Of a DNA stretch of 64,000 nt, positions 1 through 64,000 are shown in pieces. Numbering within the stretch: position 1 is the first letter of the stretch; every line of letters starts with the position of its first letter. Source of the stretch: Podarcis vaucheri (Eukaryota); assembly GCA_965113315.1 (NCBI GenBank), contig OZ220367.1, one strand, 5' to 3'. The notes below the pieces were generated by a model. The model ran no database searches and was not told the DNA's origin. It saw only the letters and a program-made list of their open reading frames with translations. A program made the translations under genes and the position numbers.

Positions 1-384
<384 letters not shown>

Positions 385-443
385 TGAACACAAAATAGAC
401 TCAGTGCATGTTCCTTACAGTGTGTGTGTGTGTACTACATGTG

Positions 444-1076
444 TGTAGGGATATCGCGGAGTGGGCAGTGGGGTCCGGAGGGAGCACACTCCCCACCAGC
501 AGGCAGTCACAGTCTGCCTGCACGCGTGACCCTGGGTTGCGTAGCATACTTCCCCTCACAGACAAGCCACAGCTGTCTGAACATCGTTCTCTCTGTCTGA
601 CCTTTTGCGGTCTCAGTAGTCTGCGGTGTCCTGTCTGTAACCTTTGTCCCTGAAACCTTTTGTCTCCTTCGTCATACACTGTGCAAGGGGAAAATGACGC
701 GGTGGAAACAGGTGCCAAAATAACTTTGTACCACCCCACGATCTCGGGACCAAAGATGTGTAAAGGTCACAGGCCAAGATGTATCTGCCTGGTTTGCATA
801 TTTGTCTCAATAAAAGGAGGCTCCACAGGACTAGCCAGCAGCTTGCGTGCAGCTCACCTGTGCGCAGCTCACCTGATGATCAACCCCCAGTCTTGTGCCT
901 TCTCTTCAATGTGCGTTCAAAAAGGGATGCAAACTGCTTGTCCATCACAGGGTGCATGCAAGATGCATGTGCCTGCTAAGTTCATAGTATTAAATCCATA
1001 CTAAATTAGTTCAGCTTAGTTCCCATTGGGAGAAAATGGCTGCAGAAGATGGACACACACCCCTTGGGCTGACGCA
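444..1076 (+). mobile_element. Possible solo LTR
   Basis: Starts TGTAGGG; CpG-rich relative to flanks; internal direct repeat GCAGCTCACCTG x2; ATAAAAGG box near 809; ATTAAA near 989; no TSD found. Confidence 0.3.
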
Positions 1077-1121
1077 TCTAAGCTCTTCATAGTTCTCTCT
1101 TTATTCCTTGTGAATTTACAG

Positions 1122-1295
1122 GGTCATGAGAAGGAAGCTCTTCAGTTAATGGCAACGTATCTGCCGAAAGACACGTCCCCAGGGTCTGCCTATCAGGAAG
1201 GTGGTGGGCTTTATGCCCTGGGACTCATCCATGCCAATCATGGTGGTGACATCATAGACTATTTGCTGAACCAGCTGAAGAATGCCAGCAATGAT
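1122..1295 (+). CDS. PSMD1: PSMD1 internal coding exon, 174 bp
   Basis: tttacag acceptor; [58 protein letters not shown]; |gtaagt donor; phase continuous. Confidence 0.97.
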
Positions 1296-1544
1296 GTAAG
1301 TATTGTCTGCTGTGAATCACCTGCATAGGTGATTGAGTGCCTTAGGGATAGCATGTGGGTCGCTGGACTTCTCAACACTTAGCTGACGATTACGTTAGCT
1401 GCCCCAGAAGTATTATTGAAGTGTAGGATATAAAGGCCATAAATAAAAAGGTGCAAGCAAAATGTGGTTGGCTCTCATGAAGAATCAATAATGTGTTTCT
1501 TTTTCAAATGCTGAAAATTACATCACAGTGAAGGAAGGAAGATA

Positions 1545-1759
1545 CAGTCATACCTCGGGTTACAGACGCTTCAGGCTGGGTTTTTTTGGGTTGCGGACCA
1601 CCAAAACCCGAAAGTGCCGGAACGGGCTACTTCTGGGTTTTGGTGGTCGCACATGCGCAGAAGCGCCGAATTGCAACACGCGCAGACGTGGGTTGCGAAT
1701 GCTGTGGGTTGCGAACGTGCATCCCACATGGATCATGTTCGCAACCTGAGCATCCACTG
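1545..1759. mobile_element. Non-autonomous Tc1/mariner (pogo/Tigger-like) MITE
   Basis: TA|CAGT...ACTG|TA termini, imperfect TIRs, repeated GGGTTGCG subterminal motifs. Confidence 0.7.
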
Positions 1760-1996
1760 TAATGGAAATGTAATTTTGTGTAGAATTGTAGTGTTGGAAG
1801 GGACCCACGGGTCATCGAGTCAAGCCCCCTGCAATGCAGAATGACTAGAAAAATGACTACCAAGAGTTGAATGTGGAATGAGTTCATGGGTTCTCTGTCT
1901 CACTCCAAGAGTGTGTTCTGATCTTTATAGCCCTCCTGAGAAGTTTTAAGTAGAGTCACGGAGAGAAAGGAAACGCCTCTCTTACTTTTATTGCAG

Positions 1997-2108
1997 ATTG
2001 TCCGACATGGGGGCAGCCTGGGACTTGGTTTGGCTGCCATGGGGACTGCCCGCCAGGATGTCTACGACCTTCTCAAAACTAACCTGTACCAAGATGATGC
2101 TGTGACAG
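1997..2108 (+). CDS. PSMD1: PSMD1 internal coding exon, 112 bp
   Basis: ttgcag acceptor; [37 protein letters not shown](G); CAG|gtaagc donor. Confidence 0.97.
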
Positions 2109-2267
2109 GTAAGCCACTGCCGTGGACACAAGTGTGTGTCTTAAACCTACTCCCCCCACCGCAGGCCAAGCCATCACCCTGTGTACTCTATTCAGGACGG
2201 CAGGCGGAAGCAGTGGTGAAGTCCTGTTGTGCTCCTGTCTTTAGTTTCTTCCTTTTCCCCCTTAAAG

Positions 2268-2464
2268 GTGAAGCAGCTGGGCTGGCTCTTGGGCTGGTGA
2301 TGCTTGGGTCTAAAAATGCGCAGGCGATTGAGGACATGGTGGGATATGCCCAAGAAACCCAGCATGAGAAGATCTTGCGGGGCCTGGCAGTTGGCATTGC
2401 CTTGGTGATGTATGGCAGAATGGAGGAGGCAGATGCCCTCATCGAGAGCCTCTGCAGAGATAAG
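2268..2464 (+). CDS. PSMD1: PSMD1 internal coding exon, 197 bp
   Basis: Polypyrimidine tract plus aag acceptor; (G)[65 protein letters not shown]; AAG|gtgagt donor. Confidence 0.97.
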
Positions 2465-3559
2465 GTGAGTATAGCTCTTCCTGCAAAACTACCCATTCCG
2501 TTTCAGCCTTTTTCTTCAGGGTATCCTAATAATACTTGCCTTTTAGCACTTTAGGGTGTCTGTGTAAAATAGTCCACCTTCTAACCCACAACCTGCCTCC
2601 CAAGACAAGAATCGGGTAAAAATTAATACATAATGAACTAGAGTAAATGCCATTTTTTTATAGCAGAGGTTCTTTAAAGCCCCATGTTATTATAGGATGC
2701 TTGATTAAGGTTGAAGTATAGTGTCTTGCCAAAATTAATCTACTGACTTAATTAGCCACCAGCAAGCTTTCTGGCCCACTCTATGAACAATTAAACGAAA
2801 AAAGCTGCTAAATATGGAACGGATTAATTTTGGAAGATCTTTTGGCTGTTGATTGAGACGTAAAGCACGTAGTGTTCTTCAGCCTTCTAAGCTGGGGTGG
2901 GCAAACGTGAGATTTGTGAAGTCTACTTTGATTTTACTAGAAACCTGAGTCAGAAATCCTTGCTGATCTACTTTAAATTACTCAGACATCTGTCTTCTGC
3001 CTGCCTGTGATCTAAAGCAGCATCACACAGAGCAGTACAGACAATATTCAGTTTTTAGCTTTGATTGGCATAAAAGCCATAAGCTCTTCATACTATTGAG
3101 TATTTATTTAGCGTAAGTGTGTTCTAGATGCTCAGAACCCAAAAGCAAATAAAAAGACTTCAATGACTGGGGAGGCTGGTTTGCTCAAGAATCTGAATAC
3201 TGACTGGAGTCTTCAGCTGATTGGTTTTCTAGTAGTAGTTTGGTCAGCTTTTGATAAATTCAAGATTTGCTGGTCATGCATCATATTTCAGCTGGATTTT
3301 AGGTTTTTCCTGTAAGTCCTAGGTAACAGTTTTAATGGAAAATCAGTGCTGGTATTTTTAAAAGAAGCCACTTTCCAACTCAGTAATGGATCACACCACA
3401 ACTTTTTAAAAATAGAGTTGGAAAGTGAGCTCATAGGAAGCTGTCACTCCGGTGGTTCATCCAGCTCAGGAATTCAGAGTCTTTCTCCTTTGATTCCACC
3501 CCCACCCCCACCCCCCGGTATGTAACAGTTTAAATGTTAAAGTGTTCTACCTCTTCTAG

Positions 3560-4062
<503 letters not shown>

Positions 4063-4244
4063 TCTTTTACTTATTCCAGCAGAAGAGTGTCATGGTCTAA
4101 TGATACCAGTCATTTGATGGCTGTGGTCCATTTTAAATCCATCTGCACATCTCTGAAAAAAAATGCATTAGTACTTTCTAGATATTTCTGTACACTTTAG
4201 GTATTTTGCCCTGACTTTTTGCTGTTTCCCCCCCTTTTTATTAG

Positions 4245-4346
<102 letters not shown>

Positions 4347-4609
4347 TAGGATTTATCTGAAGTTCTAGGAATTCCCTTATACTCCACTTGCTGCGCACTA
4401 ACCTGGTCTCAGCTGAGCGCTTGCAGAATAGCAATTTGTGGAATGCTTAATGCTGTGTTAGAATGAGAGATAAAGAAGCAACCTGGGAATCTCCTTAATG
4501 GGCTGAGGCTTTGAAGCTGCCATAGAACGTTGGGTGTGGATGGTGGCTTTGTTTGCTGGATGCGTGTGGCAGAAAGTGCTGCTCCTCAATAAAAATCAAT
4601 TTAGTTTCT

Positions 4610-5270
4610 AGTTGAGGGCTAACAAGCTGAAACTTAATCTGGATAAAACAGAAGTACTGTACTCCATTTGGAAGGCCTGCTAATCTGGAAGGAGGTTTAG
4701 ATCTGTCTGGATGGGATCACTCTTCCCCTGAAAGGCCAGATACTTCTGGGTTCTCTCCTGCCTGTGGAGGCACAGATGACATTACTAGGAGGGCCAGTTT
4801 GACAGCTGGGACCCTAACTAGAGAAGGAAGAGTCTGGCACAGTGGTGCATGACATGGTTTTGTCCAAGTTAGATTATTTCAGTGTGCTCTCTATGGGGTC
4901 ACCCTTAAAGGCTGTTCAGGAACAGCAACTGGTACAGAACACAATTGCTTGTGAGAGCTGGTGCTCAGGTCATTTCATGTACACTGTGTCACTTTCATTT
5001 GGCTGCATGTTCATTTCTGAGCCCAATTCAAGGTGCCAACTTGGGTCTTTAAATTCCTAAATGGGTTGGGACCACCTACACTTGCCTGATCCTGTCTAAG
5101 CATTGAGATAAGTGCCCTTGCCACTGAACGCTTTTAGGCTGGCAGTTCCTCAGTAGTCGTCCCACACCTTTGGAATCGCTTCCCAGGGAGACATGTATGC
5201 CCTCATCCCTGCTGGGTTTTATTAAACAAAAATTCTGACGGCAAATTTATTCAAGTGTGTGTTTGTCTGA
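4610..5270 (+). mobile_element. Degenerate L2 LINE fragment
   Basis: Decayed ORF2 motifs (NKLKLNLDKTEVL; VHDMVLSKLDY; QLVQN) resembling the L2 at 12.6-13.4 kb. Confidence 0.55.
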
Positions 5271-6371
5271 ATTGTGCAACTGTCCGTGTGTGTTTTGTAG
5301 TAGTATTTTCCCATGCTTGAGCCTTGTAGGTCACCTTGTGAGGGCAGTGTGTTGTGAGAGATGAGCTTTAAAAATCTTTTAAATGAATAAACAAATGAAA
5401 TTTATTAAATATCTTGGGGCTTCCAGAGCAGATTTCCTTCAGACCAATAAAGAAGGCATATGGATAAGTGTGAAGCTCTCGGAAGAGACGAATGAATATA
5501 TTAAGTTCAGCCTTTGTTTAGTGGCGCTGGAGAGGGTTGGATGGAGGTGCTTTTCTGAGAGGCATATGAGACTTGTCTCTGCACTTTCAGTATAACTCTT
5601 GTTGAAACTTTCCACTAGGAGTTGCCAAAAGTGGAATTAAGTGCGTGAAGTCCTGTTAAGAGGACATAATATCAATGAAGTGTCTGGGAAGTATCAGATC
5701 AAGAATGGATAATATTCAAGCCAGGAATGTTAGTTAACGTTTAAGAAGAATAAATTGCAGTCATTCTTGAGGATGTGGATGTCAGCTTACTAAGTAACTC
5801 TTGTACAATGACTCAGTGTTTTAAGAGAGAGAAGTGTTTCCAAATATTCTTGAATTAAACTGCAATGTACATTTTATTTAATTTGAATTTATATAACTCA
5901 CACTAACCTGGGGTGGCTAACAGCGTTTAAACAATTCTTTGTAGGATCAAGAAGGAAACTTAGTTTAGTTGCAGAGTACATATATTTGTGTGCAGAAGAT
6001 CTTAATTTTTATTGTATACGCATTGCTGTATATCACCACCCTGATATTTCATGAGATGGTAGCATATAAATACTTTAATAAATAAAATAAAGACCCGAGT
6101 TTCAGCCCCTAGGATTGAAAAAAGGACCAAGTCTCAGATGATGGGAAGGCCCTCTGTCTGAGACTCTGGGAAGCAGCTCCCAGTCGGAGTAGGAAATACT
6201 GGCCTAGCATAAATTGATTGATTCTTGGGTTCAGAAGATGGAATTCGGTTTTGACGCTTTTATTAGTTCACAAATTTTAACTCCCCTGCCCCTCTTTTGT
6301 ACTAATGGTAGATTATAAAACTGGACAGTAGGAATTTTCAGAGTCCAATCCTCAGCTCTTTCAGGTTAGGC

Positions 6372-6631
6372 CAGTGGTTCTCAAAGAGTACGTCATGTCA
6401 CACTGACGTAGCAGGAGACGATGGCAAGTACAGCAGGAAGATTCAAGGACAATCAATATTGTATTTTGGTAATGCTTCCTGTTCTTACGTTTTATATTTT
6501 CTGGATGTCTCTTGATCATATTATGAAATAGTTGAGCTCTAAGTTATAAATCAATAAAAAAAACCTGATGTGGCACGAGCAAATTTTTATTCTGAGAGTG
6601 TGGCCCAGAGAAAGAAGTTTGAGAACAGCTG
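6372..6631. mobile_element. hAT-like non-autonomous DNA transposon
   Basis: CAGTGGTTCTCAAA...TTTGAGAACAGCTG termini; degenerate 8-bp TSD ggttaggc/cgttagtc. Confidence 0.6.
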
Positions 6632-6821
6632 CGTTAGTCAGGGTCCTGGGTAATGTTCATCTGCACTGCTAACAATGACAGCCAATTTTGTCTTCCTTTT
6701 GCATTGAATCCAGAATCTGTGCAGAAGGTTTAAAAGTAAGTTCAGCAAGCAGAGGCTGCAAGCAGCTGCCCCCTAGACTTTATACTACCTGACAACCCTA
6801 AAGGCTGATGTTTTCACTGTA

Positions 6822-7051
6822 CAGTGGTGCCCCGCAAGACGAAATTAATTCGTTCCGCAATTTTTGCCGTCTAACGAATTTTTCTTCTTGCGAAGCACGG
6901 TTTAAACGGCTTAACAAAGTCGCAAGACGTTTTCGTCTTGCGAAGCAAGCGCATAGGGGAATTCGTCTTGCGAGGCAAATCGCGAATGAAAAAACCTTTC
7001 GTCTAGCGAGTTTTTTGTCTTGCGAGGCATTCGTCTTGCGGGGCACCACTG
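6822..7051. mobile_element. Tigger/pogo-like MITE, CAGTGGTGCC family, copy 1
   Basis: Perfect 22-bp TIR CAGTGGTGCCCCGCAAGACGAA; TA TSD. Confidence 0.9.
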
Positions 7052-8872
7052 TATTCCTTCATGGGCTGCAGCTCACACAGCTTTGGAGAATCAGTCCCAG
7101 TTCCTGCTGAAAAGGGGAGCTCACATTCCTTATAGCTTTTCTGCAGCTTAGACTCCACCAAACCCCGCTTTAATGGGAGAATTCCTGTTCCCCATTCCAC
7201 CTACCTAAGATCTAAAGTTTTTGGTGTCTGCGGTAGGGTTGCCTTGGAAGTAGCACCCCAGTTGAGAAACGATCTCTCTGAAGAAGGCCACCAGATCCCT
7301 GTTCTTCTTTTGAAATACTGAGGTTTAACAGTAGGGTTTCATTTTTCCTTTGCGTGTTTTATTGATAGCCCCTTCTGGATTTCCTTTGGAAAGGAAGAGG
7401 AGGGCCAAGATAAGTGCAGCCCTAAACAAATCTGTCATCTGGTCGGTTCTGAGAGACGGGGCCATCATTTGTAGCTGTGTGTCATCCTGCAGCCATAAAT
7501 GTGTCCTGCCCACCCCTTTCCCCCCCTTTCCCCAGAAAGTGCCACGTATAATATTGCGTGCCACTCCTCCCCTTCCTCTGCGTGGGCAGCAGGTGTCTCT
7601 GTGGAGCCGTTGTGCTAAATGTGTGGCACAGCGGCGCGTCTGCCCTCCCCACCAAGCCAAGTGTGGAACGGCCTTTGCCGGAAGGGAACTGGTACTCTTC
7701 AGTTGACCTCTGTGTGTGTGTGTGTGTGCTTATACAGAAGGCAAATTCCACACACTCCTTCCATACTTTTCAGTGATTTCCCTCCCCTGCTCCAAACTGG
7801 TTCTAATAAAAGAGTTTTAGCTCTCTGATCTTACTGCAGGTCCCCCCACCCCACCCCCCCGGCCAAGTATAAAACATAATCTGGAACTGAGAGCTCTTCC
7901 TGCCAAAGGTACTGTTATCTTTTTTTTCCTGAGTTTATCCATTTGGTTGTGCCTTCTCTGGGCATGGCATGAGTGCTGGAGCTGATGAGTGCCATTCATC
8001 CACTAAATCTTTCAGTGGTGCTGAGAAACACCGCTATCCAGAGTGTGTCGTCTGAATTAGCTAGAGATGCCCCAGTCTGTGTTATTCTGATCGGTATCAT
8101 TTTTACATACATCCGTCCCATTCCTACTTTTATCTGAGTATATACTGTATACATTTAACAACAGCAGCAACCCTAGCATAATGTATTTAATTGCCAAGAG
8201 CTTATGTTGCAAAATTCAGGAAAGTGCAAAATCAGGCAATAGCTATTTCCAATCTGCAATCAGGTCATTTTTTATTGGCATTTGCAAAGACTGAATTCCT
8301 CAAGCATTCCTAATTTTAACTCAATCTTCAACACCCTTGTGATGCGGGCTGGTGGTATTGCCCCTATATTGCAGATTTGAAGCTCAGGCTGAGAGATCTG
8401 TGTGGAGGTAGAAAAGTGAGGGGCAAAGCAGGGACAGTTTGTCAGTAACTTGTCCCTGCTGCATTTGCTTGTGCACAACCTCCTAAATAATAGCAATTTA
8501 TAGCAAAGTTTCAACGTGATTCTAATTTAGTTATTTAATGGATTGTGTTTTGTACTATATGTCCATGGTGTCCTTTCAAATGCCGCCCTGGGATCTTCGT
8601 TGATGAAGGGTTGCTAATAAATACAATAAATAACAGCAAAACCAAAATAAAATACATAAATTGGGAAGAAAAATGGGGAAAGTATTAAAAGTCTTCTAAA
8701 AGTTGGATAGTTGTTTATTTCGTTGTATATATGCAAGCCATTACATAACTTTAGGCACCAGGTGAAAACATTCCTCTTCTCCCAGGCCTTTGGCTTATTA
8801 AACAATTTTTAGCCTTTTAAGCTGTGGGTGGGCAGGGCGTTGTTATTTTGTTTGTTGCTATGCTATGTACTA

Positions 8873-9223
8873 GGGACGTGGGTGGTGCTGTGGGTTAAAC
8901 CACAGAGCCTAGACTTGCCGTTCAGAAGGTCGGCAGTTCGAATCCCCGCAACGGGGTGAGCTCCCGTTTCTCGGTCCCTGCTCCTGCCAACCTAGCAGTT
9001 TGAAAGCACGTCAAAGTGCAAGTAGATAAATAGGTACCACTCCAGCGGGAAGGTAAACGGTGTTTCCGTGTGCTGCTCTGGTTCACCAGAGGCGGCTTAG
9101 TCATGCTGGCCACATGACCCGGAAGCTGTACGCCGGCTCCCTCGGCCAATAAAACGAGATGAGCGCTGCAACCCCAGAGTCGGTCACGTCTGGACCTAAT
9201 GGTCAGGGGACCTTTGTCGTTAC
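8873..9223 (+). mobile_element. Full-length Sauria SINE nested in an older L2-type 3' end (about 8745-9300)
   Basis: GGGACG 5' end; A and B boxes; 14-bp TSD ctatgctatgtact (8858-8871 / 9224-9237). Confidence 0.9.
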
Positions 9224-10411
9224 CTATGCTATGTACTTTGGTGTTTGTATGCTATAAATCACCCTGTGATCCTTGGGTGAAGGGTGATACATATATTTGC
9301 TTATTATTGTTAATTTTAATTTTAATTTTATTATTTTATTATTATTATTATTAATAGTAATTATACATGCTGCATTGCAGAGCTATCTACCTCTCTATGC
9401 CCCACCATTGCTGCCTTATACCAGTCATAAGGAGCTGGGCTGTTGTTACTTATTGGCAAGTGCAATGCACTCTGCCACTGCTCAGAGACAAGGTGACTAT
9501 TGCTACGTATTTTTCACATCTGGGCCCTTGCTCTGGAAATGCTTTCACAGGCCGAGACTTTTCCCACTGATGAGGCATCCCGTTTCTCACAGGCAGTTGA
9601 AGTATGCGCCATCTTAAGTGCTGGCCTTTGTTCAGTGCTTCCATGTGGAGAAAATCTTCCCTGGAAATGATTCAAAGCCGTGGTGATAAGCTGGGAGCTT
9701 ACATTTCTCTCTCCCCATAGGCAATCAATATACTGGTTTAAAAGCCAGCATTTGCACACACATGTTCTCATCGGGTGATGAAATCTAGATATCTTCCTTT
9801 GGGTGGGTAGCGGGGGGGCGGGGCGGCTGCCGGCAAATCTCTGCAAACAAACTCTCCTGCATTCTGTTGACGGCTAAAATGCTTGAGAATATGCGTCTGT
9901 CTGCCCTGCAGGTGTGGCAAGTAACATTAGAGTAAATAAAAGTTTTAATGAAAACCACAAGAGAATTGGAATACCCTGTGCCAATGCCTTCTCCGACAGT
10001 TGCGTTCCATCTATTTGTTGACTTTCCTAAGCTTTGTTGTGTGAATTCCTCAACACATTTCCTTTAAAATAAACTGTTGCAATTTCACTGTGGGTGTTGG
10101 TCAAAAAAGTTGGATTGTCCACAGAACTCTGTAAACATAGCAAATCTTAGAAAACTGATCTCAAGGTCTTGGTGCCAGTACTGGTTTTAATCTTTCTTTC
10201 TTTTTTAAAGGGCAAGAGTTTTGGGTTGGGGTTTTCCCCCAGCAGCCTATTGAAGTTGCACCAGGTCTGCTGTTGCAATGAGTTCTACCTTTTTAATTCA
10301 AGAATAAGCATGGGCTAACTTTATTCTCATGCTGAAGTCCTTGCTAACATATTGGTGCTGTTTTGCATTCTAAAACTTGCTGCAGGAGAAGGTGATAATG
10401 CTTGACATTTA

Positions 10412-10774
10412 CCGTATTTTTTGCACCATAACACTCACTTTTTTTCTCCCAGAAAGTAAGGGGAAATGTCTGTGCGTGTTATGGAGCGAATGCCTATGGG
10501 TGGCGGGGGGATCTGCTGCAGTCGTGAGCAGAGGATCCATGGTTTTCCCTCCTTCCCTCCTCCGTGGTTACAAAGCATGGATCCACATGTATCCTCAGGA
10601 TTTTTGCATTGGGCTACTCCAAACTCACTGTCAGATCACATGTCTGTGGCCACAGCATGAAACACAAAAATCATATATCCACTATTTCGTTTAGAATTTT
10701 TTTTTATTGTTTTCCTCCTCTAAAAACTACGTGCGTGTTATGGTCTGGTGCGTGTTACAGAGCGAAAAATACGG
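10412..10774. mobile_element. Tc1/mariner (Tc2-like, CCGTA-end) MITE
   Basis: TA|CCGTATTTTT...AAAAATACGG|TA; second copy at 20543. Confidence 0.85.
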
Positions 10775-11561
10775 TATATAGCACTTTCCAAATATTTCAG
10801 TCACTTTGCTCATTTATCGCTCGTTATCTTAATGTTCCCTGCAAGATGCCCTGTAAGGTAGGTAGTATTAGCTGGGAACAAAGGGAGCTGCCTTGGATAA
10901 GGTTGTTATCCAAGTTGCTTTATCCATCTAGCTAGCTCAGAGTTCCTTATGGCGACAGGCAGTGGTCCTCAAGCAGACGTCTCTTTCCCATCATCTGCTC
11001 TGTGATCCTGATTAACTGGAGATGACAGACCTTGAATCCAGGACATTCTGTAGGCAGGCCATGCGCTTTTCCACTCGGCTGTGATCCTTATATCCTGTAT
11101 CCAAAATGGGGAACTGGTAAATTTGGGCTCAGGACTGCAATACCTTAAGGGCTATCTCTGCCCAGATAAACTGACCAGACTCTGTGATCATCACGAGAGG
11201 TCTGGAGGGTGGCAACACAAGAACGAGCCTTTTCTGCAGTGGCTCCCTGTTTGGGCAGTGCTCTCCCTGGGTCAAGTTGGCGCCTTCATTATACATCTTT
11301 AGGCACCAGGCGAAAGCTTTCCTCTTCAAGCAGGCCTTGGGCTGATTAATATTCCACAGACTTTTAAATGTGTTTGTAGGAGGGGGGGCATTATTGTTTT
11401 GTTTCAGTTTTAACTATTTATTAATGCTTTTATCCTGTTTTTTATCTTGTGAACCTCCCTGAGATCTTCAGATGAAGGGCGGAATATGAATTTAATGAAT
11501 AGTAATAATGAGAGTTGAAGCAGGGGGCTTTGGGCGCACCGTGGACATTCTTTGCTAATTA

Positions 11562-11891
11562 CAGTGGTGCCCCGCAAGACGAATGCCTCGCAAGACGAAA
11601 AACCTGCTAGACGAAAGGGTTTTCCGTTTTGGAGGTGCTTCGCAAAACGAATTTCCTATGGGCTTGCTTCGCAATACGACAATGTCTTGCGAGTTCCTGC
11701 CGGGGTTTTCCCCCCCCCTTTTTCCCAAGCCGCTTATCAGCTGATCCGCTAAGCCGCTAAACCGCTTAACAGCTGATCCACTAAGCCGCTAATACCGCTA
11801 ATCCGTCAATGGGCTTGCTTCGCAAGACGAAAAAACCGCAAGACGAAGAGACTCGCGGAACGGATTCTTTTCGTCTTGTGAGGCACCACTG
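11562..11891. mobile_element. Tigger/pogo-like MITE copy 2 (opposite orientation to copies 1, 3, 4)
   Basis: Same TIR; TA TSD; internal CCGCTAA repeats. Confidence 0.9.
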
Positions 11892-12616
11892 TAATGTGCT
11901 GAGCTGTCTCTCAGGTGTGTTGCTCCATCCTGGCTTGCTCACCTGTACTCAGTAAGACCATCACTGCCGAATCAGACCATGGACCACATCTGTTCTGATG
12001 GCAAGTTAGATGCCTCTGAAAACTGGCCAGCGAGGCATGAGAAGACGATAACCGTTCTCTTTTGTCCCCGATGTTAACTTTATTTTTATGGATCCAGGTT
12101 AATAAGCCCTTTTGAATCTGGGACCAAGAAGCTGGAAAAGAGTTAAAAGAGGAAATGTAACAGGACCATGTCAATTGTAGGAATTCTTTCTAGCACTCTT
12201 TTTAGAAAAGGGTAAATAAGCTTGTGTTGTGTAAACAGTACTTTGGCAGGCATTGCGATTTTGTCTAGGGGGGAAACTGGTGCATGCGAGAGACATCTTA
12301 AAATGAAATAAGTTCAAATTGGAGGCATCCTTTGAAGGCATGGGAGACTAGAAAAGTCAGGTGTTGCAGACTGGGCTTTTGGCTACAGTAGTTTTTAAAG
12401 CTGTTTACTCCACTTTATCCTTCATGATTTAGGCTCTTAGCACAGAGTTGGATCTGGCTGGTAAGTCGCCTCCAGCTCAGTTTCCTCTGCTTTCAGGTAA
12501 AAACTGCTTTCAGGCAGAGAAGCCTTTCAGGACTTGTCCGCAAATGATCCAACAGATCTTTGTAGGGAGACACACTAAAGCGTTCCGTACACCACCACCA
12601 CAAAACAAAACAGCAA

Positions 12617-13377
12617 TATATTTATACCCCGCCCATCTGGCTGGGTTTCCCCTGCCACTCTGGGTGGCTCCCAACAGAATATTAAAAACATGAAAAAACA
12701 TAAAACATTGAAAACTTCCCTAAACAGGCTTGCCTTCAGATTTCTTCTAAAAGTAAGAGAGTTGCTTATTTCCTTGACATCTGATGGGAGGGCGTTGCAC
12801 AGGGCGGGTGCCACTACCAAGAAGGCCCTCTGCCGGGTTCCCTGTAACCTCAGTGTCCGAGCTGCACAATGGTGGGTGGGGAGACGTTCCTTCAGGTCTA
12901 CTGGGCCAAGGCCATTTAGGGCTTTCAAGGTCAGCACCAACACTTTGAATTGTGCTCAGAAACGTACTGGGAGCCAATGTAGGTCTTTCAGACTGGTGTT
13001 ATATGGTCTCGGCGGCCACTCCCAGTCACCAGTCTAGCTGCTGCATTCTGGATTAATTGCAGTTTTTCAGTCACCTTCAAAGGTAGCCCCACGTAGAGCG
13101 CATTGCAGTAGCCCAAGTGGGAGATAACCAGAGCATGCACCACTCTGGCGATGCAGTCCATGGGCAGGGAGGGTCTCATCCTGCGTACCAGATGGAGCTG
13201 GTAGACAGCTGCCCTGGACACAGAATTGACCTGCACCTCCATGGACAGCTGTGAGTCTAGAATGACTCCCAGGCTGCGCACCTGGTCCTTCAGGGGCACA
13301 GTTGCCCAATTCAGGACCAGGGAGTCCTCCACTCCTGTCTGCCCCCTGTCCCCCCAAAATAGTACTTCTGCCTTGTC
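12617..13377 (-). mobile_element. L2-clade LINE 3' fragment (ORF2 C-terminus plus 3'UTR), frameshifted
   Basis: VRSLGVILDSQLSM...HALVISHLGYCNALYVGLP...LQLIQNAAARLVTG...RDHITPV and LVLTLKALNGLGP in successive frames. Confidence 0.9.
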
Positions 13378-14295
13378 ATGTCATGTCTGTGGACCAGTCC
13401 AAGTTACGACACCCCAGTCCTAGATGATGTGAGTGATACATGGAGAATTGAGCTTACAGCTCCCTTCATCCCTGGTTGCAGAAGAAAATAAGGTTTTTAA
13501 AGTCTGAATACATCTAGTTGCATATGTTCTGGGAACTGAGAGAGTCAGAGTGGAAGAGCCAATGTGGCGTGTGGGGAGCATCTTGAGTCCCATGTTTATT
13601 TTTTAGCGGCTCTCTGCTTCTTTTCCCTTCTGCCACCTTTCCTGCTCACAGCTGTGGACTACAAATCTTGCTCGGCTGCCGACGTTTATGCAATTCTCTT
13701 CTACCCCGTTGGCGCAGTTTATACAATATTTATCTCAGTTGTTTGAAAAACACCATTTAAGTGACTTGTGATTTCTTGGTGTTTTGAATTTTAAAACGTC
13801 AGTTGCAGGGGAAGGAAAGACTGTGCCCGAAAGAGTCTTTATCTTTCCAGAGTCTTTGTTGTCAGGTTTCAAAGCGAAAGGTCTCTTTCATTTGCTGTCT
13901 TCAGTTTAGCGTTTCTGCTTCAGGAAGCTCAGCTTGGTCGTCCTTCTTCTAATGTTTGGCAAACATTTCAGTGGGCTTTTTACATTATTATTCAGAAGAG
14001 AAAAATTATTTGCAATGTGAATACAAAGCAAAAATGGGAAAGTGCAGATCCTTAGCCCCCAAAGCGTTTATGTGTATTCTGTAGGCGTCTGTTTGGTAAT
14101 CGAAGAATTTCAGCCTTCATTAAGAAACGAGAAAATGCATCCATAGCTGTAGATATTAAGATGTGAGTGCACAGTGCACTGTTATTGAAGCAAATTGTAT
14201 TTAAAAGTGTCATTGCTTGGGTTTAAATAGTGCCCTTGGTGAGCAGAAGGAATTTCTGCCTGTGGGGGGGGGGTACAACCCAATATTCCCATATA

Positions 14296-14627
14296 CAGTG
14301 GTGCCTCGCAAGACGAAAAGAATCCGTTCTGTGATTCTCTTTGTCTAGCGGTTTTTTCCTTGCGAAGCAAGCCCATTGAAGGATTAGTGGATTAGCGCTA
14401 TTAGCGGCTTTTAGCGGCTTATCTGCTGATCGGATCAGCTGATAAGCGGCTTAGCGGCTTAGAAAAGGGGGGGGAGGGAAAAAAACCAGCAGGAACTCGC
14501 AAGACATTGTCGTCTTGCGAAGCAAGCCCATAGGAAATTCGTTTTGCGAAGCACCTCCAAAACGGAAAACTCTTTCGTCTAGTGAGTTTTCCGTCTTGCG
14601 AGGCATTCGTCTTGCGGGGCACCACTG
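14296..14627. mobile_element. Tigger/pogo-like MITE copy 3
   Basis: Same TIR; TA TSD; close reverse complement of copy 2. Confidence 0.9.
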
Positions 14628-15410
14628 TAGTTGTGCTGTATCACTCCCAATTTGGGAGGGCATCCCCTGACCTTCAGGGTTGACTTTTGGAGGGAAAGGA
14701 CAGCCAGGAAATGGTACAAATAGAACTCCACATTCAGTCATTTTGGATCCAAAGTACCGTAATGTCAGAAGCTGCTTTGCACCAGATAAGAATATTCTGT
14801 CATCCTAGACCGCAGCTGCTGACTCTGACTTTCAGCAGCCTTTTGGGGCCACATACAGAAGAATATGGTGAAAAAACGTGCAAGCACATATTTGTTTTCT
14901 TTGTAACTCGGTTTCAAAAGTGGGCCCTAAGTCCTTTTAGACACACAGATTAGTTGTGTAACTACCAGCCAGGTAAAATACAGCGTAACAGAATTAAATC
15001 AGTTGTTTTAAGATTACAATACCTAATTCTTATTTGCCAGAAGGCAATCATAGCGACTGACATAAATAAATAAATAAATCAGTAAAATGCCTGCTTTCAA
15101 GAATTAAATGCACAAATATGGAAGAACAACAGGGGACAGGCTGCCTACTTAATTCCCAGTGTCAAGGGAGGTTCATAAAATACTACATTCTTTCTGGGCA
15201 TGGGTACAAATAAGGTTTACAAGGTACTACTTTCCTAAGCGAGCTATATTATACATTAGGGAAAACATAAATCTTAACAATATTAATTTCCTGATTCAAT
15301 AGGTTTGTGTGTATTTGTTTTTCATGAATGAACACATTTTAGTGCTCTCATATTTTTATGACTTCTAAATTGTTGAGGAACAAGGCCAGTCTTTTTGTGT
15401 GTAGCTACCC

Positions 15411-15746
15411 CTGTGGGTTAAACCACAGGGCCTAGGACTTGCCGATCAGAAGGTCGTGGTTTGAATCCCCGCGACGGGGTGAGCTCCCGTTGCTTGGTCC
15501 CAGCTCCTGCCAACCTAGCAGTTCAAAAGCACGTCAAAGTGCAAGTAGATAAATAGGTACTGCTCTGGCGGGAAGGTAAACAGCATTTCCGTGTGCTGCT
15601 CTGGTTCGCCAGAAGAGGCTTAGTCATGCTGGCACATGACTGGGAAGCTGTACGCCGGCTCCCTTGGCCAGTAAAGCGAGATGAGCACCACAACCCCAGA
15701 GTCGTCCGCGTCTGGACCTAATGGTCAGGGGTCCCTTTTCCTTTAC
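15411..15746 (+). mobile_element. Sauria SINE, nearly full length
   Basis: High similarity to copies at 8873 and 26864. Confidence 0.88.
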
Positions 15747-15996
15747 TTCTGGAACATAAAAACACGTACTTAAGTAACATTCTGGTTGCTTCTCCAATTC
15801 TGTATAGATGATAACCTAGAATCTTCTTGGGCATCTGTTGACATTGAATCTTGTCTATGATAGCACCTCTCATAATACATTCCTTCGCCCATAGCACCAA
15901 ACGCAGCAAAAAGTTCTGTGGCACCTAGAACAGTCATTATGGAATATAAAAAATTCCTTCCAGTAGCACCTTAAAGACCAACTAAGTTAGTTCTTG

Positions 15997-16034
15997 GTAT
16001 GAGCTTTCGTGTGCATGCACACTTCTTCAGATAC
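15997..16034 (-). ncRNA. Minimal hammerhead ribozyme motif, antisense arm
   Basis: GUAU-CUGAAGA-A-GUGUGCAUGCACAC-GAAA-GCUC-AUAC on the minus strand. Confidence 0.75.
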
Positions 16035-16279
16035 ACTGAAACAGAAGTTGCCAGATCCTTCTATATAGTGAGAAGGTGGGGAGGGGTATTACTCAGAAGG
16101 GTGGTGGGAATGGGAGATTGGCAGATAGCTGAGATGAGCCTGTTGACGACTCTTAAGATGAGCTTGTTGATGACTCTCATCTCAGCTATCTGCCAATCTC
16201 CCATTCCCACCACCCTTCTGAGTAATACCCCTCCCCACCTTCTCACTATATAGAAGGGTCTGGCAATTTCTGTTTCAGT

Positions 16280-16317
16280 GTATCTGAAGAAGTGTGCATG
16301 CACACGAAAGCTCATAT
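16280..16317 (+). ncRNA. Minimal type I hammerhead ribozyme motif (PLE-associated)
   Basis: GUAU-CUGAAGA-A-GUGUG(CAUG)CACAC-GAAA-GCUC-AUAU: core boxes, stem II, palindromic AGCU stem III, short stem I. Confidence 0.75.
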
Positions 16318-18307
16318 CAAGAACTAACTTAGTTGGTCTTTAAGGTGCTACTGGAAGGAATTTTTTATTTTGACTATGGCAGACCAACACGGCTACCTAT
16401 CTGTATTATGGAATATGACACCGAACCTTAGGAATCACGGGAAAGTTGTTTGTTTTATACGGTTTGGCAGAGATGGTGTTTCTGAGTTATGTCTGTGAGA
16501 TGGCTAGTAAACAACAGCTTCAGAACAGACTCCTCCTGCTTGCTACCAAGGGGGGAAATTTCTGTCAAGGTGAAGTTATATCAACCACCTCAGTGGATGA
16601 AGCTTTTTTCCTTGGCTCTTCAGAAGTCCCCGCTAAACAGCGAGTATTTACATAAGGATTAAACACTGATGATCTTCCAGGAAAGGGAAATCACATTTTC
16701 AGGATCTAGTTAACAAAATTATAATGTCACTATGATTACTGCCCAGATGTTTTTTTCTAATATATATCCAGGAACAAATGATGGCGTGGCCTGGAAAGCC
16801 CAAGCCTTTGCAAGATTTATTGTGAAGATGGATATGAAATTCCAGAATGCAGGAAGTGTTCTAGCTGGAGTACTGGAACTGGAGCAGATTTTTGCACATG
16901 ACACTGAAGACTATGGAACAATCTCACTTAAACTGAAGAATCATTTTGCTTGTTCCCAGGAGTACAAAACCTTTTTCGTTAGGGGCATTTGATTCCCCCC
17001 CTGACATTGATTCGTCTTAAGTGGCCGGCATTTTATGATTAAAGCTGTTGATTCTCTAGTTTAATTGTTTATTGTTGCAAGCCACATTGCACACATACTG
17101 GAAAATGAGATATAGATCTTCGAAATAAATGAGTCTGGAAGCCGATTAATGTGGCTTAGCTCCTTTGTAAATTGCAGCCAAGTACGTACTGCTTAAAGGA
17201 CTCTGCTTGATAACTCTGGGGTTTGTACTGTGGATTTTCCAGGGCAGATCCCTCTTTGAAGACTGAGGAAGCTGGGCTGTAAATGTTCCACTGGCCCAGT
17301 GCTCTTTCTGGCAGGCCAATCCACCCCCCAGGGAAGGAGGGTGCGCAGGCTTTTCCCATAGCATCTTCTCAGTCTTAAAAGTGCTGGTCTACTAATTCAG
17401 ATTTTTTTAATTCCGACTAACGCAGCCCCCCTTATAGCAGTTATGCTTTTAAAGTTTATGATGCTTTCTTAAAGTTAAAATAAGATGCATAATTTTAACC
17501 AATAGAATCTTAAGTGTGTAGTGCAGCAGCAACTTATTTTGATTGCCTCCCAAAGTAAAAATAGATCTGCCTGCATTGTATTGGGACAAAGCAGGCGCTT
17601 ACTAGTTTAATTTTTTCTCTCCTGTGGAGCATTTCAGAATGTGTTTGGCAACTGAGATTCCATAGCGAAGCTGGAAAACAGTGAGCTACTTGAGTCATAA
17701 AACGTAATTGAGTTGAAAACTTAATTAACATACTTTTGTGGGAGTTGGACACTTGGGGAGTTTATGGTATTTTGCTCAATGCAAGTTTCCCTTCGCATAT
17801 GTGTTTGAGGAACTTCATACTAGCTCTGATTGCAGTCCCTCTGAAATAAGTGTTCTGGAATAATTTATTCCATCACAAAGTGCTTCATGTAGAATAAAAT
17901 GGCTCTTCGTGTAAATTTGAAGAACCCATTTACAAGGTATGCACAGTTAACTAAACTGAGTGTTCTAAATGCTAAAAACTGTGTTGCTTTCAGCAGGCAG
18001 AGGTGTTGAGTTGTGTGAGCAGTTGAGAACCTGGTGGTGAATTGTTGGAGAAGGGGGTGCCTTGTTTTGCCATGGGTGGCAGGGACACAGGGTTTTGGAG
18101 AAAAGTCGAGTAGTAGGAGCAACTCTGATAACTCCTTGCTTTGTTCTTGGGGTGGCTCTAGGGTAGGCTTGCTTCTAGCATGCAGCAGTGGGCATCACCA
18201 GGAGACATTGGACGTCAGGTGTTGGCAATCCAACATGGGTATCAAGTATGAGACAACAGCCTCCTGGTTCTTCTGTGTCTACTCCTTCAGAGACTGGAAA
18301 TATTTTT

Positions 18308-18516
18308 AGATTCAGGTAGGTAGCCGTGTTGGTCTGACGCAGTCGAAATATATTAAAAAAACAAAAAAAATGTCCAGTAGCACCTTAGAGACTGCTAAGT
18401 TTGTTCTTGGTATAAGCTTTCATGTGCATGTACACTTCTTCAGATACACGAAAGCTTATACCCAGGACAAACTTAGTTGGCCTGTAAGGTGCTACTGGAC
18501 AATTTTCTTATACATT
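18308..18516. mobile_element. Short, more diverged Penelope-like fold-back insertion; hammerhead motif at 18410-18447 (-)
   Basis: GTAGCCGTGTTGGTCTG end; inverted CCAGTAGCACCTTA / TAAGGTGCTACTGG; 13-bp TSD tggaaatattttt. Confidence 0.75.
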
Positions 18517-20117
18517 TGGAAATATTTTTGTTTAAGAAAAAGTAGGTTGGCCACATGCACTACTAATATATTGCTGTTGGAGGGTGAATATGGCACGCGC
18601 ACACAAAAAAGAATTTAGCTACCCTTGCGATATAGCATACAGTTTTCATCTTAGGGCGAGTTACTTTTGCAATGCAAGCCGTTGGTCCTGGCTTGATGCA
18701 AGGCAATTCTATGTTGTGCAGCGGGAAGGAGAAGACACCTTCTCCTCCTTGCCTCTTAACACACTCAAGCAGGCCATCATGATTTTTGCATGATGTCACG
18801 GTCCACACCTCTTTGGGTGCGGATGGGGAAAAGAAGTGCAAAAGCCAGAGGTCTGGTATAAGGCGTGAGAGGGAGGCAGGCGCATGTGCTTCCTGTCTCT
18901 CTCCCTTTCAGTAGGAGAAAGGAAGCTCCTGTGTCAAAAAGGCACGTGCAGAATTGATTAAAATAAGGGCATCATTCCCTCCTGTTACTTTCTATTGCTG
19001 AATTTTGGTCTCTTTTAAAACTTGGGTGCGCTTTTTATTGTCCTTTTCTCTATGGTATTCATCAGAGGCCAAAAAAGGGGTTAGTGTTAACACTCATGAA
19101 TGATCACAGTGTTAACCTTTGTAAATTCCCTCTTGGTTTATGTCGGTAACTTTAGCAGCCAGGCGATGAGAATTGCAAAAACACTTTTGGAAATCAGACG
19201 AAATGGGTGATGCCGGAGTAGTTTGGTTTTTTGTTTTTTTTAAAACGTGTGTTTTCTTTTAATAGTGAATGGAATATATTCACAAGAATATATAGGACTT
19301 GATTACCAAACTCCTGATTTTAACATGCCAATTCTCATCCTTCCAGTAATGGTTAAGAACCATTCGTTCAGACAAGCGATCATACTGTAGATAGATAAAT
19401 AAATAGATGGATCTGTTGTTACCATGGGTGTGCCGAGATAGCTGGGATTCAGAATTCATTTTTGGCTCATGAAAATTTGAAAATAAAATTTCATAAAAGC
19501 ATGAATGACTTCACAAGTGTTCTCTCTCCATTTCAGCCCCCTGTTCCCTGGTTAAGCATTTATTCAGTAAAGCCTAGTTCTCTGGAGACATGAGCACCAT
19601 TCAAAGCTTCTTTTCTCTTTCCCCTTTGCCCTGGACCAGCCAGCTCTGCTGCTGGATAAATAGTTTTCTTTGATACTTCCAACCTCTCTGCTGCCCGCCC
19701 TTAACATATGGATGATGTAACCTCTTGTGGAGTTTTAACCAACCTTGTCTAAAAGGCATTGTGTTCAAGCTATTACAGTTCTCTTCCATAAATAATGAAG
19801 GCATTTAAAGGCTAAGTGTTCTGATGGATGTCACACTAATTTCGAACCATTTTTTTAATGCTCTGGGGCCGTCATTATTCTCCCTAATGGACACTTTTGT
19901 CATTCTGTACAGGAAACAGCAACCGAGACAGGGTTGACAAGTCTGCAGTTGCAATCATATTTACAACATAGTGTAAATAAAAAAAAAATAAAAACCACTT
20001 TTATTTGTTCTGAAGTTTGCAGGTCTGCCAATCAGGTTATTCAAGTGGTTTCAACTTTTTTTCAACTTTGAGAACCCTTCTTCAAGATGGCAGAAAGATT
20101 TTGTAATCCAGTCAGGT

Positions 20118-20350
20118 CCCATAGCTCAGTGGTTGTGTGTGTGTGTGTGTGTGTGTATGTGCTGTGCAACCAGAGGATCCCTGGATCAAGCCTTGGTATC
20201 TCCACTTAGAAGGGTTAGGTAGTGGCAAGGTTGAGAGAGACCCCAGTCTGATATCTTGGAGGGCCACTGCTAGTCAGAGGAGACTGCTGGGCTGCATGGA
20301 CCAGTAGTATGACCCACCTTAAGAGAGTAATCAGCCCCTTATGTGGCTCA
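20118..20350 (+). mobile_element. Old tRNA(Ala)-like SINE remnant with internal (TG)n expansion
   Basis: TAGCTCAGTGG A box; degenerate B box followed by ATCTCCA; body related to remnants near 6.1, 11.0, 37.7, 61.7-61.9 and 63.0 kb. Confidence 0.5.
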
Positions 20351-20542
20351 TACAGAGTCTTGAACCAATATTTCTCAAATGCCTTGAACTTTAGTTCCTA
20401 TTCTGAATTCACTGTACGTCCAAGGACCTTGCAAACCCTTCAATAATAGTCTCTATTGTAGGGTAAGAGTGGAGATTCCTGCGGTCCTCCCTGCAGCTGC
20501 GTATGGCCATCTGTGGGTTGGGGTAGTTGGGTATTAAATATA

Positions 20543-20711
20543 CCATATTTTTTGCACCATAACACTCACTTTTTTCCTCCTAAAAAGTAAGGGGAAATGT
20601 CTGTGCGTGTTATGGAAGGAATGCCTACGGGTGGCATGCCTGCAGATTTTCCTCCTCTAAAAACTATGTGCGTGTTATGGTTGGGTGCGTGTTATAGAGC
20701 GAAAAATACGG
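20543..20711. mobile_element. Tc2-like MITE, short internal-deletion variant of the 10412 element
   Basis: Both ends near-identical to 10412-10774; TA TSD. Confidence 0.85.
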
Positions 20712-21096
20712 TAGCTTCAGCATTGACTCTTCCCTTTTTCCTGCACTACTTGTGCCCTCTTATGCTCAGCTGAGTGGCAGACATTTCTTCTGAAGGACAT
20801 GAATGAAACGGCTTCTTTTGCAGGGTCTGTGCCCAGAACTCAAGTCGGGGGCGGTCTAGAACCCACACATCTCTCATGGAGGCCCAGATCTAAGTTTCAG
20901 AATCTAGACTGCACACTGTTGACAGCCTCCCTTTTTAACAACTCACTGAAGGTGGAGTTTAAGAAGGGATGAACACTACTGAGTGCTTCTTAAGGGTGGG
21001 GTATAACACTTCAGATTAGTAAACAGGACATTTCTTAATAACCTCTGTGTGTCATTTGTGTGCATGCTTTTTTCGTAGCGTTTTTCATGTAGAACA

Positions 21097-21911
21097 CAGA
21101 GGTTTTCAAACTCTGGTTTGTGGACCATGGTGGTCCTGTGGCTCCATTCAGATGGTTTGTAGAAAGTCTTGAATATCTGTACAGTGGTGCCTCGCAAGAC
21201 GAAATTAATTCGTTCCGCAAGTTTTTTCTTCTTGCGAGTTTTTCGTCTTGCGAAGCACGGTTTCCCATAGGAATGCATTGAAAATCAATCAATGCGTTCC
21301 TATGGAGACCGTCGGGGACAGAGGGGAAGCGCCGCGGGCCTTCCCCTCTGTCCCCGGACCTGTTTTAAAGCAAGGGAAGGGGCAGCGGGGAGAATCGCTT
21401 CTCCCCGTTGCCGCCCCTTGGTTCAAAAGGGGTCCGGGGAGAGAGGGGAAGGCACGGGCGCGCCTTCCCCTCTGTCCCCAGAGATTGCGGGGCTGGCAAC
21501 GGGGAGAAGCGATCTTCTCCCCGCCGCCCCTTGCTTCAAAAGAGGTCCGGGGTGCGGGGGCAAGCTTCGTTTTGCGAAGCAAGCCCATAGGGAAATTCGT
21601 CTTGCGAAGCAACTCGAAAACGAAAAAACCTTTCATCTTGCGAGTTTTCCGTCTCGCGAGGCGTTCGTCTTGCGGGGTACCACTGTACTTGAACTGACAC
21701 ATTATTGATTCTCTCATTACAATGGAGGGTGAGACTGTGATTTTCCAAGTAAGTCCCCTGGTTTTGACAGTGATGCTGGTACCCACTCATACCCATGATG
21801 TTTAATCCATAAACGGAAGCGGGTGTGTGTTCTAAAATGTAGAACAATGTTTCCTACATAGTCTCGAAGTATCAAAGTGAACCGTGGGAGAAAGAAGTTT
21901 GAGAACCATTG
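21097..21911. mobile_element. Old hAT-like element hosting MITE copy 4
   Basis: CAGAGGTTTTCAAACT...AGTTTGAGAACCATTG termini; right end GAGAAAGAAGTTTGAGAAC shared with 6372-6631. Confidence 0.45.
21182..21685. mobile_element. Tigger/pogo-like MITE copy 4 with GC-rich hairpin core
   Basis: Same TIR family; TA TSD; 504 bp. Confidence 0.9.
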
Positions 21912-23626
21912 ATAGACTCACCAACCAAGGGAGTCCTGCACCGAAGTCATCAGGAGCCAGGGAACATGATTGAGCACCTACAAGATCCCGGTTTTGTTTG
22001 TTTTAAGGCCATGCTGAGAAGTAAACATTTATACGAGAAATAAAATATGGGTTTAAATATGTTAGGCTGCCTTATTTTGCAGCATTCCACACATAGCTCA
22101 CACGATGAGAGCATGGGGGGAAGCACAGCCCTTCAGGAACAAACTCTCCCCATAGCTTGGCCTTCACCTCAATTCATCAGGAAGAGCCGCCCTAGTTTGA
22201 GAAGAGGCTGCAGCAGCCCACCGGCTGTGGAGTGGTTTCTGGTGAAGGACTTGAAGTTTTACAACTACGCTTGACTTGTCCTTTGAAAACTCACAGAACA
22301 CCGATGCTAATAATTTCTTATGTGGCACACCAACCTCTGTTGGTGTATATGGCAGCGTTTCAGTTAACATGTGCAAATATTATAATCATTTTCCACAACT
22401 AGTGACTGAGTCACAATGCTTTTTGGCTCTTTTTGCTGCTGTTGCAATAAGTCAACAGGCAGGATTCGAAGAACCACAAAAGCTCAATTCAGTGAGCCAA
22501 AGTGGGTGGGTGGATGTGTGTGAGAGAGAATTTAGATTTGTTTTTCCTCATTTAGCTTTCCCGCCTCCAAAAGAGGGACTGCACGACAAACTGCTTTTGG
22601 AATTGAGGAAAGTTTCAAAAGCAGGTTGTGCTATAGGTGTCAAAGAAGTATTAACCTCTTGTGTGAGTCTGAGCAACTCTTTCAATCCCAGCCCTTGAAT
22701 TTCACTATTGGCCTCCGTTGGTCGCTATTATTTCATAGAATCGTAGAGCTGGGAGGGACCCAAAGGTCATCAAGTCCAATCCCTGCAGTGCAAAGCAGAA
22801 CCCTTTTCTACTGGACTCTTTATGTAAGGCCCTTTGATGTGACTTTTTCGGCTGGGTGCTGTTTGAAACAGAACAATCTAGATGGGCCTTTTCTTTAGAC
22901 TGATCAAGGTGTTACTGTCACGCGATAACTGATTGTGGAAGTTGTGGGATCAGCGTGAAATTTCTTAGTGCTATTGGCTGGAAATGAGTCATTGGGAACG
23001 AGGCAGAATGAATTATGAAAATTAAACAAATATGTGCGGTTTCTTAATTTATTAATATTAATAATTATTATTTAAACAATTTATATACCAGTTAACTGCA
23101 ATAGTCTCTAAGCAGTTTGCAAAGATACAATACAAAAAAATGGTTAAAACTATAAAATCAAACTCCAATGGAAATGCCGGCGGGATTAAAAAAGAAGTTT
23201 TCAGTAGGGAGGGCACCTCTCTGAGCTCGACTGGAAGGCAGTTCCATGCATTGATGTTATTCAAGTTGCACCATTGAGCTTTATTGGATAGGATTGTTTT
23301 TGTGGGGGAGTGGGACAATAATAGCAGAGAAGGTTATGATCATCTCCTTTCTAACTAGCCCCCATGTAAACAGCTGCATTCAGTTGGGTGGGGAGGGTTC
23401 CTAAATGGTCTTGAGATGTGCACTTCCTTTCCAAGCTTAATCACCCTTTCATGGAAGCACATAACTTGAGTTTGAAAGTGCAGGCCTTTTCCTCTTAATG
23501 TAAAACGTCGCTCTATAGGATGGTCCTATATAACCCTTATATAGAGACATCCTAGCAGTAATGTGCCTTTTGAAGAGACGGGATGGGGAATCCAATGTCT
23601 GAGACATGATAGTTGCCATAGTTGTA

Positions 23627-23632
23627 TTTATT
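23627..23632 (-). terminator. Candidate HTR2B polyadenylation signal AATAAA
   Basis: AATAAA on the minus strand about 250 nt after the stop; another candidate at 23280-23285. Confidence 0.3.
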
Positions 23633-23878
23633 TGAACACGACACCTCTGTTTTGTAAACCGCTGTGCTCAAATACTTTTTTTTTTTGGTAGCAGGATAAA
23701 TTGCTGATAAATAAGAATAAATGAAGGTGGCCCTTTGAGTGAGAGAAGCCTCTACTCTTAGGGGAGAGCAGTTGATAAAACTATAATTTGGACTTGTATA
23801 AATAACAGATGGGAACCACATATACATACTGGGCATTTATCAGTGAGTTTAGGGTATGGCATGGCCTTTTCTCTTCAG

Positions 23879-24768
23879 CTATACATAGCTGACTTGTTCT
23901 TCTGTTTTACCAACTTCATTCTCTGTGAGTAGCAGTGTATCCAGCAGTATGGCCGACGGAGACTGGATGGGCGAGGTGCGAAGCCGATGGCTTTGGTACA
24001 TGACTGGATTAATCCCATTCCGCATTCCGTGGTGCATCATGAAAAGTTTTGAGTTCTCTGCCACGGAATTTCTGAACGAGAGCCTGCTGGAGCACTTCCG
24101 AATGGCGGATCCGGGCGTAGAGGTCTGGTAATTGCAAGTGATATATCTGCCAAATGCCTCCCTGAATGTCCTGTTGAAGAGCGTATAGACCAGTGGGTTC
24201 ACGCCTGACGAAACATACCCTATCCAGACAAATATCTCCATAAGTGTTTGGATAAACTCCTTGCGGCAGGACGTGCACAGAACGGAAGTGATGTTGGTTA
24301 TGAAGAACGGGCACCACATCAACAAAAAGAGGAAGAATACAATACCCAAGACCTTGGAGGCCCGCTGTTCATTGGTAATAGTCTGTTCCGACTTTTTCCC
24401 GACTGTAGACATCCTGCGCATTAGCAGTTCTTCATTCCCGTTAGGCAAAGGCCTGTCCTTTTTGGAGTTGTCCAACATGGCCACTTTTTCCGGTGATGAT
24501 CCGGGCGTCATATCCCTCTGGAATACCGTGGACACCGTGCTCCAGGTAAAGCGCTGGGGCAGTTTGTTGATCAAGTAGGCTTTCTTGCGCAAAACTCTGA
24601 TGGTCAGGAAGTAAGTGACCACCATGATGGCCAGCGGGACGAAGAAGGCAGCCACCGAACCATAGAGCATGAAGTCTCCAAAACGCTCCGGTGTCAGCAC
24701 ACAGGTGAAGTTTGGGAAGTTTTCAACACCTTCTTCTATGCCACGGATCGGGATCGGGATCGCAATGC
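23879..24768 (-). CDS. HTR2B: HTR2B last coding exon (ECL2, TM5-TM7, C-tail)
   Basis: ttcccctacag acceptor; (G)IAIPIPIRG...[17 protein letters not shown]...WCPFF...NPLVY...EEQVSYV-stop (PDZ ligand typical of 5-HT2B); three exons total 1389 nt = 462 aa plus stop. Confidence 0.97.
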
Positions 24769-26863
24769 CTGTAGGGGAAACAGAAATCTAGTAAGCTTCA
24801 ACCTGGACGTGGAACCAGCGCCACAGTACATAATAAGATGCATGTTCTGAGACTGGCTTCCGAACATTGGAGCAAATGAAATTACAGGAGCTTTGCAAGC
24901 CCACCGTTGGAGAAAACCACTTTATTTAATAACATTTATATGCCTCTTGATTGAACAGAAGCCCTCAAAGCAGCTGAACTGGAGATGTCTCCAAAGCACA
25001 ACAGATCAAGTAGCTAGATAGTACCTCAAAATAGGAAAGCATCAGGTTGAGGGAGGTGACTCCTATGAGGTTAATTCTGCCTCTTGACTCCTTCTAGCCC
25101 ATGTTTGGAGCAACACTGGCTGTTTTGTGCCCCATCTCCTTTCTTGGGCAACAAATGGAGCAAATTTTTCTAGGATCACTTGTGTTTGACATAAAGCGCG
25201 TGTTGCGTTTGCAGTGGTGACCCACTTCCCACAAGCCTTGTTTCCGCAGGAGGGAGGACAGGAGCTACATGCAGCCGAGAGGAATTGTCTCAAGATGGCG
25301 GGAAGGATGGGAAATGCTGGCAATTGGTTTTAATTTTTCCGTTCTCCTTCCCTGACCTTCTGCAAGTTGCAAGCGCAGGATGCTTTGAGTTCTCTGGCCT
25401 AGCGAATCTTCCTGCCTCCTAACAACGGCTGCTGTTGAACATATTTGTGGTTTCTTAAGAGCTGGCTTAGCTACCAAGCAAAACTTGGTGCCTTCGGCCC
25501 TGCAGCACTCAAGTAATCGGGTCAGCGATGAAGCTTTCACTTTTTAGTGCTGCCGCCACGGCTTTATAAAGTTTAGGGATTTGCTGTACCTTAGGCTATC
25601 GCTTCCATGTCTTATGTGCTATAGAAATGACAAGCATCCTTAAGTTCCTTTTGTTCTCTTGTTTAATAGCAGTGCAGAGGCATTGCAATGAAGAGAGTCC
25701 TGCTGGATTGTTTACTTATTTAATTTATATGCCACCCTTCAGCTGAGGCTCTCAGGGTGGTTCACAGCATAAAAAGGCAAGATAAAAACATAAAATACAT
25801 AATAAAAACAAGAACGAACCAAAGCAATAGACAGTGGGTTAGTCCAACATCTTGGTTGCTGCAGTGAGCATCTAGATGCCTTGAAGGAGCCCAACGAAGC
25901 CTATTGCCTCTGAATTTGGAGAGTCCATAGCTAGACACCTGCTAATCAGTTTTTAAGCTCCCCTTAAATTATTGAGAAGATGCGGTTCAGAGACTGAGTA
26001 CATTTAATGAGTAATAAGACATGGGATAAGTGCTGCATATGATTGATGCTGCTAAAACCTGGCATTAAAAAGTCATGTTCAAATAGTTTTGCCTCATTAG
26101 CCATTTCCTTTTTTTGACTTCAAAAGTTGCCTATTGTTTCCTTTGATTGCGGGAAGCTCCTAAATTTACTAATGTAGGAAGTGGTGCTTTTTGGAAAAAA
26201 CCGCCACAGGTGTAGTCATTGATTAAGTGGGTGGTGCCTTTTTTCACCTCTCAGTTGTTTGCAACATAACTGATTTTAAAATCATTCTTATTCTTAACAC
26301 TCCTTTGGGCATATTTTGCATCACTTGTTTTACGGTTAATCTATGATATCTGCTTCCTGTGCTTTGGAGCCATTGCTTGCCAGTAGTTTGGAGTCATTGA
26401 TTCACTTCCCCCCTGCTCCTCATTTGTCTTACATCTGGAGTTGACATTTTGTGTGCAAACCAACGAGAAATTAACAACGGGCTGTGTGCCTTCATAGAGT
26501 TCAGAATACACGGAGAAGCATAATATAAACTATTCATTTGCACCTCATTTATTATTTTCTGCTTTGCGTACTTTTGACAACACAGTCATAGTTTCCTCTC
26601 TTCCTTTACCTCTGAACAGTTAAGTTCCCAGTTGCACCCCACCCTCCTGTTCCTCTGTCCTTATCTTTTTTTGTTTAGTGTGTCTGTCGGTGGGCATTTG
26701 ACCCAGCTAGTTCACTTCTCTTTTAGATCCAAAAGAATTGGAGGTGGTGTCAGTTTCCCACCCACAAGGAACTGCTCCTCACTGGGGCTAGTGGTAGTGA
26801 CTGAATTCAAGCTTCTCTGTGCCTGGGGCATTGTGATTTCTGTTGTAGCAATCCAACTTTTGT

Positions 26864-27212
26864 GGGACGCTGGTGGCGCTGTGGGTTAAACCACAGAGCC
26901 TAGGACTTGCCGATCAGATGGTCGGCGGTTCGAACCCCTGCAATGGGGTGAGCTCCTGTTGCTTGGTCCCTGCTCCTGCCAACCTAGCAGTTTGAAAGCA
27001 CGTCAAAGTGCAAGTAGATAAATAGGTAGCGGGAAGGTAAACGGCATTTCCGTGCGCTGCTCTGGTTTGCCAGAAGCGGCTTAGTCATGCTGGCTACATG
27101 ACCCAGAAGCTGTACGCCGGCTCCCTCGGCCAATAAAGCGAGATGAGCGCCGCAACCCCAGAGTCAGCCACGACTGGACCTAATGGTCAGGGGTCTCTTT
27201 ACCTTTACCTTT
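26864..27212 (+). mobile_element. Full-length Sauria SINE (inside an HTR2B intron)
   Basis: A and B boxes; (ACCTTT)n tail; 13-bp TSD aatccaacttttg. Confidence 0.92.
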
Positions 27213-27324
27213 AATCCAACTTTTGCAACTGAAATGTGTTAAGCAATTTCCCAACAAACTAATAATGGTAATGTGTTTGTTGAAAGGAAGGTATTATTGG
27301 TTTGAGTTCTTTTTGTATGTACTT

Positions 27325-27547
27325 TGTGCAAGTAGATAAATCGGTACCACTTTATAGCGGGAAGGTAAATGGCGTTTCCGTGTGCTGCGCTGGTGCTGGC
27401 TCGCCAGAGCAGCTTTGTCATGCTGGCCACGTGACCCGGAAGTGTCTTCGGATGGCGCTGGCCCCCGGCCTCTTAAGTGAGATGGGAGCACAACCCTAGA
27501 GTCGGTCACGACTGGCCCGTACAGGCAGGGGTACCTTTACCTTTACC

Positions 27548-27593
<46 letters not shown>
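27325..27593 (+). mobile_element. 3' half of a Sauria SINE variant followed by a (TAT)n microsatellite
   Basis: GTGCAAGTAGATAAAT...GGGTACCTTTACCTTTACC, then TAT repeats 27549-27593. Confidence 0.8.
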
Positions 27594-27784
27594 TATTTCC
27601 ATGCTTTGCTCTGTTGGACAGCAAGGTATTGTGTATTTTTATCCCTAATGTATAGGAGTTTGAGTTCAGAGATGCTATCTGAATGGCGTGTTAGGGCTTT
27701 GAGCCTTCTTTTGGTACAGAAAGAACATTTGCCCTTGAGATAAGTAGATAGTATAAAATTTCTGACCAGGCACTGGGAATGCCG

Positions 27785-27915
27785 CCTTCGGTTAGAGCAT
27801 GGTGCTGATAATGCCGTGGTTACAGGTTCGATTCCCATAAGGGATTGCTGCATATTCCTGCACTGCAGGGGGTCGGATTAGATGACCGTCAGGTTCTCTT
27901 CCAACTATGATTATG
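27785..27915 (+). mobile_element. SINE: tRNA-Ile-like head plus CR1-type tail
   Basis: GGTTAGAGCATGGTGCTGATAATGCC...GGTTCGATTCCC head; ATTCCTGCACTGCAGGGGGTCGGATTAGATGACC tail. Confidence 0.75.
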
Positions 27916-28107
27916 CCTGTTTTGCTTTAGACCCCCAGCTGCACTTCAGTTTTAGAGATTTTATTCGAGGAAGAGAACCAAGGCTAGCTGATGTCCTCAT
28001 TGGAGGCTGCTCCCCATTCACGCAGCGCCACTTTTCTGGCACCCATGCATTCACACCAGCTGTTAGCAAATGAAAAGCACACTCTCCCTTTGATGCTTGC
28101 CACATAC

Positions 28108-28308
28108 CTATTGAGATCAGCCAGACCACTGTGATTTTGATGAGTGTTGTGGCCCGTGAGTTGTACTGACTCGCTTGGATTGGCTTTTTTATGGCAATGT
28201 AGCGGTCCAGTGAGATGGCGCACAGATGCATGATGGAGGCTGTGGAAAAGAGGACGTCCAGAAACAGCCAGACAGGGCACAGCTCCCGCGGGAGAGGCCA
28301 TGCAATCT
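28108..28308 (-). CDS. HTR2B: HTR2B middle coding exon, 201 bp (TM3-TM4)
   Basis: tttttcag acceptor; (E)[44 protein letters not shown]...VVWLISI(G) with D3.32 and DRY; G|gtatgt donor. Confidence 0.97.
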
Positions 28309-29324
28309 CTGAAAAAGAGTAGGAAAGGGTTAGGATTCTTCTTGGGGGGGTGTATCCTGTGGAAGAGGGTGCAACATTTACTAAATGAATTCGCGACACT
28401 ATAACCCCCTCCAATTAATCAGGCAGGAGTTTTTAAAAAGTTATTTTTACTACAAGTAATTTTTAAAAACTGCAGGTGATATCTCGGAAGAGGCCTTCTT
28501 CCACCTCTCCTGCACTGGAGGAGCTGCTTTTAAGATGAGTGTTTGCATTGGTAGATGTGGGGTGGGATCTATTCTGTAGAACCCTTTCTCAATTGCAAAT
28601 GTAAGCACATTTAATCTATTGATTAATCAAGGCTTCTTGAACAGGGCAATTGCCCTATCTTCAATGCCTTTGAGGTAGTGGCCTAAAAATCAGTGGATTG
28701 TGGGCTTATTAAGCAAAAAGAGGGCAGCAGCAGCTGGTGATCTGTTAAGCGTTAGAGGTGTAGTGTTCTGGTTTTGGGGCACAGCAATTCTGGTACATAT
28801 GCTGCTTTACAATTAGGTGACTTTTTCTTCGCTGTGGTGGCGGCGATCAGGTGAAAATACCGCATCTTGTTGCAACGCATAGTTTTCCTTTTCATAATTC
28901 GGAATCCTGATTTCTAAATAGGGCTTCTTCAGCCCTGTGCACCTGCTAATAGTAAATTGTCCCCCTTTCATTTTGTCATATTCAAATCCATCAGCATCAC
29001 TATTCCTGTAGTAGCCAGCTCCTGTTCCTTACTTAATGGTGCAAGGTTTGGTTTCTAAGCCAGATTTCTTTGTAGAGGCCCTTGCTATGAATTAGCTGTG
29101 TCCTTCTTGGGGATTAAATTGGGGATTAAATTGCAATAAAAACGAATACATTTTGGGGGGCATAACTGTTCAAAGGTAAAAATAAAGTGGGTTTTTTTTT
29201 ACTCTGGGCATAATCTTGAGATTTTGAACCTTGCTGATTGTGTGTGCCCTCTTTTCTTAATCTGTGGGGCCAACACTAGTTGCCAGGATTCTCAGCTTTA
29301 CTACTACTACTACTACCAATAATA

Positions 29325-29664
29325 ATAGTAATAATTTATTATTTATACCCCGCCCATCTGGCTAGGCTTCTCCAGCCACTCTGGGTGGCTTCCCAAAAAA
29401 TATTAAAATACAGTAATACATCAAACATTAAAAGCTTCCCTGAACAGGGCTGCCTTCAGATGTCTTCTAAAAGTCTGGTAGTTGTTGTTCTCTTTGACAT
29501 CTGGTGGGCGGGCGTTTCACAGGGTGGGTGCCACCACCGAAAAGGCCCTCTTCCTGGTTCCCTGTAACTTGGCTTCTCACAGCGAGGGAACCGGCAGAAG
29601 GCCCTCGGAGCTGGACCTCAGTGTCCGGGGAGAACGATGGGGGTGGAGATGCTCCTTCAGATAC
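29325..29664 (-). mobile_element. L2 LINE 3' end
   Basis: Shares TTTATACCCCGCCCATCTGGCT terminus and body with 12617-13377. Confidence 0.85.
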
Positions 29665-30929
29665 TAAGGTTGACAAGGATAATGAATCAACTACTACTGG
29701 GTGAAACCTATTTAAGCTGCCTACGGCTTTGTTAAGCAGAATACAGCAAAACCAGATCTGAATGCGATTCTCCCCACCTTCCCGGCTGCCTTTTCATTTT
29801 GGATCCATAAGCAGCAACTACTGTCCCACCTCCCCCTTTCCCCAGGTAGCCTGGGGGAGGCTTCCGGTGTGTCTATAGCTTCCCTGCACAAGCCATCCAA
29901 TTCCTACACAGAAACCATACACTCCCGACATTGTGGGGAGCATTGTGTGAGTGGCTCTGCACCTGTGTTAAATGGCTGTTTCTTTATTGGAATATGGTGG
30001 GATGCTGTGGAGTCCAAACCACGTGGCAGCTGGTTCTTCCTGCAGCAGCCAGCCCTCCGCAGTCTTATTTTTAAAGAAGTCCGCTCTGTGGTTTGTTGGG
30101 TATTAATAGTAATAGCAGAGGGAAAAACCCTGCAGCGCTTTTTTTTTGGTTTTGTTTAAAAAGAGAATTGATAACATTTAAAATGAAGTAGAAAGCCGAT
30201 GCCTTGTTGAATAGACCGTGAAATGTTGAGCAAACCTTTTTAAAGATTTCCTTTGAGTTTTTATTAGCTTTTTTTAAAAAAAAATCTCTCGTTCCCAGAG
30301 CACAGTCGTGCCAGAAGAAATAAAAGCTTCAAGTAACCAATTAAATTTGCGTGCTTGAAATCCCGAGATTCTATCTAGCAAGGCAAGCGTTTTCCTGCGC
30401 CTTGAACTAATGTTGTTGAGACCAAGTAATGTATGGCCTTTTTGTGTGCAGGTGTTCGCTTTACATGTGAAGAGGATGATGGCTCCTGGCTCGCTAGATT
30501 TCCAATGAATGATTTCAATGTTTTCTCTCCTTTGTGCCGTGCTGCTTAGACGTTACCTCCTTTCTTCTCATTCCTGCAGGGAGAGAATTTTTGCGCTGTA
30601 GCAAAATAGCCTCTCTCGCCCTCTTACATCAGAGAACGTGGATTTTTCTCCCGCTAAACTTCTGCTTTTTCTTCCTTTTGTGCTCAGTTTTGAGAGAGGT
30701 GGTGTGCGTGTGTTGTGTGTTTAAGAAAAGTGACTTTAAATGCTTGATATTGAGAGTGCTGGCTGCAATTTGAGTGTGGGTGTTTCCGTGTTTGGTGGCC
30801 CAGTGAATAAGGCATTGGACTGCCTTCGGCCCAGATCACATCATGGCTGTTGAGTGATCTTCTTGGCCATGTGTAATATTAACTCTTTCCTCTCTGTAAA
30901 ATGAGAATAATGAAGAGGAGGAGTTACAG

Positions 30930-31157
30930 GAGGCAGTGGTAGCGGTGTAGCCTCTGAGCTGTGAACTGGGAAGTCCCTGGTGCAAATTTCACCTTGGCCA
31001 TGAATTCAGTAGGCAGCCTTTGATAAACTGCATTCTTTTACTTTCAGCACCTCGCCTTGTGATTTGCTAACACTGATCTACCTTACAGGATGGTTGCAAC
31101 AATTTACATGATGGGTTTTGAACATTTTAAAGCACTATATCAGTGCTAAGTGATTAT
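30930..31157 (+). mobile_element. Degenerate CORE/MIR-like SINE remnant
   Basis: Decayed tRNA head, CCTTACAGG core, AAGCACTATAT...GCTAAGT tail; similar remnants near 32.8, 48.0, 48.6 and 56.3 kb. Confidence 0.45.
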
Positions 31158-31299
31158 ACTGCCCCAGTGACATCTGCTAAGTAGGGGAATGTCTTATTCT
31201 CTGGCCCAGGCAAGCCAAACTCCTTGGCTCTATAGATGTCAGCCTGCAAATCCTAATGCTCTTTGTTGATCATGTGTGTTACAAATTGCGTCACCTACA

Positions 31300-31396
31300 T
31301 ATGTCAGGAGTGCTCTGATGGTGTTTCCTGCTTGGCAGGGGGTTGGACTCAATGGCCCTTGTGGTCTCTTCCAACTCTAGGATTCTATGATTCTAC
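31300..31396 (+). mobile_element. CR1 LINE extreme 3' end
   Basis: Near-exact reverse complement of 49929-50020; ATTCTATG-type tail. Confidence 0.8.
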
Positions 31397-34300
31397 ATTT
31401 TCCAATCAGATAGAAGGACCGTCACTCTTCATTGAAATGATGGTAGACTGTCTTTCAAAGACTCCTGCCTACCATTTACTAGTCTCATTTAGGAACTCTT
31501 GATAAGTTTATAAAGAACCCCAAAGTTTCCTTGGATGCACTTAAAGCCCACTGTCCTAGAAGAGTGAATAGAGTCAAGAGGCACACACATTTCCTCTCTT
31601 AGATCTTCCCTATCAACTGTCAGAAATGAAAGGAATTGTGTTTGTGTGATGTGTTGAGAGTCTGTACAGTTGTGGAAGCACAGAAGTCTTAAAAGCAGGG
31701 AGGGGTGGGCCTTATTGGCTGACTTGGCCACAGCTGACACTATTTAAACAGTTATCTGGCTAATGGATTTTTAAGGGATTACTAGCCTTCTAGGAGACTC
31801 AGCTGTGTTCTTGCTTCAGTCCACCCAGTCCAGGGCCTTTTTTTGCTTCTGGTGTGAATTTTCTCTTCTAGCAGTTGCTGAGGAAGCAGAAATACACAAC
31901 TTTTGCGGCTAAGTAGACATCTTATGGATGTGAATTCAGCTTAGGGTCAGCTGTGTTTTCAGAGTGCCTGCAAATAATGTCGCCACACCTATTTAATTAC
32001 GATCCCTAACTTCCCTCCCTTTGAAGCAGCCTGCAACATGAGCTTCCTTTTTGTTGGCTTCTAAATTAAGATTCCTTGCATTTTTTAAACTTCGGTTTTA
32101 GTAGTTTTCACTCAGGATTAATGGAAGATTAAATTTCAATAATAAAAGAAGACGAGAGCAGAAAAGCAAAATTGTTAGGAAGCTTAAGGCCAAGTTAGCC
32201 ACTCGCAGGACTGGCATCTTGTGTCGTTTGGCCCTGAGTAAACTTGAGAGGAGAGAGTTTGTAATCCTTTTGCAGTTTTTTGCTGGTCGCTAATCACTTG
32301 CTCTTTTACTTCTTCTAACTCTTAGTGCTTACATTTAATGTTGCTCAGCTTCACAGCAGTATGGCAAATCCTGCAAGCTATGAAGATCTCTGTAGCTCAA
32401 GAGACCTGATCATAGTGAACCTCTCAGAATGCTCACATCTTCTCAAAACAAAATGTTATCACTCTTGTATCTGGATTAGAAGAAAGCAGTCTTGAAGGCG
32501 ATGGAGCTGGAAGTTCCCATCATCCCTGACCACTGGTCCTGATAGCTAGGGACGATGGGAATTGTAGTACAAAAACAGCTGGAGACCCAAGTCCGGGAAA
32601 CCTTGATTTATAATGACTCCAGGGCCAAGACTTGCTTGTCTGAGTTAGTCCTGCCTCTGTGCATATTTAGTTTGAGTGATGTATTTGCTATGATCTTAGC
32701 CAGTGTAATTTAAGTGCGCTGGATAGCAGTAGAAAATACGGCAGTAGCTTCCTATTTAATGTAGGATTTATTTGCGTTGCTTCTTCAAAGGTTCCTCCTC
32801 ATGATTTGCACTCACAATTACTCCCTTGGGTGGTATAGTAGTTTAAGAGACTGTTACAGAAAAGTTCCCGATTTAATTCTTGCCTTCTGCCATGAAGTCA
32901 TTAACCGACTTCACCCAGAACCTCCCCGCCCCACCCCACTGATAAGGGGATAATAATACTGGGCTGCCTTTGTCATTTGTAAGGATCATGACAAGGTATT
33001 ATATGTGAAGGGCTTTGAACAGTATAAAGTGTTATTTGAACACTACATTTATACATTCAGCTGATCTCCACATGGACATGGGGTAAGAATCAACTAACCC
33101 ATCTTGGTTTTATCTTCCTTGTACCTGGAGGGACATTCGTGCTTTTCCTTCCAAGCAATAAGGACTGTTTTTGTCTTTATTTTTTATTTCCAGCTTGAAA
33201 ACTGCGGCCATAACATGTCACTTGGTTCATTTCCTTTGAACCATAGTTTTGTGCGTTTTGTATCCACTCAGTAGATTTTATCGCTTTTCTTTGCTGGATA
33301 ATAATTCATAGAGGCCAAATTGTCATAGGGCCTTTTTGTGCGTATGTGGAGGGAAAATTGAACTAATGAGACAATACATGCTTTCCGCAATTTGAGCTTT
33401 CTGTATCCTGTCCCCTGGCACTGTTTACTGATGTAGCATTGCATTCTAGTCTTCCCGTTGACTCTTGCTACGAATCAGTAGTACATGGGTACAGTTAAGA
33501 CTACTGAATGTAGGGGCATTTCCACTGGACGAGTGGGGTACCATACCAATGCACACTTGTAATTGTACATTAGGTAATTCGACCAGTTCCCTGCGTTAAA
33601 TGGACTCTTGTCAATTATTCCAAGCTGCTAATAGAATTTCTGTTTGTGATGGGCTGTGAAACGAGGACTGGAACTAAGGAGATTTAACTGCTGTGCAGGT
33701 GACTGAGTAGTCCTATCTACCACGAGAGTATGTACAAGAAGACACCTTGCATGGGAGCTGATTCACCAAGACCAGGAGTTGAAATCAGACCACATCCCAT
33801 GTCATGGCAAGGAGGCGAAGGCCTTCCACTTCACCCCTTAGCTGTGACATATCAGAGAATTCAGACAAACTGCCATCAAACTATGATCATGGTTTCACAA
33901 CCTCATCTCAACCGGCTTTGAACCATGCCACTGAACATTTCCCCGACTTTCATTTGTAGATCCATTTTTTGTTTTTAGGAGACGCAGAAAAAAATATTTT
34001 TGGAAATCTAGCAGAATATGAGGTTAAGGAAGACATTACTCAAAATTCCCCATTGAATTGTTTAAATGAATTTCACATAAATCACTAGAATACTGACTTA
34101 GAGTCTGTCTTAACTCTAGAAAGCAAAAAAAGGCAAACTGATTGCACTCAAATGAACTTTTATTTCACTGAAGCTGGAGATTAAATGATGTCAGTATCTT
34201 ATATCACACATATGGTCTGTGTTATGAATCATTGTGTACAGAGGCAGAAAAGGGGCTTTCTTGAAATGGATGGAACGATGCCCATTGGTGGCGATCATGG

Positions 34301-34442
34301 TGAATGTTTCTAGTTTATGTAAAAAAAAAAATTTAAAAAAAACTTATTCTAATTTTATAGGAACTGTGTATATTTTCATTTAAACTATGACACTATCACT
34401 GCTGTGTGTTATAACATAGCTGCCCACTTGGCAGAAGAGCTA

Positions 34443-35284
<842 letters not shown>

Positions 35285-36024
35285 CTACATAATAGAACAT
35301 ACACATGTCATGTTTTTATTTTTGTTGATGGGCTAGAATTGTTACACCAAACTTAGAGGTGGCATATGCTGAAAATTTATACCATCCGAGTTTTGAGTTT
35401 TAAAGGTTGCGATGTTGCAAAAAACTCGAAATTGGGGGGGGGAACAGCTCCGGAGATAACTATTTATACTGTTTGGGTACAGCTTTGCTCCCCTTCTCAG
35501 TAGTTGAGCTATGAGAATAATTCCCAGTTCTTTCTCTCCGTAAATTCCATTTCCCTAGAGAACTACAGCTTGTAAACTGATGCGGGCTTCTTTACTATGT
35601 CCCTGCCTGCTTGTTCATCAGGTGGAAGGGCAGATAAAATCAATTTAGGATTTATTTATTTTCAAGCTAATAGTGCAATCCTATTCATTTTTACTCAGAA
35701 GAAACTCGCATTGAGTTAATGGTACTTATTGCAGGTGATTGCAGGCTGGAACTATAGGGGGGTTACTTGTTCAATGGGAAGACAGCAAATAATAATCTTG
35801 CCGGAATTACAGTTCGTGAACTATTTGACCAGACAGACTTGACTTCTAAATCCCTTTTGAGAGGAACATTTACCAATTCCTTCTCTCTAATAAACAAGCA
35901 CACGAAAGTGGCCCCCTTGGATTTCTGTATTTGCATTCAATTTTTTTCTATGGCGTTTCTCGATATACAAAGGGCACGTTACCATTCTTGCCTTTTAACA
36001 GTTTTAAAACGACTGACGCCTTAC

Positions 36025-36450
36025 CTTATTTATCCACTCCCTGGATTTTAGCGGAATTTCCCTAGTCCTTGAGCTGGATCCGTTTCCTTGGAGGACGTGT
36101 GTTCCTTATTTGCCGCACACTGGATGCTTCGAATGTCTCCCTCTAATTGCATTGCTTTCTTCCAAGCCAGCCACGCACACTTGCGATTGAATTTCCCACC
36201 GCAGTCGGGTTCACTTTGCGATTACGCCGCTGATTTCTTTCTCTTGTCAAGCCCAGAGGAGGAGGAGAACGGCTTGAGTCAATGGCTCCCTCCCTCCTCT
36301 GTCATGCTGCCGTTTTCTTTTGGTAATTTTTACATACTTAATATGTCCCCTGAGCACTGACCAGCCCTTCCTCTCTGCCTCTCGCCTTCTGTGCAGCTTC
36401 CTCTGAACGTGTATGCTCTGCTGCTATCATCTGTTGATTGACTCATTCCA
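36025..36450 (-). promoter_or_regulatory. Candidate HTR2B non-coding exon 1 and proximal promoter
   Basis: Strong minus-strand donor AAG|GTAAGG at 36025/36024; no recognisable repeats; AP-1 heptamers TGAGTCA (36275-36281) and TGACTCA (36439-36445); TSS unknown. Confidence 0.45.
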
Positions 36451-38497
36451 GTGCACCCAGCTCCAAGTGCTTAAAACGCAAAGCAACAAATGAGCAGATA
36501 TCCTCTCCCCTCCCTCTTTTCTTTTGCATCTGGAGAAGAGCCATGCAAGGTTATTTCCTCCCACCCCCACCATCCAGCTTTCCAGACCTGAAGCGCACAA
36601 CTCTCATCCCCAACTCTGAATGGGTTGATCCAATCAACGCCGGTCCTTTTCACTTGAGCATGTAAAAATACACTGTTCCCTTTTTCACGGCAGTCAAAAG
36701 GTGCTCCCTGGTAGTAGGAGCTTTTTACGTCTTTCATAAATACAGGGGAAACAACACTGTGCGACAATTTATCTGCAATCTACATAGTGCTTCAAGTGCA
36801 CAAGTCAATCACAGGCCGTGCTTTAATAATCTTCCCAGCAGTCCTGCCAGTTGGGCTTCAATTTTACAAACAGGGAACTGAGGCCAGGAGGTGCCTAAAA
36901 TCTTGGGTGAGTTTATGGCTTTCCTGTGTACTATTGCTTGCAAATGAATCTTGCGTGCATTACCTGGAAGTAGGTGAACTAATCAGTGTTTTTGAAGGTG
37001 TAAAACTTTGTTTCCCAACAGATGTTGTGTATTAAAGATAAAGTTGTGGGTAATATGTCAAGCATTCTGGCTCAACCATCTAGGATTTAGTTTGGTGTGC
37101 ATGTGCAGTTGTTGCGGCATTTTTTGTTCCAGAGAATGGAGTACCAATTAGATTCTCAAATTATTGCTGTAATTTTGTGAGTCACAAAAACTTTGGTTCG
37201 GGGTAGCTACTCTACAAGTCGTGCGTATTTGGCACAGTGCATATGGAAATACATGGGGGGGGTACATTGTAATGGATTAAAGCAATAGTAGGCTCCTTCA
37301 CATAATGCTTAATTTAAGGAACTCACTGCAACAAAATGTGGTGGTTGGTTACTGACTTAGCTGCCTTCCAAATGGGATTACATTCTTGGGGTGCCATTTT
37401 GTCTCTGAAGAGCTGCCCTTTACTTCAGTCTCGTGCATCCTGAACAACAACCAGCAAACTGACATTTCTAAATCACATGGAACAGCCTTCTTGCAGCCTG
37501 GCTGGGGCTGGTGGGGGTTATAGTACAAAACTTAGGAAGGTAACCAGTTTGGGGATGTTTTGCATAGGGCCTGTTGCTTGGCCTAGAAAATGGTAGCGTG
37601 TAGCCATTTCTTGTTTAAGAAAACCACTTTTGTCTGAGTTACACCTGGAACATACATCCAGAATCCTCTGGGGCACAGAGAGGTTGCTCATCGGGAGCAT
37701 TTAAAGGAACCTCGTTCCCAGCCATGCCATCTGCCCATCTAGTTCAGATACGACTCCTCAGACTGACAGGGACTCTCCAGGGTCTTCCCCATCACCTGCT
37801 GCCGGTTATTTCTCTAAAAGCCAGGAATTGTCAGGTGCACAGGAGTTCATCAGCATACAACAAAAAGGAAGGTAGAAAGGGTCCCTGAGGAACGGATGGT
37901 CTCTTACACTGAATGTAGAATGGCTGCCTTGGAAGCAGATACACTTAACGATAATGCCGTCCTTGACAGATAACACTACTTTTGTACATTTGGAGTGTTA
38001 TGGGCTGAAGCTGTCCTTTTCATCTGACATCCTTGTAAAGATCCAGGTTGTGCCGCTGTTGAGACAGCTGCCATTAAGACGCCGTGAGGCTACTGCAAAA
38101 TAGGTTCGCCTCCCTCCATTTCTCATTGTGGCAACAGGAAATTCACCCTTCCTCCTGTGAGGAGTTTGGTATTCTGCAGGTGGCTTTCAATAAGTACATT
38201 TGTTTTGGAAATTTCCATTATCGGTCCTGTGCGTCTGAAGAATAGCTATTTTTAGCGTGTGCAGGGGGCTAGATTTCTGGCTGGAGTGAAAATTAAATGT
38301 TTGCACCGTGCTTGAAAGTCTGCGGTTGCCTCTTACATGTTGGGGTCGGTTCTTTGCCACTGTGATGCGTGCGGATGTGCTGTTGCTGCCCCCTGTCGAA
38401 GTGTTAACTCTTTCACAGAGGAAAAGCTTTGTGCCTTCAATATTTTCAGAAGGCAAATGAGTCCATAGAAGCTTATGCCATAATAAATGCCTTAGCT

Positions 38498-38635
38498 CAG
38501 CGGTTCTCAACCTGTGGGTTCCCAGATGTTGTTGGACTACAACTCCCATCATCCCTGAGCTCTGGCCTTGCTAGCTAGGGGTGATGGGAGTTGTAGTTCA
38601 ACAACATCTGGCGACCCACAGGTGGAGAAAGGCTG
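38498..38635. mobile_element. Short palindromic hAT-type MITE
   Basis: CAGCGGTTCTCAACCTGTGGGT...ACCCACAGGTGGAGAAAGGCTG hairpin; perfect 8-bp TSD ccttagct; related fragments near 32.5, 52.8, 58.2 and 60.5 kb. Confidence 0.88.
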
Positions 38636-38974
38636 CCTTAGCTGAATGCTGTAAGACTCCGGGTTCTGGGGAACTGAGTAGCAAGTGATAGGATTTGATT
38701 TGAGAAGTCCCAAAGGACGTGTTTGAAATATCACTCCATTCTGGAACGGGGATGCTCACTTGACTTTCCAAGAACAAGTGTTCCTTTGAATTAAAGTATA
38801 ATTCTCAGGAAAAAGACAAAACATCATGCACAAACGGTTTCATGATGAAGCAGGGTTATGGTTAGCTCAGAGGGTGGGGAAGGACGTTCATTTATAAAGG
38901 GCAGGACTTGAATTGTTTTCCCCCCCTTCTGAGCAATTACGGTTTAAGAAGAATGGGCACGTTTGTTGATAAAG

Positions 38975-39455
38975 ACGGGTGACAAAAATGGTGAGGTCCC
39001 TGGAGACTCAAATCCTTGTAAGGAAAGAATGGAAAGTGTTTGGCTTGGAGAAGAGACTGCTTCTGTTGGTTAGAGCCTGGTGCTGATAACGCCAAGGTTG
39101 CAGGTTCAGTTCCCATATGGGACAGCTGCATATTCCTGCATCGCAGGGGGTCAGACTAGATGACCCTCAAGATCCCTGCCAGCTCTGTGATTCCATGATT
39201 CTATGAAATAATACAATGGCAATCTTCAGGTTTGGATTTAAATGATGGATCAATAATTTGCTCCAAAAGGAAGGTAGGACCCAGACCTGTGGGTTCAAAT
39301 TTCAAGGAAATCAGTGTAGATGAAATTGATGGGAGGGATCAGGCTGCCTCAGAAAGAGGTCAAGTCGCCACCTCTCAAGGATGCTGTCGGAGAGCCAGTC
39401 TTCTTCATCGCATGGGTTTGAACTAGAAGACCTTTGAGAACCCTTTTGACACCTT
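38975..39455 (+). mobile_element. Old CR1 3' fragment interrupted by a SINE
   Basis: Decayed CR1-like motifs (ACAAAAATGGTGAGG..CTGGAGAC; TGTTTGGCTTGGAGAAGAGACTG; TTGAACTAGAAGACCTTTGAG). Confidence 0.55.
39062..39206 (+). mobile_element. SINE: tRNA-Ile-like head plus CR1-type tail
   Basis: TTGGTTAGAGCCTGGTGCTGATAACGCCAAGGTTGCAGGTTC head; tail ending ATTCCATGATTCTATGA. Confidence 0.8.
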
Positions 39456-40164
39456 GTTGTTGTTGTTTAGTCGTTTAGTCGTGTCCGACTCTTCGTGACC
39501 CCCTGGACCAGAGCACACCAGGCATTCCTGTCTTCCATTGCCTCCCGCAGTTTGGTCAAACTCATGTTTGTAGCTTCAAGAACACTGTCCAACCATCTCG
39601 TCCTCTGTCGTCCCCTTCTTCTTTCCTTACAAGGATTTGAGTCTCCAGGGACCTCACCATTTTTGTCACCCGTCTTTCCCAACATCAGGGTCTTTTCCAG
39701 GGAGTCTTCTCTTCTCATGAGGTGGCCAAAGTATTGGAGGCTCAGCTTCAGGATCTGTCCTTCCAGTGAGCACTCAGGGCTGATTTCCTTCAGAATGAAG
39801 AGGTTTGATCTTCTTGCAGTCCATGGGACTCTCAAGAGTCTCCTCCAGCACCATAATTCAAAAGCATCCATTCTTCGGCGATCGGCCTTCTTTATGGTCC
39901 AGCTCTCACTTCCATACATCACTACTGGGAAAACCATGGCTTTTACTATACGGACCTTTGTTGGCAAGGTGATGTCTCTGCTTTTTAAGATGCTGCCTAG
40001 GTTTGCCATCGCCTTTCTCCCAAGAAGCAGGCGTCTTTTAATTTTGTGGCTGCTGTCACCATCTGCAGTGATCATGGAGCCCAAGAAAGTAAAATCTCTC
40101 ACTGCCTCCATTTCTTCCCCTTCTATTTGCCAGGAGGTGCGGGGACCAGTGGCCATGATCTTCG
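39456..40164 (-). mobile_element. Bov-B (RTE clade) LINE, 5'-truncated, open C-terminal ORF
   Basis: TKIMATGP...VKAMVFPVVMYGSESWTIKKADRRRMDAFELWCWRRLLRVPWTARRSN...VTKSRTRLND; (CAA)n tail; 11-bp TSD tttgacacctt. Confidence 0.95.
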
Positions 40165-40408
40165 TTTGACACCTTAGCATGGCTGATTTCATGGCTAGTG
40201 TACAGTACTGGGAAAGTGTGGTTGAGGGGATGTTATACTTTGCAAAGCAGCTGGCTTACAGAGTTCCTGATTTTAATGTTTCTTCATTGCTGTAGCCTTA
40301 ATTGTTCTCCTTTTGTTTGTTTTCATAATGCCAAATTATATTCCATTTCCCCCCTCCTGTAAGAGGTTTTACTTGAAGACTCCCATTCATTAAAGGACCT
40401 GACTGTTT

Positions 40409-40411
<3 letters not shown>

Positions 40412-40451
<40 letters not shown>
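40412..40451. repeat. (TG)n microsatellite
   Basis: About 20 TG units. Confidence 0.95.
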
Positions 40452-40453
<2 letters not shown>

Positions 40454-41214
40454 TTAATGCAAGCAGATACTGATTCTAGGGTGCTGCTGCTCATACACTG
40501 GAATAGCCGACTCCCAGATACTGTATAAAGCATGGATTCTGCTGCAGTTTAGGCACTTGCTGAAAACCTTGTTTGCTTTGGTGTTCGATGGCTCATGACT
40601 TCAGCTATTACAATTTTCAGTTTTTGGGCTGCTGTGTATGCCGTACTGTGTGCATTTTGTTTTTGTACATTACATTCTTTTTACTGCTGTAAACCACGGA
40701 AATACGTTTCTAATGACAAGTGCTCTACAAATATTTATAATAAATAATAAATTCTGATCTCTTTATGTGTGTTGAACTTGATTGAATAATTGCTGAAGTA
40801 ATCGAAAGGCAAATGTAGTTTGTGTACGGGCCCTAAAAACCTTTACTGTGAATGTTTAGGTTCATTTATTCAAAGCCTTGTCACTCCCTATCTTCAGAGC
40901 AGCTCGTTTGATGCCAGCTTTGAGCTGTTGTTTGAGAACAAAGTGACAAATAGCTTTATGTGTGAGGCAGTTTATCGTCCTCAGGCCTGTTCTAGCTTTA
41001 GAAAGAATTGCCTGGTACAGCTTGCCTTCACCCTGAACCTCCGTTCCCATCACCTTCTTATTTACATTACTAGTCAAAGTTGCCTCTTGCAGGCGGGCAG
41101 CAGAATCCAAGCTATGTTTAGCAGAAATAAGTGTTGCTTCCTTTCCCTTTGGTTGCAAGACTTTGCTCCGTACTTTGCAGCTCTAAAGGTGTGGTGCTCT
41201 TTACACTTTAGTGA

Positions 41215-41415
<201 letters not shown>

Positions 41416-41724
41416 TGATACCTATACCTGAAGAGTTCACGGTTGGAAGGAACTCCAGAAAGCCCACGCTGCCCATTAAGTCCACCATACAGTGTGCTGC
41501 ACGTAACCATGCTTGTGTTAGGATTGCAGCATAAGACTTCAGAATAGAAAAATGGATCTATCATCTGGTTTAAAGTCAATTTAATGTATAATTTTTGAAG
41601 AAAAATACATCCTATCTTTGTTTTTAGGTGATACAGACACCATCTGACCAGTTTTCCCTTCCTAGGAGATAAAAGGGAATGGTTCCTAAAAAGGTGCATG
41701 CTCTCTGCAGTTTTCCTAAGTACG

Positions 41725-42659
41725 TGTCAGGGGCATTTCTCAGCCAAAGAAATGCACACAGCAGATAGGCAACTCTTTATTGTCAAAGGTAACACCTACA
41801 GTCACTTCTACAACTCTGGATCCTGACAGACACCAGTTGAGGGTCTAGGCAGCTATTCCCAGGCCAATAATCTCAAATGGACTTGAACCGAGGGCCTCCA
41901 TGGGCCACTGCTTTGCTGTTAGACCTCCTGCAGACCAGCTCTTCATCTCTCTGTGCCTTTCCACCATGATCAATTACTGGCTTTTCCTGTCTCTGTGTAA
42001 GCTACCCCTTCCTGTTTGCAGGCTCCCATATAACAGAGCATCTGCTACATTCAGCTCACGGATTCTGCTCTGTGCTTTTTTGCCCTTTCATATTCCTGCT
42101 TTACTTCACCTTCTGAGGATCTCCTCCGCCTTGCCACACTCTCACATGCTCTGCAGAAGCCTGATATACCCGGATTAACTTTCCGGAATTGATTTACTGT
42201 CAGCGACTGTCAGCACGCTGACATGTGTGCACCGGGCGAAGGGGGGCTGGAGTCTTGACTCGGGAGAGGGGGGCAGCGGTCTGTGGGGACCTGTACCAGC
42301 CAGGAGGCAAGAATCAGAGGCAGGAGAAGCGTCCGAGCCGGAGGAAGAGGCAGGCCAGGCAAGTGAAGGGCCAGGGGCTTCCTCACCCTCTCTTCCACCA
42401 CTGTCTCCCAGAACCAGGAGAGAACTGAAGAGGGAAGAGCAGAGTCACTTTTCACGCAGGCGTAGTCTCCTGCGATGTGCACGGGAAGGTACATAAACTG
42501 GTGGAGAGAGAATGGAATGGTCCCCTGTTGCTGATGGACCTGGGAATAGCTGCCTCATTGCTAGGTTGGTGTTTATAGGTCTCCAGAGCTGCAGGAGCAA
42601 CTGTAAGTGCTCTTTGACAATAACAAGTTCACTCTCTTGACTGGGAAGTGCCCCTGGTA
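41725..42659. mobile_element. Two diverged LTR-like repeats in head-to-head orientation (about 41725-42200 minus; about 42208-42659 plus)
   Basis: Inverted similarity blocks, e.g. AGGCAGCTATTCCCAGG / CCTGGGAATAGCTGCCT; TGTCAG termini; polyA-like signals near the outer ends. Confidence 0.55.
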
Positions 42660-43943
42660 TTTCACTTCGCTTCTCCAACCCACAAATCCATTATGCCCCC
42701 TTGTTCAGACTCCTTGGTCCATCTTTCGAAGAGGCATTTCCTTTTAAAGATCTGGATCTTCCTCTCCTCCCTGCGCCAGGGCATGCTCTCTCCACCAGAC
42801 AGTGATGTGGACTAAGCACCTATGTTGCAGGAAGGGTGGAGTAAGCCCCAGTTTTACCCCCTCTTTGCAGTGCGAGCATCTGCCTGTAGTGGACAAAAAT
42901 GGTCAGCCGTTTGGTATTCACAGTCTGAGTCTGTTTTATTTCTCAATTTGTATGGGCAGGATAATAGAACCTGCTTGGCTGCAGCTCTGTACTTTTTTAT
43001 TGTTTATTTCTAAAATAAAAGATCTCGAGCATCTGTTTATATCAGTGTGTCTTCCAGGGCCTGCATCAACCTATTTTAAAGGCCAAGTTAATATTTTAGA
43101 ACTAGGGAGATTGGAAACGGAGTTAAGCTTTTAGTTAGGCCAAAGAGGCACTTCCTCACGCATCCGCTATAAATAGGCATGAACTCACGCAGTGTCACAG
43201 ATTAGGCCTGGGCCAATAAATGCACAAAAATACAACTCGGCCTTGTAAAAGGCCATATAATTAGAGCAAAGGGTTTTGGAAAGCTTGTGCTGTGAAAGAA
43301 ACAAAAAGTTCAGAATAATAACCCCTTGTACCCTAAACCTGTACTCCATCAGCCTGTCTTTTATTTAAGACATGGCTTCTTCAGGTGATTTTTAAATCTG
43401 ATTCTGTCAAGGATGCTATAGTAGTTGTATTTCCTGTGTCAGCCTGGCGGGTGGGGGGCAATGGACTGCACGCCCTTTGAGGTCTCTTCCACCTCTCTGA
43501 TTCTAAGTGGGTCATCAGATCGATTTTCCAGCTCTAAAGTGGGTTAGTGAGTAAATTTGGCATGGAATGTATGCGTACTCATCTGCTCCAGGGAATCCCC
43601 ACAGTGCTGATTCAGGTGTGTAAGAGGCTGAGGTTCCTACAGCCCATTCTGTGCTAAGAGTATTGCCCTCTGATGCACATCATCATGTCCTGGGTTTTGA
43701 TCATCAGATGTAGAAAAATTACTTTCCAGGCCTTCAACTAGGTTTGCACCAAATTCCAAGTTTCTATGTGGTGTGAGGTGGGGGGGGGGTTGGGGGGGGA
43801 GTGTGCATATACCCAGTTTTTCTAACAATCTGAGTGTGTTTGAATTACATAATACCACATTTCAGCTTTTAGTCACATGGAGGTACACAATTTTGATACC
43901 CCTATAATTGATGAAGTCATCCGTGTGTTTTGGACTTTAAAGT

Positions 43944-44021
43944 GTTGTTGTTTAGTCGTTTAGTCGTGTCCGACTCTTCGTGACCCCATGGAACAGAGCA
44001 CGCCAGGCACTCCTGTCTTCC
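43944..44021 (-). mobile_element. Very short Bov-B 3' end
   Basis: TTGTTGTTTAGTCGTTTAGTCGTGTCCGACTC terminus identical to the 39456 copy; possible TSD taaagt. Confidence 0.85.
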
Positions 44022-44606
44022 TATAAAGTATTTCCATACATTTTAGATGTTCCCTCCTTTTCCTCACATGCTTCCCCTCAACCCAGGTTCTTAAATTTTT
44101 AGAGGTCCAATTCAGAGACTGCTCCTTTGAGAGAGGTGGAAATGTAATTGGTGAATAGGATTTTCTCAGTGTGAGCCCTGAGGCACATCAATGAGTCAAC
44201 TAAAGTGCATTGATGTTCAAGGAGCTCATCAAGCCTGGTAGTGGTGAGACAAAACAAAACTCCCCGTTGCCTAAAATAGGCATCATTTATAGCATCAGAT
44301 AAATTGCTTACCTGTCACACCTAAGCTTCTAACAAACACAGATTTCCTTCAGGAAAGTGTTAAATCTCCCTTCTGTTTTTGAGCTTAAATTGAGGAAATG
44401 CTTTTTAGAAAACAGTAATCACTGTTTTCACACCCTTTGCCCTGTTATCCGTGTGGTGGGCAAATATATCAATCTCAATAAAAATAAGCAAAGCTCTATT
44501 CCGTGGCCTTCTTGAAGATCCTAATCTGATAATCCTGATGAAAGCCTGGTGTTTAAAAAGTAATGCGGTTAATATTATGTGTGCTCTTCTTTTTTTCTCC
44601 GAATAG

Positions 44607-44870
<264 letters not shown>

Positions 44871-45081
44871 TGAGTTCAGTAAATTGCAAGAGATGCTTGG
44901 GCGTGAGTATCATTATATCAAAGTGTGTCATCTCCAAGGAGCTACCGTTGTTGCTGTCCAGGGGACAGAAACCTCACAGAAACGCTCCTCTTTCCCCAGG
45001 CAAACCGCTGAGGTCGCTGTTTTAAACTTGGAGCAGTTTTCATTTTACCGCCTGTTTGAGTGGACTATTGGTCTTTCGGTT

Positions 45082-45312
45082 ACAGATAGGTAGCCGTGTT
45101 GGTCTGCCATAGTCAAAATAAAAAAATTCCTTCCAGTAGCACCTTAAAGACCAACTAAGTTAGTTCTTGGTATGAGCTTTCGTGTGCATGCACACTTCTT
45201 CAGATACATCTGAAGAAGTACATCTGAAGAAGTGTGCATGCACACGAAAGCTCATACCAAGAACTAACTTAGTTGGTCTTTAAGGTGCTACTGGAAGGAA
45301 TTTTTTTATTTT
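45082..45312. mobile_element. Penelope-like fold-back insertion; hammerhead motifs at 45170-45207 (-) and about 45220-45257 (+)
   Basis: Perfect 97-bp inverted arms 45109-45205 / 45222-45318; 19-bp TSD gactattggtctttcggtt. Confidence 0.82.
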
Positions 45313-46689
45313 GACTATTGGTCTTTCGGTTTGCATTCAGTAGCATGTTTGATTTTACACCTTTCCCTGGTTTATGACTCGGCCTTCAGTGCAAGGAAAA
45401 GCTAAACAGGGGAGTAAAAACTCTTCAGAGACCAAAGCCACAGGCCAGCACAGGTAGATGACCAACTGGGTGGATCCATTGCCCAGTTATGAAAACAGCA
45501 GAGCTCTGGAGGCCTTGGGTGTGATTTGATGGGGACAATCAGCATATCCAAGGAATGTTTACTTCTTAGTGGGTCCTCCATGCAGAGGAATGTGCTGAAG
45601 TTCATTTCTAGTCTCCAGTGGCAAACAGGCAGCCTCTTGGGCCTCTGATTTTGGCTCAGGAGCACATTTCTCTCCCAGTCTCGATCGTGGGATGGCCGCC
45701 CACAGTCCTTCCCAGGCTAAATGAAGCTTTGGTTCATACCACGCAGCCTGAGAAGGCCGTGACGGAGCATTGTGTTGGTGACTCATTTTTCAGGACGTCG
45801 CTTTCTCAAACTTCCTTGGAAGCGCTGCTCTCTGGGATATTGCCCTGCATTTTTTTACTGAATTTGGAGGTTTCTTTCACTTCTGTATCGCAGGGCTGTA
45901 CGTGGGCCCATGGTCCATACTAATAAATAGCATGTGTGAGCATATCTTGTGTCTGGTACGAAGGTTTTGTAACTTAGCCATACTGGATTTCCTGGAACAG
46001 GCCACCATTCTAAATTGTTGTGCAAATTTTTGAAGTGTAACTCCCTTCTTTAAAAATAGCACCTTGTCCTGGGAAACGACATGTTTGGCTTTCTGGGAAA
46101 GGCGTCCTGGATTTAAGTTGTTGCAGCAATGTAAAAAAGTAAAATGCCTTCTCGAAACGGCAGTTTAAAAAGTAATATTCTTTCTCAGTGTAGGTTGGGG
46201 TGGATTCAGTTTAAAACAACCCACCTGTAGCATAAGACATCTGAGAACATCCACATGTAAAAGCCTCCCTGTTTGTACAAAAGTGCTAAGCAAGAGGCCT
46301 TGGCAAGCATCCTACCAGGTTGTTCCAACTCTCTGATGCATGTAATGTCATTAGTTAATAGATCTGATGTAAAAGCCTCATCCTGTTCCTTTGCATGTTA
46401 GACTTGGGAAATTGGGAGGCATCTACTGACCGTGAGCACAGCTCTCTCCCTTTCCTGCTGCTGCTGCTCTCCCCGCATATTGTGCCAGTGGTGCGCTATG
46501 TGATATGCAAGACGACGCAGAAGGGAGAAGCTGCCTGTCTAGAGTTCCTGCAGTCTACAGAAGATGGGCAAGAAGGTGCTGGGCGTTGGAGATCTGTACT
46601 TCATAATCATTACTGGGGCTAAGATATGGGGGAATAGCCGAAGAGCTTCTGTGGTTCAGGAAAGGCTGAGGAAGAAGGCTACCTTGATC

Positions 46690-46825
46690 ATTGGGGTAGT
46701 GCGTCTGGCTGTTAACCAGAAGGTTGGTGGTTTGAGTCCAGCCAGGGGCAGCTGTGGGCAGGATTCCTCCATGCAGGGGGTTGGACCAGATCATCCATCG
46801 GGTCCCTTCCAATTCTATGATTCTA
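46690..46825 (+). mobile_element. SINE: tRNA-Asn-like head plus CR1-type tail
   Basis: GGCTGTTAACCAGAAGGTTGGTGGTTTGAGTCCAGCCAGGG resembles tRNA-Asn(GTT); then GATTCCT..ATGCAGGGGGTTGGACCAGAT...GGTCCCTTCCAATTCTATGATTCTA. Confidence 0.78.
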
Positions 46826-49800
46826 GGGCTGTCTGTAGTCCAGACTTTTAAAAAATAAATGTGTAAACTGTATAAAGCATTTAAACCAAGACGAGTTACA
46901 TGATTTTGCCTATTTTACATTATTCTGACCCACCACAGAGTTTTTCCAGGCAGGGGGAGTGGCAAGGAGCTGAAGCTCTGCACTCTGAACACGGGCAGTT
47001 TTATCCTGCATCTTTTCTGGCACCTGGGACATTGCCCACACTGTGTCAAGCCTGCCACAAAAACCCTTAAGGACTAAAAACTTGATTTTTTTAAAAAGAG
47101 GGGAGCAAGAGATTCTCAGAAAGCTGAACCAGGTATAACATTTTAATGCTTCAGCTTTCCTTTGTTCCTGTGAAGTTGGAGCAACATATGTTCTCGGTTA
47201 AGTAAAATGCTGCGTTTTGAAACCCTAGGCAGAGATAGAAAGCATCTTCAGATTTCATTGACCAATAAAACACTGAACAAGTGCGGTCAAGATTGAAAGC
47301 AAGGCAGTTGTAAGTGCAGTGTAGTCTCTAAACCAGTATGCAATATTTTAAAGTGCACATGTCACACAGACAATATTGGTGTTTGTTCCTTAAGCTTACC
47401 CGCAGGATTGGCCCTGCCACTTGTTTTACTGGATGCAATAGGGGTGAAGCCTCATTGAAAATATGTCTGGATTTTTAAGCCAACCTGTACAAAGAACCAG
47501 GAAAAAATATTATCCTTGGTCGACCATACCAATGGGCACCACAGCCAAACACAGTGTGCATCATTCCTATCTATTTCTGAACAAAAGGAGAGGCTCATGA
47601 GGCGCTATCGCTTTCTGGCACTTGGTTTGTAAAGCAATGCAGAGTTCTTATCAGGTGAAGAAAGCTCACTGAATATGATCAGCTCGGAAGAGCAAGGCCT
47701 GTCTTGTTTGCTAATGGTTTTATGCAAGCCGCTTTGAGATCCTTTTCAGCAGTGTAGGGTGTAAATGCTTTACCTAATCGTCTATGAATACAGCTGAGGA
47801 TGGGGAAAGTGGAACCTGATCTGGATGAGCTCATGGATTACACTAGAGAGCAAGTAGAGTCAACTGCAGGATAATAAGCCCTCCTGCTTGATGCTGTTGT
47901 CTTACCGGCTTGCCACAGAAGAAGGAAAGAGGGTGGGTATTGGTTGATCCAAAGCAGATATCTGTACAGCTCGGAAGACATGGGAGCAGTTAGCATCTTT
48001 GATTTTCAAAAGATGAACTAGATGGAGTGGAGAGTTAGTCTTAGTGCAGTGGAGCATAATGTTGGACTTGGACGTGGAAGACCTGTGAAGCTGGACTCAT
48101 TTCTGAGCCCTGGCAGATCCAGACATTCTTGGCACCAGTACCCCATCCATAAAATAGGAATGATGAATTTTCCCTTGGGGTGGTGGAAAAACAGAATTAA
48201 ATACAGGGCCAGCCCAAGACATTTCAGCACTTGAGGTGGACCCCAAAATGGCTCCCCCCTGCCCGCTAGGGAAGAAAGGGTAAGAGAGGATCCACATCTA
48301 TGATCGGGAACAAGGGAGGAAGCAAATCAACAGCAAGATCTGCTGGTCCAGTGGATTCTGCCACCTGAGGCAGTTGCCACGCTTTGCCTCATGGGTGGGC
48401 CGGCCCCGATTAAATGTTGTGGGGGGTAGGGTTGTGGCACTGCAGTAAATGCAGCCTGCGGTGGGGGGTTCAAACCCAAGCTGCTTTTGCTCTGCATACC
48501 ATTACTAAAAGACCTGCATCTAGCCACACAAGTCACATTATTTTGCAATTGGCTTTGTGAATTGAGAGCCATTATGATGAAGTGGATTGGGTGTTGGATC
48601 TGAACCGGGGAGACCTGGCTCCAGATCCCTACACGTGCATGAAGCTCACTGTGAATTGGCCTGGGCAAACCTACCTGGACCCCAAGATGTAAGAGATAAC
48701 ACAAAGCTTTTATAGTATGCTGAGCTCAAGCGCACACTCTCTGCCTGTGGCTTCCCACAACTGCTGTTCCTTTGGCTTCTTTTTTGCTTTGGAGCCCCTT
48801 TCATGGTGCTGGTTCTAGCCTTCAGAGGACCAGTTACCTGCTCCCATGTAGGGCTGCCTGGGAATTGAGATCAGTGCCAGAAGCCCTTGCTCTCAGCGCC
48901 ATCTCAGGAGACTCAGCAAGTGAACATGACCCTGCACTGCCCTCCCAGTTGGACTTGACCCAGCTCCCTCTTCATGTGGCATCTACCAGAAACAGAACAC
49001 ACCTTTACTTCAATGGGGGTTTCTTTGTGAGAAACTAGCCAAGTCGTATTCTTGCTAATTTTAATGTAGAACATAACCGACTCTTGCAGCTGCCAGGCTT
49101 CTGTTTTTCTTTAGTTTTTAAGTTTTTAGTTGCATTTCCATTTTACTGATCATATTATATTAGTAATATATCCAATATTCTGTGGTATCCAACGAGTGTG
49201 TCCTGTCAGCATAAGGATCAATGCTTGCTCAGTTAAACTTTCCTCTCCAAATCTGTTTCAGGGGCTTGGGGGAACCCCAAAAACAGATTTAAGGGGCGAT
49301 CAGGCATTGGGGGGCACTTCCATTGTGCAAGCAGAAATCCTTACACTGATAGGACATGCTGGTGGCATTACCATCCTGTGCTTTCATGGTTTTGTTGTGT
49401 ACCACTTTGATTACTTTTAATAAAAGGGCAGGCTATAAGTTTGTTATTAACCTTCCCAGCAGTGAGTGGCCACAGTGTTGGTGGTTGCTGTTGCGTTGGC
49501 TGGTGTTGGGGGGCTTGCCCTCGCTTCACTCAGGGCAATGGGGAGGGCAAGCAAGTCTGGCTGATGCACCCTCAGACATTCCCTGGAATCCCTGCGCTCC
49601 TGTGTCAGGTAGCACAGCGTTCCTCGCCAAAAGGATTGACGCGGACTTCGGCAGCCAGAATGCGGAAAATGCAGGAGCCGGTGCTTCTGAGCAGCATCAC
49701 ATAGTCCATAGAGCCTGTCAGTTGCACAATGGAATGGCAAAAGTGCTTCATTTCCAGGAGCTGCTATGAGCTGTCGAGAGTGAGCCGTCCTGACAGTTGG

Positions 49801-49928
49801 AGCTATAAACTGAGCTGCCGTGTTTGGGGAGCAGCCTTCTGGGGCTGTATTTCATTGCTGGCTCCACTGCAACTTAGCTGAATATAACCTGAGTGGCAGA
49901 TTCAGTGGGCAGCTATTGATCACATCCT

Positions 49929-50121
49929 ATCATAGAATCATAGAGTTGGAAGAGACCACAAGGGCCATTGAGTCCAACCCCCTGCCAAGCAGGAAGCACC
50001 ATCAGAGCACTCCTGACATATGGTTGTCAAGCCTCTGCTTAAAGACCTCCAAAGGAGACTCCACCACACTCCTTGGCAGCAAATTCCACTGTCGAACAGC
50101 TCTTACTGTCAGGAAGTTCTT
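49929..50121 (-). mobile_element. CR1 LINE 3' end
   Basis: CATAGAAT repeat tail; CR1 ORF2 end (KNFLTVRAVRQWNLLP) on the minus strand. Confidence 0.85.
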
Positions 50122-50365
50122 GCTTCCTCTTATGAGCTTCCTTTTGAAAAGTGGCGCTGATGGACGCTCCACCATGTGTCAGTCCAGCAAGAGCAGGGGC
50201 TTTAAAAGACATTTTCAGGCAGCAGTTGGGAAGACCTCCTTTGACCTGCAGTGCATCTCAACCGGGCCTGGAGCCAATCCCCACGATGGCTGGTGGTGTT
50301 GGGGAAAATAGTGCCCCGGTTTCTCCCTTGCAGCTGCTTATTGTGGTAGCTTAAAGCAGTAGTGG

Positions 50366-50719
50366 GGGACACAGGTGGCGCTGTGGTGTAAACCACTGAG
50401 CCTTGGGCTTGGCGATCGGAAGGTTGGCGGTTCAAGGCCCCATGACAGGGTGAGCTCCCGTTGTTCGGTCCCAGCTCCTGCCAACCTAGCAGTTCAAAAG
50501 CATGCCGTGCAAGTAGATAAATAGGTACCGCTCTGGCGGAAAGGTAAATGGCATTTCCATGCTCTGCTCGGCTGAGTCATGCTGGCCACATGACCCGGAA
50601 AAACTATCTGCGGAAGCGTACAAATGCCGGCTCCCTTGGCCTGTAGAGTGAAATGAGCGCTGCAACCCCAGAGTCATTCGCAACTGGACTTAACTGTCAG
50701 GGGTACCTTTACCTTTACC
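50366..50719 (+). mobile_element. Full-length Sauria SINE
   Basis: A and B boxes; (ACCTTT)n tail; about 14-bp TSD taaagcag(t/c)agtgg. Confidence 0.9.
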
Positions 50720-50749
50720 TAAAGCAGCAGTGGTCAACCAGGTGCTTAG

Positions 50750-50900
50750 AGGGTATTTATTTTCTGCATTTATCTCTCACCTTCCTTACATCCCAGAAGC
50801 CAAGGGTTCCCAGGCCGTCCACACATCTAGGCACTGACCAGAACTAGACCTGCTTAGCTTCAACAAGGTTGCGGTCTCCTGTGCTTTCAGACATGAGGGC
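50750..50900 (-). mobile_element. Degenerate 5S-derived SINE remnant
   Basis: Minus strand GAAGCTAAGCAGGTCTAGTTCTGGTCAGTGCCTAGATG resembles the 5S internal promoter. Confidence 0.5.
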
Positions 50901-53900
50901 TCCCGGAGTTTGTACCACAAAGCCAGCTCAGTACTTCACCAGCAGTTGGGAGGAGATAGGACAACACTGGGCTTCAGGTGTTCGCTGGGCCCTCTCTCCC
51001 AAGTATGTCTGTGTTGCGGAGGCATAAAACCAGGGTTTGCGGCACAAAACTGCCTTGGAATTTTGACATAAGCAACGCTGGTTTATGTGCTTTAGGATCC
51101 TGCTTTTAATATGTCAGTGCGTACTTATAGGTAGTGCCACAGAACAGGACACAATTTTGATTTTTGAAGGGTTTCCTGGGATTGGACAGTTTGCAATTAG
51201 CTTGGTTACTTTCTCTAAGGCATTGAGTGGGCTGCTGTTCAGGTCTCAACCAGCCTGTTTAATTTTGACCCCTCAGCAGTAAAGCCTGGCTAGTGGAATT
51301 CCTTTTGACTTGAACGCTTGCTGTAGACGATCCTTGCGCCCGGTGGACTCTAGAGGAAGAGATTGTGGCATTTGCTCTGCAGTGCCGTGAACAAGATAGC
51401 CCTGGCGCTTTGCTTTAACACCACAGTTGGTAGCCTTTTTTAAACGCAGGAGCTGAGCTGTTCTGGCTTTCGTCAGCCACAGAGATGGTGAATGGCCTGC
51501 CGCAAATGAAGTGGAGTGAATTGCTGCCTGTCTTCCACCGTTGCCCTGGACGCCACACCCAAATGTACCCCAGCAGGCCTTTTTCTAAGGCCGTAAAACT
51601 TCAAAGAGCCATGGAGTTCTGTCGAGAGGGTGGAGGGCACGCAACCCACAGACAGGTTTCGTACCTTGCTCTAAAAATATCGCCGTGTGGCCCGTCCTTC
51701 CCAGTTCTGGTCTTCTGGCCTGGCAGACCTAAAGAGCTGGCAGTTAACCACAACGGTAGGGTGTCTAGAATAGATGTGGATGGAAGGAGGGATTTGGAGG
51801 TAGTCTTGCTGTGAAGGGAAGTGCCCCATTCATTTCGGGCGGGGGGGGCTGAGAACTTCAGTCTGCAAGCCACCATCCCGGTGGGCTGCAATCCCTGCTG
51901 TTAATTAGAGGAAGAGGGGATACTAAATCAATTAGATTTTTCTCTTTGGGCACCCACCCCATCCAGGGTTATACTGTAGGCTTCACAAGCTAGCAAATGT
52001 AGGCTTTATGAACACGGCTGTGTGCATTATGCCCTTGGCGTGGCAGGGAGTTGAAATTCTGCACTTGAAATTCATCACCAGGAGACACTGGGTTCTGCAA
52101 CAGGTATAAATCATTTCACTTGGCAGAATTTATTCTCCAGTTTTTACTATTCTGCATATGTCTTGCTTTATTAGTCAAAGGGGAAGGGGGAGGAGTTTTG
52201 CCCAAGCCACCTCTGGTTTCTGCGGAGGCTTAGCAGACATTGCCCCATAAGTTTCCAAGCACATCTTGCACTGTCCCATGAGGACTTAAAACATGCTGAT
52301 GGGAGGGGGGGAGTGTTAAATGTGAAGCCTGAGTTTTTTGGGAAGGTACATCCTGCGTCCAGTATTCTGTGGGCTTTCTGTGCTCCCCTGGAATTTGTGG
52401 GTTTAATGTGGAGTTTCCTTCAGGTGCTGCACAACTGTTTGCTGGAGCAATTGTATCAATAGGCTGGGTCTGAAATATGCCAAAGAATGCAGAGACAACA
52501 GCAAAGGTTCTTTTGCAGTCTCTGGCTGCTTTACATGTCAACAGGCCACCAAAGTACCATCTTTGAGTTTCCGCCACACACCTTTCTGGCTTTTGTTCTT
52601 TGTAGAACTTGCAACATGTATAGCAGCCGAAGGTAGTTTGCAAAAATTCCCCTCTCTCCCTCTTTTTTGGTTTGATTTCCAGGCCGAAAGCAGGCAGGCC
52701 ATTTTTAATGTAGGAAAAGCCTCTTTCTGTGGAGAGGGTTAGGATAGTGGTGGGGAACCTGGGGGCCTCAGGATAATGGTTAGACTCCACTTCCTCATCC
52801 CGAGGCAGTGTGGCCATTGGTCAGGGATGATGGAATTTGTAGTCCAGGGACATCTAGACAGCATCAGGCCTACATCATACTCTATGAATTTCTCACTTAA
52901 AATGCACATACACCCAGAAATGCAAAAGCACAAATCAATGTAATCCTGTGGAACATTTAGTAGGACCCTCATTGTTAAAAATGAGTCGTGCCTCTAGTTT
53001 ACTCAGGTCAGTAATTCCCCATTTGCGTGCCACGGTGATGTTTGCATGCAGCAAGAAATTGAATAAACGCTGCGATGATGAATCCCAAGGCCTCCGAAAA
53101 GGCTGCTTGCTGGGTATGTTTATGATTCATCACAGCTCTAGCCATTTCCCTTTTCAGTCAGTGTCCCCTTGCAGGTACAGAGGTAGAAATCTGACACACG
53201 TGCGCAGTGGATGTGATTGGGTGCAGGAAAGCACGCAGAACTGCCTAACACCTGAGGGGGGGTTGCTTGCTGCATCTCTGTGTGAGTGGCTGTTCTGGAA
53301 GGCCCTTTAGATCAGGGACTTGGGCAACAAAAAGGGGGTGGGAGATATGGGTTCCTCTGTGGTGTGTGATTCTTCTGTGTTCAGATGACCGGCATGCTTA
53401 AGCTCTCAGAACCGACTCTGGCATTGTCATCAATCACCTCCCAGTCGGATGTGGCTTGCCAGTCCCTGGACTGCATCCTAGAGCATCGCTGGTGGCGCTA
53501 AATAGCTTCCATACCCAAGTACCGTGTCGCAGGGGTCCAGCCAGCCCTCCCATCGTATGCAGAGCCCTTTGCTGTCAGACTACAGACGCCAGTGTGAACA
53601 TTAGCAGATCTGCGGAATGTCTCCCAGCTCCGGCCGTGATCTGTTTCTCTGAAGATTTGATTACGGTGTGGATTCTAGATCATGGCCCATGTGGCTAGCA
53701 ACTTTTTTCTCTATCTTTTTTTTTATTTTCAGAGTTTATAGCAACTGTCAAGGTCTTATAAACAACATGAGCCCACATGTTCTGGAAGCCACAGGAATGA
53801 AGAGGCAGCACCCTGGGCAAAAAGCAACCTGGTTTTAATCTGTCTTCCACGTGCTGCAATGCCTTTTGGTTTCTGTCTCTCCCCGCTGACACCCCCCGCC

Positions 53901-54212
53901 CCCAGCACAAAGTGTTGAAAGAAGCTCAAGCACAACATCCCCTGCTCTGCTGGAATATTTTAGGCTTTTATGTGTTCCCTCCCTCATAAGCAGAATCTCG
54001 TACCAGGGGAAGAATTTGGCACCCTGAGAACATCAGTTGTTGGGAAGAGCTGTAAAACTTTCCCTTGTTGGGCTGGCATTCAACATCTGGATTAAGCTGG
54101 CATGTGTGCAGGAGGGTAACTTTAATTTCACTGGTGTGGTGGTCTTACTATGTGTATCTTTTAAAAAATGAACCGTTTGCCCATTCTGAGCCGCCAGGAA
54201 GGAATGGAAAAA

Positions 54213-54351
54213 AGAATCATGGAGTTGGAAGGGACCACACCGGTCATCTAGTCCAACCCCCTGCAATGCAGGAATCTTTTGCTCAATATGGAGCTCGAAC
54301 CCACAACTCTGAGATCAAGAGTCTTGTGCTCTGCTGACTGAGCTATCCCAG
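54213..54351 (-). mobile_element. SINE: tRNA-Lys(CTT)-like head plus CR1-type tail
   Basis: Minus strand GGATAGCTCAGTCAGCAGAGCACAAGACTCTTGATCTCAGAGTTGTGGGTTCGAGCTCCA, then GATTCCTGCATTGCAGGGGGTTGGACTAGATGACC. Confidence 0.8.
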
Positions 54352-54631
54352 GAGGAATTGGAACTGTGTAAATTTTAAACCACAAAAAAAGCTGTCATGT
54401 GTGTGTGGTATATGGTGGAAGAAACGTGCTAAGAGGAAGGCACGCTTGGCAAATCCACACCGTGATGAACTCTCACCCGGAAACCAATGTCCCCACTGTG
54501 GAAGGACAGGTGGATCCACAATTGGCATCCACAGTCACTTACGGACTCATTGTTAAAACCGTGTTTATGGAAGACAATCTTACTCGGCTACGAGTGATAG
54601 AAGAAGAAGAAGATGTGGTGGTGGGAGAGAT

Positions 54632-54922
54632 GTTGTTGTTGTTTAGTTGTTTAGTCGTGTCCGCCTCTTCGTGACCCCCTGGACCAGAGCACGCCAGGCA
54701 CTCCTGTCTTCCACTGCCTCCCACAGTTTGGTCAAACTCACGCTGGTAGCTTCGAGAACACTGTCCCACCATCTCGTCCTTCTCCTTGTGCCCTCCATCT
54801 TTCCCAACATCAGAGTCTTTTCCAGGGAGTCTTCTCTTCTCATGAGGTGGCCAAAGTCTTGGAGCCTCATCTTCAGGATCTGTCCCTCCAGTGAGCACTC
54901 AGGGCTGATTTCTTTAAGAATG
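54632..54922 (-). mobile_element. Bov-B LINE 3' fragment
   Basis: FGHLMRREDSLEKTLMLGKMEGTRRR...VTKRRTRLNN; (CAA)n tail; 9-bp TSD gggagagat. Confidence 0.92.
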
Positions 54923-54956
54923 GGGAGAGATAACTTTAGATAAATTTACTTGTGAT

Positions 54957-55127
54957 TCATATAGAATCATAGAACTGTACAGTTGGAAAGGGACCCCTTG
55001 GGTCATCTAGTCCCCTGCAATGCAGGAATCTCAACACGCCGTCCCCCATCCAATTTGAAACCATACTGGACCCTGCTTAGCTTGGCAAATGTGCTATCAG
55101 TTTTACTGCTGCACCACTGCTGTTGCC
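54957..55127 (-). mobile_element. SINE: 5S-rRNA-like head plus the same CR1-type tail
   Basis: 55040-55083 (minus) matches the recalled 5S box A-IE-box C at 34/44 positions; followed by GATTCCTGCATTGCAGGGG. Confidence 0.7.
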
Positions 55128-56496
55128 AGTGACAGTCAGTGTTGCAGATGCCTTCTAAAAATGGCGTTGGCATGTGTGCTAGGCTTCTCCAAGGGTGGGA
55201 CCCTCAGGCCTATAGTTGTTAAATATCTGCCTATCAGACACCAATGTTTGTCATGGGACCTTGATGGGCAATTTATATAGGCAAAGTTACAGTGGGAGGG
55301 AGCAGTTGAGCCCCAGAGAAGTGCCAGGAGTGCAGATGGCTAGCCTGCGCTTCTGCGTCAAGCCACTCCACCTCCCTGCCTCCGGGACATGATACAGGTG
55401 CCCTGTTTCTTTTGTACTTGATTTATTTCAGACTACATCCGACTCCTTCCTAAAGGAGATCTGGAAAGCACTATAAAGTAACAGAAAACAATAGAAAACA
55501 GGGACACTCTCAGCAGCTCATAATAACTAAGAGGGCACAAAAGCCCAATTAATCAGAGTGACACAGGCCCAGGAAGGTATCCTCTTTGCAGAAAACTCTG
55601 GGGTGAATTCCTTTTTGTCCCTGCCCTTGTTCTCTGAGACGGGGAAGCTTGTGGAGCTAAGCCCTGTGTAAATGCCCATGGGGGGAGGAGAGGGGAGCAC
55701 TTAAAGTCCTCGTTAGTCTTTTAGTCAGTTCGCCCCCCACCAACCGGAATTTGTTAAGAGACTTCAAACCCATCCAGGGAAATAAATGCCGAATGCACGT
55801 AAAGCAGTTTCCTTGTTTTCTTTCGTCGTGGGCTTTTACGGAAACGCCGCTCCATTCATTACTCTAAAGCAATTCTAAGCATGCGGAGGAATTGGCTTAG
55901 GAAGGAATCATATTAGCGGCTTCCATAATTTGGTTTGATTTATTAGAGAAAATTGAGTAACGGGGAGGAATTGCATCCTGCCTTTGGAACATTCTTTCTG
56001 CCCTTGTCCAGAAATGTACAGGCTGGCTTTGTTGACTCCAGCGCTAGGATTTTCCTTCTTATGGAAGGCAAGAGAGGAATGGCAGTCCCTGCAGCCTAGG
56101 AAGATATTACGCCATTATTATTATTATTATTATTGTTGTTGTTGTTGTTGTTGCTACTGATTCATGCCATCCGGTTCAGATTAGCACTTGGTCAGATGGT
56201 TAAACCCAGGATTCAGTTTGCTACTAAAGGGCAAGGAGAATGGCAGGTGTGTTTTGAACATAGTCTTCCTAGATAAGTGCGATCTAGCGCTTGGAGTCTC
56301 AGACCTAGACGAGGACCTGCGAAACCAGGGTTCAGATCCCCACTCAGCCAAGAAAGGCCACTGGGTGCCAGTCACTGCCTCTCTGAGTCTCACCTGCCTT
56401 GTAGGCTTGTTGTGAGGATGAAATGGAGTGAGGGGAAAAGTATGTATGCCACTTTGAGCTCATTGGAGGAAAGGTGGGATATAAATGGAACGGTGA

Positions 56497-56802
<306 letters not shown>

Positions 56803-59018
56803 TGAACAAATCGGTTGGAACATGCAGACTTGCACGAAGCCCAGTGTAAGGTTTTCCCTAGCCACGCTGATCTCTCCACTTCCCCCACAGAATGTGTACC
56901 TTGCCGCCGTCCTTGTTTTCCTTTAAGTACTTTGAATGATTATGAAACTATGGTAATGGGTCTATTTGTATAGTCCTATCAGTATGCACAGGGCTTTACA
57001 GATTGCCCATCTTGTGTGCCGTAGCAAAGCGAGGCATTGTGTCCTTGGATAGTCAAGACTCTGTCTTGAAGCATCTGCGATCATTATGGACGTGTGTCAT
57101 TTCCAGGTTTCACAGGACAGCTTTTTTTTTTTCTTTTTTTTTTTAGGATCCTGACCTTTGATGTGCATAGGGATGCTCCTGGCGTGGAGACTAAAAGCTG
57201 GCAGATTTGTTAATACCTAATATTTAGAATTTGCGAAGAGTGGACAGTGCTTCATGTGTATTATCTCAGTAATCGTTACAACAGCCCTGCTAGTTAGAGG
57301 CTGAGTCCTGTAGCTGGATCAGACCCAAAGGGGGGCACTGTTGAAAAGCAAGATAATATCCTTCTGGATCACGCCAAAGGAGCCTCTATTGCAGCTTCCT
57401 GTTCTCGCAGTGACCAGCTAGATCCCCACAGGCAGGACCTGAGTGCAACAGCGCACTCCCCAGCAACTAGGGCTCAGAGGCATGCTGATTCCGACTGGGG
57501 GACCAGGGCATAGTCTTTGTGGCTGGTAGCCGTGGATGGCCATACCTTGCATGGATTGGTCCAAGCTCCTTTTAAAGCTGCCCTGGTTGGTGGCCACCCC
57601 AGATGATGTTCACCCTCATTTTGCAGAAGGTGAGAGATGCCGGCTTGCCTGAGGCCTCCCCACAGAATTCATGGCAGCTTTGAGCGGTCAAATGCATCTG
57701 CAAGGGGCAGCAGCAGTCCTTAAGGCTCCTCGGTTTCTATCTTGCATTAAGCTCCTGCACCCAGTCTGCAGTCGCTGTCCACCCTGCTTTGCATGTCTTC
57801 ATCGCATTCGTAAGCAACTCATTAGTCCCCCGAGTTGTTAAAGCACCAATAGCACATCAGCAACACGAAGAGCCAAATGAGATTCTGTCTTTTGGATTTT
57901 ATTGCTTGCGTGAATCACTTGGCTGACACGTCCTGAAATTGGACCTGCCTCGGGTTGTTGGTTGTCTGCACAAACAGGGCTGACCTTTCTTCTCAGAAAT
58001 GCATATCTCAGGTTGTCCCTACATTGTCACAGAAGATTTACAGCTGCCTGCTGATGGGAAGACGTGGTTCTCTGTTTGAGGGATGGAGTGATAACATCTC
58101 GGGTCTTGGGGACCTTATTTCTCAGCTGCCATAGAGCATTCCCAGGCCACAGAGTTCCATGTGACTTGATCTCCAGAACTCCAGATCTTTCTGGGAGAAA
58201 GGCATCTATAAATCTCTCTGGCTGTAACTCAGCCTTCTCCAAGCTTCTGCCCTCCAAATGTTTTGAACTGCAGTTCCCATCAGTCCCAGCCAGCACGGTT
58301 TTGGCAGCTAAGCCTTGGTTAAAGGTGAGAAAGGTGGGCAAGCCAGAAAGGATAAGTTGGGATGCTACCAGTGCGTGAACCAGTCATGGGGAGGAAAATG
58401 CAGGGTGGCAGTTTTGTTTCGTTTTCAAAATTGTCCAGAGTTGAGAATGAATGTGCAGAGCAAAGGAAAGACAGCAAATAAACCAGTTTCCTGCTTCTGA
58501 ACAGAGTGCTGTACGAGTTATGTGAACAAGTAGTTCAACCCCACATTCTTCACAAGTTTAATAATATGCTGAAAAATGGCTTTGAAAGTGGCAGAATGTG
58601 GCTACAGAAAAATCACTCTTTACCAGCTCGGCACAAATTGATCTTGAGTTGGAAGAATTCCTAGCAATCCTGTTTTCTGAATTGCTTCTAAGCCCTGTTT
58701 CAAGGGCTTGTCCCTTCAACCCCTGGTGATGCTTCTGAGATGAGCAGAGAGCAAGATCGCATAACTTTCCTGCTCCCAGACAGGCCCTGAGGACAGGGAG
58801 CCAAGAGAAAGTTTGGGTGTCATGCAAAGAGAACAGAAACCGTGAGAGTGTGAGTGCAATGCTTGAGGGCTGAGGTCACCTTCTCCAGAAATGACAAGAT
58901 TTTAGGCAGGCGAAGTCAAGAGGCTAAATGTTGAAAAATAAAATTCCAAAGTTGCTTAAACCGAAGTCATGATGGGTTTCAGCAGGGTGTACTTGGCCCG
59001 TGGACACAGCCTGAAGCA

Positions 59019-59022
<4 letters not shown>

Positions 59023-59089
<67 letters not shown>
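59023..59089. repeat. Compound (TG)n(AG)n microsatellite
   Basis: Seen directly. Confidence 0.95.
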
Positions 59090-59091
<2 letters not shown>

Positions 59092-60266
59092 ACTACTCAT
59101 TAGCAGGGAGCCCCTTCCCAACTTAAGCAATCCAGAGTGATCCTGTAAAACTCAACTATACTGCACCCTTTTCAGAATACACCTTACAAATTCAGAACTT
59201 TCCGGTCGCTCTGGTCATGGTGTTTACTTTCTGGCCAAATCTGGACCATTACCAGCCTTGCAACTGCACTCCCAGGCAGGTCTGCTACAGGTCTGATGGC
59301 TTGGGAGGACCTCCATAGTCTCTCTCTCTCCCCCCCCCCCCCATGTAAAAGGGCTTGAAGTTTGATTGCATCTTAAATAGATCAGGCCCACTGCCCTCTG
59401 CCTCATCAGCAGCAATAAATATGCCGGTGGCCTTCTTCAGCTCCCATCTGCCTAACTGGTTGGAAGCCCTGAAAATCCGATTAACACCTTCCCACTCCCT
59501 CTGTGGGCCTAGCCTTTCTGTTTGGCTTTGGCTGGGAGCTTCTGCATTGCATCAACTTGATGATCTCTCTGATCTCTGCTTTGCAAGGATGAAATTAAGG
59601 GGTTTGGTTATCTGGCAGGATTAATTCTGCTGCTGAGATTTATAACCCGTAGGAAGAAGGAAGTAGAATCTGAAGCTGCTTCTGGTCGAGAGGGGGAATG
59701 TAATCTCTTGCAGACTTTCCCCTTCTTCCTAGTTTAGTTATTAGGCACAGGAAGATCGGAGGTTTCTGGATGGGGGGAAAGGATGGAGAAGTAATTTTGC
59801 TTCCAGGCAAGTGGAAATAAGGGAGAAGGAGAGAGAATGGAGCAGAGAGATACTCATTTATTTGTATTTATTATTTTCATTTAGGAAAAATATATAAATC
59901 TCTTAGAAAAAGTCTCTTAAGTGGTGTACAGTATATAAATTAATTAGCAACAATACAAAGATGAAATCAGCAAAGCCTACATATCTGGATTATACCTCTG
60001 ACTAGTATATCAGACATTCTGCCACATACCTTCATGACAGCTGAGTCAAATCTCTGTATTCCGAGCAAGTTACCTCAGAATTCCTGGTGTTGGAGGGGAA
60101 ATAATAAAGGAGACACGTTATTCTTAAGTTCCGAGAAACATCTGGCTGACCACTGCTTGCAAAGCCCGTCACTAAGCTAGAGCAACGGATTCTTTGATCC
60201 TGCAGAGCTTCTTTTGCATTCTTAGCCGCTTTCCAAGTGCTCACTGTGGTCGGTTCCTAGAGAGGG

Positions 60267-60403
60267 ATCATAGAATCGTAGAGTTGGAAGGGACCCCGGG
60301 GGTCATCTAGTCCAACCCCCTGCAATGCAGGAATCCTTTGAGGGGCTTGAACCCACTGCCTTGAATTTAACAGTCCCATGCTCTGCCCCCTGAGTTATCC
60401 CAG
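60267..60403 (-). mobile_element. SINE: degenerate tRNA-Lys-like head plus CR1-type tail
   Basis: Minus strand GGATAACTCAG..GCAGAGCATGGGACT...GGGTTCAAGCCCC, then GATTCCTGCATTGCAGGGGGTTGGACTAGATGACC. Confidence 0.72.
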
Positions 60404-60758
60404 TGTTTCTAAGAATGACCGGCCACAACAGGCAAATGATGGCTACCGCTCACTCTGAATGAGGATTTGCAAGAACTGTTCTAAGTAGGTGAACAAAAAG
60501 CAGTTGGCTTGTTAGCCCTGCGCCAGCCTTCAGCAACCTTGCAGGGACACGGAATTGTAGCCCAAAACATCTGCTGGGCACCATATTGGGGAAGCCTGGT
60601 TTATACCCAGTTGACTTGACACGGGTGGGAGCGAGGAGGGTGAACTCTTTCTACTGTCTTGTTCCTCCCAGTTTGATTTCCTTTTACCCATTGTTTTATT
60701 TCAATGTTTGGTATACCAGTTAATCACAAGTCACTTATTGATGAAGAGATCCGCCTGA

Positions 60759-61492
<734 letters not shown>

Positions 61493-63387
61493 GGCTGTGT
61501 AAATAGGTTTGGCTTTGTCTTGCCCCTGGGGTTTCTGCTTTCAGCTGTTGAGCATTGTGATTTCCAAGCTGAGCACTGTAGTACACATGCCGGCCTGTAG
61601 AGCCAAAGGTCTTGGATCTAATATTTGATCATCTCCTTTAAAAAGGGAATGAATTAATGGGTGATTTGAAAAGCCTTTTCCCCTCTTGCCTGAGACCCTG
61701 GAGAGGAACTGCTAGTCAAAGCAGGAAACACCAGCCTGGAAGGACCAATAATCCTACTCCTTGCATAGCAGCTCCCTTATAACAGACAAGCTGGTGTTTT
61801 GCCTGCAGAAGGTAACCTGGTTCAATCCCCAGCGCCTCCTGTGAAAGGGACCCTGGGTGGCAGGGCTGGGAAAATGCCCTCTTGGGACTTTAGGGAGCAG
61901 CAGCTACCTGGAGAATCCCATCCTAGGCCAGGTGGATCAGTGGTCTGACCTCATCACAAGTCTGTCCCCAAAACCAAGGCGATGGTTTGGTCCTCTAGCA
62001 GTTTCAGGGGAACTGCCTTCAGATTCCCAGTTTCCGGCTTCTCCTTCTGCCGGAACTGCTGATCTCTCTCCTCTTCAGCATCACCCTTTCAAATAGATTT
62101 GTGGGATGCAATTATATTCCCTTTCGTTAAGTTCGGGCGCCGTTTGATTCCTGTGGGCGAAAAGGGGAGCCAGCAGTGAGCACAGCATCACATCGGCGCT
62201 CTCAAAGGTTAATCTTTCAAGCTTCCCCCTCTGAGAGCATATTGCGCCCCCAGCTATGGAAAGCATGATGAGAATCTGCATCAGCCAGGAGAAGAAGGGA
62301 GCTGTTTCCTGGCAACGTTAAGGAAAGTGATTGTAAATCGCCAGGGTCGTGGTAGGTAGCTTAAGATTCAGGGTGGAGGGCAGGTTTTGAAGTTGGCGTC
62401 CCTCTGGTTAAGGGGGGGCAGGGAAAATGCAGAGCAAACTGCAGCCGCCTCATTCCTCCTCTGCCACTTCCTGAACACTGCTGGAGACTTTTATCTCAGG
62501 GGTGGCGTAGGAAAAATGACTTGCCAACTTGGAGAGTAGAGATGATTTTATTTCGGACTCTGCCGCCGCCACCGATTTGCACAGCCCTCTTAACGCCATC
62601 CTCAAAATGCAGTCTTTGCTTTTATCCTTTTAACAGGCAGAACCAGGGCTCTGGGCAGTCCTTGTACTTGCAGCTCCCTCACCTTCAGCATCCTGAGAAT
62701 AATTTTTTAAAAGACATTTCTAGGCTGCAAGTAGAAGTTTCAGAATGTGCAAGAAGTGCCTGGTCGGAACCTGGGGGCTTCTGCCAGTGGGAGGAGAACA
62801 CATTATATTTACAGTACGGATTTCAGGTTGCTTTTCTGCATCCTTCTCCAGCTTCTTCCCTTCCAGGTGTTTTAAACTCAGCCGCGCAGGGTGGTGCTAA
62901 TAAGAGTTCTAGTCCCAAACCTCTGGAAGGCACCAGGGTGGTGAAGGACTCAGAAAAGCAGTCGCATTACTTTATCATGTGAACGTATGGAGCTGTTTTT
63001 TACTGAGTTAGACTATTGGTCCTTCAATCCAGTATTGTCGACTCTGACTGGCAGCGGCTTTCTGCAGTCTCTGGAAGAGAGACCATGCCCAAGCCTTGCT
63101 TCCTGTATCTGGAGATGCTGGGGAGTGAAACCCAATATTGCCTACTTTGACTGCCAGCATCCCTTCAAGGCGTTTGATGGAAGGTTTCCCAGAATTTTAA
63201 ACTAGTAATCCCAGGGATTGAAGTGATGACCTTCTGCAAGCAAGTCGGGTGCTCTGCCATGGACCTAAGGCCCTTCCCCAACTAAGTCCATTGAATCTGT
63301 GGTGAGGAGGACTGTAGATGTTCCCAGGCAGGCCGGGCTGTGGGCTATGCGCTTTCCAAGCTTTCCCGAAGAGGGAGGTGCAGAGAG

Positions 63388-63624
63388 TTTGGATTTGATA
63401 TCCCGCTTTATCACCCCCCTTCAGGAGTCTCAAAGCGGCTAACATTCTCCTTTCCCTTCCTCCCCCACAACAAACACTCTGTGAGGTGAGTGAGGCTGAG
63501 ACACTTCAAAGAAGTGTGACTGGCCCAAGGTCACCCAGCAGCTGCATGTGGAGGAGTGGGGAAGCGAACCCGGTTCCCCAGATTGCAAGGCCACTGCTCT
63601 TAACCACTACACCAACTGGCTCTC
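63388..63624 (-). mobile_element. Squam3-like tRNA/CORE SINE
   Basis: Minus strand A box TGGTGTAGTGG; B box GGTTCGCTTCC; GGGTGACCTTGGGCCAGTCAC core; L2-like tail. Confidence 0.75.
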
Positions 63625-64000
63625 TAGAGAGAGAATTGCCATGTGAAAATACACAGTAAGGCGAGAAGCCTGGCTTCTCTCTGCTTGTTCCTGGGTCTGC
63701 ACAACCGCATCTGTGTCCATGGCCATGATTCAGAGCAGTTGTGTCCTGGGGAAATCAAACCTGATGGAAATGCTGTCTCAGAAGTAACTCGGATTCTGCA
63801 ATGACAGCAAGCCGAATTCAGCAATGTGTTTTGCAGGCTGGGCACATGCCACCTCTCCGCCTGAATTTCGCATACTTCAGGCTACCCTTTTATCCCTGCA
63901 AATCCGGCAAGATCACCTTGAGCTGAACGATTGGCGCAGGCGGCAGATCAGTTCTCAGGGACAGACAGATGAACGGATAAACCTGCTTTCTGCAGTTTCG

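What the first reader, a model, noticed from the sequence alone, without database searches (positions are those of the whole stretch)
38971..39677. Bov-B copy contains a perfect 59-bp inverted copy of neighbouring host DNA, in frame
Seen: 39619-39677 is the exact reverse complement of 38971-39029 (59/59), which lies about 430 bp outside the element. Relative to the Bov-B at 54.8 kb, 14 nt (ccttgtgccctcca) are replaced by 53 nt. The net +39 nt keeps the ORF open (GK-MEGT-RRR becomes GK-TGDKNGEVPGDSNPCKE-RRR). One junction has 5 nt of microhomology (tcttt), and the 11-bp TSD is intact. The donor is part of an old CR1 remnant, so copying went from host into Bov-B. Inference: either the RT switched template out and back during target-primed reverse transcription, or later polymerase-theta-type repair made a templated insertion. 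The strand copied in the first model is the + strand, the sense of PSMD1 pre-mRNA, so nascent host RNA is a possible template. The pair could also form a 59-bp stem in the intron RNA.
Basis: partly seen in the sequence, partly recalled or inferred. Interest (0 to 1): 0.7.

Follow-up and report, generated by a model that had tools for sequence, protein, structure and literature searches.

The report
Inverted local DNA patch inside retrotransposon
A dead retrotransposon copy in a lizard gene carries a short patch copied backwards from host DNA 600 bases away, most likely an ordinary DNA-repair scar, with a smaller chance that the element's own reverse transcriptase briefly copied the host gene's RNA.

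Summary
39619-39677 is the exact reverse complement of 38971-39029. It sits in a 709-bp, 5'-truncated Bov-B-type LINE with an intact 11-bp TSD, in a 37-kb PSMD1 intron of a probably lacertid lizard. The insert is absent from 120 of 120 related proteins and 29 of 29 related DNA loci, so copying ran host to element.

The insert's first 7 nt repeat the first 7 nt where the element resumes, which gives an 8-nt priming match to the donor. The 5-nt right microhomology extends to 10/12. Together these fit a broken end at 39673 repaired by repeated microhomology-primed copying with fold-back.

The strand argument does not discriminate, because fold-back on DNA uses the same + strand. The open frame is chance (about 14%) in a copy without an RT domain. 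The 59-bp stem is weaker than other hairpins in this gene.

Verdict: a new example of a known class (inverted templated insertion), unusual for its 590-nt reach. Post-insertion repair or replication about 0.65; insertion-coupled about 0.29, of which RNA-templated about 0.12.

The parts
39456..40164 (-). 5'-truncated Bov-B-type (RTE) LINE copy, 709 bp, with a (CAA)n-type 3' tail at the left end and an open C-terminal ORF fragment lacking the RT domain
   Evidence: the name Bov-B is recalled, the hits are named RT proteins of Podarcis, Zootoca, Crotalus, Bos, Ovis and Moschus
39445..39455 (.). left copy of the 11-bp target-site duplication
40165..40175 (.). right copy of the 11-bp target-site duplication
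39619..39677 (.). 59-nt exact inverted copy of the donor; the 53 non-element bases are 39620-39672 and replace 14 element bases
38971..39029 (+). donor tract, 589 nt from the insert and about 415-475 nt left of the element
39620..39626 (+). first copy of a 7-nt direct repeat: the start of the insert equals the first 7 nt of the resuming element; with base 39619 it is an 8-nt perfect match to donor 39022-39029
39673..39684 (+). element resumption: 5-nt perfect, 10/12 imperfect microhomology to donor 38964-38975; includes the second copy of the 7-nt repeat (39673-39679)
38937..39060 (+). upstream part of an old, probably CR1-type LINE remnant that contains the donor
   Evidence: window translation resembles a recalled CR1 ORF2 C-terminus; no database confirmation
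39068..39208 (+). SINE-like repeat with a CR1-like tail, interrupting the remnant
   Evidence: 99/120 to a sister at 27790-27909; tail profile; three related unnamed proteins
39209..39455 (+). downstream part and 3' tail of the old remnant, into whose end the Bov-B inserted
4310..41258 (+). PSMD1 intron (36.9 kb) that holds donor and insert

Best explanation
After the Bov-B copy had inserted, a double-strand break in its most purine-rich tract lost 14 bp and was repaired by repeated microhomology-primed DNA synthesis (fold-back templated insertion, polymerase-theta or MMBIR type). Step 1: the left 3' end (+ strand, ending at 39619) copied 7 nt from the tip of the right end, helped by a TCT triplet on both sides of the gap. 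Step 2: it folded back and primed on its own resected strand about 590 nt upstream through an 8-nt perfect match. Step 3: it copied about 51 nt. Step 4: it re-annealed to the same tip of the right end through 5 perfect bases (10 of 12). Shown: the product, the microhomologies, the direction of copying, and that this parse reproduces the window exactly. Inferred: the break, its timing, the order of steps and the enzyme. The patch has no function.
For: The 7-nt identity between insert start and element resumption has a frequency of about 1-2e-4 per position, and the 8-mer occurs only at these two places in the window. The stepwise parse reproduces 39456-40164 exactly. Both the first bridge and the final join land on 39673, as expected of a physical end (inference). 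The extra 5 of 7 matches beyond the perfect 5 (p about 0.013) are useful in DNA-DNA annealing, but the product keeps the element bases, which a cDNA that had copied through them would not. The copy has 6 private amino-acid changes in 215 (1.2-1.6% per non-synonymous site) and 2 private bases in 79, while insert and donor are 53/53, a likelihood ratio of 2-5 for a younger insert. The site overlaps the most purine-rich 40-mer of the element (35/40). The other in-window copy spanning it has an independent 12-nt deletion with 3-nt microhomology, and 5 of 13 alignment gaps among 119 homologues fall in this one bin of 22. Precedent: snap-back SD-MMEJ (PMC5728401), iterative templated inserts (PMC5068794), and about 100 germline inverted templated insertions of 25 bp or more per human genome (PMC8421209).
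Against: Distance and length are atypical. POLQ templates peak within 20 bp of breakpoints (PMC11541566), about 85% prime within 10 bp and most are under 25 bp in worms (PMC5068794), whereas this one is 53 nt at 590 nt. The age test is weak (P of 53/53 is 0.07-0.27 even if the insert is as old as the element). The 14-nt gap has no perfect microhomology, and the silent variant that would give it one is seen in 0 of 20 spanning loci. A simpler parse (4-nt match plus a 3-nt slip) explains part of the 7-nt repeat. Bov-B covers only 1.7% of the window, so a random event landing in it is a coincidence that insertion-coupled models do not need. None of 20 spanning DNA loci has an indel at the site (probably collapsed repeat contigs).
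Confidence: 0.55

Rival explanations
1. Insertion-coupled, DNA-templated. During target-primed reverse transcription the cDNA 3' end left the RNA, folded back on the primer-side flank (+ strand, exposed by resection from the target-site end or by an R-loop), copied about 50 nt, and returned to the element.
For: cDNA and donor template are on the same strand, as snap-back needs. The TSD is intact. Precedents: 22 templated insertions among about 3,600 somatic solo-L1 (10.1101/2024.08.27.596794), R2 snap-back onto nearby rDNA (PMC11371274), and resection with cDNA self-annealing in L1 models (PMC11702581). It explains why the event lies in a young LINE.
Against: Published templates typically lie within 15 bp of the insertion site, and the R2 snap-backs occur at the 5' junction; this patch is internal (about 490 nt from the 5' end) with a donor 415-475 nt from the TSD. 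It leaves the 10/12 extension unused and needs two landings on the same RNA position. The age ratio of 2-5 is against it.
Confidence: 0.17
2. One reading: the Bov-B RT switched from its own RNA to nascent PSMD1 pre-mRNA and back.
For: The template in first-strand polarity is the + strand, the PSMD1 sense strand. One somatic L1 with co-inserted nearby pre-mRNA is reported (PMC10191854; passage and legend only). LINE chimeras are attributed to template switching (PMC13174262 passages; PMC2104539 listing).
Against: Strand does not separate RNA from fold-back DNA. The model needs a 14-nt skip, a jump out and a return 7 nt behind the exit, on an RNA without an end there unless it was cleaved. It leaves the 10/12 homology unused. 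The donor has no exon junction or other RNA mark. The age ratio is against it.
Confidence: 0.12
3. Post-insertion replication-fork template switch (four-point type 3-2-1-4 or its mirror 1-4-3-2). A leftward nascent - strand primed on the opposite template through the 10/12 match, copied 53 nt and returned 14 nt further on.
For: The 10/12 match has its perfect 5 nt at the primer terminus in this polarity and the product keeps the element bases. This type makes up 31% of 794 human-chimp events (PMC5453318, section 6).
Against: It has only a 1-nt (or 4-nt plus slip) return match. In the stepwise parse the return precedes the exit, a conformation not observed in that study. Median tract is 12 nt, maximum 128 (PMC7954356), and such events are short-range.
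Confidence: 0.1
4. Assembly or library artefact.
For: 100% identity, a single assembly, no reads available. Fold-back chimeras occur in sequencing libraries (own knowledge).
Against: It needs two chimeric junctions 53 nt apart, plus a 14-nt loss and a 7-nt duplication, with biologically typical microhomologies. There is no N in the window.
Confidence: 0.05
5. The 53-nt segment is a Bov-B subfamily feature and the match to the flank is secondary.
For: None found. Only 11 of the 120 proteins examined are named lacertid copies, so sampling of this genome's subfamilies is thin.
Against: 0 of 120 proteins hold any 6-mer of the insert peptide, 0 of 29 loci hold any 14-mer of the insert, and the donor is unique in the window.
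Confidence: 0.01

Closest known systems
Fold-back (inverse) templated insertion of TMEJ / snap-back SD-MMEJ (PMC11541566, PMC5728401, PMC5068794)
   Same: Small deletion plus an inverted copy of retained flank, priming and resolving microhomologies, signs of repeated priming
   Different: Template 590 nt away and 53 nt long, against peaks within 10-30 bp and usually under 25 nt; enzyme not testable
MMBIR-linked templated insertions, MMB-TI (PMC8421209)
   Same: Germline inverted copy of nearby DNA flanked by microhomology, sometimes multi-step, replacing a few bases
   Different: That survey looked only within 100 bp; this one lies inside a young LINE in a lizard
Short-range template switch mutation, type 3-2-1-4 / 1-4-3-2 (PMC5453318, PMC7954356, PMC8794818)
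   Same: Out-and-back switch that creates a perfect inverted repeat able to form an RNA stem
   Different: Longer reach and tract than typical; the 7-nt duplication suggests a return behind the exit point
Templated insertions made during L1/R2 integration, including pre-mRNA co-insertion (10.1101/2024.08.27.596794, PMC10191854, PMC11702581, PMC11371274)
   Same: Local host sequence built into a TSD-flanked LINE insertion
   Different: Those typically use templates beside the target site, and the R2 and fold-back cases sit at the 5' head; here the patch is internal, the element resumes, and the element is an RTE-type LINE

Membership tests
Bov-B/RTE LINE insertion (host element) | Close homology to lacertid and ruminant RT-bearing LINE proteins | tested here: met
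   85% identity over the whole query to Podarcis proteins with PF00078; family name recalled
Bov-B/RTE LINE insertion (host element) | TSD, tandem-repeat 3' tail, 5' truncation | tested here: met
TMEJ fold-back / snap-back templated insertion | Insert is the reverse complement of retained flank on one side | tested here: met
TMEJ fold-back / snap-back templated insertion | Priming microhomology | tested here: inconclusive
   8 nt in the stepwise parse, 4 nt with a 3-nt slip, 1 nt in the simple parse
TMEJ fold-back / snap-back templated insertion | Resolving microhomology and short deletion | tested here: met
   5 nt perfect, 10/12; 14 nt lost
TMEJ fold-back / snap-back templated insertion | Template within about 20-30 bp of the junction | tested here: not met
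   589 nt; so it works like this class but is not filed as strict TMEJ
TMEJ fold-back / snap-back templated insertion | Dependence on polymerase theta | not testable with these tools
   single historical event
Inverted templated insertion, broad class (MMB-TI / template switch mutation) | Inverted copy of nearby sequence with return to the original template | tested here: met
Inverted templated insertion, broad class (MMB-TI / template switch mutation) | Microhomology at the junctions | tested here: met
Inverted templated insertion, broad class (MMB-TI / template switch mutation) | Present in the germline allele, not an assembly error | not testable with these tools
   no reads or orthologous genomes
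Templated insertion made during LINE integration | TSD intact around the chimera | tested here: met
   (also true of any later event)
Templated insertion made during LINE integration | Template adjacent to the target site, patch at the 5' head | tested here: not met
   donor 415-475 nt from the TSD; patch about 490 nt inside the 5' end
Templated insertion made during LINE integration | Patch as old as the element | tested here: inconclusive
   P(53/53) 0.07-0.27 if the same age
RT switch onto nascent pre-mRNA | Template is the transcribed strand | tested here: met
   not discriminating
RT switch onto nascent pre-mRNA | An RNA-only mark (splice junction, editing, poly-A) in the copied tract | tested here: not met
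   tract is intronic and identical to DNA; absence is expected for an unspliced intronic tract, so it does not exclude the model
CR1 LINE remnant (donor) | CR1-like 3' tail | tested here: met
   against in-window copies whose CR1 label is recalled
CR1 LINE remnant (donor) | Homology of the donor tract to CR1 ORF2 | tested here: inconclusive
   no hit; resemblance recalled only

The most novel reading that the evidence does not exclude
A germline RTE-type reverse transcriptase paused in a purine-rich tract, jumped onto the nascent transcript of the gene it was inserting into, copied about 50 nt and jumped back onto its own RNA. That would be a fossil of retrotransposition into a gene during its transcription, and a route by which LINEs could take host sequence into their ORF in frame. 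If such internal patches are recurrent, their strand bias could be read genome-wide as a record of germline transcription at insertion time.
Probability: 0.12. Interest if true: 0.55.

Novelty: new member of a known kind. Interest (0 to 1): 0.25.

Why it matters
As most likely read, it matters little: one neutral repair scar in a dead intronic repeat. It is a clean example, because both ancestral sequences are known and the junctions can be parsed base by base, and its 590-nt reach lies beyond the 100-bp window of at least one published survey (PMC8421209). That suggests a cheap genome-wide test: young LINE copies serve as built-in references for long-range templated insertions, and donor side and strand against host-gene strand would separate repair, DNA snap-back and RNA switching. 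If the RNA route were shown, it would extend a single somatic L1 report (PMC10191854) to a germline RTE element with return to the element.

Tried and rejected
Subfamily feature: rejected.

Meaning in the open frame: rejected. 13.75% of 20,000 simulated local inverted inserts keep the frame open, and Pfam finds no RT domain in this copy.

Functional RNA stem: mean pair probability is 0.99 in an 851-nt fold, but the duplex energy of -119 kcal/mol compares with -381, -295 and -173 for transposon inverted repeats in the same pre-mRNA. No Rfam match over donor or insert in 36-42 kb.

CR1 confirmation by protein search failed. One search scored 0 of 2 candidates, one search scored 0 of 4, one search gave 3 hits all to the SINE part, and Pfam gave none.

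A silent variant that would give the 14-nt gap a 3-nt microhomology was seen in 0 of 20 spanning loci. A strong RNA structure at the site of the element RNA was not evident (no shuffle control). CpG decay was too sparse to date the patch.

Opposite-strand transcription from the nested HTR2B gene was considered. Its coding exons end near 35 kb and, by eye, a likely 5' exon lies near 36.0-36.6 kb, so it probably does not cover the site; this was not tested.

Not checked: reads, other individuals, orthologues and other copies in this genome (no eukaryotic genome collection), and the metagenome and viral contig collections.

Full report
1. Observation. Bases 39619-39677 are the exact reverse complement of 38971-39029; chance expectation in this window is about 1e-26. 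The match extends to 64 of 66 (38964-39029 with 39619-39684). Among 17 exact inverted matches of 25 nt or more it is, by my reading, the only one that is not a hairpin element or a dispersed repeat pair. It lies in a 709-bp minus-strand LINE fragment, 39456-40164, between identical 11-bp repeats at 39445-39455 and 40165-40175. Against the copy at 54.6-54.9 kb, 14 nt are replaced by 53 nt and the frame stays open.

2. Context. The fragment's ORF is up to 85% identical over its length to Podarcis RT-bearing proteins, with further named hits in Zootoca, Crotalus, Bos, Ovis and Moschus. That squamate-plus-ruminant pattern is what I recall for Bov-B; the name comes from no call. The window is probably from a lacertid lizard (inference). 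The exon at 41259-41373 matches human PSMD1 38/38 and the previous exon ends at 4309, so donor and insert share one 36.9-kb intron with PSMD1 on the + strand. An HTR2B gene is nested in it on the - strand, with coding exons left of about 35.0 kb. The donor lies in an old repeat that a SINE-like element interrupts (39068-39208) and whose tail ends at the Bov-B target site. The tail matches in-window CR1-like tails (E 8.9e-5; 0 of 500 shuffles). The donor's own translation resembles a CR1 ORF2 end only as I recall it; searches gave no support.

3. Direction. 0 of 120 related proteins (the best 120 of 8000 scored; 11 named lacertid) contain any 6-mer of the insert peptide. Of the 88 that match the flanking motif, 85 have a 4-residue and 3 a 3-residue spacer; 32 did not match the pattern. 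Against one intact relative, no gap of 3 or more residues occurs at the site among the other 119. Of 29 Bov-B-like DNA loci (apparently animal DNA in bacterial assemblies), 20 span the site without an indel there and none holds a 14-mer of the insert. So the patch is private and was copied from the flank.

4. Junction anatomy, the new part. The first 7 nt of the insert (39620-39626) are identical to the first 7 nt of the resuming element (39673-39679). With base 39619 this is an 8-nt perfect match to the end of the donor (39022-39029), an 8-mer found nowhere else in the window; the 7-mer frequency is about 1e-4. The element's 12-mer right of the gap has exactly two 10/12 matches in the inverted 1-kb left flank, and they are the two ends of the copied tract; the best score in the other three flank orientations is 9. 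The product is reproduced exactly by: left part, 7 nt from beyond the gap, 46 nt of donor, then the element again from 39673. A TCT triplet flanks the gap on both sides (3-nt microhomology for a 17-nt gap, none for the 14-nt gap). The latter accounts for 3 of the 7 repeated bases.

5. Mechanism. Best reading: a break with 14 bp lost, repaired by cross-junction priming, fold-back priming about 590 nt upstream, and re-annealing at the same tip. Two landings at 39673 suggest a physical end. The extra homology beyond the perfect 5 nt (p about 0.013) is usable between two DNA ends, whereas a cDNA that had copied through it would have fixed the donor bases, and the product has element bases. Timing: 6 private amino-acid changes in 215 positions (1.2%, or 1.6% counting two ambiguous ones) and 2 private bases in 79 put the copy at about 1-2.5% from its source. 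An insert of the same age would still be 53/53 with probability 0.07-0.27, a ratio of only 2-5 for a later event. The site overlaps the most purine-rich 40-mer of the element, the other spanning copy has its own 12-nt deletion beside it, and 5 of 13 gaps among 119 homologues fall in this bin. This hints at a slippage- or break-prone tract; the 20 DNA loci do not show it.

6. Evidence against that reading. The reach and length are far from typical POLQ templates, the age test is weak, and Bov-B covers only 1.7% of the window, a coincidence that insertion-coupled models avoid.

7. The strand argument. But the + strand of the left flank is also the strand left single by resection of a left end, whether at a later break or at the target site. 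The mirror route (nascent - strand primed at the 10/12 match) gives the same product from the - strand; PMC5453318 calls such mirror cases indistinguishable. One locus therefore cannot favour RNA.

8. Frame and stem. 13.75% of 20,000 random local inverted inserts keep the frame open, and the copy has no RT domain. The stem is predicted (mean pair probability 0.99) but at -119 kcal/mol is weaker than transposon inverted repeats in the same pre-mRNA (-381, -295, -173). No function is indicated.

9. Comparison with print. Fold-back templated insertions with priming and resolving microhomology, templates peaking within 20 bp: PMC11541566 (passages). Snap-back SD-MMEJ: PMC5728401 (passages). Iterative inserts, about 85% primed within 10 bp: PMC5068794 (passages). 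About 100 germline inverted templated insertions of 25 bp or more per person, searched within 100 bp: PMC8421209 (passages). Four-point switches, type 1-4-3-2/3-2-1-4 at 31%, return-before-exit not observed: PMC5453318 (passages and section 6). Median tract 12, maximum 128: PMC7954356 (passages). Switches creating RNA stems: PMC8794818 (abstract). 22 templated insertions in about 3,600 solo-L1, typically under 250 bp and within 15 bp of the site: 10.1101/2024.08.27.596794 (passages and part of section 4; its Supplementary Fig. 4d, which would show where such patches sit, was not seen). One L1 with co-inserted nearby pre-mRNA and 4 fold-back duplications: PMC10191854 (passages and legend; the figure was not seen, so I do not know whether that case is internal). 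Three insertions with nearby templated DNA, and resection with self-annealing: PMC11702581 (abstract, passages, sections 6 and 7, supplement part 3). R2 snap-back: PMC11371274 (passages). LINE chimeras: PMC13174262 (passages); PMC2104539 (listing only). Also opened, little bearing: PMC5110952 and PMC3415434 (passages), 10.1101/2020.03.06.980458 (abstract). I found no report of an internal out-and-back local patch in a Bov-B or RTE copy in searches; the library lacks most subscription papers, so this is weak.

10. Verdict. Real; a new example of a known class (inverted templated insertion), at the long-range end, and not filed as strict TMEJ because the distance criterion fails. Probabilities (judgement): post-insertion break repair 0.55, replication switch 0.10, insertion-coupled on DNA 0.17, RT on pre-mRNA 0.12, artefact 0.05, subfamily 0.01. 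Interest 0.25. Reads, orthologues and this genome's other copies could not be examined.

Noticed in passing
window 23882-35000, - strand: HTR2B (serotonin receptor 2B) is nested antisense in the 36.9-kb PSMD1 intron, with coding exons near 34.9, 28.2 and 24.8-23.9 kb and a possible 5' exon near 36.0-36.6 kb. I recall the same arrangement in human.
   Followed up: partly
window 54632-54922: The second Bov-B copy (9-bp TSD) has a 12-nt in-frame deletion with 3-nt microhomology right beside the site altered in the first copy.
   Followed up: yes
window 43943-44021: 79-bp 3'-end Bov-B stub with a possible 6-bp TSD.
   Followed up: partly
window 38937-40175: Three-layer nesting: an old CR1-like remnant, interrupted by a SINE-like element (39068-39208) and, in its 3' tail, by the Bov-B copy.
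   Followed up: partly
window 15943-16371, 45109-45318, 18313-18511: A young hairpin (MITE-like) family: a 196-bp stem at 98% and a 97-bp perfect stem in PSMD1 introns; the strongest predicted double-stranded RNA among the pairs folded.
   Followed up: no
window 11557-11893 and 14294-14632: An inverted pair of 340-bp related elements (86% overall, 162 nt at 93%) 2.4-2.8 kb apart, with short tandem units inside; further relatives at 6817-7053 and 21177-21691.
   Followed up: no
window 38498-38635: A small hairpin element (59-nt arms, 88%) that scores below threshold against Rfam mir-5408 (55.8 bits against 90); probably a MITE, not a microRNA.
   Followed up: partly
L001-L029 (genome contigs): 29 contigs of bacterial genome records carry Bov-B-like LINE sequence, most 77-96% identical to a yak protein and on very short contigs; probably animal DNA contamination. 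L014 is a much more divergent relative at 50%.
   Followed up: no
window 12579-13380, 29330-29665, 61174-61492: Fragments of another LINE family, including a stop-free RT-like stretch on the - strand at 12991-13380; the family was not identified by any search.
   Followed up: no
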